Source: Bacteroidales bacterium (GTDB lineage Bacteria > Bacteroidota > Bacteroidia > Bacteroidales > VadinHA17). From it: a DNA stretch of 64,000 nt. How positions within the stretch are numbered: position 1 is the first letter of the stretch; the number at the start of each line of letters is the position of its first letter. A program made the position numbers and the translations under genes. Below the pieces are notes generated by a model that did not search any database, was not told the DNA's origin, and saw only the letters and a list, made by a program, of their open reading frames with translations. Positions 1 through 64,000 of this stretch are shown piece after piece. The stretch is taken from contig JAGNKY010000016.1 in NCBI GenBank assembly GCA_017999895.1, positions 2,888 through 66,887 of the forward strand, read 5' to 3'.

Positions 1-1
1 G

Positions 2-328
2 GATATCGCAGGATATATAATTGTAATCGGATTTCCTATAACAGGTCTGGCATACATTACGAACAATTTCGGCACAAGTAAAGCCTATCTCAAAATCAAT
101 GACTCGGATCTTGAAATCAAATGGAGCAGTAATCTTCGCAAAAAGATAGTTCCAAAAGACTCGATAGTTAATTTTACTTTGGATCGTAATTATTTGAATA
201 TTAATAGAGTGTCAGATAAAACCATTAAACTTGCCCTTAATTATCTTGAATCTTCACAGAAATCTGCTGTCGTTAAATACCTGTTTGATTTTGCCGAAAC
301 ACATAACATACCGTTCATCAGAAAATAA
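2..328 (+). CDS. hypothetical protein, C-terminal fragment (start lies upstream of the window)
   Basis: Frame 2 is open from the window edge to TAA at 326-328 (DIAGYIIVIGFPITGLAYITNNFG...NIPFIRK*). It has a hydrophobic segment then a soluble tail. It is missing from the ORF track only because it has no in-window start. Confidence 0.4.
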   Translation, partial: DIAGYIIVIGFPITGLAYITNNFGTSKAYLKINDSDLEIKWSSNLRKKIVPKDSIVNFTLDRNYLNINRVSDKTIKLALNYLESSQKSAVVKYLFDFAETHNIPFIRK

Positions 329-363
329 GTTAATCCGTCAGAACTGTCGAATATAAAATTTAT

Positions 364-843
364 ATGAGACGCATCAATCAAAAAATTTTCGACCCGAAAG
401 TTGTTGAGGATATATTATTACACTCCGAAATTTGCCGGCTTGGATTTATTGACAATGACAGGGCATATATCTTACCCTTCAATTATGGTTATAAGAATAA
501 TCACATATACATTCATTGTGCCAATAAGGGAAAAAAGTTAGATCTTTTGAAGAAAAATAATGTTGTGTGTATAGAGATCGAACATACAGCAAGAATAGAA
601 AGGGCTGAAAACGCATGCGACTGGGGTACGATATATCGTTCGCTGGTAGGATACGGTGAGGTTGAGATTATTACCGACAATGAGCAAAAGAGAGATGCAA
701 TGGACATAATAATGAAACACTACGGAGCGGATAGTAATACTAACATGGAATACGATAGCCGGAAAATTGATTCGCTTACGATTTTGAAAATCGGTATAAC
801 TGAGATTTCCGGCAAACAGTCGGCTAACTGGCCTGTGAAATAA
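364..843 (+). CDS. pyridoxamine 5'-phosphate oxidase-family FMN-binding protein
   Basis: 159 aa. Size and N-terminal pattern (ICRLGF..D..AYILPFNYGY....IYIHCANKGKKLDLL) are typical of split-barrel PNPOx-like proteins. Confidence 0.7.
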   Translation: MRRINQKIFDPKVVEDILLHSEICRLGFIDNDRAYILPFNYGYKNNHIYIHCANKGKKLDLLKKNNVVCIEIEHTARIERAENACDWGTIYRSLVGYGEVEIITDNEQKRDAMDIIMKHYGADSNTNMEYDSRKIDSLTILKIGITEISGKQSANWPVK

Positions 844-858
844 CGAAACAAGAACCTT

Positions 859-920
859 TCACCACTGAAAACACTGAATAACACGGATTTTCTCCGTGCA
901 AATCCGTGAATTCTGTGGTT
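859..920. terminator. long imperfect hairpin between convergent genes (possible bidirectional terminator / REP-like element)
   Basis: ACCAC (861-865) and CACGGATTT (882-890) pair with AAATCCGTG (900-908) and GTGGT (915-919). It lies between the stops at 841-843 (+) and 931-933 (-). The design (ACCACTG..CACGG..TCCGTG..GTGGT) matches the repeats at 18.5 and 18.9 kb. Confidence 0.45.
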
Positions 921-930
921 AAATAAAATC

Positions 931-1212
931 TTAAAGATGAGCAGCACGATATTTTTCCAGATAAGTATCCAGTAACGACCGGAACATCTTGCCATGATTC
1001 GGATATTTCAAATGAAGCAGCTCATGCAGAATGACCTTAAACCTCAACTCTTCAGGTTCGTCGAGCAATTTTTTATCGAATGTCAGCCTGCCCTTACCCG
1101 AACAACTGGCCCACTTCCTCTTCATCGCCTGAATATGTATTCCCACCGGCTCAACACCTACTTCCCTGGCCAGAGTCAGAACATCTTCCTTGAATTTTTC
1201 GGGTGTTGTCAT
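931..1212 (-). CDS. short DUF45/YgjP-like (M48-type) zinc metallohydrolase, type I R-M associated
   Basis: 93 aa with KWASCS...HELLHLKYPNHGKMF (HExxH plus downstream H). The ATGA start overlaps the hsdR stop (1209-1212). It corresponds only to the C-terminal half of typical ~230-aa DUF45 proteins. Confidence 0.7.
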   Translation of the reverse strand: MTTPEKFKEDVLTLAREVGVEPVGIHIQAMKRKWASCSGKGRLTFDKKLLDEPEELRFKVILHELLHLKYPNHGKMFRSLLDTYLEKYRAAHL

Positions 1213-4160
1213 ACCGCAATAACGCCTTTCAGTATCTTCATTATGTGCTGAGCAATTTCCGTAACTTTGTCAACCTCATCTATGCCCGAACTATAAATAA
1301 CCTGATAGAGCTTGTTCCTGAACTCCCTCTCATATTTCTCACTTCTTTGCCAGTGCGGATACTTCCGTATCACCTCCCGCATCTGATTTGCCATAGCCTC
1401 GGCATCTTTTAATCCTCTTTCCTTCAACATCCAGTATATAGTGAAAACCTCGGCAGGCATCTCTTTTTCAATCTGTTCAGTCTGAGCGGAATTGATTTCC
1501 TCTATTATCTTTTTCAGCTCCTCTAATGTCTCTACCGTGTTCTTCTGCCTGTTCTCGTATAGCTCCACAAGCAGTTCTGCTCTCTCAGCAATGGAAATCA
1601 GATAGGGCGACTCACTGCTTCGCGTTCCGGCAGTTCTTTCGATGCTTTTTATCAGATTGAATATTTTTTCGGTGTCAGATGCTTTGCTTTCTTCTATCCT
1701 TCTCAAGGTATTCTCATCTATCTCATAAACATCCAGAGTCGGTCCGATAACATCGCTCCTCGTATATTCCCTTACAAGCATCGCAGTCTTCCCGGTCAGT
1801 TCCCTGTCAATAATGGTTCCCCTGTCATAATTTTCTTTCAGGATTTTATACATCCTCGAAACTGTTTCGTAATCATCTATGTATGGCCTCAGGAAATTAT
1901 CCGGTGAGATAATCTCATAGATGTCTGATAGTTTTTTGAACCAGTTGTAAAATTCCTGCCTTTCCTGTTCGTCCCTGAAGCGCTCCAGCACCTCCTCAAC
2001 GGCCTTATCGCGCTCCTTCCCCTCGATGATTACAAGATATTCCTCTTTTGCCGTTATCATCTCTCTTTCGAATCTTTCCTTCAACACTTTCACATCGCGG
2101 ACTATCCCTTCGATGTCGTGAGAATCGAAAGCCAGCGCCTTTTCGAGATTGTCGAAGATGCCGACGAAGTCAAGAACAAAACCCGACGACTTGCTTCTTC
2201 CCTTATCATCTTCATAGGGTCTGTTCACTCTGGCGATAGCCTGCAAAAGCACATGATCCCTCATTGGTTTGTCGAGGTACATACAGTAGAGTATGGGCGC
2301 ATCGAAACCGGTAAGGAGCTTCTCTGTAACTATCAATATCTTCGGGAGCTCATCAGGTTTCTTGAAAGCTTTCCTTATTCTTTTCTCATCCGCTTCAGAA
2401 AGATGGTACCGTGCAAGCTCTGGCGGGTCGTTGTAAAACGGACTGTAAACAACCTTCGAATAATCGGGCGGCAAATATTTATCGAGCTCTTCCTTGTAGA
2501 TGGCGCAGGCTTCCCTGTCAACTGCAACCAGGAAAGCTTTGTATCCCATCGGCTCGATGTTGTTCCTGTAATGGTCAACAATGTATGAGATAACCTTTTC
2601 GACCCGCTCCCTGTTCTTCAGCATATTCCGGAGGGTAACGGCTTTCTCCAACACTTTATTGAGCGCTTCCACGTCGCTAATTCCCTGAGCCTCTGCAACA
2701 TCAAGGAACTCCTTTTCGAGCAGCTCTTTCTCCACCTGCAGGTTATTCGGAGCAAGCGTGTAGTACAGAGGCACTGTAGTACCATCCTCTATTGATTCTG
2801 AGATGCTGTATTTGTCAAGGTAGCCATGGGGCGGATCGTCCCTGCCGAAGGTGATGAATGTTCCTTTACCGTATTGTGTCTTATCTATCGGAGTGCCGGT
2901 GAAGCCAATGTATGCGGCATTTGGCAGAGCTCCCATCAGGTAATTGCCCAGTTTCCCGCCGGTGGTTCTGTGAGCCTCATCCACCATAACGAAAATATTA
3001 CTCCGGATGTTGATGTTTGCAGGTATGCCTTCGAACTTATGTATCATGGTGACAACCAAACCCCGCCTGTCGCCCGAAAGAACGTTTTGCAGATGCTCCT
3101 TGCTTCCGATGACTTCCACATCCTCTATGCCCAGAGACTTTATATTTCCGAAGAGCTGGCTCTCGAGCTCGTTTCTGTCAACGAGCATGATGACCGTTGG
3201 ATTTTCGAACAATGGATTTTCCATAATCTTCCGGGCGGCAACAATCATGGTATAGGTTTTGCCTGAGCCCTGTGTATGCCATACAAGGCCTCTTTTCTTT
3301 TTCGTATCCTGCGCCCTCTCCGTTATCTTACTCACTGCCCTCATCTGATGAGGCCGCAAAACAACCTTCCTGAGCTCATCGTCCTGCCGGGTGAACATTA
3401 TGAAGTCAGCAAGCAGTTTTATCACCCTTTCCCTGTCGAAAAACGTCTTTACCAGATTTTCGAAGTCGCCGGCTGATTCTTCCTTCCAGTTGAACAGAAG
3501 TTTTTCCGATGTGTTCCATGTTGCGCCGTAGTAATATTTCAGGATATGAGTCAATGTATATATCTGCATAACGGCCATCAGTTCGGGGCCTTCTCTGTGA
3601 TATCTCTTCACCTGCTCCAGAGCCTCGCTTACCCCCTCTATCTTATGTGCGGCTTTCGTCTCTACGAACAAAACAGGCAGGCCGTTGATAAGAAAGACTA
3701 TATCAGGCCGGATGGTTTTGTTGCCGCTGGTAAACACAAACTCGTCGGTGACGTGAAAGGTGTTTCTGTTGACATCTGCGGTATCGAGAAATTTGATGTT
3801 TCTCTCGCGTTTCTCGCCTGGAACGAACACTGTCTTAATCCCCTTCAGGTATTCCCATGCTGTGAAGTTGCCTTCGATGTTCGGCAGTATGTTACCAAGT
3901 TTCCTGATAATATCTTCGGCCATCAGGTTATCCATGAAGTCGGGGTTGAGACGTTGCATCTGGTTGATGAAGATTTCCCTGAACACTATGCCGGTACTGC
4001 CGCCTCTCAGTCTCAGGGCGTCGTCGGGCTTTATGTATTCCCAGCCGAGCCGTAGAAAAATCCTGGTGCCGTCGGGCGAAATATATTCTGCCGATTGTTC
4101 CTGCACGTAGTCAATGACAGGCTTCTGAACCGAATATCTTTCGCCACCCAGTGAGCTCAT
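1209..4160 (-). CDS. hsdR: type I restriction enzyme R subunit (HsdR)
   Basis: 983 aa. N-terminal PD-(D/E)xK motif (PDIVFLINGLPVLFVETK). SF2 motifs HTQGSGKT, MVDEAHRT, FTGTPI and QAIARVNR. Overlaps the hsdS stop by 4 nt. Confidence 0.95.
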   Translation of the reverse strand: MSSLGGERYSVQKPVIDYVQEQSAEYISPDGTRIFLRLGWEYIKPDDALRLRGGSTGIVFREIFINQMQRLNPDFMDNLMAEDIIRKLGNILPNIEGNFTAWEYLKGIKTVFVPGEKRERNIKFLDTADVNRNTFHVTDEFVFTSGNKTIRPDIVFLINGLPVLFVETKAAHKIEGVSEALEQVKRYHREGPELMAVMQIYTLTHILKYYYGATWNTSEKLLFNWKEESAGDFENLVKTFFDRERVIKLLADFIMFTRQDDELRKVVLRPHQMRAVSKITERAQDTKKKRGLVWHTQGSGKTYTMIVAARKIMENPLFENPTVIMLVDRNELESQLFGNIKSLGIEDVEVIGSKEHLQNVLSGDRRGLVVTMIHKFEGIPANINIRSNIFVMVDEAHRTTGGKLGNYLMGALPNAAYIGFTGTPIDKTQYGKGTFITFGRDDPPHGYLDKYSISESIEDGTTVPLYYTLAPNNLQVEKELLEKEFLDVAEAQGISDVEALNKVLEKAVTLRNMLKNRERVEKVISYIVDHYRNNIEPMGYKAFLVAVDREACAIYKEELDKYLPPDYSKVVYSPFYNDPPELARYHLSEADEKRIRKAFKKPDELPKILIVTEKLLTGFDAPILYCMYLDKPMRDHVLLQAIARVNRPYEDDKGRSKSSGFVLDFVGIFDNLEKALAFDSHDIEGIVRDVKVLKERFEREMITAKEEYLVIIEGKERDKAVEEVLERFRDEQERQEFYNWFKKLSDIYEIISPDNFLRPYIDDYETVSRMYKILKENYDRGTIIDRELTGKTAMLVREYTRSDVIGPTLDVYEIDENTLRRIEESKASDTEKIFNLIKSIERTAGTRSSESPYLISIAERAELLVELYENRQKNTVETLEELKKIIEEINSAQTEQIEKEMPAEVFTIYWMLKERGLKDAEAMANQMREVIRKYPHWQRSEKYEREFRNKLYQVIYSSGIDEVDKVTEIAQHIMKILKGVIAV

Positions 4161-5485
4161 GCCACGACCTCCATTTGATTGACCCTTATTTTTGCAGTCA
4201 TAAGATTATGCAAAAGACTTTTGAACAAATCATCGAGAGCTTTTTTCCTGTTCTCCTCAGCTTCGATTTTAGCATCGATGGCAGAAAGAATGGAAGCAAT
4301 TTTTTGCTGGGTAGGAAGCGGAGGGAGAGGGAGATTTAAATTTGCAATTTTTTCTACACCAATATATTTCATGGTTGATTGACTCGATTTTGTATTTATT
4401 TGATTTTGCATTTGAGTTGAACTAAGCAAATGTTTTAAATATTCTGAATTTATGATTTCCTTTTTAGGCTTTATCAACGCTAATTGAACAAAAATGCTAA
4501 AATCATAATTTACATTAACTTTAGCAGATAGCCCCAGTGTCCCAACTTTACTTAAAAGGACATCATCCTTTTCTGGCATACATCGTTTAATTAAAGAATT
4601 GTGCTCTTCTTTTGAGATGAATTTACATTTTGAAAAATCAATCTGACCATTAACTAAATTTGTGATAGTAATAAATGGTATTCCAGTTTCAATATATTTT
4701 GGCGTTTTATGTGTACCATCTGTAATTTTTCCCCTTGCCACCTCTCCCAGTCTTACCACCTCCCATTCTTCTGGCACTTTTCCGATTTCTGTTTCCTTGA
4801 GCGGAACGTTTTCTGTTTCCTCTGGCGGCACGGGTCCGTAGGTAAACAGGTGTTTCATCATGGATTTTTTGAGGGCTTTTGTGGCGTCTATCACCGCCTC
4901 GGTTTTCTCCTTTGCCTCCTGCACCGCAGAAAGCACAGCGGCAATCTTTTGCTGCTCGGGGAGTGGGGGGAGTGGAAGAGCGAAATTCTCAAGGACATGT
5001 TTAGGTAATCTTTGCCGTCCAGTTGAACCTTCCATTTTTTCAGCCAAATTCACTCTTATAGGATCAACTTTTAAATAGTAATACAAATATTGGGTAATTA
5101 CATTTTCATTTTTAGGATGTAATGCCCATATTTCTGTAGTAGCATATCCATAATCTAATGGCAATTTATCTAATATTGCTTGTTTTCCATTTTCAAAAGA
5201 TGGTGTAATTTTTGCAATAATGATATCATTTTTAAAAACAAATGAACCACTAGTAATCTCAGAATATCTCTTTTCTTCCCAAGATTTAATAGATTGATTT
5301 GTATCCGATATCATCTCCATTGGAATAAATGGAATTAAATCATCTTTATTGATTTTTAAATTGTTCGGTTTTCTACTAAATTCAAAAACATCTCCCAGTC
5401 TCACTACTTCCCATTCTTCTGGCAAAGGTCCGAGTTCTGTCATTTTGTAGCCCTGCGGTAGTATGTCGTTGGAGGTTGAGTTCAT
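4157..5485 (-). CDS. hsdS: type I restriction enzyme specificity subunit (HsdS), two target-recognition domains
   Basis: 442 aa. Two AT-rich variable domains alternate with two conserved helical repeats (LPLPPLPEQQKIAAVLSAVQEAKE... and LPLPPLPTQQKIASILSAIDAKIE...). N-terminal LPEEWEVVRLGDV motif. Confidence 0.9.
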   Translation of the reverse strand: MNSTSNDILPQGYKMTELGPLPEEWEVVRLGDVFEFSRKPNNLKINKDDLIPFIPMEMISDTNQSIKSWEEKRYSEITSGSFVFKNDIIIAKITPSFENGKQAILDKLPLDYGYATTEIWALHPKNENVITQYLYYYLKVDPIRVNLAEKMEGSTGRQRLPKHVLENFALPLPPLPEQQKIAAVLSAVQEAKEKTEAVIDATKALKKSMMKHLFTYGPVPPEETENVPLKETEIGKVPEEWEVVRLGEVARGKITDGTHKTPKYIETGIPFITITNLVNGQIDFSKCKFISKEEHNSLIKRCMPEKDDVLLSKVGTLGLSAKVNVNYDFSIFVQLALIKPKKEIINSEYLKHLLSSTQMQNQINTKSSQSTMKYIGVEKIANLNLPLPPLPTQQKIASILSAIDAKIEAEENRKKALDDLFKSLLHNLMTAKIRVNQMEVVA

Positions 5486-5489
5486 AATG
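5459..5489. repeat. direct repeat copy 1 (hsdS start region), identical 31-mer also at 9692-9722
   Basis: tagtatgtcgttggaggttgagttcataatg is present at both sites. Weaker similarity extends inward to ~5410 and ~9641. Confidence 0.9.
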
Positions 5490-5573
5490 GTAATAAGGGC
5501 TCATTTAGTACATTTATGTTTAACCTTATTAGAGCTATATTCCCATAAGATATTTTGATTGTACGCATTATTT

Positions 5574-8500
5574 TTACTCCATGAAATTTAATCTTTTCCA
5601 TATTTCTATATATTCCTTAGCATTTAATGGCGAATTTACAGGAATAATAGTCTGAATATCTCTTTCTGTTTTTGAGGACAGCCATTTTTGAACATTTTCT
5701 GCATTATGATTAAGAAAATCTTCGCCAAATTCCTTTTTATACTTTTCACCCAATTTTGTGGCAATAGTTCTTGGGACATTGGCTTTTCTCATAAGAACAG
5801 CCTCATTTGTACTAACCCCATAATAAATATATGCAGGTATATTTAGAATCTTTTTTTTCTCGCTTTCAGAAAGGTAATGCCAATCAATACCGCTGGTTGG
5901 CATTTTCTGCAATGCAGAAATACCCCAGCTTGCTGAAGTAGTAATAACCCTGTATAGTGCCTTACTTATTATTTTAATATTTTCATTGGTATCCCCTGAT
6001 GAAATTAGTTTTTTGGCAATATCAGAAATCGTATCACCATTTACCCAGTAAATAATTAGTCGTGAAATACTACTCTGGTCTAATACTTTATTTCCTATTT
6101 TGATATCTTCAAGAGATTTTCGTATCTCATAGGTGTTCAGCATAATTCCTACCAGTTCCTTCATTGTTCGATTCTTCTCAGAAAATAGCTGTTCTTTTTC
6201 CCAGTCATCTGAAGAAAACTTGTATTGAGAAAGCCTTCCAATCATTTGCTTGACTGTAATTGTAGAAAAACCAGTTGAGTCAGCTCTGTCAGCATCCTCT
6301 AATGATAGTGTAGAAACATATTCGTTCAATTTTCTAAAAAGATATCGCTTTTTTTCCTCTGAGATTTGATGATACCCCAGAGTATCCTGCAATTTTTGTT
6401 CTAATTGAGTTATGAACTGATCCAGGTCATTAACCTGTTTTCTTAAGTGAGAAATATATTGTAAAACAGCCGACCATCGTTCATCAAAATACAACCATTC
6501 TGCGAAATCTCCATCAGGAAGATTCTGAGCTTTTTGCAATAAATCATTCAACTGAGATAATAAATCCTCTGAAGCTTTTTTAACATATTCTGAGATATTT
6601 TTTAAATCTTTATCATTTTTACTTGCAATTCCAATCCATCCCATGCCTTGTTGCGCCACTCTGCCGACTCTTCCTGCAATATTCCAGAAGTCGCGGGAAG
6701 GCATCGGACCTTGAAAAGGATAATTATATGAACCCATAATAACAGCAGATGCAGGAAAATTTATTCCCTGTGCAATTGTTGTTGTTGCTACCAACACTTT
6801 CAGTTTTCCTTTTTCCATCAATAATTCTATAAGTTGTCTGATATCATCCGGTATAGCAGATGAGTGAATCGCAATTCCCTTATCAAGATATTTAACCAAT
6901 GGGAAATTTTCTCCTAATTCAGCTTTTACGAATTTTTGCAGTAATTTAATCTCTTCATCAGTTATAATATCGCTAAGAGAATTATATAGATAATCAGCTA
7001 TCTGGAATGTTTCATTAACTTCTGCAGCAAGTATTATGATTGGATTTTCGGTATCCAGCACATGTTTGGAAGTAAGTTGTACTATCTTTATTTTTGAATT
7101 AAAATTCTCTTTATTTTCAGTAATATTATTAATAATCGGTATCTTTTCTGAGATTGTATATGACCCTTTCACGGTATTTAACGTTTGTAAAGTAATCGAG
7201 TAGTTTTTTCGTTTACCATCCACGCCTAATGCGCCAATTACTCTTTCATTCGGTTGCCACCAATCTAATTCAAGGTTAACTGTATATCCCCTTTCACCTC
7301 CAAGCCAATCAGCTATTTCATCTGCATTTGGAATATCCGGGGTTAACAGGAGAAAATTTACCTCTTTACAATCGTTTTTTATTGTGGATAGGAGCATCTC
7401 AAGGTGTAATCCTCTGCTTTTATCTCCAATGTTATGTGCTTCATCAACGACGGTGAGTACCAGAGGTCTTTTGTCTGTCGTCCCTAAACCCTGTCTGATC
7501 AATAAATCGAGCTTTTCATAAGTGGTTACCAGAATATCAAAATTGGTATTATCTCCGTTATTATCGATTAGACCATATTCAAAGCCATCAATTTCTACTG
7601 CTCCGCTTGCCTTTTCAACTTGAATACCGATACTGGTCAAATCCTGCTTAAATCTTGCATAAATTTGATTAATTAAACTTTTCGTAGGTACAACATAAGC
7701 AACCCATCCACCACTTTGTTTAAAAACATTAAGAGCTTGAAGGATTTTATATTCAGCTATTAAAGTTTTACCACTTGAGGTTGGCAAGGATAAAATTATA
7801 GATCTGTAGGCAGGATTTAAAACTTCGCCTTTTAATATAGAGTATTTTTGTGGATACAACAGTTCCTGTATAGATTTACTATCTCTTTTAGCAATGAATT
7901 TATTAAATTCACTTATAAAGTGGTTTACTCCTCGAAGATTATACCAGATTGTATTTCTTATTAGTTTTATGGAAAACTCTTTAAAGTATTTATAAAGTAG
8001 AACCAATGAGATATTTTGAGATAATTCTGCAAATTCAGAAGCAATTCTAAAATGATACTCCATTTTGTTTTCTATGTCAGCAGGATTTCCTTCGATCAAA
8101 AAAGTACCAAGTAATTCAATTGATTTAGCAAAATGATATAAGGATACAATTTCAGCACTTCCATAGGGTTGAGAATCTTCTCTAACTCGTTTTAAAAAAT
8201 TAGCTTCAAATATTTCTTGATCTTCTCTAAGCTTATTTATGCTTTCGACTGCTTTTTCTATATCTTTCCAGCTATTTTTAACAACCAGAAAATATAATGC
8301 ATTAAAAATCGTATAGAGAAGTCTTTCATTCCATTTTTCTGGAATTCTAATGTTAATTACATGATTTTTTATCGATAACAGGTAGTTCCTTACATAATGG
8401 GAATGTTCTCCAAAATAACCAAAAATGATTATTTTAAAGAGTTCCATTATATTAATTTGGTCATTTAAATCATAATCAAAACATGTAGCAATATCAAAGT

Positions 8501-8729
8501 AAGTAATACACAAAGAAAGGAACTCATTAGAATCTTTTTGATTCCAATAGTTGTTTATCTCTAATTCACAAATTTCCTTTGCCTTTTGTAATAATTTTAT
8601 CTCACTCGCGGACAAACTAATAGCATTAAATCTTCTGGAAAGTCTTGCTTTTTGTATGAGTTCTGACAGGCCTTCAAGAATATCCTGATAATTTTGCTCT
8701 AATATTTCATACTTCTTTATAGCGCTCAT
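5574..8729 (-). CDS. Ski2/Hel308-like (COG1204-type) SF2 DEAH helicase with long N- and C-terminal extensions; HamB-like candidate
   Basis: 1051 aa. Motifs: PTSSGKT (aa 316-322), VVPTKSL, VVDEAHNIGDKSRGLHLE (427-), LLLTPDIPNADEIADWLG, VLVATTTIAQGINFPA, NIAGRVGR. About 310 aa N-terminal and ~360 aa C-terminal are unassigned. Overlaps the upstream gene by 23 nt. Confidence 0.85.
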   Translation of the reverse strand: MSAIKKYEILEQNYQDILEGLSELIQKARLSRRFNAISLSASEIKLLQKAKEICELEINNYWNQKDSNEFLSLCITYFDIATCFDYDLNDQINIMELFKIIIFGYFGEHSHYVRNYLLSIKNHVINIRIPEKWNERLLYTIFNALYFLVVKNSWKDIEKAVESINKLREDQEIFEANFLKRVREDSQPYGSAEIVSLYHFAKSIELLGTFLIEGNPADIENKMEYHFRIASEFAELSQNISLVLLYKYFKEFSIKLIRNTIWYNLRGVNHFISEFNKFIAKRDSKSIQELLYPQKYSILKGEVLNPAYRSIILSLPTSSGKTLIAEYKILQALNVFKQSGGWVAYVVPTKSLINQIYARFKQDLTSIGIQVEKASGAVEIDGFEYGLIDNNGDNTNFDILVTTYEKLDLLIRQGLGTTDKRPLVLTVVDEAHNIGDKSRGLHLEMLLSTIKNDCKEVNFLLLTPDIPNADEIADWLGGERGYTVNLELDWWQPNERVIGALGVDGKRKNYSITLQTLNTVKGSYTISEKIPIINNITENKENFNSKIKIVQLTSKHVLDTENPIIILAAEVNETFQIADYLYNSLSDIITDEEIKLLQKFVKAELGENFPLVKYLDKGIAIHSSAIPDDIRQLIELLMEKGKLKVLVATTTIAQGINFPASAVIMGSYNYPFQGPMPSRDFWNIAGRVGRVAQQGMGWIGIASKNDKDLKNISEYVKKASEDLLSQLNDLLQKAQNLPDGDFAEWLYFDERWSAVLQYISHLRKQVNDLDQFITQLEQKLQDTLGYHQISEEKKRYLFRKLNEYVSTLSLEDADRADSTGFSTITVKQMIGRLSQYKFSSDDWEKEQLFSEKNRTMKELVGIMLNTYEIRKSLEDIKIGNKVLDQSSISRLIIYWVNGDTISDIAKKLISSGDTNENIKIISKALYRVITTSASWGISALQKMPTSGIDWHYLSESEKKKILNIPAYIYYGVSTNEAVLMRKANVPRTIATKLGEKYKKEFGEDFLNHNAENVQKWLSSKTERDIQTIIPVNSPLNAKEYIEIWKRLNFME

Positions 8730-9528
8730 TTTGTGGCCTCTGGTTTAAAATTTCAATCCATTTTTCTTGTTTTATTGGTAAATATACTGCTACAAGTTGT
8801 AATCCCGTGGGTTCTAATATAGTATCCCTCAAATTTTCATATACTTCTTTCAAATCATTTTCAATTGCTTCTGTATCACGTATAAGAACACCTATAAGCT
8901 GATAATTGTTATCAGGGTTATAGTATGCTTTAATAGCTGATTGAAAATCTTTTTTTATGTTGTCATTAAGAGCTATTTTAGTTTGCAAATAACGAATTAA
9001 ATCGAATCTTTTTTGATGGTTACTATATAATTCTTTTAATTGTGAAATCATACCTGTTTCTTTTTGGGTCAAAACCTGTGGAGGATTTTTTTCTTCGGAA
9101 GATGTTTTCACTTCGCCAAAAAGAAAAAGAATCTCACCCTTATGCTCAATAAAACCAACTAAATCAGCCCCTGTTTGATTACCTTCAGGATTTTTTGAAT
9201 CTCGTCGTTTATTCCAATGAAACCCGCATTTGAAATTACTTTCAAGAACTACCTCTGCTATTGCTTCTCCAATCTCAAAATTTTTAACATTAATATCACT
9301 ATTTGAAAGCGCCTGTATATCAAGCAAAAGATTTTGAGATGATGAAAATCCAGTATCACTCTGCAAATTTTTTAATATGTATAAAAAATCTTGTTTCTCT
9401 GGCTCATCAACCAATCTATTTTTCACATCAGTACAAAGCAAAGCTATAAATTCACTTTCGTCATTGAATGAAATACCACAATATCCATTCATAAAGGCAT
9501 ATGGATTACTTTTATAGTTCTCTACCAT
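8707..9528 (-). CDS. PD-(D/E)xK-like putative nuclease; HamA (DUF1837)-like candidate
   Basis: 273 aa. D122 (TGADLVGF) then E139-V-K141 (LFLFGEVKTS), with the hydrophobic-strand context of restriction-endonuclease-fold cores. Translationally coupled to the helicase. Family membership was not verifiable by eye. Confidence 0.5.
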   Translation of the reverse strand: MVENYKSNPYAFMNGYCGISFNDESEFIALLCTDVKNRLVDEPEKQDFLYILKNLQSDTGFSSSQNLLLDIQALSNSDINVKNFEIGEAIAEVVLESNFKCGFHWNKRRDSKNPEGNQTGADLVGFIEHKGEILFLFGEVKTSSEEKNPPQVLTQKETGMISQLKELYSNHQKRFDLIRYLQTKIALNDNIKKDFQSAIKAYYNPDNNYQLIGVLIRDTEAIENDLKEVYENLRDTILEPTGLQLVAVYLPIKQEKWIEILNQRPQNERYKEV

Positions 9529-9637
9529 AACTTAAACCCTTTTTGTTTCAATATACTGGTTAATTTCATGGTTGATTGTCCCTTTATCTAATATAAGACT
9601 TTTGATTCATCAATATTATTCAAATTTAATTTTTTTC

Positions 9638-9718
9638 TCATTTCACCACCTCCTGCAGCGCTCTGGGTTCTGTCATTCTGAAGCCTTCTGATAGTATGTC
9701 GTTGGAGGTTGAGTTCAT
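9638..9718 (-). pseudogene. truncated hsdS 5' stub (26 codons then stop)
   Basis: Encodes MNSTSNDILSEGFRMTEPRALQEVVK*, compared with the intact HsdS N-terminus MNSTSNDILPQGYKMTELGPLPEEWEVV. The first 9 codons are identical at the DNA level. Confidence 0.8.
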
Positions 9719-9722
9719 AATG
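9692..9722. repeat. direct repeat copy 2 (see 5459-5489)
   Basis: Identical 31-mer in the same orientation as copy 1. The two copies bracket the nuclease-helicase cassette. Confidence 0.9.
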
Positions 9723-9953
9723 ATGTAATCCTATGCGTTATCTGTATTGTTTTGCCCATGAATTCACTCGTGGTCGAATTAGTCCATTGCCTCGATACGC
9801 CATTCAGGCACCTTAGCGATCGAATTCTAGACAGCCGCTGAAGTGAGCGATAGCTCGTATCGAAACCACTGCTTTGAATTCTTCCTATTCCTAACGAATA
9901 TTTTCGCATTAATCTTTTATTACTTTTAGCTGCCCATTAGTCAATGATTTATT

Positions 9954-10746
9954 TTAAAATATTTGAGATGGTCTAATATGACTGGACAATTTATTAATCA
10001 AATATAAGTGTTTATTAAGGTATTCTGTTAAAACTGCATAATGATTTTCAGCAAACATATCTGCAAATGTTCTGCGGAAATCCCAAAGGATCCCATCACT
10101 GATACCACTGTTACCAACTACACGTCCTGCAAGGCATGGCATATAGGTAGTAAGGTCATAGCCTCGGCGGTTTTTGAATTCAGTCAGCATATTATCGGTC
10201 CAGTTCTGCGTTGAATAAGTGGTAAAAGCCTGCTTTATCCTCCCACCTGTTAATTCTTGCTCCTGAATAAAATTTCATCTCGTTAAAAGTGTAAGCCGAC
10301 TCAGGCACAGTAGTGGTTTCTGCCATCACCCCGGCAGGTCTCATTGGTGCACCTGTAAATTCCAGCCTGAAAAATCTGGCAGTTGTTTCAGCGAATGTAA
10401 TTGTCATGACTTTACCTGAACGGTAAAGCTGAGCTCCGGGTAACGCTATAATCGTTGTGTAGTTTACTCCATCGTTGCTACATTTAAGTGTACCTATAGG
10501 TATGCCGTTTCTGTTAGCGAGTGTAAGTGCCTGAGCTTTAAAGGATTTTTCACATGAGAATTGTATCCGTACAATTTTCCTGTCATTTCCGGATCTTATT
10601 GTTAAGGATGTATTAAGATCATCATCCAGAAGAGCTTCTCCGTTGATAACACCTGTTCCTGTGGTAATGTAATTTTGGCTACACTTTGATTTACTATATT
10701 TGTTGAATGAGTAATTATCGTTTATACATTGCGATGTTATTCTCAT
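9954..10746 (-). pseudogene. decayed glycoside-hydrolase-like gene fragment with a discoidin/F5-8 type C-like domain (frameshifted, 3'-truncated by the IS fragment)
   Basis: Two abutting ORFs (10192-10746 and 9954-10190) lie in different frames. The first has a beta-sandwich-like segment (...ARFFRLEFTGAP...). The last ~20 codons of the second are read from IS-end sequence. There is no credible N-terminus or signal peptide. Confidence 0.5.
9965..10017 (-). mobile_element. solo ~53-nt fragment of the IS3-family element left end
   Basis: gagatggtctaatatgactggacaatttattaatcaaatataagtgtttatt matches 12386-12438 (the terminal inverted repeat of the complete IS) with 2 mismatches, in the same orientation. 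No transposase follows it. Confidence 0.8.
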
Positions 10747-10754
10747 AAGTCAGG

Positions 10755-12164
10755 TTATTTTTCGACCGGCATTCTTGCTTCTGTTTGGACAAGCCACTCT
10801 TCCAGCTTCCGGTTAAGTTTTCTCACTCTGTGGGATTTGGTTGAAGCCAGATCGTTGGTTTCTGAAATATCCTTCTTAAGGTTATAAAGTTCGAAAGGTG
10901 TACCTTCGTATCTTTTGATAAGTTTCCAGTCTCCGTCACGGATGATGCTGTATGGTACTATATCATTTACCCTGTAGTGCGGGAAATGCCAGTAAAGCGG
11001 GACGTTTTTCAGTTTTTTGCCGGAAAAGACAGGGCTTATATCGCGGCCGTCGATGATCCTGTCCGGAAGCGGAGTACCGGTAATTTTGCAGATTGTCGGC
11101 AGGAAATCGATACTGGAAACAAGCAGATCACATTGTGTTCCGGGTTTTATCACATTTTTCCAATATACAAACATCGGTTCCTTTATGCCACCTTCATAGG
11201 GGTATCCTTTTCCCGAGCGCAATGGTTTATTGCTTGTGGATCCGAGAAAACCGCCGTTATCTGAAAAGAAGATTATTATGGTATTATCCATTAATCCCTC
11301 ATTCTCCAGAACATTAATTAATTTTCCGACAGCATCATCCAGATGCTCAATCATTGAGGCATACACCGCATTGGTCTGATCATCGGTCTTAATTTTGGCT
11401 TCATATTTTTTTATTGTTTCGGGTTTAGCCATCAGAGGTGTATGGACTGCATAATAGCACATATTTATAAAAAAAGGTCTGTCTTTATGTTGCTTAACTA
11501 CCTGTATCAGTTCGTCAGCCAGGCGATCTTCGAGGTATTCTCCTTCTTTTCGTGGTTTAAGGTTTGGGAAAGAGACTCCTTTTTTATCAGCATAAGGATC
11601 AAAATAATTGACCGGTTGTCCCATATCGCAACCGGCAATATTGACGTCATAGCCTTGTTTTTCCGGATAGTAATCATCCGGTCCGAGGTGCCATTTTCCG
11701 ACATGGCAGGTGAAATAGCCTTTTGTTTTCAACAGTTCTGCGATGGTAATCTCTTCCAGATCCATCCAATATGGATTTGAGGGGGTTCTCAGTTTTTTGT
11801 CACCGTTTTCTTCATAGGGTGGAGGTGTTTCGACCTTACCACCCGGGATCTGGAACCTGGCGCGTATCCAGTCTGTTACTCCTATTCGTGCAGGATATCT
11901 TCCTGTCTGAAGCGAAGCACGGGTAGGAGAGGAGACGGCACAGGCAGCATAAGCATTATTGAAAATCATGCTTTTAGCAGCTAGCCTGTCGATATTTGGT
12001 GTTTCATAAAACCGGCTTCCGTTGAATCCCACATCCTTCCAGCCGAGATCATCAACAAGCAGCATGATGATATTTGGTTGTTCCTTTGGAGTTTCCTGTG
12101 CATTTGCAATGCCTCCTGCCAGAATTAACAATCCGGCGGAACAGGATATTAATTCTTCTCTCAT
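10755..12164 (-). CDS. sulfatase (Ser-type formylglycine motif)
   Basis: 469 aa. Signal peptide, then LLVDDLGWKDVG and SSPTRASLQTGRYP (S-x-P-x-R signature), then HVGKWHLG. Confidence 0.9.
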   Translation of the reverse strand: MREELISCSAGLLILAGGIANAQETPKEQPNIIMLLVDDLGWKDVGFNGSRFYETPNIDRLAAKSMIFNNAYAACAVSSPTRASLQTGRYPARIGVTDWIRARFQIPGGKVETPPPYEENGDKKLRTPSNPYWMDLEEITIAELLKTKGYFTCHVGKWHLGPDDYYPEKQGYDVNIAGCDMGQPVNYFDPYADKKGVSFPNLKPRKEGEYLEDRLADELIQVVKQHKDRPFFINMCYYAVHTPLMAKPETIKKYEAKIKTDDQTNAVYASMIEHLDDAVGKLINVLENEGLMDNTIIIFFSDNGGFLGSTSNKPLRSGKGYPYEGGIKEPMFVYWKNVIKPGTQCDLLVSSIDFLPTICKITGTPLPDRIIDGRDISPVFSGKKLKNVPLYWHFPHYRVNDIVPYSIIRDGDWKLIKRYEGTPFELYNLKKDISETNDLASTKSHRVRKLNRKLEEWLVQTEARMPVEK

Positions 12165-12487
12165 TTTTTGATAATTTGTTATCAGGCTGTTAAAATAGCT
12201 ATTCCTCTCAATATTTTAGAATTGAATGGTATTTTTCTTAATGATGAAATGGGTCAGGTTTACAATACACAGTTAATTAAAAGTTTGTTTTGCTGGTATA
12301 TTTACAATGAAGATACCTTCGGGGGAAATTCCCGGGAAATCAATCGGAAGAAAAAAATTTCACGGAAAAATTTTTAACGACGGATGAGATGGTATAATAT
12401 GACTGGACAATTTATTAATCAAATATAAGTTTTTATTTTGAAATAGGGAGACCCATAACTTATTTTTTTTTATTTTTTTGTTAATAA

Positions 12488-13279
12488 TCATGCAGCATTC
12501 TGATATACAAGGAGTGGCGGGTTGTTCCCTATTGAAGAATGATCCCGCTTTTCATTGTAATAGTGAATAAATTGTGAACAGATGTGGTATAATTCACTAC
12601 CCGTCTCCGGTTGCTCAATGTAAATTTTTTCATATTTAATGGTTCTGAAGAAACGTTCAATATAAACATTATCAATGGCCCTGCCTTTGCCATCCATTGA
12701 TATCCTGACTGTTTCAAGGCTTTTGACATATCCGGTATATTCATCCGATGTAAACTGGCTTCCCTGATCTGAATTTATAATCTCCGGTCTTCCATATTTG
12801 TTTACCGTCATTTTCAAGGTATTAACAACCCATTCAGATTCCATCGTGTTAGACAAACTCCACACCAGGATGCATCTACTGTAAATGTCCATTATAGCCA
12901 GCAGATACATATATCCTTTAAGCATCGGAATATAGGTAATATCAAGCGCCCACACCTGATTTGGTCTTTGAATAACCAGATTACGAAGCAAGTAGGGATA
13001 TTTATACCTGGCAGAATCTATGATGGTAGTACGTGGCCTGCAATAAACCGTTTTTAAACGCATGATCTGCATCAGAGTACGTACATGGCACCGACCAACC
13101 TGATGACCTTTTTTACGCAACTCATTGGTCATCCTGCGCGTCCCACGCGTGGGATCCTCAAGGTAAAGCCTGTCAAGTTCCTCCATTAGCTTCAGGTCTT
13201 TCGTACTGGCTTTTGATGGCGTATAATAGAGCGAACTCCTGGTAATCCCCAAAAGTTCACATTGGTAACATATACTCAT
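12488..13279 (-). CDS. IS3-family transposase OrfB (DDE integrase domain)
   Basis: 263 aa. LSICYQCELLGITRSSLYY-type HTH, and a DDE triad context (WALDITYI, INSDQGSQFTS, YIERFFRTIKYE). Confidence 0.9.
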   Translation of the reverse strand: MSICYQCELLGITRSSLYYTPSKASTKDLKLMEELDRLYLEDPTRGTRRMTNELRKKGHQVGRCHVRTLMQIMRLKTVYCRPRTTIIDSARYKYPYLLRNLVIQRPNQVWALDITYIPMLKGYMYLLAIMDIYSRCILVWSLSNTMESEWVVNTLKMTVNKYGRPEIINSDQGSQFTSDEYTGYVKSLETVRISMDGKGRAIDNVYIERFFRTIKYEKIYIEQPETGSELYHICSQFIHYYNEKRDHSSIGNNPPLLVYQNAA

Positions 13280-13612
13280 TTACCCTTCTTCACGATCAAC
13301 CATCTGTCTGCGTGTATCTAATGGTATCATAGAATTTTTTTTTAACCAGTTGATGTCTACCGACAGTTGACCGATCTGATGAACCAACTCCTCATTTTCT
13401 TTCTTAAGCTTCTTTATCTCTGATGACTCATCCTTTCCGCTTTCGAAAACTTTCCCCGCATTGGCAAGAAACTCTTTCTTCCAATGTGTGATTAAGTTCG
13501 GATGAACCTGGTAAATCTGGGCAAGCTCAGATATGGTCTTGATTTCTTTTATTGCCTCTATGGCAACCTTGGCTTTAAATTCAGCCGTAAATGTTCTTCT
13601 TGAATTTTTCAT
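13280..13612 (-). CDS. IS3-family transposase OrfA (HTH + leucine zipper)
   Basis: 110 aa. RRTFTAEFKAKVAIEAIKE..TISELAQIYQVHPNLITHWKKEF. An A9 tract (T9 on + at 13335-13343) lies near the 3' end. Its TAA stop (13280-13282) directly abuts the orfB ATG in the same frame. Confidence 0.9.
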   Translation of the reverse strand: MKNSRRTFTAEFKAKVAIEAIKEIKTISELAQIYQVHPNLITHWKKEFLANAGKVFESGKDESSEIKKLKKENEELVHQIGQLSVDINWLKKNSMIPLDTRRQMVDREEG

Positions 13613-13906
13613 GTGACAGAAATTTTAAAATTAGTAAATTCCTGTCCAGTTTTTCTAGACCATTATATATTCATTAACTTTCCTGTATCTGCAAGTTTCC
13701 TAGTTAATAACTCTAAAATCAATTATAAAGTTTTTGAATTTATAAACTACCTTGTTAATCCTCCACTTTCTATGGCTATTCTCAAATAACTTTATCTCTT
13801 AAGAAAGCTGATATTCATTTTACGAGAAGGTTAAATGCAAAGTATCAAAACAACATAAATATACAATTTCTATATATGAGTAGACTGTCATCGGGTATAT
13901 GCTTTC

Positions 13907-15703
13907 TTATAACATTTCATACCATGTTTTTATCTTGATAGCCATTAACTTTCTTCGTTCTTCAAGGAAATCCTCATATTCCGGAATATTACCATTCAAA
14001 AAAGCCTCTGGTAAACAATGGACATTAAAATTATCCCTTAATTCTTCCATATCAGTAATTCCACCATATTTTTTTTCACCACCATTACATTGTTCAATAA
14101 TCTCAGGGATATAATTTTGTGGAGGTTTATCACCAATAACAATATTTATTTCACTCTGAGCAATAACAAAATTAGCAATCTGGTTATACATACCGCGTTG
14201 CATACCCTTTTTCTTTAAGTATTCCTTTGGATAAATATGATGCACGTCCCCTCTATTTAATATCAAATCTCGTACTGTAATATCCCGTGAAAGAAATCCT
14301 TTATCACCCAATTTGACCTGAGCAGCTTTATATGCAAGGAAATAAGGACTTTGTGCAGAAGAAGTATTCATTAACTGAGGGAGCATTCCTGTCCAAAAAC
14401 TTTCAGGCAATTCAGTATCACAAACGGTATCAATATATTTCTTTAAACCGTTTGTTCCTATTTGACGTATATCTATATCAAAAGCAGTTTCAGGACTACC
14501 TGCATAACGCCCTCGTAGAATTGACATTACATACCATCGTCGAACCAAATGCTCTATATCATCAGAAGATAACCCTTCCTTTTTACCCAATAAATACACT
14601 ATATATGCAAAATTTAAGGCATTTTGTCCTCCAATTAGATTACTGGTTATGAAACCAGCAGAACGTATTATCATTACGAAACGCTCAAAATTACTCTTGT
14701 TAATAAATGCCAATACTCCTGCTTTTAGTTTTGCAAATGATTGCTCTGCAATAACTTCTTCATATTGCTTTGTTTCAAAATTTCGACCTGAAATTAACGC
14801 AACAAGATCTTGTAGTTTGCCTCGATCAAACTGTGAAGTGAAAGCTACACGTAACATATCCGTATAAGTTGGATCATAAATATCATCATTAATGTCTTTT
14901 AACCATTGCATAGCCTGAAAATAATCTGAACTTGCAAAAACTGGATCATTTTTTTTGATTTTATCGTAAAATTCAGGGGTAACAGCAAGATGGCAAAAAT
15001 AATCAATAGCCTTTCGTAAAATATTCCCTCCATAGGTTTCGTTTACCGCTATTTTTGACATGGCAAAATCCGCCTGCGACAATTCCAATCCAGCCGAATT
15101 TACACGGATAAATATCTCTGTTACTGTTTCTATATCAAGATCATCAGCCAACTCAATTATTCCAACATTGTTATGTATTATATTTTTTAACTTTTCAATT
15201 GCCGAAAAGATGTCATCTTCTGATAAACCAGGATTTTTATCACAATAATCCTTAACCAGCTTCAAAATACTTGTGTTAGGAGAAAACATTTTAGAAATAT
15301 CATCTATCCACTTTACATCCTTACTAATAGCAGGGTTGGTAACTTCAAAGCGCTCTTCCTGAGGATTAAAAGCTATTCGGATATTTACTGTATCATAATC
15401 CTTTGTAAGTACTTCCCTAGCTAAAAGTGAAGCCATAAGTGCAGTAATACGTTGCTGTCCATCGATTAGAATACGCTTGCCTTTAGATATAGTTCCATCT
15501 TTCAGCTTGATATTGGGATTACGCCACACAATAAGAAACCCTATTGGAAATCCTTGATATAGGGAATCTAAAAGATCACGAACCTTTGTAGAATTCCATA
15601 CAAAGGGGCGCTGTATTTCAGGTATTGCAATTTCTCCCGATTTTACCCATGTAAGAAGGGTTTCTACTGGTTGTGGGTTTACTGAATAACGTTGTGTTGA
15701 CAT
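13907..15703 (-). CDS. DUF262/DUF1524 two-domain protein (GmrSD-like type IV restriction endonuclease candidate)
   Basis: 598 aa. N-terminal [10 protein letters not shown]...GFPIG...[11 protein letters not shown] (ParB-like DUF262 NTPase motif). C-terminal [11 protein letters not shown]...[14 protein letters not shown] (His-Me/HNH-like DUF1524). Confidence 0.8.
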
Positions 15704-15972
15704 AGTAAATATTTCTCTTTTTTAAGACAGAAAACTCCTTTGAATTTATCTTAATACAATGGACTTATAATCGCCAATAAACTATTGAATAGTAATTCCA
15801 TTTTTGAATAGTAGAAAATTCCCTTCACGATACTGTACTGCCATCTCTAATTTATTATCCAAAAATAAACTCTTGATCCTTAACTTCTAATAAAAAAATA
15901 AATTGTAAATAATAAAATTCAGAAATTTGTTGGCTTTTGGATTTTTTAACAATTACGTAAATATATAATTAT

Positions 15973-16000
15973 GTTGGGGAGAAAAATTTTTCGCCCCAAC
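15973..16000. repeat. palindrome GTTGGGGAGAAAAATTTTTCGCCCCAAC
   Basis: 28-nt dyad with one A/G mismatch, read directly from the sequence. Confidence 0.85.
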
Positions 16001-16033
16001 AATCGGCTGGGCGGTTGCAAAAAAACGGGAATA

Positions 16034-16570
16034 TCAAATATAAATTTCATCTGTTTTCCATTTTTTAGGATTATCAATTATATATTTCCGAATTCGATTT
16101 AATTCATCATTATTTCGAATAATGTGTTCGTAAAAATTTCGTTGCCAGACAACGTAAATATCCGTGTTGTCCGGTTTCAATATTTTGAACCCTTTGGTAA
16201 CGCCAATTTTAAATCCGCGAATAATGGAACCAATTGACCCCGGTATAATGTGTTGGTATGCGTTTTGGCGTTGGGGTTCAATATTTTGAACCCCAATAAT
16301 ATCATTCAAAACGATTATTCCATGAATATGATTTGGCATAATGATATATTCATCCAATTGTACGTGCGGAAAATGATTTGGTATTTCCAACCAACATTGT
16401 TGTGTCATTTTTCCAAATTCATTTAATCGCATTTCACCATTTAAAATTTTCCCAAATAAACATTCACGATTATGTGTGCAAAGGGTAATAAAATAAATAC
16501 CTGGTTGGGAATAATCGTATCCCTGCAAACGTATGGAACGGCGATGGTGGTTATCTGGATTGTATTTCAA
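16034..16570 (-). CDS. IS200/IS605-family TnpA-like / REP-associated tyrosine transposase (RAYT-like)
   Basis: 178 aa. HUH motif MPNHIHGII and a C-terminal catalytic Tyr context (WQRNFYEHIIRNNDEL..IRKYIIDNPKKW). Confidence 0.85.
   Translation of the reverse strand: MKYNPDNHHRRSIRLQGYDYSQPGIYFITLCTHNRECLFGKILNGEMRLNEFGKMTQQCWLEIPNHFPHVQLDEYIIMPNHIHGIIVLNDIIGVQNIEPQRQNAYQHIIPGSIGSIIRGFKIGVTKGFKILKPDNTDIYVVWQRNFYEHIIRNNDELNRIRKYIIDNPKKWKTDEIYI
16271..16296. repeat. perfect hairpin TTGGGGTTCAA-TATT-TTGAACCCCAA inside the RAYT coding sequence
   Basis: 11-bp stem with a 4-nt loop. It encodes IGVQNIEPQ in the variable linker between the HUH and Tyr motifs. A degenerate third copy is at 16173-16192. 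Confidence 0.9.
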
Positions 16571-16614
16571 TTTCCTTCAATTATCTTTATCTCCTTATCC
16601 ATTAACCCATACAA

Positions 16615-16640
16615 GAGGGGTTCAAAATATTGAACCCCTC
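16615..16640. repeat. perfect hairpin GAGGGGTTCAA-AATA-TTGAACCCCTC upstream of the RAYT gene
   Basis: Its 22-nt core GGGGTTCAAAATATTGAACCCC is the exact reverse complement of the core of the internal copy at 16273-16294. Confidence 0.9.
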
Positions 16641-16716
16641 TATGTTCTGTTGCTCACTCATAATTTTATTTTCCATTTGATTAAACGCCAACCATTCGCC
16701 AATTTAGCCCATTGGT

Positions 16717-18255
16717 TCATTTCCATAATCCCAACTCTTTAAGGATTGTTCTCAGTTTTTCGTCGGCTTCATTTCGTTCCTCCTCGGCTTCCTTGAGTTG
16801 TACGATGGCGTCCTCAAGGTCAAGTGTGTCGTCCTCACCGTTCTGAGCGACATAGCGTGAAGGACTGAGGTTATAGTCGTTCCGTGTTGCCTCTTCCCGT
16901 GCGATGATTTTACTTATGCCCTCTTCCTCTTTCCAGTTGAGGTATATATCGGCTATTAGGTCAATACTCTCATCCGGCAGATAGTTCTTGGGACGGCCCT
17001 TCTTAAACAGCTTCGAAGCATTGATGAGCAATATCTTTCCTTTCCTCTCGTCAGGTTTCGATTTATTGATGACCAAGATTATCCCCGGCGCCGTTGTGTT
17101 ATAGAAAAGGTTTTCGGGCAGCAGCACGACAGCCTCGACAAGGTCTCGTTCGACGAACTCTTTTCGTATATCCCTCTCCCTGTTTTTGCCGGTGTTACCG
17201 CTGCCGCGCGACACTGCGCCTGTATCGAGCACCACAGCCATCTTCCCCTGCCCGTTCAGGGAGGCGAACATGTGTTGTATCCAGCCCCAGTCGGCGGTGT
17301 TGGAAGGAGGGTATCCGGAGCCAAAGCGGTTGTACGCGTCGTTTTCATAGACCGTCTGTGAAAAATCCTGGTTCCACATCGGGTTGGCCGTTACAAGGTC
17401 GAATTTACGAAGCGAGCCCTGCGACGTGAGGAATGCAGGCCTGTTCATGGTGTCGCCGAGTGCTATCTCAGCCTCCATGTCATGGATAAAAGCGTTCATC
17501 TTTGCCATGGCGAAGGTAGAGGGCAGTATCTCCTGGCCGTAGAACTTAAGAGGCTCGACGGCGGAATCGGCGCCGTATTTCTCCCTGAACCGCAGGAAGC
17601 ATTTGATAAGCAGTCCGCCTGAGCCGCAGCACGGGTCATAAATCTCATTACCCGGTTCGGGGTTCAGGATGTATGACATCAGCACTGCGACCTCGCCGGG
17701 AGTATAGAATTCTCCGGCGCTCTGGCCCGAGCCCTCGGCGAATTTCCTCAGGAGGTATTCGTACGCTCTGCCAAGTATGTCAGCATCGACGTCGTTCAGG
17801 CCAAGCCGGTATTTATTCAGGACGTTTATCAGTTCTTTCAGTTTATCGTCGCTGATGATTCTCTGTCCGGCAGCGGTGGCGTTGAAGTCAACAGTATCTA
17901 TCACGCCCTGGAGTTTCGGGTTTTCTCTTGCTATTGTACGAACGGTATTTGTCAGGTATTCGCCGGTACCCTTCGCAGGTTGTTTTGCAAGTTCTTTCCA
18001 GCGCGTTTCAGCGGGCAGGTAGAAACGGACGAGGTCATGGTCGTATGCAACAAGTTTTTCGACAAACTCTTTTGAGCCGTAGTTTTGTGACATACGTTCG
18101 AGTTCATCTTCGAAAACATCGGAGAGGCGTTTGAGGAAGATGAGCGGTAGGAGGTAGTCTTTATATTTTGGAGCGTCAACGGGTCCGCGTATTTTGCAGG
18201 CAGCTTCCCACAGCCAGTTCTCCAGCGCCTTGATATCGAGATTATTTTCCAGCAT
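16717..18255 (-). CDS. hsdM: type I restriction enzyme M subunit (N6-adenine DNA methyltransferase HsdM)
   Basis: 512 aa. HsdM N-terminal domain (LWEAACKIRG..YKDYLLPLIFLKRLSDVFE), SAM motif DPCCGSGGLL, catalytic NPMW (NPPY-type). Visibly more GC-rich than the surroundings. Confidence 0.95.
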   Translation of the reverse strand: MLENNLDIKALENWLWEAACKIRGPVDAPKYKDYLLPLIFLKRLSDVFEDELERMSQNYGSKEFVEKLVAYDHDLVRFYLPAETRWKELAKQPAKGTGEYLTNTVRTIARENPKLQGVIDTVDFNATAAGQRIISDDKLKELINVLNKYRLGLNDVDADILGRAYEYLLRKFAEGSGQSAGEFYTPGEVAVLMSYILNPEPGNEIYDPCCGSGGLLIKCFLRFREKYGADSAVEPLKFYGQEILPSTFAMAKMNAFIHDMEAEIALGDTMNRPAFLTSQGSLRKFDLVTANPMWNQDFSQTVYENDAYNRFGSGYPPSNTADWGWIQHMFASLNGQGKMAVVLDTGAVSRGSGNTGKNRERDIRKEFVERDLVEAVVLLPENLFYNTTAPGIILVINKSKPDERKGKILLINASKLFKKGRPKNYLPDESIDLIADIYLNWKEEEGISKIIAREEATRNDYNLSPSRYVAQNGEDDTLDLEDAIVQLKEAEEERNEADEKLRTILKELGLWK

Positions 18256-18500
18256 GGCAGAATTATTAGATTAAACAGTTTATGTTCGAATATAAGGGTT
18301 TATTTTGAAAGAATGTGCTCGAGGAAGCTGAAAACGTGGTTGTATTTTTTGAATTTGAAACAATCTTTAGAAAGATGGTGGGAGAAGTTCGGATGGAATA
18401 GGTGGACTACTTTGTACGGAATAAACAACTTATTAAGGACCCGGTGGACAATATAAAATTATGGAATGAAGTGTTTAATAGCTCAAAACAAAAATATACC

Positions 18501-18658
18501 TTTTATACTTTTACCACTGAGTACACGGGTTAGCACGAGATAAATCCGTGTTGATCTGTGCTCCCAGTGGTGAATCGAAAATATATAAATCTCTTATGTC
18601 CCTGGAATTCAATCATTCATTTATTTAATCAATCAATCATTCATTCATTCAATCATTA
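18501..18658. repeat. ~150-nt intergenic repeat, copy A (long hairpin + conserved 47-mer + CAAT/CATT microsatellite)
   Basis: The hairpin is CCACTGAGTACACGG...CCGTGTTGATCTGTGCTCCCAGTGG. The 47-nt core at 18558-18604 is identical to 18914-18960. It is followed by tcaatcattcatttatttaatcaatcaatcattcattcattcaatcatt. Confidence 0.85.
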
Positions 18659-18857
18659 CTATAAACGGCTCGCTCATGCGCAGCCCAAAGAAAATGGTTA
18701 ATGTCCTACGGACAAATGTTGAATAACTCAATAATGCTCCGGCTATGGAATTATAAGCCCTGACGGGCTAAATAATTTATCAGAATGTGGGGGTTTAAAA
18801 AGATTGACAGGCCAATAAATTCCCAAAAACATTTAACAACAAGGCATACTTTACGCT

Positions 18858-19010
18858 TTTATTCTTTTACCACGGAGCACACGGGCCGGCACGGGGGGAA
18901 TCCGTGTTAACCCGTGCTCCCAGTGGTGAATCGAAAATATATAAATCTCTTATGTCCCTGTAATCCAATCATTCAATCAATCAATCATTCAATCACTCAA
19001 TCCTCTAATA
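18858..19010. repeat. ~150-nt intergenic repeat, copy B
   Basis: The hairpin is CCACGGAGCACACGGG...CCCGTGCTCCCAGTGG. It has the identical 47-nt core gtgctcccagtggtgaatcgaaaatatataaatctcttatgtccctg, then caatcattcaatcaatcaatcattcaatcactcaatcc. Confidence 0.85.
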
Positions 19011-19288
19011 ATTAACCATTAGCAATAAAATACCAAGTTACAACTAATGTAATAGATATGCATCTATTTTATTAATATTTAAATTTTATTCTAAATCCAG
19101 TTGCTTCTCTAGCATTGAAGTCAGACAGGTTTAATTGATTATGATTGATTGTGCTCTTAAGTGATTTCGTTAACAGGCTATTATTTGGTGCCCGGTAATG
19201 AATGAGATGCTGTTTATAGCCTTATGTTCTTATATTAATTCTTCAAAGTTTATGTTATGTTACTGGCATTTTCAATAAATTATATTAA

Positions 19289-19945
19289 TCAGTCAGAAGT
19301 GAAATCTGATAAAAGTATAATACCTTGTGAAAGTAAATCCGGGCAACAATATGTAAATTTCCCGGTCTCATAGAGTGAATTTGCTATTTCAATGGATTCA
19401 AATCCAGTATTTATTTTTTTTATTTCTAACAAATAATAAAGATGCTCTGGCTTTGATTTTGTTATTAATAAATTATATTTGGAAATAAGCTTAATTAATT
19501 CTTCTTTAGAGACTAAAGGATCACAATTAATTGTATTAGTTGGAATTGCAAATGATTTTGGATCATTTTTAATAAAAGTAAAAACAGGCATAGCGTAATG
19601 AATTGAATCTTTGTTCAGTGTCCTCAGGATATTTAATAATTGAATCGTATCTTTTGGATTTATTTCACACCGGATACTCTTGCTTCTTTCTGTAATATTT
19701 GCATTAGCAGGTATTTTAATAAAATCGTATTTCCTAAGCAATCTTATAATTTCATAGTAAGATAGATTATGATTAAATTCAATATATACTTCTGATCCCT
19801 TTAAATACAACGGTATTTTCTCATAATTAAATGTATAATAGAAATATTCCTGATTAAAGGGATCTATATCAACTTCATCTTTTTGGCATGATTGAAGAAT
19901 AAAGAATCCCAAAATACATATAATGATAGATGAAGAAGCTTTCAT
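19289..19945 (-). CDS. hypothetical lipoprotein
   Basis: 218 aa. Signal peptide with a lipobox-like FILQSC. No recognisable catalytic motifs. Confidence 0.5.
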   Translation of the reverse strand: MKASSSIIICILGFFILQSCQKDEVDIDPFNQEYFYYTFNYEKIPLYLKGSEVYIEFNHNLSYYEIIRLLRKYDFIKIPANANITERSKSIRCEINPKDTIQLLNILRTLNKDSIHYAMPVFTFIKNDPKSFAIPTNTINCDPLVSKEELIKLISKYNLLITKSKPEHLYYLLEIKKINTGFESIEIANSLYETGKFTYCCPDLLSQGIILLSDFTSD

Positions 19946-20188
19946 AAGTTATATTCTGAAACCAAACAAGATAAACAAATAATATGCCACATATTTAATA
20001 AATTGCATTTTAAAATATTTAATTTATTCCACAGATTTTTTTATTATAATGCCTGTCAATATGGTCAATATGTGTATATTTATTCACCATTCAGACAGAA
20101 ACAGGAAAATTGTTTATTTAAGATAAAAGATAAAAGGAACAGGATAAAAATATTTCATGGATTTACATACATCCCTTTGATTATCTTG

Positions 20189-20260
20189 TAGTCCTACCAG
20201 GAATCGAACCTGGATTTACGGTTTAGGAAACCGCCGTTCTATCCATTGAACTATAGGACC
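20189..20260 (-). tRNA. tRNA-Arg (anticodon CCT)
   Basis: 72 nt: GGTCCTA acceptor, GTTC/GAAC D-stem, anticodon loop TTCCTAA, T-arm CCAGG-TTCGATT-CCTGG, discriminator A. CCA is not encoded. Confidence 0.9.
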
Positions 20261-20427
20261 GTCATTCAAGATCGCAAAATTATGCCTTTTTTTATCATTG
20301 CAATATACATTACGAATCAAGATGCTTATTTTGTTTTTCTCCCACCTGTTCCATGTCATCTTTTTATTTCTTTTGGTTTTGATATTTCTCCATAGTTTTA
20401 TACCTTCACTTTTAATTTTATAAACTA

Positions 20428-20964
20428 ATGAATTACATTGATATAATCATTCTTATAATAATGTCAATAGCCATTATCTATGGCTTCATCAATGGATTTA
20501 TAAGAGAAGTTGCTTCTCTGGCCGCACTTATTCTTGGAATATGGGCTGCTATAAAATTTTCTGACTGGACAGCCTTAAAACTTTATGAATGGTTCGATAT
20601 GACAGGGCGCTACGTTGGAATTATTGCCTTTATCATCACTTTTATAGCGATCGTAATAGTTATTCATTTCATCGGATTGCTTGCAGATAAGATAATCAAA
20701 ATTGCTTCACTCGGCTTTCTGAACAAATTCCTTGGAATGGCATTCGGATTTATTAAATCCGTGCTTATTCTCAGCATATTATTTGTAGTGCTGAATGCTA
20801 TTGATGAACACCGTCCTTTTCTGCCGAAAGAAAAAATCAACGAGTCAATACTCTACAATCCTATTTCCGACGTTGCCCCTGCAATTTTCCCTATTATAGG
20901 AGAAGGGACATTTTCTAAAAGTTTTGAAAAGTTCAAAAAGAAACCGTCGGGGACAATTATCTGA
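20428..20964 (+). CDS. cvpA: CvpA-family membrane protein
   Basis: 178 aa with four predicted TM helices. The N-terminus ([28 protein letters not shown]) is typical of colicin V production protein homologues. Confidence 0.75.
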
Positions 20965-20984
20965 CCCATTTTACTATATTTTAC

Positions 20985-20992
20985 TATATTTG
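20985..20992 (+). promoter_or_regulatory. candidate Bacteroidota -7 promoter box (TATATTTG) upstream of tyrS
   Basis: Matches the TAnnTTTG consensus and ends 19 nt before the ATG at 21012. It lies inside a tandem 10-mer (ttactatatt x2, 20971-20990). Confidence 0.3.
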
Positions 20993-21011
20993 CGGCTCCA
21001 GCGGAGGATAT

Positions 21012-22304
21012 ATGAATTTTATCGAAGAACTGAGATGGAGGGGCATGATACACGATATCATGCCTGGAACGGAAGATTTGCTTAATAAAGAAAGGGTAAC
21101 GGGTTATATAGGATTCGATCCTACCGCCGATTCTCTCCATATCGGGCACATGGTACAGATAATGCTTCTGTTGCATTTTCAGCGGGCCGGACATATACCC
21201 ATTGCACTGATTGGCGGTGCCACAGGAATGATTGGCGACCCTTCGGGCAAATCGGAAGAACGTGTATTACTCGACGAGGATACATTGAGACATAATCAGG
21301 AATGCATCAAGAAACAACTTGCAAAATTCCTCGATTTTCAGTCGGACAGCCCGAACAGGGCAATTATGGTCAATAACTACGACTGGATGAAGAACTATTC
21401 ATTCCTTGATTTTATTAGAGATATAGGCAAACATATAACGGTTAATTACATGATGGCAAAAGATTCTGTCAAGAAACGTCTTGGGCCGGATTCGAAAGAA
21501 GGGATGTCTTTTACCGAATTTTCTTACCAGCTCGTTCAAGGTACAGATTATCTTCATCTTTACCGGAATTATAACTGCAAGCTGCAGATGGGCGGTTCCG
21601 ATCAGTGGGGCAATATACTGACAGGAATTGAACTTATCAGACGTAAGATGGGCGGAGAAGCATTCGCTCTCACATGTCCTCTGATTACAAAGGCCGACGG
21701 TACCAAATTCGGCAAAACAGAATCGGGAAATGTATGGCTCGACCCTGAAAAGACATCGCCATATCAATTCTATCAGTTCTGGCTTAACGTGTCGGACAAA
21801 GATGCAGAAAAATATATCAAAATTTATACAACGCTTGGAAAGGAAACAATCGAAAATCTTATCTCAACTCATTATCAGAAACCTGAAGCACGTATTCTAC
21901 AGAAACGGCTTGCCGAAGAGGTAACAGTAATGGTTCATTCACGAGAAGAGTATAACTCTGCTGTCGAGGCTTCAAAGATACTTTTCGGACAGGGGACTAC
22001 CGAATCGCTCAGGAAAATGAATGAGAAGACATTTTTATCGGTTTTCGAAGGGGTCCCTGTATTCAATGTCAGCAAAGATTTATTTTCCGATGGAGTTGCG
22101 ATATACGATTTATGTACCGTACATTGCAGAATTTTTTCATCTAAGAGCGAAATGAGAAGACTTATTCAAAGCGGTGGCATAAGTATCAACAAGGAAAAAG
22201 TTGAGGATGGTGAAAAAATAATCAATAGTGATTTTCTTCTTAATGGAAAATATTTACTCGTACAAAAAGGAAAAAAGAATTACTCATTGATAAGAGCACT
22301 CTGA
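21012..22304 (+). CDS. tyrS: tyrosine--tRNA ligase
   Basis: 430 aa. HIGH motif (SLHIGHMV), KMSKS-type KFGKT, and a C-terminal S4-like domain. Confidence 0.95.
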
Positions 22305-22333
22305 ATATTTTTCCAGTAAGTAACGGAAATATA

Positions 22334-23560
22334 TCAATAGAGATCTGCAGCAATTATCGACACATCATCAAAAAGACCAGGGTTTTTGTCGGGTATTCCA
22401 AGCTCTTTTAACATTTCGGAGATATTCTCTCCAACCGGTCTGACGTTTTGAATATGGCGGATAATACAACCTGTTCCTAACTCTTTGCCATACTCATCTT
22501 TCAGTTCAGAGAGTCCGTCGGTATAACATACGATTTTAGAATAATTCTTTATTTCTATTTTTTTTGCTGTAAAAGGAGGAATTTCGTCGAGCATGCCAAT
22601 TCCAACACAATCGGCTTTCAGATGTGTTATTTCGCCGGTTACTGTATCATAAAGAACAGGAGGATTATGAGCCGCATTCACGTATTCCAGAATGCCTGTG
22701 CTGTGGTTAAATCTGGCTACAAAAAAAGTGATAAACTTTTCTCCTTCGGCATTAGAAATAACAATTCCATTAAGTTTTCTGATAAGGCTTACAAGATCTA
22801 TATCACAGGTGAAAAGTGCACGGAGGCTCGCTTGAAAATTCGACATTAATATTGCTGCTGAAATTCCTTTGCCTGAAACATCTGCAATACAGAAGCCTGT
22901 TATTTCCTCAGAAAGTTTTAAGCAGTCGTAATAATCACCTCCCACTTCATAATGTGGAAAATAGAATCCTTTGACAACTATTTTACCCCGGGATGGAAGT
23001 TGATTTTCGCCTGGAATTAACATCATTTGCATCCGTGATGCAAGCTCGAGCTCTTTCTTAAGAGCTTCCTGGCGTAGGCTTTCTTTAAAAAGTCTGATAT
23101 TCTCGATAGCTACAATTATTATATTCGAAATTGTCTGAATGAATGTCAGATGTTTTAACACCGGGCTCATTCCTTCTCCCTCTTCCTCTATATCGCCTAT
23201 GAATATATATGCCAGTGGAATAAGGTTGTTACATACTGGTATAATGATGTCAACTCCTTCAAAACCTGGCGTGTTGGTAACTATTGTAGTTTCCGTAAGT
23301 GGCAGGAGCTGATCCTGTATATTAATCGACTTCTGGAATGAATCAGGGAATCCTGCATTAAGAATGCATTCCCACTTTTCTTCACGTTTAAAAATCATTA
23401 TTTTCCCAATACCAAGGTTGTTTCTAAGTATTGAGTCGTATTTGGCAAGAAGCTCTTCTACAGGAAGGTTTGCATTAATAGACAAAGTGATTTCGAGTAA
23501 TGCATTAAGCTTAAATTTTGAAATTTCAAGTCTCTCCTTTGAAGAACTTTTTTCTTTCAT
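22334..23560 (-). CDS. PP2C-family (SpoIIE/RsbU-like) serine phosphatase with an N-terminal GAF-like sensor domain
   Basis: 408 aa. ELELASRMQMMLIP, GGDYYD and CIADVSGKGISAAILMS motifs. Confidence 0.85.
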   Translation of the reverse strand: MKEKSSSKERLEISKFKLNALLEITLSINANLPVEELLAKYDSILRNNLGIGKIMIFKREEKWECILNAGFPDSFQKSINIQDQLLPLTETTIVTNTPGFEGVDIIIPVCNNLIPLAYIFIGDIEEEGEGMSPVLKHLTFIQTISNIIIVAIENIRLFKESLRQEALKKELELASRMQMMLIPGENQLPSRGKIVVKGFYFPHYEVGGDYYDCLKLSEEITGFCIADVSGKGISAAILMSNFQASLRALFTCDIDLVSLIRKLNGIVISNAEGEKFITFFVARFNHSTGILEYVNAAHNPPVLYDTVTGEITHLKADCVGIGMLDEIPPFTAKKIEIKNYSKIVCYTDGLSELKDEYGKELGTGCIIRHIQNVRPVGENISEMLKELGIPDKNPGLFDDVSIIAADLY

Positions 23561-23566
23561 TTCATA

Positions 23567-24133
23567 CTATGATTTCACCCTTTCGACGTATGAGCCGTCG
23601 CGTGTATCAATTTTTATTTTGTCGCCGGTATTAACGAAAAGAGGGACCATAACAGTTGCACCGGTTTCGGTTTTTGCAGGCTTCAGAGTGTTTGTTGCAG
23701 TATCGCCTCTTAGCCCGGGTTCTGTATATGTTATCTCAAGAACAACAAAGGGCGGAAGCTCTACCGAAAGTATATTTTCAGTATCGGCATGCACGACTAT
23801 TTCAACATTCTGCCCTTCTTTCAGAAATTCATGTTGCTCAATCATATGTTCAGGTACATGCACTTGCTCGAAAGTTTCAGTATGCATAAAATAATATCCA
23901 AGGTCGTCTTTATATAGATACTGAAAAGGCCTCCTTTCGACCCGTGTAACATTAATTTTAACTCCGGCATTGAATGTATTTTCAATAATCCTTCCCGTTT
24001 TTATATTTTTAAGTTTTGTACGTACAAAAGCCGGGCCCTTACCGGGCTTTACATGTTGAAACTGAACAACTGTATATAAATCATTATTGAACTCAATCAC
24101 CAGTCCATTCCTCAAATCCTGAGTTGTTGCCAT
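23567..24133 (-). CDS. efp: elongation factor P
   Basis: 188 aa. [16 protein letters not shown] loop, three-domain length. Confidence 0.95.
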
Positions 24134-24171
24134 ATAAATTATTCTGTTTAAAATTAATAATTTCTTTTTTC

Positions 24172-24963
24172 TTAATCAATAAACTTAAACGGCTCTACAA
24201 GCCCTTCGTAGTAATTTATCTCGGCTGTAAAAGCGCCGACAAATATATCAAATCGTATCTTAACAGGTAAACAATTTTTATCTGCGGAAAACCAGATCGA
24301 AACATCTTCGTTAGTTTTAAAAAGCCTGCCCACTTCAGTAACCGGATTAAATTTATAACATCTTATTTTACCAAACCGGGTTTTTACATTTTCCATACCC
24401 TTATAAGATAGTATTATAGGATAGAATTCATCTGTGAACCATGTATTTATAACTATTCTTTCATCCTGCTTGAATGGATAATTTTTTGCCAGGTAATTTT
24501 TCCGGAAATAATAAAAACATGAAAGTATATCATGAATACCCTTTTCTGTTACATGTTTTCCTGTAAGGTCACTGATAAGAATTGCAGAATCGGGACGTGA
24601 GTAATGGTCGAAAAGGACTACATTATATTTTCTATAGCGACCTTCATGGATATCTCTTACAGACTTCACTGGAAGTTCGGTAACAGGATCGAAATAGCTC
24701 TCATAGACGTCGCGTACTTTAAAAATTGCATCTGTAATACCGGTTGTATAACCAATTAAATAAGCATGATATACTTCTTTGCCATCAAGAATTTCTTTCG
24801 TAAGGCTTAAGTTCCCGGCACCTCCGGTTATGATTCCATAATGCATTATAAAAGAAACCTTTTCTCCATCCTGATAAGGCGAATTCTGACCATTTAACCA
24901 GACAACAGGAAGTAGAAGTAAGAGAATAATAGATATAATATATTTAATTTTAAAAATCACCAT
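24172..24963 (-). CDS. DUF3108-like secreted protein
   Basis: 263 aa. Signal peptide, beta-rich. The pattern [22 protein letters not shown] resembles the DUF3108 family. Confidence 0.6.
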
Positions 24964-24973
24964 ATTTTTTCTT

Positions 24974-25672
24974 TTAAAACAATTTTTTCTTTGGCCGTGT
25001 TGCTAAAAAATCTTTAAGGTAAAACGGTTCAAAATAAGCAGTATTTTCAAACTTTGCCTCTTTCAATGCCTTATATGCAGGGGTCCGCATATATGAAGCA
25101 GATAGTTCAAAATTTTTTATAAAGATCTGTTTATCTCTTTTAATAACTCCTGAACATTTGTTCACTCCATTTCCAAAAAATATCATCATAAAATTGGACG
25201 ATATATCCGTGAAGGAATTTTCATTTATTGTTTCTATTGTTATTTCTTTGACTTTTTTACCGTATGAGTCATAAATACAATAATATACTTCCATTCTTCT
25301 GGCATCGAGCATTGGGCAGAATAATGTTTCCCTGTCAATATATTTTCTACCTATTTCAGTTTCAAGCAATCCATAATACATTGATGTTAGGGTATCGATT
25401 CCTATCAGAGGAATATCTGCGGCGTATGCAATACCTTTTGCAGTGGAAACGCCTATTCTAAGACCAGTATATGAGCCCGGACCTTTGCTCACGGCAATTG
25501 CCTCAAGCTCTTGAGCATTTATATTTCGTTCTTTAAAAATTTCATTTATAAAAACCGCAAGCATTTCAGCATGTGAGTTGGAGTTTTTGCTTTCGCGCTG
25601 TGAAATAACACGGTCGCTGCAGCATAATGCAACAGAGCATACGGTCGTAGCTGTTTCAATGCATAAAATCAT
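24974..25672 (-). CDS. tsaB: tRNA threonylcarbamoyladenosine (t6A) biosynthesis protein TsaB
   Basis: 232 aa. ILCIETATTVCSVAL...VSKGPGSYTGLRIGVSTAKG. Confidence 0.9.
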   Translation of the reverse strand: MILCIETATTVCSVALCCSDRVISQRESKNSNSHAEMLAVFINEIFKERNINAQELEAIAVSKGPGSYTGLRIGVSTAKGIAYAADIPLIGIDTLTSMYYGLLETEIGRKYIDRETLFCPMLDARRMEVYYCIYDSYGKKVKEITIETINENSFTDISSNFMMIFFGNGVNKCSGVIKRDKQIFIKNFELSASYMRTPAYKALKEAKFENTAYFEPFYLKDFLATRPKKKLF

Positions 25673-25692
25673 TTGCTTTGTCTGATCAGGAT

Positions 25693-26952
25693 TTATTTTA
25701 CAGCATAAAGCTCTTCTTTTTTGACAATCTGAATCAGAGTGCTGTCAGATAGCTTTTTACTAATAGCACTGAATGGTGCCGTGATCACCCTATCGCCTTC
25801 ATTGATACCGGAAATTATTTCGATATAATTATTATCCTGAATGCCGGTTTTAACATCTCTGGCAAGAGCATAGGTTCCATCGGTAATGAAAACAAGAGTC
25901 CTCACTTCATTTCTTGTAGTCGCTTCTCCTGCCAGTGTGGTATCAGTTCTTGTGGTTACAGCCTGTATTGGCACAGCCAATACTGCAGGCTTTGTTATAG
26001 TACGTATATCGACCGAGACCGACATGCCAGGTCGAAGTGGGCTTGGCCTTTCTTCACTCACAAGATGCTTATATGACTCGGGAAGTATAAAAATTCTTAC
26101 ATCGAAATTTATGACCTGGTCTGCAGAGACACCTGTTGTTTTTGCAGAATTGGCAACCATAGTTACAACTCCGGTAAATTTTTCATCCAGATAGGCATCC
26201 ACATTTACGATAGCTGTATCACCAACTTTAACTCTTATAATATCGTTCTCATTTACTTCTACCCTGGCTTCCATGCGCGAAAGATCGGCAATTCTCATCA
26301 TCTCCGTACCTGTCATCATACTTGTTCCTACAACTCTTTCTCCAAGTTCTACAAGAAGCATTGACACAGTGCCTGACATCGGTGCATAAATGGACGTTTT
26401 AATCAGGTTTTCCTCTGCCTCTTTTAATGCAGCCTCGGCACTGGAAACTGAAAATTTTGCAGCATCCACTTCGGCTTTTGCCACTTTATAAGCAGCTTCT
26501 GCCTGCTCAAATTCAGATTGGGAGATTGCCTTTTCTTCGAAAAGTTGCTTATTCCTTTTGTATGCCAGTTCAGCCTGAACAAACTGTGCTTCCGATTGCG
26601 ATAGCCTTGCCCTTGCTGATGATATTGCAGCCAGGGATCTGTCACGTTGTGAAATATAAGTATCGGGTTTTATGCGACATAATAACTGCCCCTTCATCAC
26701 ATCGTCGCCTTCTTTAACATTAAGTTCAACAATTTCACCGGAAACGTCAGGCGTTATTTTAACTTCCTTTTCAGGTTGAATCTTGCCATTTGCGGTAATT
26801 ATTTCAGTAATGCTTCTTATAGATGCGTTCTCAACGGCCACTTTGACTGCAGCTTGTTTACCAAACCATCCTTGTTTCTTGCCTATAAATGCCAGTATAA
26901 TAAGCACAACGGTGACGGGCAATAATATTTTAAGTATTTTATTATTTTTCAT
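25693..26952 (-). CDS. efflux transporter periplasmic adaptor subunit (HlyD/MacA-like)
   Basis: Start moved to MKNNKILKILLPV (26952), 13 nt after the TolC stop. Signal anchor, coiled-coil hairpin (AQFVQAELAYKRNKQLFEEKAISQSEFEQAEAAYKVAKAEV) and a beta-barrel domain. Confidence 0.85.
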   Translation of the reverse strand: MKNNKILKILLPVTVVLIILAFIGKKQGWFGKQAAVKVAVENASIRSITEIITANGKIQPEKEVKITPDVSGEIVELNVKEGDDVMKGQLLCRIKPDTYISQRDRSLAAISSARARLSQSEAQFVQAELAYKRNKQLFEEKAISQSEFEQAEAAYKVAKAEVDAAKFSVSSAEAALKEAEENLIKTSIYAPMSGTVSMLLVELGERVVGTSMMTGTEMMRIADLSRMEARVEVNENDIIRVKVGDTAIVNVDAYLDEKFTGVVTMVANSAKTTGVSADQVINFDVRIFILPESYKHLVSEERPSPLRPGMSVSVDIRTITKPAVLAVPIQAVTTRTDTTLAGEATTRNEVRTLVFITDGTYALARDVKTGIQDNNYIEIISGINEGDRVITAPFSAISKKLSDSTLIQIVKKEELYAVK

Positions 26953-26965
26953 TATATTATAAATT

Positions 26966-28342
26966 TTATTCAGATAATGTAATCGGGATTCCCTTATAAA
27001 AATCAAGCACTTTTATTTTGAATATGAATTCATATTTGGCTTGTGCCATTTCTGACTGTGCTTTCAACAATTGTGTTTTAGCTGCATTATAGTCAACTGG
27101 TGTAACAAGCCCAACATTGAATCTTTGCTCTGAATATCTGAAAGCTTCTTCATTTGCGATTACAGTTTTTATAGTAGCATTATATCTTTTTAAAGCTGCC
27201 TCCCTATCTGCAAAAGCCTGTTGGATATTCTTATAAAGCTGCTTTTTTGTCGCTTCAAGAGCATAATTATTATTTTCTATAGCAAGTTTTGAATTGGAAA
27301 TATTTTTATTGACCTGCCATCCGTTAAGAAAAGGGACACTTACTGAGAAGGAAATTCCATAGTTTATATTATCATTTATCTGGTCGGCAAAAGAATATTT
27401 ACCATAAATCGGGCCAGTAACAGGATCTATGCCGAGAAGTTTTTTTCTGATATCCGAATATCCTGTACTGAATGAGGCGCTCATTGAAATACGAGGACTT
27501 CTACCACCTCTAGCAATTTTAAGGTCGTATTCGCTTGCTTTGAGTTTCATTTCGGCGCTTTTTATTTCCGCTCTGTTATTGCATGCAATATTGAATACAT
27601 CGAGTACATTTTCAGTACTTATATAATTTGTATCTATACTTATTTCGGGAATTGCTATTTCAAACCCCTCAGGTGTCAGAAGTTCTAATAATTGTGCGAG
27701 ATTAAGATAAGAAATACTTAGCTGGTTTTTCAGATTTATAAGTTGAAGCTCTTCCTGAGCAGCCTGTGCTTCGATCTGTAACAGATTCCCCATTGCAACA
27801 CTTCCTGCATCAACAAGCTTTTGGGTTTTTTCAATCTGTAGTTTTGTAATCAAAAACTGGTTTTCAGTTGCAGAAACAAGCTCTCTATTAAGCAATATCT
27901 GAAGGTAGCCAAGTGCTACACTAAGTGCTATATTATCTTTTATGTTTTGAAGATTTTGTTCGCTGGCAAACAATTCATAATTATTTTTTTTTATTGAATT
28001 ATAGTTCTGAAGCCCACTGAAGAGAGTCAAACTGCTTCCTATATAAAAATTATCCGACATAACATTTTCGTGTTCGGTATATTGATAAGTAGTTTGGTCG
28101 AGAGCCCTGCCGAAAGAGTAACTATGAGTTGCATTGCCATTAATCGTCGGCAAAAGTTTAAGTTTTGCAAGGTCAAGAGAATTTTTCTGAACCTCTGTTT
28201 GCAATCCTTGCTGCTTAACCTGAATATTTTTCTCAAGAGCATATTTTATGCAATCTTCAAGTGACCAGACTTTATCTTGAGAGAAAGATAAAAATGAAGG
28301 AAAAAACATGATGAGGATAATCAGAAGTGTAATTTTCTTCAT
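26966..28342 (-). CDS. TolC-family outer-membrane efflux protein
   Basis: 458 aa. Signal peptide, then two OEP repeats (LEDCIKYALEKNIQVK..., ...AKTQLLKAQSEMAQAKYE). Confidence 0.9.
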   Translation of the reverse strand: MKKITLLIILIMFFPSFLSFSQDKVWSLEDCIKYALEKNIQVKQQGLQTEVQKNSLDLAKLKLLPTINGNATHSYSFGRALDQTTYQYTEHENVMSDNFYIGSSLTLFSGLQNYNSIKKNNYELFASEQNLQNIKDNIALSVALGYLQILLNRELVSATENQFLITKLQIEKTQKLVDAGSVAMGNLLQIEAQAAQEELQLINLKNQLSISYLNLAQLLELLTPEGFEIAIPEISIDTNYISTENVLDVFNIACNNRAEIKSAEMKLKASEYDLKIARGGRSPRISMSASFSTGYSDIRKKLLGIDPVTGPIYGKYSFADQINDNINYGISFSVSVPFLNGWQVNKNISNSKLAIENNNYALEATKKQLYKNIQQAFADREAALKRYNATIKTVIANEEAFRYSEQRFNVGLVTPVDYNAAKTQLLKAQSEMAQAKYEFIFKIKVLDFYKGIPITLSE

Positions 28343-28532
28343 AAGTTTTTATATTATATTACTTTCCGTAAACGGAGCTACGAAGATATAAATTATATAA
28401 CTCTACTTTTAACATTATTATTAAAATATTGGCAAAGCATAAAAAATAAGTTTGAAGATTTAAACTAATTATATAATTTTACCACCCTCAATAAAGGGCT
28501 TCTGAAAAGAGAGCCTGAAGTTATGCCTTAGC

Positions 28533-28958
28533 ATGTATCCTGAAAGTATTCTTATAGAACCGTCAAAAAAAACGCCTCGCGTTATTCTTGAAAGAGGTAA
28601 AATTATTATAACCGGAAGATCGATTCCGGAAAACCCTTCTGATTTTTATTCACCTATTTATGAATGGATTTTAAATTACCTCGACGATTGTGCAAAAAAA
28701 ACGGAAATTATTCTTGGCTTTGAGCTCATCAACACAATGTCGATCAAGTGGGTTTTTACTATACTTCGTGAGCTTGAAAAGACATTTGACATGCCCTGTC
28801 AGGTAAGGATTTTATGGTATTATGAAGAAGGCGATGAAGAGATGTGCGATCTCGGACATGTTATCCGGACACTTGTACGCTGCCCACTGAAGATAATTAA
28901 AGTGTCAGATATTGCGGACTTTGATTTTTTGTTCAAAAATTCGCTTTCTAAATTATAA
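28533..28958 (+). CDS. DUF1987 (SiaC-like) protein
   Basis: 141 aa. The N-terminus (I.PSKKTPRVILE..GKIIITGRSIPENPSDFYSPIYEWI) is characteristic of DUF1987. Confidence 0.65.
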   Translation: MYPESILIEPSKKTPRVILERGKIIITGRSIPENPSDFYSPIYEWILNYLDDCAKKTEIILGFELINTMSIKWVFTILRELEKTFDMPCQVRILWYYEEGDEEMCDLGHVIRTLVRCPLKIIKVSDIADFDFLFKNSLSKL

Positions 28959-29002
28959 AAGTATTATTTTTTATAATTTTGCCTCACCTGATAAAGGTTA
29001 AT

Positions 29003-29074
29003 TGACCCATGGTGTAATGGTAACACAACGGATTTTGGTTCCGCAGAGTCCTGGTTCGAATCCAGGTGGGTCAG
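29003..29074 (+). tRNA. tRNA-Gln (anticodon TTG)
   Basis: 72 nt. U1:A72 acceptor TGACCCA/TGGGTCA, D-arm GTGT-AATGGTA-ACAC, anticodon loop TTTTGGT (TTG at 29035-29037), T-arm CCTGG-TTCGAAT-CCAGG. Confidence 0.85.
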
Positions 29075-29155
29075 CTGTTGTATAAGATATTTTTCAAAGC
29101 CTTTATTTCTACATAAAAGGGGCAGAAATTCCTCAGGTTTCTCTCTTTCTTTCTT

Positions 29156-29461
29156 TTATTGTTTTTTCAGTTCTTCAATCTCTTTTTTCTGTTCGGATAT
29201 TGTTTTTTCAAGTTCCGTGATTTTATCGTTCAGACCTTTAATTTCATCATTAAGCCCTTTAATTTTATCGTTAAGGTTATTAATTTCAAGGATAAGTTGT
29301 TCCTTTTCATCTTCCAGTTTCTCAATAATAGGCGTATAATGGGATTTCTGGTAGAACCATGCTGTGAGAAAACCAATAATGGCTGCACCCAAAAGCAAAA
29401 GTATTATTTCTATAACGGCCGTTGTAACCGATTGTGCGAGTAAAATAAGTTTTGTATTCAT
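29156..29461 (-). CDS. small membrane-anchored coiled-coil protein
   Basis: 101 aa. One N-terminal TM helix, then heptad repeats including three tandem 7-aa units (LNDKIKG LNDEIKG LNDKITE). 4 nt downstream of the OmpA-like gene. Confidence 0.55.
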   Translation of the reverse strand: MNTKLILLAQSVTTAVIEIILLLLGAAIIGFLTAWFYQKSHYTPIIEKLEDEKEQLILEINNLNDKIKGLNDEIKGLNDKITELEKTISEQKKEIEELKKQ

Positions 29462-29465
29462 TTTA

Positions 29466-29972
29466 TCACATTTTAATTCTTACTACTGTTCTTCTATTCA
29501 TTGCACGTCCTTTTGATGTTATTTGAGTTGCCAGAGGCTCGTCCTCGCCTTTCGAATCGACAATCATCTTTTCTGAAGGTATTCCTTTTGTTTCCAGATA
29601 TTTTCGGACTGCATTTGCTCTTTCAAGCCCTAATTTATAATTATACTCGGGCGTGCCAATAAAATCTGTATGACCTGTAATTGCAAGTACAGCCGATGGG
29701 TATTTTTCAAGCCAGGTTTTTAATTCAGCCACTCTGGCATCAATAGACGGATCTTCCTTGATTTCTGTCTTGTCAAAATCAAAAAAAATCAGTAGATCTT
29801 CTGGCATGGAGGCGCGAAGCTTCTCGAGCGAATCAGCCACCATGTCAGGTCTTTCAGCAGGGGAAATAACAACAGGCCTTTTCGTTGCAGGTTTCAAAAT
29901 ATCAACATAAAGCCACATCGAGAAGAAAGACCAGATAACGAAAGCAATAAATCCGGTAATCAGAACTCTCAT
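29466..29972 (-). CDS. OmpA/MotB-family peptidoglycan-binding protein
   Basis: 168 aa. N-terminal TM helix, then ITGHTDFIGTPEYNYKLGLERANAVRKYL...NRRTVV. Confidence 0.9.
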   Translation of the reverse strand: MRVLITGFIAFVIWSFFSMWLYVDILKPATKRPVVISPAERPDMVADSLEKLRASMPEDLLIFFDFDKTEIKEDPSIDARVAELKTWLEKYPSAVLAITGHTDFIGTPEYNYKLGLERANAVRKYLETKGIPSEKMIVDSKGEDEPLATQITSKGRAMNRRTVVRIKM

Positions 29973-30100
29973 ATAATCAGGTTTTAGATTCTACAAATCC
30001 CACAGAAATATACAACCTTGTGGGAAATAATTTTATAATATCACTCTACCAAAGTTAAGAAAATGAATGAACTAAAGCAAATAAATTTTTTTGGTGCTTT

Positions 30101-31252
30101 TTATCTTTTTACGGCATAAAGGAGATTTATTGCACGAGTTCGCCAGTTATAGCCGAGAGTAAAAGGAACCTGCTTTACCGGCATTTTATGATATGCCTCA
30201 GCAAGGTCAGGTTCATTAATCCATGAAAACTCTTTCCCCGGCCTCTGATATTTTCCATAAAGTTTAATATCCCAATATTTCTTATCAAAGAATCTATATG
30301 CAATACCAGAATCATCCTGGAGGATTGATTTACTTTTATCAAGTATTAAACTACGTATTTGTGAAAATTCTTTACTATGCATCAGATAAGAAGCGGCTTT
30401 AAGGTAAGTATGACGTATGGGCAATGAATAAAGATACCTTCTTAAGGGTTCGTTCTTTTTCAATCCTTCGTCGGATAAATTTGCTCTGATATAAAATAAA
30501 GTCTGAATTCTATTGCTATTGACAGGGACAAAATCAATTTTCACTCCGGAAGCAAATGACTTTTTGTTTTTCAAACTATCAGAATATTGCCAGTTGCCGG
30601 TGTTGTCGATGCCTATATAATCCAGTGAAACCACTTTGTAACCTCTTCTTTTTATGAAAATTGAAATAAGAGGCGTTGCTCCGCCAACTTCTTCTTTCTT
30701 TAAAGCATCAACCATATGCCCCGTTATGAAATAACTCCTCCTGAATATATCGCTAAGGGAAAGCCAGATGTCGTCAAGATATTCATCCACTTCCGAAGGA
30801 GTCATGTTACAAATATCGGGTAGTTTACCAACTGGCTCGAGTCCTATCAGTATATATTTTGATGCATTGGGATAAAAGGTATTTGCATTCAAAAAATCAG
30901 GACCGCCAAATGGATAAAACAGAACAGAAGTATCGTGTCGGTACGTTATTTCTGTTTCTGCCCAGTTCGACATTTTAATTAACCTTGAAGTATCGAGATA
31001 TGAAAAACCGCTGTCCATGCGAAAAGAAAATTTCTTCCACGAGGTAAGAGAATCGAATTTACCAAGACAATTTCTATTCTCATATTGCTTCCCTGAAAAA
31101 AAGGATATAATATTATCTTTAACAGTATCATAAGGAACGTTGTAAACTTGAGTATCAGGAAGCTTATTTTCGAATACACGTGAATTATTATGACATGATG
31201 AGAAAAATATCAACCAAAAAACAAAAACCGGAATCAATCTAAATGCCGACAT
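30101..31252 (-). CDS. hypothetical lipoprotein
   Basis: 383 aa. Signal peptide with FFSSC lipobox. Overlaps the upstream permease gene by 14 nt, so it is probably co-transcribed. Confidence 0.5.
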   Translation of the reverse strand: MSAFRLIPVFVFWLIFFSSCHNNSRVFENKLPDTQVYNVPYDTVKDNIISFFSGKQYENRNCLGKFDSLTSWKKFSFRMDSGFSYLDTSRLIKMSNWAETEITYRHDTSVLFYPFGGPDFLNANTFYPNASKYILIGLEPVGKLPDICNMTPSEVDEYLDDIWLSLSDIFRRSYFITGHMVDALKKEEVGGATPLISIFIKRRGYKVVSLDYIGIDNTGNWQYSDSLKNKKSFASGVKIDFVPVNSNRIQTLFYIRANLSDEGLKKNEPLRRYLYSLPIRHTYLKAASYLMHSKEFSQIRSLILDKSKSILQDDSGIAYRFFDKKYWDIKLYGKYQRPGKEFSWINEPDLAEAYHKMPVKQVPFTLGYNWRTRAINLLYAVKR

Positions 31253-32546
31253 GTTTCTTTTTTTTCGTTAACAAAAAATAGACAATAAGTCCGGAGAGAG
31301 TGATCCCAATACCTATAAGTGACTGCACAGGCCTGTTTGCAAACACATACACCATCATACATCCTTCAACTACTATAAAAAAAAACGGAATAAAAGGATA
31401 CCCGAAAGTATGATAAAAATTTTCGTTGTTTTTTTTCATACGATGGCGCAAGAAAAAAAGCCCGGCAACTGATGATATAGTGAAAATACTTAGTGTGAAT
31501 CCTATCAAAGTCATTATCTGTTCGAACGTCGAGGTCCAAATAAGAGTAAGTGAAAAAATTGCAAGAAGTATTGTGGCATAAACAGGTGAGCCGTTCTTAT
31601 TTTCCTTGCTAAGTAAACCAAGGGACGGGTAATCCATTGCAATTGCCTGAGTAACTCTTGGACCAAGAATGAGTAAAGAATTTATTGACGCAATAAGACC
31701 GATAGATATAAGCACTGCTATAAATTTTCCTCCGGCATCACCGAAAATATTCTTAGCCGCAATAAATGCTACATCAACTTTCCCTTTAAGTTCATCGATA
31801 GGTACAGTATAAAGGAATATAAAATTAAGAAGTGTATATAGTGTCATCACGATCAGAGTGCCAGTGATAAAGACTACAGGCAGGTTTTTTACAGGATCTT
31901 TTACCTGATGGGCAATATATGCTGCTGAATTCCAACCAGAATAGGCAAAGGAAACATATACCAGCGAAACAGCAAAAGCAGGATTAATTATCTGTTTCAG
32001 ATCTGACTGCATGAAAGTAACCTTAAATCCATCGTAATGCCCTTTTAAGAAACCCATTACGCAAAGTGTAAGAATCAGAGATATATTAAGAGCCGTTGTA
32101 ACAAAATTGAAGTTAGCTCCTGTTCGGAAACTACTCAGATTAAGTAATGTAAGAAGAATAATTATAGTAACTGCCATTATCATAGGAGGAACCGGGATTA
32201 AGTTTCCGGCATAAGTTCCAAGTGCAATAGCTGAAATTGCAAGCGGAGCTGCAAAGCCAATAGTCATTGAAATAAAGCCGGAAAGAAAACCGAATGCCGG
32301 GTGAAATATCTTAGAAAGGAAAATATATTCTCCTCCCGATTGCGGTATTCGTGCCGCCAGTTCTCCATAAGTAAGCGCTCCGCAAAGAGCAACAAGGCCT
32401 CCGGTTATCCATATCAGAACAAGAGCTAGAACAGAATGAACTCCAGCCGCCTGAAGGCCAAGACTTGTATATACTCCGGTGCCTATCATATTTGAAACAA
32501 CAATTGCAATGGCCCGGGATGGATTTATAACTTTTTCTTTGTTCAA
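31239..32546 (-). CDS. APC-family amino acid permease
   Basis: 435 aa with ~12 TM helices. N-terminal VVSNMIGTGVYTSLG motif. Confidence 0.85.
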   Translation of the reverse strand: MNKEKVINPSRAIAIVVSNMIGTGVYTSLGLQAAGVHSVLALVLIWITGGLVALCGALTYGELAARIPQSGGEYIFLSKIFHPAFGFLSGFISMTIGFAAPLAISAIALGTYAGNLIPVPPMIMAVTIIILLTLLNLSSFRTGANFNFVTTALNISLILTLCVMGFLKGHYDGFKVTFMQSDLKQIINPAFAVSLVYVSFAYSGWNSAAYIAHQVKDPVKNLPVVFITGTLIVMTLYTLLNFIFLYTVPIDELKGKVDVAFIAAKNIFGDAGGKFIAVLISIGLIASINSLLILGPRVTQAIAMDYPSLGLLSKENKNGSPVYATILLAIFSLTLIWTSTFEQIMTLIGFTLSIFTISSVAGLFFLRHRMKKNNENFYHTFGYPFIPFFFIVVEGCMMVYVFANRPVQSLIGIGITLSGLIVYFLLTKKKKHVGI

Positions 32547-32781
32547 ACTGAATGCTTTTAAAGCGGATAAAAGTAGTAAACAAAATTAAAAATGAAATAG
32601 GGAATATACTTCATATTGATAAATCTGTAAGGATATCACATGAAGCTGTACAAATCATCAAGGTTTTATCAGGATTGAGGGCACAGGGCATGGAGCACAA
32701 AGCATGGAGCACACGAAGCGAAGGCCCGGGAATCGGGAGAGTTCAGAGCAAAGTAATGAATAAAAAATTACCGATTAACGA

Positions 32782-33114
32782 TTATACGATATTCTTTCTT
32801 AACAGATTAACCGATTCAACAAGGCTTGCCCATTCATTATCGAGCTGTCTCAGATATTCACGTCCTGCTTCGGTTATCATATAATATTTTCTTGGTGGGC
32901 CTTGCTGCGATTCCTCCCATCGGTAACTGAGAAGCCCTGAGTTCTTAAGACGTGTAAGTAATGGATAGAGAGTGCCTTCGACAACTATTACCTTTACTTC
33001 TTTAAGCTGTCGGATAATATCGCTTGCATAACAGGAACTGCCTGAAAGTACCAGGAGAATGGAGTACTCAAGAACCCCTTTGCGCATCTGAGCCGTTGCA
33101 TTATCAATATCCAT
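32782..33114 (-). CDS. PadR-family transcriptional regulator
   Basis: 110 aa. GVLEYSILLVL....YASDIIRQL.........EGTLYPLLTRLKNSGLL...W.......PRKYY.ITE.G. Confidence 0.95.
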   Translation of the reverse strand: MDIDNATAQMRKGVLEYSILLVLSGSSCYASDIIRQLKEVKVIVVEGTLYPLLTRLKNSGLLSYRWEESQQGPPRKYYMITEAGREYLRQLDNEWASLVESVNLLRKNIV

Positions 33115-33163
33115 AAAACATTATTTATTCTTCTTGCCGGACAACTATACTGCAGTAGTTTGT

Positions 33164-33754
33164 TCATACGTTCATTTTCTTTCGAACTTTTTCAAATTCG
33201 CTCTTTACTGCCTCTCTTATAGTGTTTATATCAACAGTTTCGCCCCTCATCTCAATTTTCTGTGCTGTGGTTTTAGCTTCAGGAAGAACTATCCATAAAA
33301 CCAGATAAATAATTATTCCTAATCCGCCCGCAAAAATAAGTGCGAGAAATATCACCCTTATAATCAGGGGATCAACTCGCCAGTAAGCTCCCATCCCGGC
33401 ACAAACACCGCCAAGAATTCTCTTGTCAGGGTCGCGGTACATCCTGTGTGAACCTGATGATTTGGACTTCCCCTTACCTTCTTCTCCTCCTTTGCCTGCT
33501 ATGTCTTCAGGCATCCCAAGCACTTCGATAACCTCCCTCACATCTTTAATTGTAATAACATGTCTGTAATCCGAAAGCCTTGCACGGAATAACTCCGCCA
33601 TCCTGACTTCAATGTCATTGATTATTTCAGATGAACTTTCCTCACCGGAAAACCAGTGCTCGAGACTTTTTAAATACGACTTCAATTCTTCGTAAGCATC
33701 TTCATCTATACTGAAAGAATAACCTCCAAGATCTATTGTTAATGCAATTTTCAT
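33164..33754 (-). CDS. PspC-domain membrane protein
   Basis: Start moved to MKIALTIDLGG (33754). Contains RMYRDPDKRILGGVCAGMGAYWRVDPLIIRVIFL followed by a TM helix. Directly upstream of the PadR gene. Confidence 0.85.
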   Translation of the reverse strand: MKIALTIDLGGYSFSIDEDAYEELKSYLKSLEHWFSGEESSSEIINDIEVRMAELFRARLSDYRHVITIKDVREVIEVLGMPEDIAGKGGEEGKGKSKSSGSHRMYRDPDKRILGGVCAGMGAYWRVDPLIIRVIFLALIFAGGLGIIIYLVLWIVLPEAKTTAQKIEMRGETVDINTIREAVKSEFEKVRKKMNV

Positions 33755-33965
33755 TTTTGAATTTTTATTTGTAACTTTATTATTAATTATTTCATGCAAA
33801 GAAATATAAATTTTCATATACTATGTTATACATAGTAGTAATATTTTTAAAATATATAATATTATTTTTATAAAGAATCTGTATGTCAATTTGTTAAATC
33901 GTTGCGATTATTTATCTGGATCATTCTTTAATTTTTTCTATTTTTATCTGATTTAAAAAAGGATT

Positions 33966-34949
33966 ATGGAACGAAAATATAAATGGGGCATTCTTGCACC
34001 GGGAAAAATGGCAGCCAAATTTACGAAAGGCCTTCAGATACTCAACAATGCTGAGCTTTATGCAGTAGGATCGCGCAACGTCGAGCGTGCAAAAAAATTT
34101 GCATTGGAATACGGATTCAAAAAGTATTACGGCAGTTATGAAGAGCTTGCTCAGGATCCGGATGTCGAAATTATATATATTGCTTCACCCCATTCGATGC
34201 ACTACCAGCATACTATGCTTTGTTTGCGGAATGGAAAAAATGTGATTTGTGAAAAAGTATTTGCAATTAATTCAAGGCAAGTTGAGGAGATGATTGAAGA
34301 AGCTGAAAAACGCAATCTTTTCCTGATGGAAGCTCTTTGGCCGCCATTTCAGCCTTATTATAAAAAGGCTAACGAAATTCTTCAATCAGGAATAGTGGGC
34401 GAAATTCATCATCTGCACGGTTGGTTTTCGTTTCAGCCACCTTTCAATCCGGACGACAGAAAATTCAATCTCAGCCTTGGCGGCGGATCTCTTCATGATA
34501 TAGGAATTTACCCCGTTATAGACAGCCTTACATTCATCGGGGTACCCGATGAAGTAAAATCCTATGCTTTGTTTTCACCTACAGGTTCGGAAGAATCAAT
34601 CAGTATAATATTCCGGTATGATAATAGTAAAATGGCTGATTTATATAGTTCATTCAAAACAAACGAAGGGATCGGATGTAAACTTCTTTGTGACAAAGGA
34701 AATATGATCGTATCGAGAGGAAGAGATATGAACCAGCGGGTAATACTCGAGATTCATGGTAAGGAGCCTGAAGAATTCACCTTCAGGCCTGAAGCAATGG
34801 GATACCACTGGGAAGCTGAAGAGGTAATGCGTTGCCTCGACAAAGGATTAAAGGAAAGCCCTGTAGTCCCTCACTCTTTCAGCATAAACCTGATAAGAAC
34901 GCTCGACAGAATAAGAAAAGAAGCTGGCATCGTATTCCCGGGAGAATAA
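33966..34949 (+). CDS. Gfo/Idh/MocA-family oxidoreductase
   Basis: 327 aa. N-terminal Rossmann fold (WGILAPGKMAAKF) and EKVFA motif. Confidence 0.9.
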   Translation: MERKYKWGILAPGKMAAKFTKGLQILNNAELYAVGSRNVERAKKFALEYGFKKYYGSYEELAQDPDVEIIYIASPHSMHYQHTMLCLRNGKNVICEKVFAINSRQVEEMIEEAEKRNLFLMEALWPPFQPYYKKANEILQSGIVGEIHHLHGWFSFQPPFNPDDRKFNLSLGGGSLHDIGIYPVIDSLTFIGVPDEVKSYALFSPTGSEESISIIFRYDNSKMADLYSSFKTNEGIGCKLLCDKGNMIVSRGRDMNQRVILEIHGKEPEEFTFRPEAMGYHWEAEEVMRCLDKGLKESPVVPHSFSINLIRTLDRIRKEAGIVFPGE

Positions 34950-35073
34950 TCGGGAAATTATATAGGAAAATGGGGTAGAAACCGATAAAAACCTGACTGA
35001 CTTTGATGAGGCAACCTTCTTCAGAAAAAAACTATTCCTGAGTATATTCATTCCAGGCATTTTTGTTTTCTTT

Positions 35074-35631
35074 ATGGGGCTTGTAAAAGCTATTGAAATC
35101 CTCTTCGATGTTGATTTTTCCTTTCTTGGTATTTATCCACTTCATCTGAAAGGACTTCCAGGAATAATACTTTCTCCAATGATACACGCCGATCTAAAGC
35201 ATCTTATGAGCAATTCCATTCCTTTTCTTGTCCTTGGAACAATAATTTTTTATTTCTATTCCGAACCTGCATTAAAAATAGTTTTGTGGAACTATCTTCT
35301 TACCGGCATTCTGGTTTGGCTTACCGGCAGGGAATTAATACATATCGGCTCAAGCGGACTCATTTACGGAATGATGTCCTTCCTTTTCTTTAGCGGCATT
35401 ATAAGGAAATATTACAGACTGACCGCCCTGTCACTTCTTGTTGTTTTTCTTTATGGCTCGATGATCTGGGGTATGTTCCCCGGAGTTTATCAGAATGTTT
35501 CCTGGGAAGGTCACATGATGGGATTTGTTTCAGGTATTATCCTTGCAATATGTTTCAGAAATGAAGGCCCTCAACAACCTGTATATGAATGGCTCGAGGA
35601 AGAAGATGATGAAGAAAATGAAGAGAAATGA
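35074..35631 (+). CDS. rhomboid-family intramembrane serine protease
   Basis: 185 aa, six TM helices. HADLKHLMSN, GSSGLIYG (catalytic Ser) and GHMMGFVSG (catalytic His). Acidic C-tail. Confidence 0.8.
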   Translation: MGLVKAIEILFDVDFSFLGIYPLHLKGLPGIILSPMIHADLKHLMSNSIPFLVLGTIIFYFYSEPALKIVLWNYLLTGILVWLTGRELIHIGSSGLIYGMMSFLFFSGIIRKYYRLTALSLLVVFLYGSMIWGMFPGVYQNVSWEGHMMGFVSGIILAICFRNEGPQQPVYEWLEEEDDEENEEK

Positions 35632-35706
35632 AATATTATTCTAACTTTCAACCCTGATATACCTGTTTAATTTTTTCATGCAAACTATAAATATCTCAAT
35701 ATTAAG

Positions 35707-37017
35707 ATGCACGAACGTTTCAGATTCAAGAGCAAAGACGAACTTCTGGGAAAGGCTCGCGAGCTTGGGCTATCAATACCATTTAACGACGACTTAAGCC
35801 CTTTGCTCCAACAAGAAAAAATAAATGACAAACAAATAGATAACCGTCTTGTCGTTCAACCTATGGAAGGCTATGACTCGGAGGCCGATGGGTCACCTTC
35901 ACCTCTTACAGAACGAAGATATTTACGATACGGATCAGGCGGGAGCGGGATTATCTGGTTTGAAGCTATTGCTGTAACTCATTCGGGCCAGTCCAATCCC
36001 CGACAGCTTATGATTCATAAAAATAATTACAGGGAATATAAGATTCTTATTGACAAAATTCGCCGAAGCGCTCCTGAAAACATCAGACCTTTCATTGTCG
36101 CACAAATAACTCATTCGGGTCGTTACAGCAAGCCTGACGGTAAAAGCTCGCCTTTGGTTCCATGTAATAATTCTCTTTTCGATAAAGGCAATGAAAGAGT
36201 TCTATCAGATAATGAGCTTGTGGACATACAGAATCAATTTATTGAAACTTCCCGCTTTGTTTACGAGGCCGGTTTTGATGCTGTAGATATAAAAGCCTGT
36301 CATGGTTATCTGGTTCATGAGTTACTTTTTTCCTTTAACAGGAAAAACAGTATTTACGGTGGACTCGAACCTGAAAAAAGATTCAGATTCCTTCTTGAAA
36401 CAGTTGAACGTATAAAAACAAAAACACCCGATATCTTAATAACTACACGCCTTAGTATAGGTGATATTCACGAAGGTGGATTCGCAACAACAGCCGACGG
36501 AAAAGATTATGATCTGACCGAACCAGTAAAACTCACCTGGGAACTTAAGAAGATGGGCATAAAATTTATGAATATAACGATGGGGAATCCTTATTATAAT
36601 CCTTATGTTTCGAGGCCATTTGATAACCCACTGCCAGGGATGAGTACACCTCCAGAACATCCTTTGAAAGGTGTGACAAGAATGGTTGAAGGAACATCGG
36701 TACTCCAGAAAAATTTCCCTGATATTTTGATGATCGGATCAGCATATTCATGGCTCAGACAATTTGCTCCTAATGTCGGAGCTGCAGTAATCAATTCCGG
36801 AAGCGCTTCTTTTATAGGCTTTGGCCGTAACTCATTTGCATACCCGTCCATGCCTCTTGACCTGATGACCAAAGGCTATGTTGACCCTTCAAGATTTTGC
36901 ATAACCTGCTCGGGATGCACAAGGCTTATAAGAAATATGAGGCCTGGAGGTTGTGTAACTCGCGATCGTGAGATATACGCTGCTGAACTTAAAAAACTCA
37001 TTACAGATGGAAAATGA
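35707..37017 (+). CDS. NADH:flavin oxidoreductase (Old Yellow Enzyme-like TIM barrel) with a C-terminal Cys cluster
   Basis: 436 aa. QPMEGYDS..., AQITHSGRYS, DIKACHGYLVHELL. C-terminal CITCSGCTRLIRNMRPGGC. Confidence 0.8.
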   Translation: MHERFRFKSKDELLGKARELGLSIPFNDDLSPLLQQEKINDKQIDNRLVVQPMEGYDSEADGSPSPLTERRYLRYGSGGSGIIWFEAIAVTHSGQSNPRQLMIHKNNYREYKILIDKIRRSAPENIRPFIVAQITHSGRYSKPDGKSSPLVPCNNSLFDKGNERVLSDNELVDIQNQFIETSRFVYEAGFDAVDIKACHGYLVHELLFSFNRKNSIYGGLEPEKRFRFLLETVERIKTKTPDILITTRLSIGDIHEGGFATTADGKDYDLTEPVKLTWELKKMGIKFMNITMGNPYYNPYVSRPFDNPLPGMSTPPEHPLKGVTRMVEGTSVLQKNFPDILMIGSAYSWLRQFAPNVGAAVINSGSASFIGFGRNSFAYPSMPLDLMTKGYVDPSRFCITCSGCTRLIRNMRPGGCVTRDREIYAAELKKLITDGK

Positions 37018-39007
37018 AACTGTAACTCTTAACGGATATATAATCCGCGGTTATAGTGTAAACACATTAATAATCGGCAGCGGCGCGGCATCGCTTAATG
37101 CTGCTTTAAGCCTTCATTCTGCAGGTCAAAGGAATATACTCATTGCCACAGAAAAATGGGGAGGAGGAACAACAAGGAACGCAGGCTCAGACAAACAAAC
37201 CTATTATAAACTCTCTCTTGCAGGAGATGAACCTGACAGTCCGGTGCTGATGGCCGAAGATCTTTTCAAAGGCAGGTGTATGCATGGCGATATTGCTCTT
37301 TGTGAAGCACAGGGTTCTGTTCAGGCATTTATGAACCTGATAAGACTTGGAGTACCTTTCCCGCATAATAAATATGGCGCATGGGTCGGATATAAAACTG
37401 ACAACGACCCTAAGGCAAGAGGGACTTCCGCCGGCCCTTATACTTCGAGAATGATATTTGAAGCACTTGCGAAAGAAGTAAGAAAAAGAAAAATCAAAGT
37501 GCTCGACAGTGTAAGAGTTATTAGCCTGCTGACAAAAAAAGAAAATGATTCCAAATCAGTTACAGGTGCTTTAGCCATTAATCTGAAAGCAGATAGAATG
37601 GAAAATGCCTTTATACTTTTTAATGCTAAAAATATTATTATGGGAACCGGAGGGCCGGCAGGCCTTTATAAAGACTCAGTGTACCCTGAATCACAGTCAG
37701 GCTCTACAGGCATTGCACTTGAAGCAGGCGCCACTGCGCAGAACCTTACCGAATCACAATTCGGAATAGCTTCAACCAAATTCCGATGGAACCTTTCCGG
37801 AAGCTATCAGCAGGTTATACCCAGATATTTCTCGACCAATGCAAAAGGAAATGATGAAAGAGAATTTCTTAATGAGTTCTTTCCTGATATTACATCACTT
37901 ACAAAAGCTATATTCCTGAAAGGATATCAATGGCCTTTCGACCCTGAAAAAACTGCCGATTATGGTTCGTCACTTATTGACCTGCTTGTTTACAGGGAAA
38001 GAGTGGAAAAAGGGAGAAAGGTATTCATTGATTTCAGAACTAATCCGACAGGACCTGCATGTGAAAAGTATTCACCCGAAATATTAGACAGGAAAGTATT
38101 CGAATATTTAAAAAACTCAGATGCTCTGAAAGAAACTCCTGTCAAAAGGCTCGAGTTTTTGAACAAACCTGCATTTGATTTGTATCTCGAACATAACATA
38201 AACCTCGCCAAGGAACCTCTTGAGATTGCTGTATGTGTCCAGCATAATAATGGAGGACTTAAAGGCAATATTTGGTGGGAGTCGGATCTGAAGCATCTTT
38301 TCCCTGTTGGAGAGGTTAATGGATCTCATGGCGTTTACAGACCGGGAGGCTCAGCCCTCAATGCAGGTCAAACAGGAAGCCATAGAGCAGCACTTTATAT
38401 AATTGAAAAATACAACAAAAATCCGATAACCTTTTCAGACTTTTATTTATCGGTAAAAGAGCAAGTGGAAGAAAAGCTCAAACTGGCAAGAAAATGGTCG
38501 GAATCAGAAATAAGAATTAAAAACATTCAGGATTATTTAAATGAAATCGGGCAGCGAATGTCAGAGACAGCAGGTATAGTCAGAAATATTGAAAAAACCA
38601 TCAGGGCAGCTGAAGAAGCATCTTTTATGTTTAAAGAACTTGACGAGATACTTTCCGTAAAATCGGTAAAAGAACTTGCTGAAGCTTTTCGTCTGAAAGA
38701 ACATTGTTTAACGCACCTTATATACATTGAGGCTTTAAAAACTTATCTTGAAAAAGGAGGAAGAAGCAGAGGATCGTACATGGTTACCTACAGCCAGGGG
38801 ATAAAACCACATGCAGGGCTCGAAGATAAATGGCGTTTCAGTTTATGTGATTATCAAAAGGATATTGAAAATAAAATTCTTGAAATACAATTCAATAAGA
38901 ATACTGTAAAAACGCAGCTTACAGATGTAAGACCTATTCCTGCTCAGGAACTGTGGTTCGAAACTGTGTGGAAGAAATACCGTGAAGGAAAAATTACAGG
39001 GTATTGA
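37007..39007 (+). CDS. FAD-binding oxidoreductase (fumarate reductase / aspartate oxidase flavoprotein-like)
   Basis: Start moved to MENETV (37007), which overlaps the upstream stop by 11 nt. Dinucleotide fold (TLIIGSGAASLNAAL), and later GGLKGN...GEVNGSHGVYRPGGSALNAGQ. Confidence 0.75.
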   Translation: MENETVTLNGYIIRGYSVNTLIIGSGAASLNAALSLHSAGQRNILIATEKWGGGTTRNAGSDKQTYYKLSLAGDEPDSPVLMAEDLFKGRCMHGDIALCEAQGSVQAFMNLIRLGVPFPHNKYGAWVGYKTDNDPKARGTSAGPYTSRMIFEALAKEVRKRKIKVLDSVRVISLLTKKENDSKSVTGALAINLKADRMENAFILFNAKNIIMGTGGPAGLYKDSVYPESQSGSTGIALEAGATAQNLTESQFGIASTKFRWNLSGSYQQVIPRYFSTNAKGNDEREFLNEFFPDITSLTKAIFLKGYQWPFDPEKTADYGSSLIDLLVYRERVEKGRKVFIDFRTNPTGPACEKYSPEILDRKVFEYLKNSDALKETPVKRLEFLNKPAFDLYLEHNINLAKEPLEIAVCVQHNNGGLKGNIWWESDLKHLFPVGEVNGSHGVYRPGGSALNAGQTGSHRAALYIIEKYNKNPITFSDFYLSVKEQVEEKLKLARKWSESEIRIKNIQDYLNEIGQRMSETAGIVRNIEKTIRAAEEASFMFKELDEILSVKSVKELAEAFRLKEHCLTHLIYIEALKTYLEKGGRSRGSYMVTYSQGIKPHAGLEDKWRFSLCDYQKDIENKILEIQFNKNTVKTQLTDVRPIPAQELWFETVWKKYREGKITGY

Positions 39008-39076
39008 AAAGATTTCTCAAATTATTAATTTTACCGGCAAGAATTATATAATATAACCAACTAAATCATTCCGCCT

Positions 39077-39856
39077 ATGAACAGTAAACCTGTTGCTGTA
39101 GTCACAGGAGCAAGTAGAGGTATAGGAAGAGCCGTTACTCTTTCTCTCGCTCTGGAAGGTTATGATATCGTAGCAATTGCACGCTCGCTCGATAGTGAAG
39201 GAATGGAAACGCTTGCTCCTGAAGTAGAAAAACATGGAGCGGCATTTTTCCCGATAGGACTCGACATTTCCTGTACTGCGTGTCATGTTGAAGTTGTAAA
39301 AAATATTCTGGATCGCTTTGGTAGAATTGATATCCTGGTAAATAATGCAGGAGTTGCACCACTTCAAAGAACTGATATCCTCGATCTCACAGAGGAGAGT
39401 TATGACAGAGTGATGAATATTAATCTAAAGGGCCCCTTGTTCTTTACTCAAAAAGTTGCAAAGGAAATGATCTGGCTCATGTCAATAATTCAGGAATATC
39501 ATCCGAAAATAATTTTTATCTCTTCGGTGTCGGCCAACATGTCTTCTGTGAAAAGAGCTGAATATTGCATTTCGAAAGCCGGATTAAGTATGGCAGCAGA
39601 AGTATTTGCCGACAGGCTTACACGTGAGGGCATTCTTGTTTTTGAAGTAAGGCCGGGCATTATTCAGACGGATATGAATTCGCGTGTGAAAGAAACGTAC
39701 GACAAAATGATTGAGGAGGGAGTAATTCCGCAAAAGCGATGGGGCTTACCCTCCGATGTCGCAAAGGCAGTGGCATCGCTTGCAAGAGGCGACTGGGATT
39801 TCTCGGCAGGATCAGTTTTCGAAATAAGTGGTGGATTGAATATCAGAAGTCTGTAG
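39077..39856 (+). CDS. SDR-family oxidoreductase (3-oxoacyl-ACP reductase-like)
   Basis: 259 aa. VAVVTGASRGIGRAV, NNAG, and the catalytic YCISKAG. Confidence 0.9.
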   Translation: MNSKPVAVVTGASRGIGRAVTLSLALEGYDIVAIARSLDSEGMETLAPEVEKHGAAFFPIGLDISCTACHVEVVKNILDRFGRIDILVNNAGVAPLQRTDILDLTEESYDRVMNINLKGPLFFTQKVAKEMIWLMSIIQEYHPKIIFISSVSANMSSVKRAEYCISKAGLSMAAEVFADRLTREGILVFEVRPGIIQTDMNSRVKETYDKMIEEGVIPQKRWGLPSDVAKAVASLARGDWDFSAGSVFEISGGLNIRSL

Positions 39857-39867
39857 CAGAACAGTAT

Positions 39868-40956
39868 TTATTTATCTGTTTCCTCACAAAACAACCTGTA
39901 AGTCTTCTCAACAGCCTCTTTAGGGTCAAGCAGCTTCTTTACTTTCAACTGTGACTTTTCACCCATTGCCGGAAGTTTTTCACGGTTATTGAAGCAATAA
40001 TTTATTTTTTCGGCAATTGCAAATGAAGATTTCGCAGGTACCACAAAACCGTTCACGCCTTCATCAACAAGCTCCTTTGCGCCGCCCCGGCCGGATAAAA
40101 TTACCGGTTTCCGGAGGAACATGGCTTCTATAATGGAACGGCCCAGCCCTTCAGTTATCGAAGGCTGGACATAAATATCACACATTGCAGTATATGGAAA
40201 AATCTCATTAATAAAGCCAAAAATGCGGAATTTTTTATTATAAAGTGATTTTGAAACCAGCCTTTTTATTTTAGTAGAGTCCATCCCTTTTCCAATAAGA
40301 ACGAAATATACTGGCAGGTTATCGGGGAGATAACGTGTTGCATTAATAAGATAAGGTATTCCTTTCTCCCTTCTTACATTAGCAATGCAGCATATTACGA
40401 AAGCATCTTCAGGTATATCCAGTGCCTGTTTTGATAAAGGCGATGAAACTTGTATCCATTCGGAGTCGTAGCCTTTATAAATCCTTATGCATTTATTTTT
40501 CAAACGCTTGCCTCCCTGTTTTACAAAATGTTCCATTACACCATCACTGTTGCAAATAATACGATCGAGCCTTGGATTAAGAAATGAAAGGTAAGCAGTG
40601 GGATCGTGCCAGTGAACGTTCAGTGAACCAATATAACCGATAATTTTTATCTTAATGTTCCGTGCAGCCAGAATAGCATTAGTAATACCTTTTCCGAACG
40701 TAACGTAAAGAATATCAAAATTCCCCTCTCTGATTATCTGTCTTAGATGTTTTATAGCTTTAAAATCAAATTTTCTTATAATCGGTATATAAATTATTTT
40801 CATTCCAGCCTTTGCCAGATCTTCAGATTCAGGAGTTTCATAATGGGTGACTACAGTCATTTCGACTCCCATATCCATTAGGCCTTTATAAAGCTGCCTT
40901 TCTGGCAAGGTTATAAAAAACCCGCCGCAAAGGTCGGTTATGACAAGAACTTTCAT
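39868..40956 (-). CDS. glycosyltransferase family 4 (GT-B, group 1)
   Basis: Start moved to MKVLVITD (40956). C-terminal EGLGRSIIEAMFLRKPVILSGRGGAKELVDEGVNGFVV. Confidence 0.85.
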   Translation of the reverse strand: MKVLVITDLCGGFFITLPERQLYKGLMDMGVEMTVVTHYETPESEDLAKAGMKIIYIPIIRKFDFKAIKHLRQIIREGNFDILYVTFGKGITNAILAARNIKIKIIGYIGSLNVHWHDPTAYLSFLNPRLDRIICNSDGVMEHFVKQGGKRLKNKCIRIYKGYDSEWIQVSSPLSKQALDIPEDAFVICCIANVRREKGIPYLINATRYLPDNLPVYFVLIGKGMDSTKIKRLVSKSLYNKKFRIFGFINEIFPYTAMCDIYVQPSITEGLGRSIIEAMFLRKPVILSGRGGAKELVDEGVNGFVVPAKSSFAIAEKINYCFNNREKLPAMGEKSQLKVKKLLDPKEAVEKTYRLFCEETDK

Positions 40957-41136
40957 TTTTGTAATATCTTTCCTCTTTCGGAAAAAGTTATTCTTTGCCG
41001 AATTATAGATTACCAAAAATAAATATTAATTAAGGATTATTAATGAATAAATTTAACTGTACTTCAAGAATAGTTTAAACTTGTTTTTTAATTTTAAATT
41101 TATAGAGAACTAAATCCTAAATAATTTATTCGAGGG

Positions 41137-41210
41137 CTCCCCAGGCAGGGATCGAACCTGCGACCTACGGATTAACAGTCCGCCGCTCTAACCAGCTGAG
41201 CTACTGAGGA
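41137..41210 (-). tRNA. tRNA-Asn (anticodon GTT)
   Basis: 74 nt. TCCTCAGTAGCTCAGCTGGTTAGAGC..., anticodon loop CTGTTAA, T-arm GCAGG-TTCGATC-CCTGC, discriminator G. Confidence 0.9.
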
Positions 41211-41270
41211 ATATTTTTCTATTCTATATTTTAGCGTGGCAAAAATACAGGCTTTTAATGAATTTAACAA

Positions 41271-41278
41271 TATATTTG
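41271..41278 (+). promoter_or_regulatory. candidate Bacteroidota -7 promoter box (TATATTTG) upstream of the PfkB kinase gene
   Basis: Matches TAnnTTTG and ends 13 nt before the ATG at 41292. Confidence 0.3.
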
Positions 41279-41291
41279 AAAAATTTTTCCA

Positions 41292-42266
41292 ATGAAAAGA
41301 ATTCTTGGCATCGGCAATGCAATAGTGGATGTTATTATTTTTATTGACGATGAAAAATTACTTGAGAGATTTTCTCTTCCCAAGGGAAGTATGCATCTTA
41401 TTGACAATGTATGTTCTGAAGTAATGCGTAAAGAAACTGAGCATTTTCATAGTTTTTTTGCATCAGGCGGTTCAGCGGCAAATACTATTCACGGATTATC
41501 AATGTTAGGGGCAGAAACAGGATTTATAGGCTCAATAGGCAATGACAAAAACGGATGCTTTTTTGAAAATGATCTTAAGAGTGCTGGGGTGAAAACATTT
41601 CTTAAGCGGTCAAATACACCTACAGGTGTTGCTATTGCCTTTGTAACTCCCGACAGTGAGCGAACTTTTGCCACATATCTTGGTGCTGCTATAGAACTTT
41701 ATCCGGATGATCTTACTCCGGATAAATTTCAAAATTTTGATATCCTTTATCTTGAAGGTTACCTGATTAATAACTTTCCATTTCTTTTAAGAGCTTGTTC
41801 GCTGGCAAAGTCAATGAATATGAAGATTGCTCTTGATCTTGCCAGTTATAATGTAGTTGCCGATAGAATAAATTCCTTTCGGGAAATTGTTGATAATTAC
41901 ATTGATATCTTGTTTGCAAATTCGGATGAGTCTCGCACTTTTACAGGGCTTGAGCCTGAAAAAGCACTTGAACTGCTTTCAGAAAAATGTGAGATAATTG
42001 TAATCAAGACTGGAGCTGAAGGCTCTTTGGTTAAAAGGGGCAATGAAACCTACAAAATACGACCTTACCCGGCGTTATGCCTCGACACGACAGGAGCCGG
42101 TGATTTATATGCATCAGGCTTTCTTTATGGACTTGCGCAGGATAAGCCATTAATCACATGCGGACAATATGGCTCATATCTTGCGTCAAGAGTAATAGAG
42201 GATTCCGGAGCACGTATAGTACCCGCGAAATGGCCTGAAATTAAAAAAGCAATTTCTGAAATCTAA
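41292..42266 (+). CDS. PfkB-family carbohydrate/adenosine kinase
   Basis: 324 aa. N-terminal GNAIVDV, and C-terminal DTTGAGDLYASGFLYG. Confidence 0.9.
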   Translation: MKRILGIGNAIVDVIIFIDDEKLLERFSLPKGSMHLIDNVCSEVMRKETEHFHSFFASGGSAANTIHGLSMLGAETGFIGSIGNDKNGCFFENDLKSAGVKTFLKRSNTPTGVAIAFVTPDSERTFATYLGAAIELYPDDLTPDKFQNFDILYLEGYLINNFPFLLRACSLAKSMNMKIALDLASYNVVADRINSFREIVDNYIDILFANSDESRTFTGLEPEKALELLSEKCEIIVIKTGAEGSLVKRGNETYKIRPYPALCLDTTGAGDLYASGFLYGLAQDKPLITCGQYGSYLASRVIEDSGARIVPAKWPEIKKAISEI

Positions 42267-42278
42267 CTTTCTATTTCT

Positions 42279-43589
42279 TTAATATTTCGGCAGTGTGTAT
42301 CCGTTATAATAAGTCGGCGTTATAAGTTTATTTGCATTTGAAGATGAAAACTGCTGTTTTGTATTATCCCAGTTAACTTTTTCGCCTGTACGGTATGCAA
42401 TATTACCCATTTGAGCAACCAGTGCCACGTTTCTTCCAATGTCAATTCCGGCATTAAGTTTTTGTGGGGTATTGTCGCGCAGGCAGTCGAGGAAATTCCT
42501 TACATGGAGATCGAGGCCTACTCCTACATTTTTCTGAACTGGTAATGCTTCTATTCTATTCTTTTCAGGAAATACTTCCCAGCCGTTACGGTCAAGAACC
42601 AATGTGCCATTTTCACCTGTATATGCCATTCCATGAGGTCTCTTCCAGTTTCCAAGCCCGATGCCGATTGTATGTTCCCATATCATTGTAAAGTCATTGA
42701 AATCGTAAACTGCGGTCATAGTATCGGGCGTAACCATGTCGTCATCGGGATAAGCGTATTTACCGCCAATTGCCATAACCGATGTTGGAACCGACTTGTT
42801 CATTCCGTAAAGTATATAGTCAATAAGATGCACTCCCCAGTCAGTCATAAGTCCACCTCCATATTCCCAATACCAGCGCCATGTAAAATGAAATCTGTTT
42901 TTATTGAATGGTCTTTTAGGTGCAGGGCCTAGCCATTTGTCATAATCAACGCCTTCAGGGACCGGAGAATCAGGAACTTTTGGAACTGCTCCCTTCCAGT
43001 CGACATAAGACCACGCTTTGCAAACCCTTATCCGGCCGAGTTTTCCAGTTTTCAAGTAATTCATTGCATCAACGAAATGCGGCTGACTTCTTTGCCACTG
43101 TCCAACCTGAACTAGTTTACCATGTTTCTTAACAGCTTTTTGCATTATATTTATTTCTGCAATAGAATTGCCGATAGGTTTTTCAACATAAGCATGTTTC
43201 CCTGATTCCAGAGTATCAACAAGCATAAGGCAGTGCCAGTGGTCGGGTGTGCCAATAATTACAACATCAATATCATTGCTCTCAAGCATTTTTCTGTAAT
43301 CAACATAAAGCCTTGGTTTCTGAAATCCAAGTTTAACAATGTCATCGGTGCGCTTATTCAATACATTTCTATCAACATCGCACATTGCAACGCACTCAAC
43401 TTCTTTATTTTTCAGGAAAGAAGCGAGATTGCTCCAGCCCTGGCTGTTGCCTCCAATCAGCGCAACCCTTATCTTATCGCTGGGAGCAACTCCCGGTTTG
43501 CCAATAGAAAATGTTTCGAAAGGGAAAATTGTAGCTGCTGCTGCAGCCGCAGTAGTTGCTTTTATAAAAGTCCTCCTATTTGATTTCAT
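42279..43589 (-). CDS. Gfo/Idh/MocA-family oxidoreductase with a twin-arginine signal
   Basis: Start moved to MKSNRRTFIKATTAAAAAA (43589). Contains IRVALIGGNSQG and EKPIG motifs. Confidence 0.9.
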   Translation of the reverse strand: MKSNRRTFIKATTAAAAAATIFPFETFSIGKPGVAPSDKIRVALIGGNSQGWSNLASFLKNKEVECVAMCDVDRNVLNKRTDDIVKLGFQKPRLYVDYRKMLESNDIDVVIIGTPDHWHCLMLVDTLESGKHAYVEKPIGNSIAEINIMQKAVKKHGKLVQVGQWQRSQPHFVDAMNYLKTGKLGRIRVCKAWSYVDWKGAVPKVPDSPVPEGVDYDKWLGPAPKRPFNKNRFHFTWRWYWEYGGGLMTDWGVHLIDYILYGMNKSVPTSVMAIGGKYAYPDDDMVTPDTMTAVYDFNDFTMIWEHTIGIGLGNWKRPHGMAYTGENGTLVLDRNGWEVFPEKNRIEALPVQKNVGVGLDLHVRNFLDCLRDNTPQKLNAGIDIGRNVALVAQMGNIAYRTGEKVNWDNTKQQFSSSNANKLITPTYYNGYTLPKY

Positions 43590-43719
43590 TATATCGAATT
43601 TAAAAAAACAATTAAACAAAATTATAAATAAAATAAAAAATGTCACATTTCATTTTTCACTAATGGCGCCGATATTTAATTCCTTCAGAAAATTCATTGT
43701 TTATTATTTACCCAACAAT

Positions 43720-44481
43720 TTATTTGCCATTCTTTGGTAAGAAAGCCGAAATTATATCAAGAGGTACCGGGAAAATTATTGTAGAGCTTTGTTCTGATGC
43801 GACTTCAGTAAGAGTCTGCAGGAAACGTAGTTGCAGAGCCGTAGGGTTCGAACTTATTATATGAGCAGCATCAGCGAGTCTTTGGCTTGCCTGGAACTCA
43901 CCTTCAGCGTGAATCACTTTCGCACGGCGCTCTCTCTCTGCTTCGGCTTGTTTAGCCATTGCACGCTGCATTTCTTGAGGCAGGTCTATATGCTTTACTT
44001 CAACAGTCGAAACTTTTATTCCCCACGGTTCAGTCTGATGATCAATTATTTTTGCAAGTTCAATGTTGATTTTTTCTCTTTGAGAGAGTAACTCATCGAG
44101 CTCTGATTGCCCGAGTATGCTTCTCAATGTGGTCTGTGATAATTGCGAGGTGGCGAAGAGATAATTTTCAACTTCAACAATTGCCTTCTCGGGCTGTATC
44201 ACACGAAAATAAACCACAGCATTTACCTTTATAGAAACATTATCTTTCGTAATCACATCCTGTGTGGGTACGTCCATAACAACAGTTCTCAGACTTACCT
44301 TTACCATCCGGTCAACTAAAGGTATAAGGAAGATAATACCGGGGCCTCTGACTCCTATCAATCTTCCAAGTCGGAAAACAACAGCGCGTTCATACTCGCG
44401 CAAGATTTTGATTGCGCTTGCAAGTATAATTAACAGGAATATAATTCCTGCTATTAATAAAACGTTTGATGTCTGCTCCAT
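43720..44481 (-). CDS. SPFH/Band 7 (stomatin-like) protein
   Basis: 253 aa. N-terminal TM helix, then [13 protein letters not shown]...[13 protein letters not shown]...[17 protein letters not shown]. Confidence 0.9.
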
Positions 44482-44513
44482 AACAATTCCCTTTAAATTT
44501 GTTTAAATTTGGT

Positions 44514-45820
44514 TTAAGTTATTTTACTCACTATTAATTTAAGATTTGATACTCTTATAACTTTAACTTTTGTTCCTTTGCTTATAAAGCCATCCGGGCT
44601 TTCAGCATTCCAGAGCTCACCATGAATGCTTACCTGGCCTTCAGGATTTAAATCACATATTGCTTCTCCAATTTCTCCTATAATACCCTCGATTCCTGTT
44701 GTAGGCTTGCGGGTTTGAGCCTTAATGCCGAAACCGATTGCAAATAAAAAGAAAGCAGCCGTTAGTATAACAATCACCAGAATTACAAACCACGAGATTC
44801 TGATGACTTCCAATGTTGATTCAGTATTGATTAACATTATTGATCCAAGTATTAATGAAATAATTCCGCCCAAAGTTAATAATCCATGACTAACTATTTT
44901 TATTTCGGCAATAAATAAAATAATTGCGAAAACAATCAATGCCAGGCCTGCATAATTTACAGGCAGGGTATGTAACGAATAAAAAGCAACTATTAAACTT
45001 ATTCCGCCGACCACACCCGGGAATATTGCCCCTGGGTTATAAAGTTCGAACATTATGCCGTAGATACCAATCATTAATAATATATATGCGATATTAGGGT
45101 CGCTTAGCATGTTAAGGATTTTTTGCTTAAAGTCCATTTCAATATCAATTACCTCGGCATTTTCAGTATTCAGGACTTTTGTACCGGCGGATACAGTTAC
45201 TTCTTTCCCATCGATTTTTTGAGTAAATCCGGTATCGAAGCCGCAATTACATCTATAACATTTTCTTTCAATGCTTCATTTTCTGTAATAGAAATACTTT
45301 TTCTTACGGCGTCTTCTGCCCACTGGACATTTCTTTTCCTTTTCTCACTTATTGATCTTATGAATGCCGCTGCGTCATTAGTGGCCTTTTCGTTCATAAC
45401 AGAATCTTGTTCACCCTGAAGATCTACAGGATGCGCTGCACCAATATTAGTTCCTGGTGCCATTGCCGCTATATGAGCTGCCAGGGTTATAAAAACACCT
45501 GCTGAAGCCGCTTGAGCGCCACTGGGATAAACAAATACAATTACAGGAATTTCAGAGTCGAGCAAATCAGCTACAATAACTCTTGTAGATTTTAATAATC
45601 CTCCAGGAGTATTCAACTTGATTATCAGGCATTCTGCATTTTCCTGCTTCGCCTGCTTAATACCTGAATTTATATATTCTGCACTTGAAGGGTTTATTGA
45701 ACCATCGACAGAAATCGTAATCACCTTTTTTGTTAAAGTATCTTCAACGGCATTAATTACATGCCCATAATTTATAGTCAGAAGCTCAAAAATAGCAATA
45801 TTAAATGCCAGAAATTTCAT
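44514..45820 (-). pseudogene. NfeD-family membrane-bound ClpP-class serine protease, split by a 1-nt frameshift in a homopolymer
   Basis: The N-terminal ORF (45197-45820) has ClpP-like SGAQAASAGVFI. The C-terminal ORF (44514-45137) has the TM bundle plus an OB domain. The downstream frame is open back through ...IDGKEVTVSAGTKVLNTENAEVIDIEMDFKQK and joins the upstream frame if A6 (T6 on + at 45215-45220) were A7. Confidence 0.8.
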
Positions 45821-46154
45821 AAAAACGTATATTTATAGTAATTTTCTGTTACAGGAACAAATGAAATATTAAAAATTAAAATATCTAGCCATCCAATTTT
45901 TATATTTATCAAATTTATGCTATTTGATTTAAATTTCATAATAGATTTTATTTCAATTAATAATTATGGTTCCACGATATTCATTTCTTCTTCAATAGAG
46001 TCCAGTAAATCTAAAAGAAAAAGATGAAAAAGAATAAATTTTATATTAATAATTTAAAGTCTTTATTTTGAATTATAAATAAACACAAAACATTTGCGTT
46101 TATTTCATAAAAGATTTTTTATCTTTAACATGTTATATCAAAACAATTACCACA

Positions 46155-47570
46155 ATGGCAAGTCTTAAGCTCTTACTGGGAATGGTTCCGGCTACTGAAA
46201 AGATCGAACAAGAAGAAAAAGCCCTCGTATCAGAATTTGAAAAGCTAAAATCTTTTTCAGAATCCAATCAACTGGCGAGATATAATGAACTAAACGACCT
46301 GATTAATTCCGAAGGCTTTAAGCAGAAAAAAAAGGAAATAGAAGGTCTTTCTTATAAAACTTCTGAAGAGTATGCAAAAGAAAAAGAATTTCTTTCTCTT
46401 AAAAAGGCGAAGGATATAGTACTATATTTTAAAACGGTTGAAGGGAATTCTTTGAAAAAATTCAGGGAACTCGATGGCTCAGAAAAAATTAAAAAATACG
46501 AAGAACTCAAACAACTTGTTTCCGACACTGGTTTTAAAGAAAAGATGAAATCGAAAGATTTTGCAGATTCAGACAACGCAAAAAAATTGGCTGAATTCAG
46601 GCAGATGAATTCTTCACCGGAAATAAAGGAGTATTACAAATTCAAATCTTCAAAAGAATATTCCAATTTTTTGAACTTAGACGGTTCAGCCCGGCTGGCC
46701 AGGTATAATGAACTTAAAGACTACGTCGGGACAAAAGAATTCAAGGAAAGGAAAGAATACCTCCTCGACAAAAAGAGATTTGAAAAAACTAATGAATTTA
46801 AACAGTTACAAGAATACTTAAATCTGAAAAATAATCCCGATATAATATGGTATTTTAAAGTAAAAGACAGTAATAAATTTGATGTGCTTAAAAACCGGAA
46901 GCTTGTTTTCAGCGATGAATTTGAAGGCGAAAAAATTGATAAAAACAAATGGCTTACAAATTATTACTGGGGTGAAAAGCTTCTTCACGACCGGTATTCA
47001 CTTGAATCCGACCTTCATTTCTATACTGATAATGGTAATTTTGAAGTGCGAAACAGTTATTTGAAAATCATAACCAAACCACAAAAAATTACAGGTAAGG
47101 CCTGGTCACCAGTTAAAGGCTTCTTTACAAAGGAATTCAGTTATACTTCAGGAATTATAAACACAGGAATTTCTTTCAGACAGAAATATGGAATTTTCTC
47201 TGCAAAGATCAAACTCGGCAATCCAAATGCAAGAAATTCATTCTGGCTTATAGCCGATAAAATAACACCTCATGTAAATATCTGTACAACATCTGATGGA
47301 AATGTCTGGTTAGGTCTGTTTGATGAAAACGGCCGAAAGGTCAAATCTAAATTAGGTTCAAAATTCGCTGCTAAAAGTTTTATTTACACTCTTGAATGGA
47401 CTCCTCAGATGATGGTATGGAAAATCAACGGCATAGAAGCATTGAAGTTAACCGAAAACGTTCCTCAGGAACCTATGTTTGTGAATCTTTCCGGAGGAAC
47501 TACCAGACCTTTGAATGGAATGACTTCTATGGAAATTGATTGGGTTAGAGTGTATCAAATGAAACAATAA
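46155..47570 (+). CDS. protein with an N-terminal helical repeat region and a C-terminal GH16-like/ConA-like beta-sandwich (catalytic motif not evident)
   Basis: 471 aa. The N-terminal half has repeated ..ARYNEL.D.....GFK.KK. units. The C-terminal half (NKWLTNYYWG...SGIINTG..F.QKYGIFSAKIKL...FWL...EWTP..MVWKING...IDWVRVYQ) resembles family 16 glycoside hydrolases, but no ExDxxE is seen. Confidence 0.55.
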   Translation: MASLKLLLGMVPATEKIEQEEKALVSEFEKLKSFSESNQLARYNELNDLINSEGFKQKKKEIEGLSYKTSEEYAKEKEFLSLKKAKDIVLYFKTVEGNSLKKFRELDGSEKIKKYEELKQLVSDTGFKEKMKSKDFADSDNAKKLAEFRQMNSSPEIKEYYKFKSSKEYSNFLNLDGSARLARYNELKDYVGTKEFKERKEYLLDKKRFEKTNEFKQLQEYLNLKNNPDIIWYFKVKDSNKFDVLKNRKLVFSDEFEGEKIDKNKWLTNYYWGEKLLHDRYSLESDLHFYTDNGNFEVRNSYLKIITKPQKITGKAWSPVKGFFTKEFSYTSGIINTGISFRQKYGIFSAKIKLGNPNARNSFWLIADKITPHVNICTTSDGNVWLGLFDENGRKVKSKLGSKFAAKSFIYTLEWTPQMMVWKINGIEALKLTENVPQEPMFVNLSGGTTRPLNGMTSMEIDWVRVYQMKQ

Positions 47571-47592
47571 TTCTTTATTATTTACTGATGAT

Positions 47593-47617
47593 AAAGCTGT
47601 TTTCATCCAACAGCTTT
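47593..47617 (+). terminator. rho-independent terminator-like hairpin
   Basis: AAAGCTGTT-ttcatcc-AACAGCTTT (perfect 9-bp stem) followed by a T-rich run (atattttcc), 23 nt after the stop at 47570. Confidence 0.6.
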
Positions 47618-47681
47618 ATATTTTCCTTTAATTTTTGTAACATTTCGGGGCGATATTCGTCTTTAGCATGAAAAAAATTTC

Positions 47682-48167
47682 ATGACAGTAAAAGAATACA
47701 ATAAAGCTGTCGATTGTTTTTCCGACGGTCTCTGGCGATTTATCCGTAGCAGTCTTAAAGATGACGACAGAGCAAACGATATCGTCCAGGATACCTATGA
47801 AAAATTATGGAAGCATGTAACAGAGATAGATTTTAATGTTGCAAAATCATGGCTTTTTACTACCGCATACAATATTATGATTGATATTATCCGAAGAGAA
47901 AAAAGAGTAATAACTCTCGAGGCTGAACATCAGAAGGAAATGCTGGACGAAACCCATTACACAGGGCTTAATGAAATACTTCATGCTGCCCTCGAAAGGC
48001 TTCCCGAACAGCAAAAAATTTCTGTGCTTCTCAGGGACTATGAAGGGTATTCCTATAAGGAAATTGGAGAAATAACCGGACAAACCGAAGCACAGGTAAA
48101 GATAAATATCTACAGAGGCAGGCTTGCCCTGAAAAATTATATCGGGAAAATTGAAACAGTTATCTGA
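47682..48167 (+). CDS. ECF-type RNA polymerase sigma-70 family factor
   Basis: 161 aa. Region 2 (DIVQDTYEKLW...WLFTTAYNIMIDIIRRE) and region 4 (LPEQQKISVLLRDYEGYSYKEIGEITG). Confidence 0.9.
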   Translation: MTVKEYNKAVDCFSDGLWRFIRSSLKDDDRANDIVQDTYEKLWKHVTEIDFNVAKSWLFTTAYNIMIDIIRREKRVITLEAEHQKEMLDETHYTGLNEILHAALERLPEQQKISVLLRDYEGYSYKEIGEITGQTEAQVKINIYRGRLALKNYIGKIETVI

Positions 48168-49242
48168 AATGAAGCCCGACAGAACAAATTACGAAATATG
48201 GTTAACCAATTATCTCGACGGTCGTCTTGACGACAATCGGTTAAATCTTCTCATGGATTTTCTCGATAAAAATCCTGATATCAGGAAAGAGTTCGAAAAC
48301 ATTCTTTTTTTCAGAATAAAATCTGAAGACAATCCTTTCCCTGGAAAAGAGAGACTTAAAAAAAATCTTTCAGATATTGATGAAGACCAGTTTATTCTTC
48401 TCTGTATAGGCTCACTGGAGAAAGATCTTATTCCTGAACAGGAAAATGAACTTTACCAGATTATCGTTAATGATGAAGAAAAAAAGAAAAACTTTGAAAT
48501 CTTTCAAAAAACAAAACTTCATCCTCCTAAATCAGAGTTCCGATACAAGCACAGACTAAAAAAGCTTTCAACAACCGCAAAAATCGCCCGTTTATCCACG
48601 GCTGCTTTATGTGCTGTAGCTTCAATTGCTTTATTCTTTATTCTTGTTTTTTCACCCCAAAACAAGCAAACTGTTTTACCCGCCGGCAATATTGCAGAAA
48701 GCAAACAGAATCAGACCATAAAGAACGACCCTCTTGAATTTACAGCCGATAAAATAAAACATGAAGCAACTCCAGCTTCAACAGAGACAAATATCATAGA
48801 AACAAAACTTGCACTTCAACCAGTAAAAGAAATAGACTATATTGCGCCGGAAACCTTAGAACAGGGAACTGCAAAGCCTGAAAAGATACTCATTAATAAA
48901 TTAGCCTTTAAAGAAGATATTATCTTGGATAGCTACATGCCAACACAATTATATATTGCAAATGAAAGTATATCACATACATTGATTGACTCTGAAGAGG
49001 ATTCTGAATTAACGAAAAGCCTTATTGTGTTTTTCAGGAAAAAGATTTTAAAAAATCCAATAGTCAGAGATGATGAATTAAAACCATACGAAATTGCCGA
49101 AGCAGGAATAACCGGACTCAATAAACTATTAGGATGGCAAATGGTATTGAATCAGCGTACTGATGAAGCGGGCGAAATTATTTCGTTAAATTTCAATTCA
49201 AAGCTGCTTAAATTAAATCTTCCTGTTAAAAAATCTGAATAA
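48151..49242 (+). CDS. putative anti-sigma factor (single-pass membrane protein)
   Basis: Overlaps or abuts the sigma gene (an alternative start is at 48169). The N-terminus (YEIWLTNYLDGRLDDNRLNLLMDFLDKNPDIRKEF) is anti-sigma-like. There is a central TM helix (AALCAVASIALFFILVF). Confidence 0.5.
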   Translation: MKQLSEMKPDRTNYEIWLTNYLDGRLDDNRLNLLMDFLDKNPDIRKEFENILFFRIKSEDNPFPGKERLKKNLSDIDEDQFILLCIGSLEKDLIPEQENELYQIIVNDEEKKKNFEIFQKTKLHPPKSEFRYKHRLKKLSTTAKIARLSTAALCAVASIALFFILVFSPQNKQTVLPAGNIAESKQNQTIKNDPLEFTADKIKHEATPASTETNIIETKLALQPVKEIDYIAPETLEQGTAKPEKILINKLAFKEDIILDSYMPTQLYIANESISHTLIDSEEDSELTKSLIVFFRKKILKNPIVRDDELKPYEIAEAGITGLNKLLGWQMVLNQRTDEAGEIISLNFNSKLLKLNLPVKKSE

Positions 49243-49303
49243 GGCTATGTAACAATAATAACTCTCAAGTCGTCTCATCAATGAAATATAATTTAAACTA
49301 AAA

Positions 49304-50251
49304 ATGAAAAAAATAACAATAATTCTTGTGGTTGCAAATATTATATTGCAGGCTTTCGGTCAGGAAGTAATTTCAAAAGAAAATGAAAAAACAGAAAATC
49401 AGAACTCAATTGATGAAAAGACAGTTTTGACTATCGGAGACAACCTCATCATTATTGAGGACGCTAAAGATTCTTTGAGAATAAGAATTGGAAACAGAGG
49501 ACTTGAAATACTCGAATCGCTTGAAGGAAGCTCCAAAATTCATTTTGAAAAATATAATATCAATGAACCCGAAGACAATTATACCTCTACTTGTAGTACA
49601 AGTATAACAAAAAGGCCTACCAAAAAATTCAAAGGACATCTATCGGGGATCGAATTAGGATTTAACGGACTTCTTTCTGAAGATAATAGTTTTTCAATGC
49701 CTTCCGATATTGATTATATGAATCTTCATACAGGTAAATCAATATGTTTCAATATTAGTCCTTTACAGGAAAGCTTTGGATTTACGCGACATTTTGGGCT
49801 TGTCACCGGAATGGGTCTTAACTGGAACAATTACCGATTCGATGGAAATAATAATATTGTCAAAGGAGCCGATGGAACTATTTCAGAATTTGTTCCGGAT
49901 GAAATATTAAAAAAATCGAAATTAACCACGCTTTATCTTACTGTTCCCGTATTACTCGAAATTCAGATTCCTACCGACAACAAGCAGCTTAATTTCGGAG
50001 GAGGTATTATTGGCGCTGTAAAACTTGGCTCGCATAGTAAAATGGTTAACAAAAATGGCGACAAAGTAAAATCGAACGATGATTTCAGTCTGAACATTCT
50101 TAGGCTTGGTTTTACTGCACGGGCAGGTTTCGAAAACCTTAACATCTACGGCACATATTATATAACTTCCTTATTCCAAAGCGGCAAAGGTCCCGGAGGA
50201 TACAATCTTTATCCTTTTGAAATAGGATTAGCTCTCACTTTCAACGACTGA
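49304..50251 (+). CDS. putative outer-membrane beta-barrel protein
   Basis: 315 aa. Signal peptide, alternating beta pattern, and a C-terminal aromatic-rich end (YPFEIGLALTFND). Confidence 0.55.
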   Translation: MKKITIILVVANIILQAFGQEVISKENEKTENQNSIDEKTVLTIGDNLIIIEDAKDSLRIRIGNRGLEILESLEGSSKIHFEKYNINEPEDNYTSTCSTSITKRPTKKFKGHLSGIELGFNGLLSEDNSFSMPSDIDYMNLHTGKSICFNISPLQESFGFTRHFGLVTGMGLNWNNYRFDGNNNIVKGADGTISEFVPDEILKKSKLTTLYLTVPVLLEIQIPTDNKQLNFGGGIIGAVKLGSHSKMVNKNGDKVKSNDDFSLNILRLGFTARAGFENLNIYGTYYITSLFQSGKGPGGYNLYPFEIGLALTFND

Positions 50252-50292
50252 CAAATCTTAATTTCATAAGGACTTTCAAAACAATTATTTAT

Positions 50293-51648
50293 TTATTTTA
50301 TCGATTCAAAGCCAAGCTTTTTTAGTCCGGCTTTTATTTCTGGACAACTCATGAATAAATTCCATAAAAGGCCTGTCCTATAGTTCTCAATCATCACAAC
50401 AATTGGCCCCTCGTCAATTGCCAGATATCTCTGAGGGAACCAGTCAGACTGCTCAGAGAATGCATCGTAAAATCCGTATTTACCCCAGATTTTGCTTCCA
50501 AGCTCAAAATAAAAATGTCTGATAGCTGCCATTGACTTATCTGGTGTATAGGGTATTGAAGAGACGGCTGCAGTGGGAGATATTACTCCGAGGTCAGTGC
50601 CGGGGCCGGGGCGATGAGCAAAATATCCTCCGGGTGAATAACTTGCAGTAAGACCCCAGCACTTCTCGCCATATCCTTTATAATTGCCCGGATTTAGTGA
50701 GCACCATTTCCAGTTAATAAGTGTATGATTTACATTTTCCTGCCAGTAGTCAGCATATATGTCCTTCAATAGCATAGGATTAGGCCCGAGATAAGAATAG
50801 TGAGCCCAAAAAAGTGGACCTCCATATTCCGTTGCCCCGTCATGTTTCAGCCTCAGAGTGTATCCATAAGGGCTTGTATAACCGTTTATATCTCCACCCT
50901 TCGCCCAGCCCTGATGGTAAACATCCGGGCCTATAGAATGTGAAGGTGAAGAAGCCGCCAGTATATAAAGAATCAGGCATTCATTATAACCTCTGACCTG
51001 GTGATTCATTTCCCAGCCGTAATCTGGTGACCAATGCCAGTAAAGAATATCTTCTCCACCTCGAGTAAACCAGTCCCATTCGACTGCCTTCCATAAAGAA
51101 TCAATTTTACCTGCCAGCTTTCGTTCATCGAAAGAGCCTTTCATGAGATATTGTCTCGCAGTAAGAAGTCCCTGCATAAGATATGCTGTTTCAACTATGT
51201 CGGCACCATCATCTTTTGATGAAAATGGTTTTACTTTCCCTGTTTCACCATAAAGCCAATGTGGAAAAGCACCATGGAATCTGTCGGCTCCGTTTAGAAA
51301 ATTCACTATTTTCCATAATTGAAATACACCATCCTGCCTTGAAATAAAACCTCTGTCAATACCTGCAATAATAGCCATAATTCCGAAACCTGAGCCTCCA
51401 GTCGTAACTACATTCATATCGTTCTCCGGATATATTCCATCCACATGATATCTCTCCCTGGCCATCCCTGAAACCGGTTCGGCACCGTCAACGAAATACT
51501 GCAAAGTCATAAACTGGACAAGCGAAAGAAGTGAATCGTCACTTAATTCCTGAAATTCATCCGTTGATAAACCTATTTTATGGTTTTGATTGCATAATGT
51601 AACAAATACTGTCAATAGAACTAAGGCTAAGGCTAAAACATTTTTCAT
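50293..51648 (-). CDS. glucoamylase-family / beta-1,2-glucanase-like (alpha/alpha)6-barrel protein
   Basis: Start moved to MKNVLALALVLL (51648). LQYFVDGAEPVSGMARERY...TTGGSGFGIMAII...ETAYLMQGLLTARQY resembles the DUF3131/GH144-type family. Confidence 0.6.
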   Translation of the reverse strand: MKNVLALALVLLTVFVTLCNQNHKIGLSTDEFQELSDDSLLSLVQFMTLQYFVDGAEPVSGMARERYHVDGIYPENDMNVVTTGGSGFGIMAIIAGIDRGFISRQDGVFQLWKIVNFLNGADRFHGAFPHWLYGETGKVKPFSSKDDGADIVETAYLMQGLLTARQYLMKGSFDERKLAGKIDSLWKAVEWDWFTRGGEDILYWHWSPDYGWEMNHQVRGYNECLILYILAASSPSHSIGPDVYHQGWAKGGDINGYTSPYGYTLRLKHDGATEYGGPLFWAHYSYLGPNPMLLKDIYADYWQENVNHTLINWKWCSLNPGNYKGYGEKCWGLTASYSPGGYFAHRPGPGTDLGVISPTAAVSSIPYTPDKSMAAIRHFYFELGSKIWGKYGFYDAFSEQSDWFPQRYLAIDEGPIVVMIENYRTGLLWNLFMSCPEIKAGLKKLGFESIK

Positions 51649-51923
51649 AACTATCATTAAAATATATAGATATAAAGTTATTGAAATAATTGACAATCTA
51701 TTTCCAAAGCAAATAGTTTCTGCTATATTATTATGAACATCGCCATACAACAACCTTAATATGAAGCTGACATAATATATATCTTTGCATCAATATAATT
51801 TAATAAAATGAAACCATTCTGTCTATTTGAAGCGGATATGTTATTACTCGTTGGTTACGAAGGAATAATTAAAATAAAAAATAACATTTAATGATTTGAA
51901 ATCGTTTCAACCGAACATTATAA

Positions 51924-54539
51924 ATGAAACTTGCAATAAAAATATTGTTCTGGTGCGCGACGGTGATAATAATTTTATCTTCCTCATTGATTATTACTGC
52001 AATAGTATATCAGGATAAAGTTGTTAATACTTTCATTGAAGCTGCCAACAAAAGAATTTCGACCAGAACAACGATCGAAAGCCATAAATTATCTTTACTT
52101 CGCAGGTTCCCCAAGGCTTCAATAGAACTTAAAAATGTTACTGTTTTTTCTTCAGCATCTTTCGACAAAAGCCATTTCAAAGAATATAATACTGACACAC
52201 TTCTGAATGCAGGGTTGATAACTCTTGAATTCAGCCTTCCCAACATTGTTAATGGTAATTATTTGATTGAAAGCACTACAATATCGGACGGTACACTTAA
52301 TCTCTTCTCCGACACTTATGGGGGAGTTAACTACGCTATCTCCTCAGGGAAAACCGGAAACGGCAACTTTGCAATAGATCTCGAGAAAGTAATTATCAAA
52401 AACCTGGAAGTAAATTATTACAACAAGGCCACAAACCTTAATATATCGGGGAAAATAGGACATGGAAAACTCCGGAGCAAAATCGCAGGTACAAATATTG
52501 ATTTCATTTGCTCGGCCGATATAAAAATCAACGAATTCAAACTCTATTCCACGATATTAAACCCAGTTGCCGATATTTCTGTTGATGTGAATCTAAGCAG
52601 TTCCGGATCCGAAATTACTTTCAGAAAAGGAATAGCTAAGCTTGAAGGATTTTCATTCGATGTATCGGGATATATTCATCCTCGAAAAGATTTGTTTTTA
52701 AAAATAACTGGAAATGAGATAAACCTTTCACGTATAAAAAAATATATCCCTCAAAAATATCTCGATAAAGTACGTGAATATTCTCCTGGCGGAATAATGA
52801 AAGCCGAATGCATTATTTCCGGTCCTATTAGCCGTACCAAAAATCTTAAGACAGATATAAGTTTTTCACTGGAAAAAGGAAATATATATTATAAGAAATC
52901 AGATGTTCAGCTTAAGAACTTATGCTTTTCGGGAACTTACACTAACGGTAAACAAGCTCGTCCGGAAACAACAAGACTCGATATAAAAAACTGCTCCTTC
53001 GACTTAGGCAGTGCGTCGTGGTTGACAACTTTCTCTATAACCGACTTTAAACAGCCTGTTATATCGGGAAACTTTTCAGGCGATATAATTCCAGCAGAAC
53101 TCTTGAAATTTATAAAAATTCCAGGATTGATTTCCGCTGAAGGCTCCATGAAGTTGAAACTTGAACTTTATGGGCCTTTGAGAAAAAATGTAAAATATTC
53201 AATTTCTGATTTTCCTGAATTGATTCATAAAGCCCAAATTGGATTCGATTCTTTTGGCATTACCCATAGTGACGACAGATATTCTTTCAATAATGCTTAC
53301 GGAAATATTGTTATTGATGAAAATTTGCAAGCTGAAGAGGTTATCTTTTCATATAAAGGCCAGCGTTTTAAAATTGACGGTGAATTCATAAATCTGCTTC
53401 AACGACTTGCAGGCAGGCAGGTTAATCTGAGAGTAATTGCCGATATCTCGGCCTCGGATTTCAATCCGTCGCTATTTGTTACTCCGCAGTATAGTCAGAA
53501 AAACAAACGACTTCCAGAAATAATAATGCCCTCAAATATTGAAACGGATATAAATTTAAAGATTGGAAACTTTATATATAACAATTTCAGAGCTGAAAAT
53601 CTTTATGGCAAAATAGTTTATAAACCCGGCCGGCTTAACTTCCGAAACTTTTCGGCAAATACTCTCGATGGTGTTGTTGATGGTAATTTCATACTTGCTG
53701 AAAGCAAAGGGAAGTCCTTCCTCAGTCAGGGTATTTTCCGGATAGAAAATATCGACATAAAAAAATGTTTTGCTTCATTTAATAACTTCGGTCAGAATTT
53801 TTTGCGCTCTGAACATATTTCAGGTTTACTTTCAGGTACGTTTAAAATTCTTATTCCGTTGGATTCTCTCATGCACCCGATTGTAAAAACTATAGTTGCC
53901 GAAGGAAAATATACTATCCAGAATGGGGCACTTACAGCTTTTGAACCTGCAAGGGCTCTATCAAAATACATTGACATAAAAGAGCTCGAAAATATCTCTT
54001 TTTCGAAGATCGAAAATAATCTCTTAATTAATAACTACTCCCTCTCAATTCCCCAGATGGACATATATTCTTCTGCCGCAGATTTTACTATTAACGGCAC
54101 TCATTCGTTCGATAATATTTTTGAATATCATGTTAAAATATATCTTTCGGAATTGCTTTCAGGTAAAATCAAAAAGAAGAAACAATCTTCAACAGAATTC
54201 GGATATGTTGAAGATGATGGACTTGGGCGCACCTCTTTGTTCCTTAAAATAACAGGGAAAGGTGAAAATGTTAAAGTTATGTATGATATTAAAGCAGCTG
54301 AAAATAATATCCGGAAAAGTTTTACAAATGAAAAAAGCAATCTTAAAAATATACTTAACCAGGAGTATGGCTGGTATGAAAATGACACATCAATTACAAA
54401 CGAAGCTGAATCCCGGCCTAAATTCAAAATTGAATGGTCTGAAACTGACAATAGTGAATACCGGCAGGATACGGTTCCTGTAAAGAAAGAGAATACCCTG
54501 AATCGTATTTTCAGGAAGATAAAAATTAATAACCAGTAA
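51924..54539 (+). CDS. AsmA-family protein
   Basis: 871 aa. A single N-terminal TM anchor and a long beta-rich repetitive body, which is typical AsmA/TamB-like architecture. Confidence 0.6.
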   Translation: MKLAIKILFWCATVIIILSSSLIITAIVYQDKVVNTFIEAANKRISTRTTIESHKLSLLRRFPKASIELKNVTVFSSASFDKSHFKEYNTDTLLNAGLITLEFSLPNIVNGNYLIESTTISDGTLNLFSDTYGGVNYAISSGKTGNGNFAIDLEKVIIKNLEVNYYNKATNLNISGKIGHGKLRSKIAGTNIDFICSADIKINEFKLYSTILNPVADISVDVNLSSSGSEITFRKGIAKLEGFSFDVSGYIHPRKDLFLKITGNEINLSRIKKYIPQKYLDKVREYSPGGIMKAECIISGPISRTKNLKTDISFSLEKGNIYYKKSDVQLKNLCFSGTYTNGKQARPETTRLDIKNCSFDLGSASWLTTFSITDFKQPVISGNFSGDIIPAELLKFIKIPGLISAEGSMKLKLELYGPLRKNVKYSISDFPELIHKAQIGFDSFGITHSDDRYSFNNAYGNIVIDENLQAEEVIFSYKGQRFKIDGEFINLLQRLAGRQVNLRVIADISASDFNPSLFVTPQYSQKNKRLPEIIMPSNIETDINLKIGNFIYNNFRAENLYGKIVYKPGRLNFRNFSANTLDGVVDGNFILAESKGKSFLSQGIFRIENIDIKKCFASFNNFGQNFLRSEHISGLLSGTFKILIPLDSLMHPIVKTIVAEGKYTIQNGALTAFEPARALSKYIDIKELENISFSKIENNLLINNYSLSIPQMDIYSSAADFTINGTHSFDNIFEYHVKIYLSELLSGKIKKKKQSSTEFGYVEDDGLGRTSLFLKITGKGENVKVMYDIKAAENNIRKSFTNEKSNLKNILNQEYGWYENDTSITNEAESRPKFKIEWSETDNSEYRQDTVPVKKENTLNRIFRKIKINNQ

Positions 54540-54550
54540 AAGCATTAAAA

Positions 54551-55705
54551 ATGAATGTTTACCGGCATAAAACCATCTGGAAGCTTGCATTACTGCTCTT
54601 TGCAGTTGGAATCGGACTCTTTTCCTTCTATTATACCTATACTCTGGTAAAAAATCTTAAAGCTGAAGAGAGGAAGAAAATGGAAATATGGGCTGAAGCA
54701 ATACGTCAGTTTAGTTCCGCTTCAGGTGAAGAAAATAATTTGGAATTCCTGACATCTATAATTGAAAACAATAAAACTATTCCCGTTATTCTTACTGATG
54801 GCAGGGATTCCATTATTTCTTCAAACAATTATGACTCGCTAAGGGTTGCTGAACCTGGTTTTCTCCAAAAGAGATTAAACAAAATAAAGGAAAAATCCGA
54901 TCCAATAGTTATAGAAATACCTGGCGGACAAATAAATCGTATCTATTATGAAGATAGCATTATATTGAAAAAACTTTTTTACTATCCTATTGTCCAATTT
55001 AGTATAATAGTGCTGTTTATTATTGTTTCGTATCTGGCTTTCGATTCATCGAGGAAGGCCGAACAAAATCAGTTGTGGGTCGGGATGTCTAAAGAAACCG
55101 CACACCAGCTTGGCACGCCAGTTTCATCACTTGCAGGCTGGATTGAAATGTTGCGCGACAGGCATCCTGAAATACCTTTTACAGAAGAAATGACCAGGGA
55201 TGTCGGACGTCTTGAAAAAATAACGGAACGGTTTTCCAGAATAGGCTCACATCCTGAACTTAAAAAGGGGAATATCATACCTGTAATCAAGGAAACTATT
55301 GATTATCTCAGTATGCGGGCTTCATCAAAAACTGAATTTATAACCGAATATGATCCTCTTGCAGAAATTATTGTCAAACATAATGAAGCCCTTTTTTCCT
55401 GGGTTATTGAGAACGTTTGTAAAAATGCCATAGATGCTATTGACGGCGAAGGAAAAATAACCGTTTCAGTAACCACAGCTAAGAATTATTGTATTATTGA
55501 CATTAAAGACAATGGTCGAGGCATTCCACGGTCGGCACATAAAAAAATATTCACACCGGGATTTACTACTAAACAGAGAGGCTGGGGTCTTGGCCTTTCC
55601 ATAGCAAAAAGAATAATTGAAGAATACCATAAAGGGAAAATTTTTGTAAAATATTCTGAACCAGGCATAGGCACATGTATAAGAATAATATTGAAAAAAG
55701 AGTAA
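54551..55705 (+). CDS. sensor histidine kinase
   Basis: 384 aa. Two TM helices, H-box ETAHQLGTPVSSLAGW, N-box VCKNAIDAI, G-boxes DNGRGIP and GWGLGLSIAKRI. Confidence 0.9.
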   Translation: MNVYRHKTIWKLALLLFAVGIGLFSFYYTYTLVKNLKAEERKKMEIWAEAIRQFSSASGEENNLEFLTSIIENNKTIPVILTDGRDSIISSNNYDSLRVAEPGFLQKRLNKIKEKSDPIVIEIPGGQINRIYYEDSIILKKLFYYPIVQFSIIVLFIIVSYLAFDSSRKAEQNQLWVGMSKETAHQLGTPVSSLAGWIEMLRDRHPEIPFTEEMTRDVGRLEKITERFSRIGSHPELKKGNIIPVIKETIDYLSMRASSKTEFITEYDPLAEIIVKHNEALFSWVIENVCKNAIDAIDGEGKITVSVTTAKNYCIIDIKDNGRGIPRSAHKKIFTPGFTTKQRGWGLGLSIAKRIIEEYHKGKIFVKYSEPGIGTCIRIILKKE

Positions 55706-55743
55706 AAAACTCTTAATAACTAAAGTATTATTTTCTATGGAAT

Positions 55744-56997
55744 ATGAGAAGAAAGGATATTGAAATAAGTTCACCGGCAGGCAACTGGGACTCGCTCACT
55801 GCAGCTGCTCAGGGAAATGCCGATTCTATATACTTTGGTATTGGACATCTTAACATGCGGGCTGCATCATCAGGTAATTTTTCGCCTGAAGACTTACCTG
55901 AAATAGTTTCATTTTGTAATAAGCATGGCTTGAAATCATATCTTACATTGAATGTAATTATTTATGAAGACGAAATTGATTCAATGAAAAGAATTATTGA
56001 TTCAGCAAAAGTCAATGGGGTTACGGCAGTTATCGCTTCCGACCAGTCGGTAATTGACTATGCTGCCTCCCAGGGAATGGAGGTTCACCTTTCAACACAG
56101 CTTAACATAACCAATTCATATTCTATAGAATTTTATTCGAAGTGGGCCGGTACTGCAGTTCTTGCAAGAGAACTTACACTCAGCCGGATAAAACATATAA
56201 CATCCGAGATTGAAAAAAGGGGCATAAGAGGCCCTGACGGAAAACCTTTCCGTATAGAAATATTTGCTCATGGAGCACTCTGTATGGCAATATCCGGAAA
56301 ATGCTATCTCAGCTTGCACGAATATAACATATCGGCAAATAGAGGCGAATGCAACCAGACCTGCAGAAGATCCTACCTCGTTACTGACAAAGAGACGGGT
56401 TATGAGTTGGAAATAGATAATCAATATATAATGTCGCCAAAAGATCTTTGCACCATAGGTTTCCTTGACAAAATAGTTAATTCGGGTGTGAAAATCCTTA
56501 AAATTGAAGGCAGAGCAAGGTCGCCCGAATATGTCAGAACAGTAACCTCATGTTATGATGAAGCTCTCAAAGCCCTGGAAGAAGGCAAATATACAAAAGA
56601 TAGGATAGATGAATGGATGATGCGACTTTCAACAGTCTTTAACCGTGGTTTTTGGGACGGTTATTATCTTGGCCGTAAAATTGGAGAATGGAGTGATAAA
56701 TACGGCTCAAATGCGACGATGGAAAAGATATATCTTGGTAAGGTAACCAATTATTTTACAAAGCCCGGCGTTGCCGAGATAAAACTTGAAAACGGCGATC
56801 TCACCGTAGGTGACACAGTTCTTATTACAGGCCCAACAACCGGAGCTCTTGAATTCACAGTGAATGAGATACGTGTTGACCTGAAGGCAATCGCCAAAGC
56901 TATTAAAGGGAGTTACTGTTCGGTTAAGATTGATCACCATCTAAGAACTTCAGATAAAGTTTTTAAATGGGAAAAAAAGATTAATTGTTGTAGCTGA
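55744..56997 (+). CDS. peptidase U32 family protein
   Basis: 417 aa. EISSPAGNW..L.AA...GADSIYFG and EIFAHGALCMAISGKCYLS. Confidence 0.9.
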   Translation: MRRKDIEISSPAGNWDSLTAAAQGNADSIYFGIGHLNMRAASSGNFSPEDLPEIVSFCNKHGLKSYLTLNVIIYEDEIDSMKRIIDSAKVNGVTAVIASDQSVIDYAASQGMEVHLSTQLNITNSYSIEFYSKWAGTAVLARELTLSRIKHITSEIEKRGIRGPDGKPFRIEIFAHGALCMAISGKCYLSLHEYNISANRGECNQTCRRSYLVTDKETGYELEIDNQYIMSPKDLCTIGFLDKIVNSGVKILKIEGRARSPEYVRTVTSCYDEALKALEEGKYTKDRIDEWMMRLSTVFNRGFWDGYYLGRKIGEWSDKYGSNATMEKIYLGKVTNYFTKPGVAEIKLENGDLTVGDTVLITGPTTGALEFTVNEIRVDLKAIAKAIKGSYCSVKIDHHLRTSDKVFKWEKKINCCS

Positions 56998-59812
56998 AAT
57001 ATTTTATAAAAAGTTTTTTAAGATCATCTATTCTGACAGGTTTGGGAATGAATTCCTTAATTCCGCACAGTTCTGCTTTTTTACGTGTTTCAGGCATGTT
57101 GTCGGCAGTGAAAGCCACAATAATCATATCTTTATGAACTTCCATTATCCTCCTTGCTGCTTCAAATCCATCCATCTCCGGCATAAGCAAATCCATAAAA
57201 ATAATATCATATTTTTTATTTTTTGCCATTATATAACCGTCATAACCCTCTTCTGCTATTTCTACTTTATGACCCAGACTATTCAACATTTTTGCCATAA
57301 TTTTCTGGTTCATTTTGTTATCATCAACTAAAAGTATGTTTAATTCGCGCTTTGTTATCTCTTCCTGAAATATTGGATTGTCAGATTCAATACGAAACGC
57401 TTCGGTAAGAGCATTGTGAAATTCACTGTAATCGAAAGGTTTTACAAGATAAAAATCTACTCCAAGATTTATGCATCTAAGATAATTGCCCTTCCTATCA
57501 TTTGAGCTTATCATAATAATTCTGTAATAAATCGAGAGCTCATTATCCCATAACTGCTGGGCAATATCCAGTCCGTCAATAAATTCATCGTCGGTAATGA
57601 TAATAAGATCATATTTTTCATCTTTACTTATTGAATTTATTTTTAGCTGATTAATTGTTGACTTTGTAAAAGAAGTTACGGACAACTGCAAACCTGAACG
57701 GTGAATAAGAGCCAGAAGATCCTCGTCCCTTGTTTGTGGACTTGTAATAATAAGTGCTTTAATATTGTTTATCTCTTTTTTACCTGATAAATCAATGTTC
57801 TTTATTACCCGTTCGTTAGAATAAACCTGAATTGTAAAAGATACTTTAGTTCCGTTTTTTCCGTCAATACCTGATGGACTTACTGCAGTCAATCGCCCTC
57901 CCATTAGCTCAACAAGCTGGCGTGCTATTAAAGTCGCAAATCCCGATTCAAAACTATTTCTGGAAATTTTAGATTCGGTATATATAAAATCTCCGAAAAT
58001 CTTTTTCAATTCTGCACTGTCAAAAGCTTTTCCATTATCGAGTATTTCAAAACCAAGTGTTATTAAACCATTTTTATTTAACTCTAAACTGCATTCAACA
58101 TAAACTTTACCATTTTCTGTATTAGTTATTGAATTGTTTATCAGATTCACAAGTACCTGTCTGAGCCTGTAAGGATCTCCAATAACGCTTTCCGGAACAT
58201 CTTCCTCGATATTGCACATAATTGATACATTTTTTTCAGCTGCATTGGTTTTAACAAGGTCGACTGCATAAAATATTTCTTCTCTGATATTAAAAGGAAT
58301 TTCTTCGAGAAACATTTTCCCTGTTTCAATTTTTGAAAAATCAAGAATATCATTAATAATCCCAAGCAGTACTTCTGTTGATCGTCTTAGAAGATGGACA
58401 ATATCCATCACTTCAGCAGGAAGTTCATACCTGCTGAGTATGTCCGACATACCGATAATTCCGTTAAGTGGAGTCCTTATTTCATAACTCATCCTTGTGA
58501 GGAATTCTGTCTTTGCTATATTGGCTTTCTCTTCCTGCTTTCTGGCCGACTCAAACATTGTAACGTCCATCAGAATATCAAGTGTTGCTTCCTGACCCTG
58601 GTAGGATATAGGGATACTGCTTCTGAAAAGTATTATCTCCTCAGCCACTTTCCTGATTACAATAAATTGCTCAGGGGCGAATTTCCCTGCAAGGTATTTT
58701 GAGAAGTATTCATTTTCACCATCAAAATTTGTTTCAGGAAATATTTTACCTATCATCTCATCTTCCATATTATACGAATAATACTCGGCAGCAATCTTAT
58801 TAGCTTCCAGAATTTCCCTCTTGCTGTTATATATTATTACTCCTACAGGCATCTGACTTATAAGCTGTTTAAGGATTCTTTTCGATTCAGTAAGTTCCTT
58901 AATAGATTCTTGTTGCTTGTTTAGATATCGCCAGAAAACCAAAATTATTATCAGAATTAAAATAAGTGTAATTGTTACAATTAATAACGAATTGCGAATT
59001 ATATATTTCTGGAAAAAAACAGTAGGAGCTGAAAAAACTATTCCAATATCACGTAGTAGTAATTGAGTTGAAAAATATGATGAGAGTACTTCGAATTTTT
59101 TTCCTCCGATAGTTGCCGAGTGAACTATATTCGCAACAATACCTTCTTGCAAGTCGGAAATGATTTTGTTTATCTCCGAATAGACAGGGACATTCTCGTT
59201 ATTATCGTAAATAATTTCACCATCGTCTGCCAGCACCCATTGCCACTGGTAATCTTTTAAATTGTATTTAGAAAAGAGCTTGTTAAAATATTTTTTATAA
59301 TCAACAGTTACCTCGATGTTACCGGTTGGTTGGCCGTTAACAAAAAATACACCGTAATAATTGAATTCATTGCCATTTTTATTTAGCACTTCCTTTGTCT
59401 CAATCTTTCTTTGATCAAGAGAAATAAATTCACTTTCAATCCATTCATTTTTCGACTCATCTTTTGAAAGAGTATATTCATTCAAATTATTATCATACAA
59501 TCTTATTTTTGTTATAAAATCACGGTATTTGGAATAAAAGAGTTTCATCTGTTCGGTGATTGCATACTTTATTTCTGGCCGCGATTTATCAAAGAACTTT
59601 AACGGATCTTTAGTATTATAAATAATTTGATTAAGATCGCTTGTAAAAGCATAATTTATACTGTCAACCTCAAGACCTACTATCTGAACTTGTCTGTCGA
59701 GAAGCTCCACTATATAATTTGTTTGTTGCCGATATAGATTTCTATAATAGAAGAAATTTATCAGCAAAATCAGAATGAACGCTGAATTGACAATAATCAG
59801 AATTCTTCTCAT
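56981..59812 (-). CDS. hybrid sensor histidine kinase / response regulator
   Basis: 943 aa. Periplasmic sensor between two TM helices, a PAS-like segment, H-box MSYEIRTPLNGIIGMSD, an HATPase domain, and a C-terminal receiver (ILLVDDNKMNQKI...IIFMDLLMPEMDG). Confidence 0.9.
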   Translation of the reverse strand: MRRILIIVNSAFILILLINFFYYRNLYRQQTNYIVELLDRQVQIVGLEVDSINYAFTSDLNQIIYNTKDPLKFFDKSRPEIKYAITEQMKLFYSKYRDFITKIRLYDNNLNEYTLSKDESKNEWIESEFISLDQRKIETKEVLNKNGNEFNYYGVFFVNGQPTGNIEVTVDYKKYFNKLFSKYNLKDYQWQWVLADDGEIIYDNNENVPVYSEINKIISDLQEGIVANIVHSATIGGKKFEVLSSYFSTQLLLRDIGIVFSAPTVFFQKYIIRNSLLIVTITLILILIIILVFWRYLNKQQESIKELTESKRILKQLISQMPVGVIIYNSKREILEANKIAAEYYSYNMEDEMIGKIFPETNFDGENEYFSKYLAGKFAPEQFIVIRKVAEEIILFRSSIPISYQGQEATLDILMDVTMFESARKQEEKANIAKTEFLTRMSYEIRTPLNGIIGMSDILSRYELPAEVMDIVHLLRRSTEVLLGIINDILDFSKIETGKMFLEEIPFNIREEIFYAVDLVKTNAAEKNVSIMCNIEEDVPESVIGDPYRLRQVLVNLINNSITNTENGKVYVECSLELNKNGLITLGFEILDNGKAFDSAELKKIFGDFIYTESKISRNSFESGFATLIARQLVELMGGRLTAVSPSGIDGKNGTKVSFTIQVYSNERVIKNIDLSGKKEINNIKALIITSPQTRDEDLLALIHRSGLQLSVTSFTKSTINQLKINSISKDEKYDLIIITDDEFIDGLDIAQQLWDNELSIYYRIIMISSNDRKGNYLRCINLGVDFYLVKPFDYSEFHNALTEAFRIESDNPIFQEEITKRELNILLVDDNKMNQKIMAKMLNSLGHKVEIAEEGYDGYIMAKNKKYDIIFMDLLMPEMDGFEAARRIMEVHKDMIIVAFTADNMPETRKKAELCGIKEFIPKPVRIDDLKKLFIKYFSYNN

Positions 59813-59872
59813 CCTGTTGTTATTTGAATAATATTATAAAAATAAATGATTTTATTATATACACGCAAATGC

Positions 59873-60805
59873 TTACCGGTATTTTCTGTTTTCATCTTCA
59901 AGAATATTAAGGTAACTACGATATCTCCTCCTGTCTATTTCTCCTGTTTCAAGAGCTTGTCTAACTGCACATCCCGGTTCATTTACATGAAGGCAATTAT
60001 GAAACTTACATTCCGCTGATTTCCGAAATATTTCCGGGAAAAAATGGTATATCTCATTCTTTTCCATATCAATTATTCCAAAAGCTCTTATTCCAGGCGT
60101 GTCTATTATAAAACCACCAAAGGGCATGGCATGCATCTCAGGGAAAGTTGTTATATGCTTCCCCTGCTCATGATATGTTGAGATTTCCTCTGTTTTAAGA
60201 TTCAAGGAAGGATTAAGATAATTAAGCAGAGAACTTTTACCCACTCCTGAATTGCCAGCAACTAGAGTTATTTTATCTTTCAATATTTCAACCAGAGCAC
60301 TAATATTCTCTCCGGTCTTTACCGAAATGCCGAAGCAACAATATCCTATTTTTGAGTACAGGTTAATAAGGTTATTCATTTTTGTAGTTTCAACATCATT
60401 ATACAGGTCGGTCTTATTAAAAATAATAAAAGTCTTTATTCTATAAGCTTCAGATGTTGCAAGAAATCTGTCAATAAATTCCTGTTGTGTCTCGGGCATT
60501 TTTATTGTAACCATCAGAAGTACCTGGTCAATATTTGCAGCAATGATATGATATTGTTTCGAGAGATTTGAAGCCTTGCGTATTATATAATTCTTCCTCT
60601 CTTCAATCTCAGTTATAATGCCGGTATCTTTACCCTGTTCAATAGTAAACCTGACATGATCACCCACGGCAATAGGATTTGTTGTATTTATTTCTTTAAT
60701 TCTAAAACGTCCTTTTATCACGCATTCCGTGATTTCTCCATTTTGCCCGAGTACTCTATAACGGCTTCCCGTTGATTTTATTACTATTCCTTTTCCCAAA
60801 GCCAC
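59873..60805 (-). CDS. rsgA: ribosome small-subunit-dependent GTPase A
   Basis: 310 aa. OB domain, circularly permuted GTPase (NKTDL ... GNSGVGKSSLLN) and a zinc knuckle (CKFHNCLHVNEPGCAV). Confidence 0.9.
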   Translation of the reverse strand: MALGKGIVIKSTGSRYRVLGQNGEITECVIKGRFRIKEINTTNPIAVGDHVRFTIEQGKDTGIITEIEERKNYIIRKASNLSKQYHIIAANIDQVLLMVTIKMPETQQEFIDRFLATSEAYRIKTFIIFNKTDLYNDVETTKMNNLINLYSKIGYCCFGISVKTGENISALVEILKDKITLVAGNSGVGKSSLLNYLNPSLNLKTEEISTYHEQGKHITTFPEMHAMPFGGFIIDTPGIRAFGIIDMEKNEIYHFFPEIFRKSAECKFHNCLHVNEPGCAVRQALETGEIDRRRYRSYLNILEDENRKYR

Positions 60806-60957
60806 ACTTTTTTCAAATGTAAGTAAAAGAAGTAAATGCCAGTTTATTACTACCTTATTTTTGTAATCAGTCTTCCGTATATAATAAATAATTTATATAT
60901 TAAGGAAAAAATAAGGGGCTTTCATTGAGCCCCTTATATAATGCTTTAAAGCCACAT

Positions 60958-62163
60958 TTATCCTTCTGCTGCCATAAGGAAAAATGGTTTCATTTCGAAG
61001 TTATGATAAAGAGGCCTGAGTCTTTCAATATTATAATATTCCTCAACATTTACAACTTTTTTCTGCGAAGTTACAATATCAATTGGGGCATTGTCATATC
61101 TTCCGTTCCTCAATACAATAATTCGTCCATGAATACCCTTAATAATAAGGTCGAGTGCCAGATTCCCGTAAGCCATCGGGACAATTGAATCAACAGCATC
61201 AGGATCGCCCCCACGAACCATATAACCAAGTCTCTGGTTTATAATGTTTATTGTTTTCCCATTGTTGAATTTTGAAGAAAGTTCTTTTACTCTTAATGAA
61301 ACAAGATCGCCAATGCCACCGAGTTTAGCATGACCATAAGGGTCTTTTTCGTCGGATGTAAAAACCATTTCTCCACCTTTAAACATAGCACCTTCCGAAA
61401 CTATAACAATGGAATATTTACTTGGATTCGTATTTCTATCCTCCACGAGAAGTTCTGTAAGCTGTTCAATATCGAATTTATACTCCGGTATAACACATCT
61501 GTGGGCGGCGCCTGCCATTGTAGGTAATATGGAAGTGAAGCCAGCATAACGCCCGAAGACCTCAAGAACAAGTATTCTTTCGTGCGATCCTGCTGATGTC
61601 CTTAACATATTAGCCATCTGAATCGTGCGTGTGACACATGTGCTAAAACCGATACAATAATCGGTACCGGGTACGTCATTATCCATGGTTTTAGGAATTG
61701 CCACTACCTTCACACCCTTGCTGGAAAGATGAACGGCATAGCTCAAAGTATCGTCACCTCCTATTGGAATCAGATAGTCAATCCCAAGCCATTCGAGATT
61801 TTTAATAACTTCGGGAGTAAGATCATTCATTTCATCATTATAAGTACTTTTAAGATGCTCCGGCACACTGTTCTTTGATACATGACTTGGCCTTGTCCGT
61901 GAAGTGTGAAGAAATGTTCCACCTGTACGGCCGGCTTTATTCACAATTTCATTTGTAAGCAACTGATAACAATTGCTGTTGTCAGCCTTATTATCCCTAA
62001 TTATTTCCATAATCCCGGCCCAGCCTCGTTTAAGTCCAATAACCTTATAGCCTTCCCTGTTAGCCCTTATTGTTACCGCTCTTATAGCAGGATTAAGCCC
62101 TGGAACATCACCTCCTCCGGTAAGAATCCCAATTACACCTTTAGTTGATTTTATATTTGCCAT
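60958..62163 (-). CDS. pfkA: 6-phosphofructokinase (ATP- or PPi-dependent not distinguishable by eye)
   Basis: 401 aa. GILTGGGDVPGLNPAIR, IGGDDT, PKTMDNDV, MVRGG. Confidence 0.85.
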   Translation of the reverse strand: MANIKSTKGVIGILTGGGDVPGLNPAIRAVTIRANREGYKVIGLKRGWAGIMEIIRDNKADNSNCYQLLTNEIVNKAGRTGGTFLHTSRTRPSHVSKNSVPEHLKSTYNDEMNDLTPEVIKNLEWLGIDYLIPIGGDDTLSYAVHLSSKGVKVVAIPKTMDNDVPGTDYCIGFSTCVTRTIQMANMLRTSAGSHERILVLEVFGRYAGFTSILPTMAGAAHRCVIPEYKFDIEQLTELLVEDRNTNPSKYSIVIVSEGAMFKGGEMVFTSDEKDPYGHAKLGGIGDLVSLRVKELSSKFNNGKTINIINQRLGYMVRGGDPDAVDSIVPMAYGNLALDLIIKGIHGRIIVLRNGRYDNAPIDIVTSQKKVVNVEEYYNIERLRPLYHNFEMKPFFLMAAEG

Positions 62164-62330
62164 AGATTTTGAATTTAATTTTTAAATTTTTTTCAACTTG
62201 CTAATTTAAGACAATTTAATTTTTTTACAAACATCTTATAAATATCGGACTTTTTTAGTTATCCTTATCGAGAAGAACTTCCAGGCTATTCATGTAAATT
62301 ATTATCTTTGAAACCTGTCAGTAACTAATT

Positions 62331-63119
62331 ATGATATACCATACTGATTATCATATTCATTCAGATTATAGTGACGGAAAAGCAAAGCCTGAAGAATACA
62401 TCGACATTGCAATAAAAAAAGGATTCAATGAAATAGGATTTTCAGAGCATCTAAACATTAAATACAACGATCCTGAATGGTGCATGGATCCGTTAAGGGT
62501 AGAAGATTACATTAAACATATCAATATTTTACGCAAAAGTCGTTCCGATATATTAATTAAAACAGGTCTTGAAGTTGATTTCTTCCCAGGTTACGAAAGA
62601 GAAATCGCAGAGTTTCTTAATCCTTATCCTCTCGATTACATTATAGGTTCCGTTCATTATATGGGCTCTGTAACTATTGACAGCGGCGAAGATTTCTACA
62701 AGGGGAAAAACATTGATAAACTCTTTGATGATTATTTCAGTCTTGTTTATGACACCGTCTCTTCAGAGCTTTTTGATTTAATTGCTCATTGTGATCTTAT
62801 AAGAATTTTCGGACACAATTATTCTTCCAGCCCTGAACCCTTTTACCGGCATCTTGCTTTTCTTATGGCAAAACATAATACTGCTTTCGAAATAAATACA
62901 AATGGTAAGAATAGACCTCTCGGCGAATTTTATCCCGACGTTCGTTTTATCCGCCTTTTCAGGGAAGAAAAAGTGCCGGTATGCGTTAATTCCGATGCAC
63001 ATTTTCCCGAGCGTGTTGGCCAGTATTTTGATGAAGCATATAAAATTCTTAAAGATGCAGGTTACACTGAGATGTGCATTTTCGATAAACGTCAAAGACA
63101 AATGATACCTGTACCCTGA
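62331..63119 (+). CDS. PHP-domain histidinol-phosphatase (HisJ family)
   Basis: 262 aa. DYHIHSDYSDG..., GFSEH, GSVH, AHCDL, NSDAH metal ligand series. Confidence 0.8.
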   Translation: MIYHTDYHIHSDYSDGKAKPEEYIDIAIKKGFNEIGFSEHLNIKYNDPEWCMDPLRVEDYIKHINILRKSRSDILIKTGLEVDFFPGYEREIAEFLNPYPLDYIIGSVHYMGSVTIDSGEDFYKGKNIDKLFDDYFSLVYDTVSSELFDLIAHCDLIRIFGHNYSSSPEPFYRHLAFLMAKHNTAFEINTNGKNRPLGEFYPDVRFIRLFREEKVPVCVNSDAHFPERVGQYFDEAYKILKDAGYTEMCIFDKRQRQMIPVP

Positions 63120-63128
63120 AAAAGGACT

Positions 63129-63689
63129 TCAGCTAAGTGAATGTTCAAGGAATATTTTAATCCCAATAGCAACAAGAATAAGTCCACCTACTATTTCTGT
63201 TTTTTTACCTGCTATTCTTCCTGCCGATTTTCCTATCCTTATAGCTATTATAGAAGCCAGAAAAGTAATTGCACCTATTATTATACCGGCAAACCAGATA
63301 TTTCCTTCAAGCATTGCAAAACTGATTCCAACTGCTCCCGCATCAACACTTGTGCCGAATGCAATAAGTAATAACCCTGTTGATTTTGTGTAATTACGAT
63401 TAACTGGTACTTCTTTATCCTTAAAGCCATCAATAATCATTCTCGTACCAATAAAAACCAGGATACCCAGAGCAACCCAGTGATCATAAGCGCCAATTAC
63501 CTTGCTTAAAATAAATCCGAGAAAATAACCTGCAATCGTAAGACCTCCTTGAAAAAAAGCCATAACAAAAGCAATTTTTGCTGCTCCGGAAAAACGGATC
63601 CTGTTCGACAATATTCCGATGCTTAGCGAAGCAGCAAAGGTATCAAACGAAAGCCCGAAAGCAATTGCGGTAACAGTAAGGAAATCCAT
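63129..63689 (-). CDS. mntP: manganese efflux pump MntP
   Basis: 186 aa, six TM helices. Duplicated motifs GLSFDTFAASLS and GTSVDAGAVG. Confidence 0.85.
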   Translation of the reverse strand: MDFLTVTAIAFGLSFDTFAASLSIGILSNRIRFSGAAKIAFVMAFFQGGLTIAGYFLGFILSKVIGAYDHWVALGILVFIGTRMIIDGFKDKEVPVNRNYTKSTGLLLIAFGTSVDAGAVGISFAMLEGNIWFAGIIIGAITFLASIIAIRIGKSAGRIAGKKTEIVGGLILVAIGIKIFLEHSLS

Positions 63690-63887
63690 CTGAAAAAAGA
63701 AGGTAAATGTAAGCAGAAAAATTCCAGGAATTAAACATTTGAAAAGACTTTTTGTATTAAACGGATTTATATCTATGTTTGCCCGATTTTGCCAAAAAAT
63801 TAAACCTGTTCTGGCTGATGCATGGCAGGTAAAAAATTAATGGAGCAATCATAAAATATTTTTGCCATTATATTTATTTTAAGTTTT

Positions 63888-64000
63888 ATGAGAGTTGTTA
63901 TTCAGCGTGTTAAACATGCAGCAGTATCATCGGACGGAAAACAAATCTCTGCAATTGGCCCTGGTTTACTGATATTTATCGGTATAGAATCGGCTGATAA
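63888..64000 (+). CDS. dtd: D-aminoacyl-tRNA deacylase, N-terminal fragment (continues past the window end)
   Basis: MRVVIQRVKHAAVSSDGKQISAIGPGLLIFIGIESAD matches the conserved Dtd N-terminus. Confidence 0.8.
   Translation, partial: MRVVIQRVKHAAVSSDGKQISAIGPGLLIFIGIESAD

Follow-up and report, generated by a model that had tools for sequence, protein, structure and literature searches.

A probable divergent Hachiman-type (HamAB-like) gene pair of the candidate family PDC-M23 in a type I restriction-modification locus

A described counterpart of the gene pair reported here is the Hachiman system HamAB of E. coli ECOR31 (PDB 8VX9; PMC12278908), in which the gene for a small D/E-x-K nuclease likewise lies upstream of the gene for a Ski2-like helicase of more than 1000 aa. 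E. coli HamB is composed of an N-terminal helical bundle, the RecA1 and RecA2 domains, and a C-terminal helical region; the bundle, known as the N-terminal alpha-helical (NAH) domain, is the part that binds HamA, and related Ski2 helicases do not have it (PMC12278908). Residues E138 and K140 of E. coli HamA are required for defence. An OB fold has been reported only for type III-A HamB (PMC13064477). A further nuclease-helicase pair with a Ski2-like helicase, AbpAB or Cap4-fused Hachiman, is activated by DNA damage, and its AbpA/HamA protein consists of an N-terminal Cap4 nuclease and a catalytically dead DUF1837 domain (PMC10732053; PMC11914072). The 145 PDC candidates of PADLOC are predicted systems; one of them, PDC-M23, was found as a cassette embedded in restriction-modification (R-M), BREX, and DISARM loci and is defined as cassette CAS_00096, FAM_02460>>FAM_00699, and Hachiman is not mentioned in the main text of that study (Payne et al., bioRxiv 10.1101/2024.01.29.577857).

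In this study, the window (the whole stretch of 64,000 nt of Bacteroidales DNA that was analysed) was found to carry a nuclease-helicase pair, here called genes A and B, which most probably belongs to the PDC-M23 family as a two-gene defence system that is divergent but of Hachiman type (HamAB-like); it lies inside a type I R-M locus and has a predicted role in defence. The features of the locus, in window coordinates, are as follows:

8707..9528, minus strand: gene A, 273 aa, predicted HamA-like PD-(D/E)xK nuclease, PADLOC PDC-M23A (ORF, HMM, AF2 fold)
5574..8729, minus strand: gene B, 1051 aa, predicted HamB-like Ski2/Hel308-type SF2 helicase, PADLOC PDC-M23B (HMM, Pfam, Foldseek)
7830..8729, minus strand: gene B N-terminal bundle, residues 1-300, predicted all-alpha (AF2/DSSP, superposition on HamB)
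6615..7823, minus strand: gene B RecA1/RecA2 core, residues ~303-705 (Pfam, invariant columns, PDB sequence matches, Bacteroides HamB alignment)
5574..6614, minus strand: gene B C-terminal region, residues 706-1051 and stop codon, predicted all-helical (AF2, PADLOC HamB models, Foldseek)
9638..9718, minus strand: dead hsdS 5' stub, 26 codons and stop (tblastn, DNA alignment)
4157..5485, minus strand: intact hsdS (Pfam Methylase_S, 7.9e-46)
1209..4160, minus strand: hsdR (Pfam HSDR_N, SWI2_SNF2, T1R_D3-like)
16717..18255, minus strand: hsdM (Pfam N6_Mtase, 5.7e-92; HsdM_N)

Both ORFs are intact and overlap by 23 nt (8707-8729) on the minus strand between the hsdS stub and the intact hsdS, as the preliminary description of this DNA had stated. 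PADLOC already holds models for such a pair, and these were matched over the full length of the two proteins. The PDC-M23A HMM (PDLC04527) matched gene A at 1.6e-83 (residues 14-263, profile positions 17-260 of 263), and the PDC-M23B HMM (PDLC04531) matched gene B at E=0 with 1183 bits (residues 8-1048, profile positions 6-1058 of 1060). With end-to-end matches and the same A>>B order, the window pair can be assigned by its sequence to PDC-M23. No difference between the two was detectable, and embedding in a type I R-M locus is the kind of context through which the PDC candidates were discovered. We found no experimentally tested member of PDC-M23 in the literature, and PDC-M23 is not named in the main texts searched. 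The preliminary description had left the choice between a divergent Hachiman and an undescribed nuclease-helicase pair; the former part is upheld here, while the latter falls away because PADLOC already models PDC-M23.

Gene A contains the motifs TGADLVGF (with D122) and LFLFGEVKTS (with E139 and K141), in which a nuclease core had been recognized earlier. G120, D122, G138, E139, and K141 were invariant in 67 homologues; among 105 diverse representatives, G120 and K141 were invariant, and D122, G138, and E139 were at least 90% conserved. The predicted catalytic residues are E88/E92, D122, E139, and K141. When the AF2 model of the protein (pLDDT 85.9) was compared with the PDB using Foldseek, the sole match at E<=1e-3 was E. 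coli HamA (8vx9_A; probability 1.0, 285 columns, full length). The agreement of the folds was moderate (TM 0.44-0.46, E 6.5e-4), and the next matches were MspJI, BamHI, and FokI, so the fold comparison proposed earlier did return a restriction-endonuclease/HamA fold. The model and the conserved motifs together indicate that gene A encodes a PD-(D/E)xK nuclease of one domain, in which the E...D...E-x-K site is intact and the fold resembles that of HamA. The AbpAB or Cap4-fused type was rejected for the window pair, as the 273 aa of gene A form one domain only and its D...E-x-K site is not degraded. Lamassu was rejected as well: the match of gene A to LmuA was partial and weak (1.6e-6, 26 bits, residues 137-244), and a helicase takes the place of the SMC-like ATPase LmuB as its conserved partner.

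The full SF2 motif set attributed earlier to gene B is present and invariant in 43 homologues: PTSSGKT at 316-322 (Walker A lysine K321), D429-E430-A431-H432 (the DEAH motif, 429-432), TTTIAQGINF at 649-658, and AGRVGR at 685-690. Pfam domains DEAD (303-463), ResIII, and Helicase_C (620-691) were identified. The best PDB sequence matches were the repair helicases Hel308 (9.3e-32) and Hjm, and HamB (8vx9_B) was matched at 8.1e-23 (residues 309-693). More than 20 PADLOC HamB models (HamB1/HamB2) matched gene B, down to 5.6e-58 (HamB1). Comparison with canonical Bacteroides HamB by hhalign gave a probability of 99.8% over residues 204-711; a conserved W-x-P-x-ER-x-G beta segment (gene B residues 489-499) is common to both.

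The AF2 model of gene B is of medium confidence (pLDDT 69.3). Its top three Foldseek matches were all E. coli HamB (8vx9_B, 8vxa_A, and 8vxy_B; TM 0.67-0.69, ~1170 aligned columns), as against 0.42-0.48 for Hel308, Hjm, and Pol-theta. The archaeal repair helicases Hel308 and Hjm (~700 aa) have the RecA1/RecA2 and C-terminal helical layout in common with gene B but cover only part of it (TMq 0.42-0.45 vs 0.67-0.69 for HamB). Residues 5-280 were assigned by DSSP to helices only, and residues 1-300 would be the counterpart of the HamB NAH domain. Residues 706-1051 probably correspond to the WH*/C-terminal helical region of HamB. No OB-like barrel was predicted there in the AF2 model, and gene B is 123 residues shorter than E. 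coli HamB. Gene B is HamB-like over its whole length, with N-terminal helical bundle, core, and C-terminal helical region. The regions on either side of the core had been put forward as the part most likely to be new; that expectation was not borne out. They do not appear to be new domains, because the full-length model fits HamB, both flanks included, far better than Hel308, Hjm, or Pol-theta, and the alignments of the PADLOC HamB models extend to residue 1020-1028.

Gene order and protein sizes correspond to those of canonical Hachiman. The active-site residues occupy almost identical positions, E139/K141 in the window and E138/K140 in E. coli HamA, and D429 in the window and D431 in E. coli HamB; in the alignments made by Foldseek, the nuclease shares 10% and the helicase 16-17% identity with its E. 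coli counterpart. The Hachiman system of B. finegoldii plasmid NZ_OY725938.1, annotated as HamA and a DEAD/DEAH helicase, has the same layout with overlapping genes of similar size (275 and 1116 aa). Unlike HamA, gene A lies below the thresholds of Pfam DUF1837 and of the PADLOC HamA models. It did not match PF08878 (HamA/DUF1837), the family considered earlier, even at E<=10, nor did it match any PADLOC HamA model at E<=1, whereas the Bacteroides HamA passes PF08878 at 53 bits. No significant similarity was detected by hhalign between the gene A family and this one canonical Bacteroides HamA subfamily. The gene A family profile found only 451 representative clusters (50% identity) at E<=0.001, without sweeping in the large canonical HamA family, and the PADLOC curators list PDC-M23 as a candidate of its own, distinct from Hachiman.

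These observations could be taken to mean that the pair is an independent nuclease-helicase defence system that merely resembles Hachiman, in which a Ski2-like helicase took on a generic PD-(D/E)xK nuclease in a separate event, perhaps with another trigger or substrate. We consider this unlikely, since gene B has the full HamB architecture, including an N-terminal bundle that Ski2/Hel308 helicases do not have, and HamA is the only significant fold match of gene A. Furthermore, the gene A family HMM scored a Nostoc HamA-HamB fusion at 27.4 bits and a DUF1837 protein of S. fredii at 17.4 bits, and its alignment to these bona fide HamA proteins places GEA, G-D-L/F, and GE-x-K in register. PF08878 was the sole recurrent family among gene A family members (13 of 67 and 16 of 105; best 1.6e-6), although the members examined scored 19-24 bits and so stayed below the cut-off of 25.

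Assignment of the pair to a divergent Hachiman connects PDC-M23, a candidate from a database, with a system whose mechanism is understood, and offers a testable mechanism together with specific mutants (D122A, E139A/K141A, K321A, and D429A). Hachiman is likely to be under-counted in Bacteroidota, Ignavibacteria, Firmicutes, and some archaea, because the Pfam and PADLOC HamA models miss this whole HamA-like branch of 451 representative clusters. The HamA/HamB link also removes most of the novelty, as had been foreseen; beyond these two points little is added, the architecture, motifs, and context being those expected for Hachiman-type systems in R-M loci. If the pair works as E. coli HamAB does (PMC12278908), the N-terminal bundle of the helicase would bind the nuclease and hold it inactive while intact DNA is surveyed. 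A free 3' single-stranded DNA end, arising from phage replication or DNA damage, would enter the helicase and lead to ATP hydrolysis and movement of RecA2 toward the bundle. This movement may activate or release the nuclease, and the resulting indiscriminate degradation of DNA would abort the infection.

The pair is real, intact, and strictly conserved. Among genome loci with room downstream (n=77), in both bacteria and archaea, gene A was followed by gene B in every case (77/77), and the identities of the two proteins to the window pair were correlated across loci (r=0.95, n=70). Both ORFs are of full length relative to homologues of 82-92% identity, and all catalytic motifs are intact. The locus around them shows signs of rearrangement (the hsdS stub, an IS3 element, and glycosidase genes that are truncated), which might suggest that two unrelated genes came together by chance or that the pair is a decayed remnant. 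The probability of either is negligible in our estimation; chance adjacency is refuted by the HamA fold and by the complete conservation of the neighbours, the point on which co-occurrence had been proposed as a check.

Within the R-M locus, the pair is followed directly by hsdS and then hsdR. The distance from gene B to hsdS is 88 nt, and no terminator-like site was found between them in a terminator scan. The stub (9718-9650, minus strand) encodes 23 residues with 65% identity to the HsdS N-terminus (tblastn, E 7e-4), and 31 identical nt around the ATG are common to the stub and the intact hsdS. The stub is a diverged direct repeat of the intact hsdS start that brackets the cassette. The same nesting was observed in the close relative L084 and in four other loci, where the pair again reads in the direction of the type I R-M operon around it. 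Taken with the sequence matches of gene B to Hel308 and Hjm, this arrangement is compatible with a DNA-repair or R-M accessory module, in which a Hel308-like repair helicase and its partner nuclease serve the R-M enzyme or genome maintenance instead of autonomous immunity. Such a role seems very improbable: most loci do not adjoin type I R-M genes (hsd genes of the window type occur near the pair in only 6/80 loci, and the neighbours are varied), and distribution of the pair is patchy across phyla and archaea. Between two loci the cassette is 90% identical, while the R-M genes are only 71-75% identical, which indicates that the cassette moves independently of the R-M genes. The preliminary description is supported in seeing here a nuclease-helicase pair of the defence type, with the architecture of Hachiman and a position within a type I R-M locus.

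Genes enriched near the pair include R-M/BREX-type methyltransferases, HsdR, GmrSD, and reverse transcriptases. There is a slim chance that PDC-M23 is a distinct Hachiman clade, with a nuclease outside the current HamA models and a helicase without the OB barrel, whose repeated same-strand nesting reflects functional coupling with the host R-M or BREX system. This nesting places the pair either with hsdM/hsdS on one side and hsdR on the other or next to PglX-like methyltransferases. If coupling exists, DNA ends or translocation intermediates that the R-M or BREX enzyme produces might be sensed by the helicase, and the pair would provide a second layer of defence, not mere co-location.

The genes hsdM, hsdS, and hsdR all lie on one strand around the cassette (Pfam). 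In the window, ~7 kb of inserted DNA, comprising an IS200-like ORF, a GmrSD gene, the IS3 element, a sulfatase gene, and glycosidase fragments, separates hsdM from the stub; in L084, hsdM lies ~480 nt upstream of gene A and the R-M locus is contiguous. The cassette had been regarded as more AT-rich than flanking hsdM and hsdR. It is indeed AT-rich (GC 0.31-0.33; window mean 0.371), but hsdM does not adjoin the stub, and it is hsdM (0.512) and hsdR (0.467), both GC-rich, that stand out more strongly in composition.

The putative nuclease-helicase pair consists of two genes:

8707-9528, minus strand, gene A, putative nuclease of 273 aa
5574-8729, minus strand, gene B, SF2 helicase of 1051 aa

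Both were present in the ORF list with an overlap of 23 nt, and their translations contained all of the motifs quoted in the preliminary description: TGADLVGF (D122) and LFLFGEVKTS (E139-x-K141) in protein A, and PTSSGKT (316-322), VVDEAH (427-432), VLVATTTIAQGINFPA, and NIAGRVGR in protein B. Residues G120, A121, D122, G138, E139, and K141 were invariant among 67 homologues of protein A. In a set of 105 representatives (~30% identity), E88, G120, and K141 were still invariant, and G87, D122, G138, and E139 were at least 90% conserved. The Walker A, DEAH, TTTIAQGINF, and AGRVGR columns were invariant in 43 homologues of protein B. The motif residues of both proteins are under selection. No match was found in an Rfam scan of 5300-10300. 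Promoter and terminator scans were uninformative: fewer sigma-70 sites were predicted than in shuffled sequence, and the only terminator-like site was within gene B, in the opposite orientation.

Relatives of protein A were encoded at 80 loci, three of which end at the match or no more than 24 bases from it. In all of the other 77, a relative of protein B, full-length or truncated by the contig, was found directly downstream on the same strand. The A and B alignments of the closer relatives were -4 to +20 nt apart, and across 70 loci the identity of A to its window counterpart correlated strongly with that of B (r=0.95). The 77/77 co-occurrence refutes chance adjacency of two genes, which has practically no probability left. 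The hosts belong to Bacteroidota, Ignavibacteria, Bacillota, and Pseudomonadota, and include archaea (Nitrosopumilus, Woesearchaeota, and Alkanophaga among others).

The order hsdM-hsdS-A-B on one strand was observed at four loci (L004, L007, L008, and L011). Three of these extend beyond B, with hsdR next in all three; the hsdM and hsdR genes of these loci are about 50% identical to those of the window. When the largest ORFs on either side of the pair were surveyed (67 loci upstream, 62 downstream), the upstream neighbors included N6_Mtase (11/67) and Eco57I/PglX-like methyltransferases (10/67). Downstream were ResIII (8/62), HsdR (3-4), reverse transcriptases (3), and GmrSD (3), the GmrSD-type gene being directly downstream of the pair in 3/62 related loci. 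In one of these (L006), that gene is a GmrSD_N+HNH fusion placed after a PglX-like methyltransferase. The surroundings of the pair are a defence-island context, and most loci are not embedded in restriction-modification (R-M) genes. At a Rhizobium etli plasmid locus (L083, 1740-5712), a hypothetical protein of 284 aa and a helicase of 1041 aa (27.7% identity to gene B, covering 83% of its length) are encoded beside ThiF-like and Mov34/MPN genes. The locus may represent a remoter offshoot of this pair, tied to ubiquitin-like conjugation genes.

The family is already catalogued. Protein A matched the PADLOC-DB model PDC-M23A (1.6e-83) and protein B matched PDC-M23B (E=0, 1183 bits), both end to end, so that the "undescribed" pair considered in the preliminary description is a listed candidate system. 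PDC systems derive from the work of Payne et al. (bioRxiv 10.1101/2024.01.29.577857), in which gene cassettes inside BREX, DISARM, or type I R-M loci were collected and known systems were removed, leaving 145 "phage defence candidates". In that preprint, PDC-M23 corresponds to cassette CAS_00096 (FAM_02460>>FAM_00699), for which a count of 161 is given. A full-text literature search for "PDC-M23" returned no paper, the name occurring only in a supplementary table of Payne et al. A link with Hachiman (HamA nuclease and HamB helicase) was stated in no paper found, and it is the one small addition made here.

Pfam domains of protein B are DEAD, ResIII, and Helicase_C. PDB sequence searches returned Hel308/Ski2-type helicases (about 1e-31) and aligned residues 309-693 with E. 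coli HamB (8vx9_B, 8.1e-23). More than 20 HamB1/HamB2 PADLOC models matched (down to 5.6e-58); several extend to residue 1020-1028, and some begin at 174-208. The AF2 model built with 43 homologues (pLDDT 69.3, pTM 0.65) consists of helices only in residues 5-280, two RecA domains accompanied by a beta-rich segment (481-533), and an all-helical C-terminal third. The top three Foldseek matches in the PDB were E. coli HamB structures (E 1.4e-23 to 6.6e-22; query-normalised TM 0.67-0.69 over 1160-1189 columns), followed by Hjm, Hel308, and Pol-theta helicases, whose lower TMq (0.42-0.48) reflects coverage of only part of the query. Alignment with a canonical Bacteroides HamB by hhalign (99.8% probability, residues 204-711) included a common W-x-P-x-ER-x-G segment (DWWQPNERVIG in protein B). 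Based on the predicted HamB-like fold and these alignments, the ~310-aa N-terminal and ~350-aa C-terminal regions, first regarded as the part most likely to be new, are standard HamB domains. The architectures differ in one respect: an OB-like barrel at the C-terminus was not predicted in protein B. Such a fold has been reported only for type III-A HamB (PMC13064477).

For protein A, the evidence on HamA membership points both ways. Searches of Pfam and NCBIfam gave nothing meaningful, and the DUF1837 membership raised in the preliminary description was not recovered by profile: PF08878 (HamA/DUF1837) did not match even at E<=10, nor did the PADLOC HamA models. PDB searches with protein A, as a single sequence or a profile, gave chance-level matches only, and tblastn against plasmids gave none. 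The protein A family, represented by A1 and next by the more diverse A5, was also aligned with canonical Bacteroides HamA by hhalign, and the alignments were not significant and partly mis-registered; this is a weak negative, since the HamA side was a single sequence and then a 25-sequence alignment of low diversity. An independent nuclease-helicase system that arose by convergence is the alternative to be weighed here, and we regard it as unlikely. PF08878 was the only recurrent family among relatives of protein A (13/67, best 1.6e-6; 16/105). Examined relatives scored 19-24 bits (cut-off 25) over long collinear stretches, and some are already annotated as "HamA C-terminal domain-containing".

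The AF2 model of protein A was confident (pLDDT 85.9, pTM 0.84), and the sole PDB structure matched at E<=1e-3 was E. coli HamA (8vx9_A; E 6.5e-4, prob 1.0, 285 columns, TM 0.44-0.46). The endonuclease folds of MspJI, BamHI, and FokI came next; the suspected endonuclease fold was thus recovered. Bona fide HamA proteins of greater diversity were matched by an HMM built from 105 diverse members of the family. It scored 27.4 bits against a Nostoc HamA-HamB fusion (annotated HamA, PF08878 at 6.6e-12), 17.4 bits against an S. fredii "DUF1837 domain-containing protein", and 14.4 bits against a Streptomyces helicase-linked protein; the per-sequence E-values (9e-11 and 1e-7) refer to Z=1. The family segments iGEAlA, GaDLVGf, and GEVKtS aligned in register with IGEAIA/LGEILA, GDDLLGF/GDDFIGA, and GEAKS/PEVKTR. 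E138 and K140 of E. coli HamA occupy nearly the same positions as the catalytic residues of protein A, as does HamB D431 relative to D429 of protein B. The family profile retrieved 451 representative clusters at E<=1e-3 (350 at E<=1e-10) and leaves out the much larger canonical HamA family. We conclude from the predicted fold and the profiles that protein A probably belongs to a remote part of the HamA lineage missed by current models. The HamB and HamA matches bear out the first of the two options in the preliminary description, a divergent Hachiman, and the pair is probably a Hachiman-type defence pair. The Nostoc fusion, a single 1409-aa ORF on plasmid NZ_CP117771.1 (L081, 1618-5847), joins HamA (PF08878) to a HamB-type helicase and is annotated wholly as HamA at NCBI; among canonical sequences, the HamA part of this fusion comes closest to the window nuclease family.

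The window pair comprises a helicase of HamB type and a nuclease of HamA type, both with intact active sites, and the two are always encoded together. By analogy with E. coli HamAB (PMC12278908), the N-terminal bundle of the helicase would hold the nuclease; entry of a free 3' ssDNA end into the helicase would trigger ATP hydrolysis and movement of RecA2 to the bundle, and the activated nuclease would degrade phage and host DNA, causing abortive infection. Each of these steps is proposed with somewhat less confidence than the Hachiman assignment. In AbpAB and Cap4-fused Hachiman the DUF1837 domain is catalytically dead (PMC11914072), whereas the active site of protein A is intact, and this protein should therefore act as the effector. 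An AbpAB reading was rejected because protein A is a single domain with an intact active site. Lamassu LmuA was also considered and rejected, the LmuA match being weak and partial and the partner a helicase.

The R-M locus around the pair contains the following features:

16717-18255, hsdM
16034-16570, IS200/RAYT-like ORF (HIHGII, YEHIIRN motifs)
13907-15703, minus strand, GmrSD-type gene, 598-aa GmrSD_N (DUF262) protein (PADLOC HEC-05, 8.7e-30)
12488-13612, IS3 element, orfA/orfB pair
10755-12164, apparently intact sulfatase gene
9954-10746, truncated F5/8-C and GH106 rhamnosidase fragments
9718-9638, minus strand, hsdS stub encoding MNSTSNDILSEGFRMTEPRALQEVVK*
4157-5485, intact hsdS, directly after the pair
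1209-4160, hsdR, next after hsdS

The "dead hsdS stub" of the preliminary description is real: the N-terminus of the intact HsdS shares 65% identity with the first 23 residues of the stub (E 7e-4), and 31 identical nucleotides surround both ATG codons. The layout placing hsdM beside the stub was mistaken, as about 7 kb of other DNA intervenes. The metabolic gene pieces in this DNA suggest IS-mediated rearrangement. The GmrSD_N gene is a second defence-type gene of the same interrupted locus. The ORF at 16034-16570 was rejected as the stub; it has an IS200/RAYT-like appearance, the Y1_Tnp match being weak (E 0.023). The cassette was described as AT-rich, and its GC content is indeed low (0.31-0.33), but only a little under the window mean (0.371); hsdM (0.512) and hsdR (0.467) are the stronger outliers.

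A close metagenomic relative (L084), with a protein A 84% identical to that of the window, has the order hsdM, short remnant, A, B, hsdS, 186-aa ORF, hsdR, YgjP. Its hsdM is only about 480 nt from gene A, indicating that the pair is genuinely nested in this type of R-M operon, as first described, and that the insertions in the window came later. A repair or R-M accessory module would fit such nesting; however, the cassette with the first ~100 nt of hsdS is 90.4% identical at the DNA level over 4260 bp (window 5388-9645, L084 9883-14142), and identity in the flanking genes is only 74.6% (hsdM) and 71.3% (hsdR). The cassette thus moves independently of the R-M genes, and a repair or accessory role is very unlikely. 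Functional coupling of PDC-M23 to the systems in which it nests is improbable. Judging from these identities, an exchange of the cassette between diverged R-M loci seems to have taken place, possibly through recombination at the conserved 5' end of hsdS, which would also explain the stub. The target-recognition parts of hsdS match between window and L084 in patches only.

The region upstream of the stub (9720-9950, minus strand) carries three GAATTC sites within about 120 nt. It gave no Rfam match and did not align with the DNA preceding the intact hsdS; a 64-aa ORF at 9715-9909 had no family match. Directly after hsdR, a 93-aa ORF (931-1212, minus strand) matched the YgjP-like metallopeptidase profile in its C-terminal part only (positions 114-200/207). 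A 97-aa YgjP-like gene occupies the same place in L084, indicating that the short form travels with the R-M operon.
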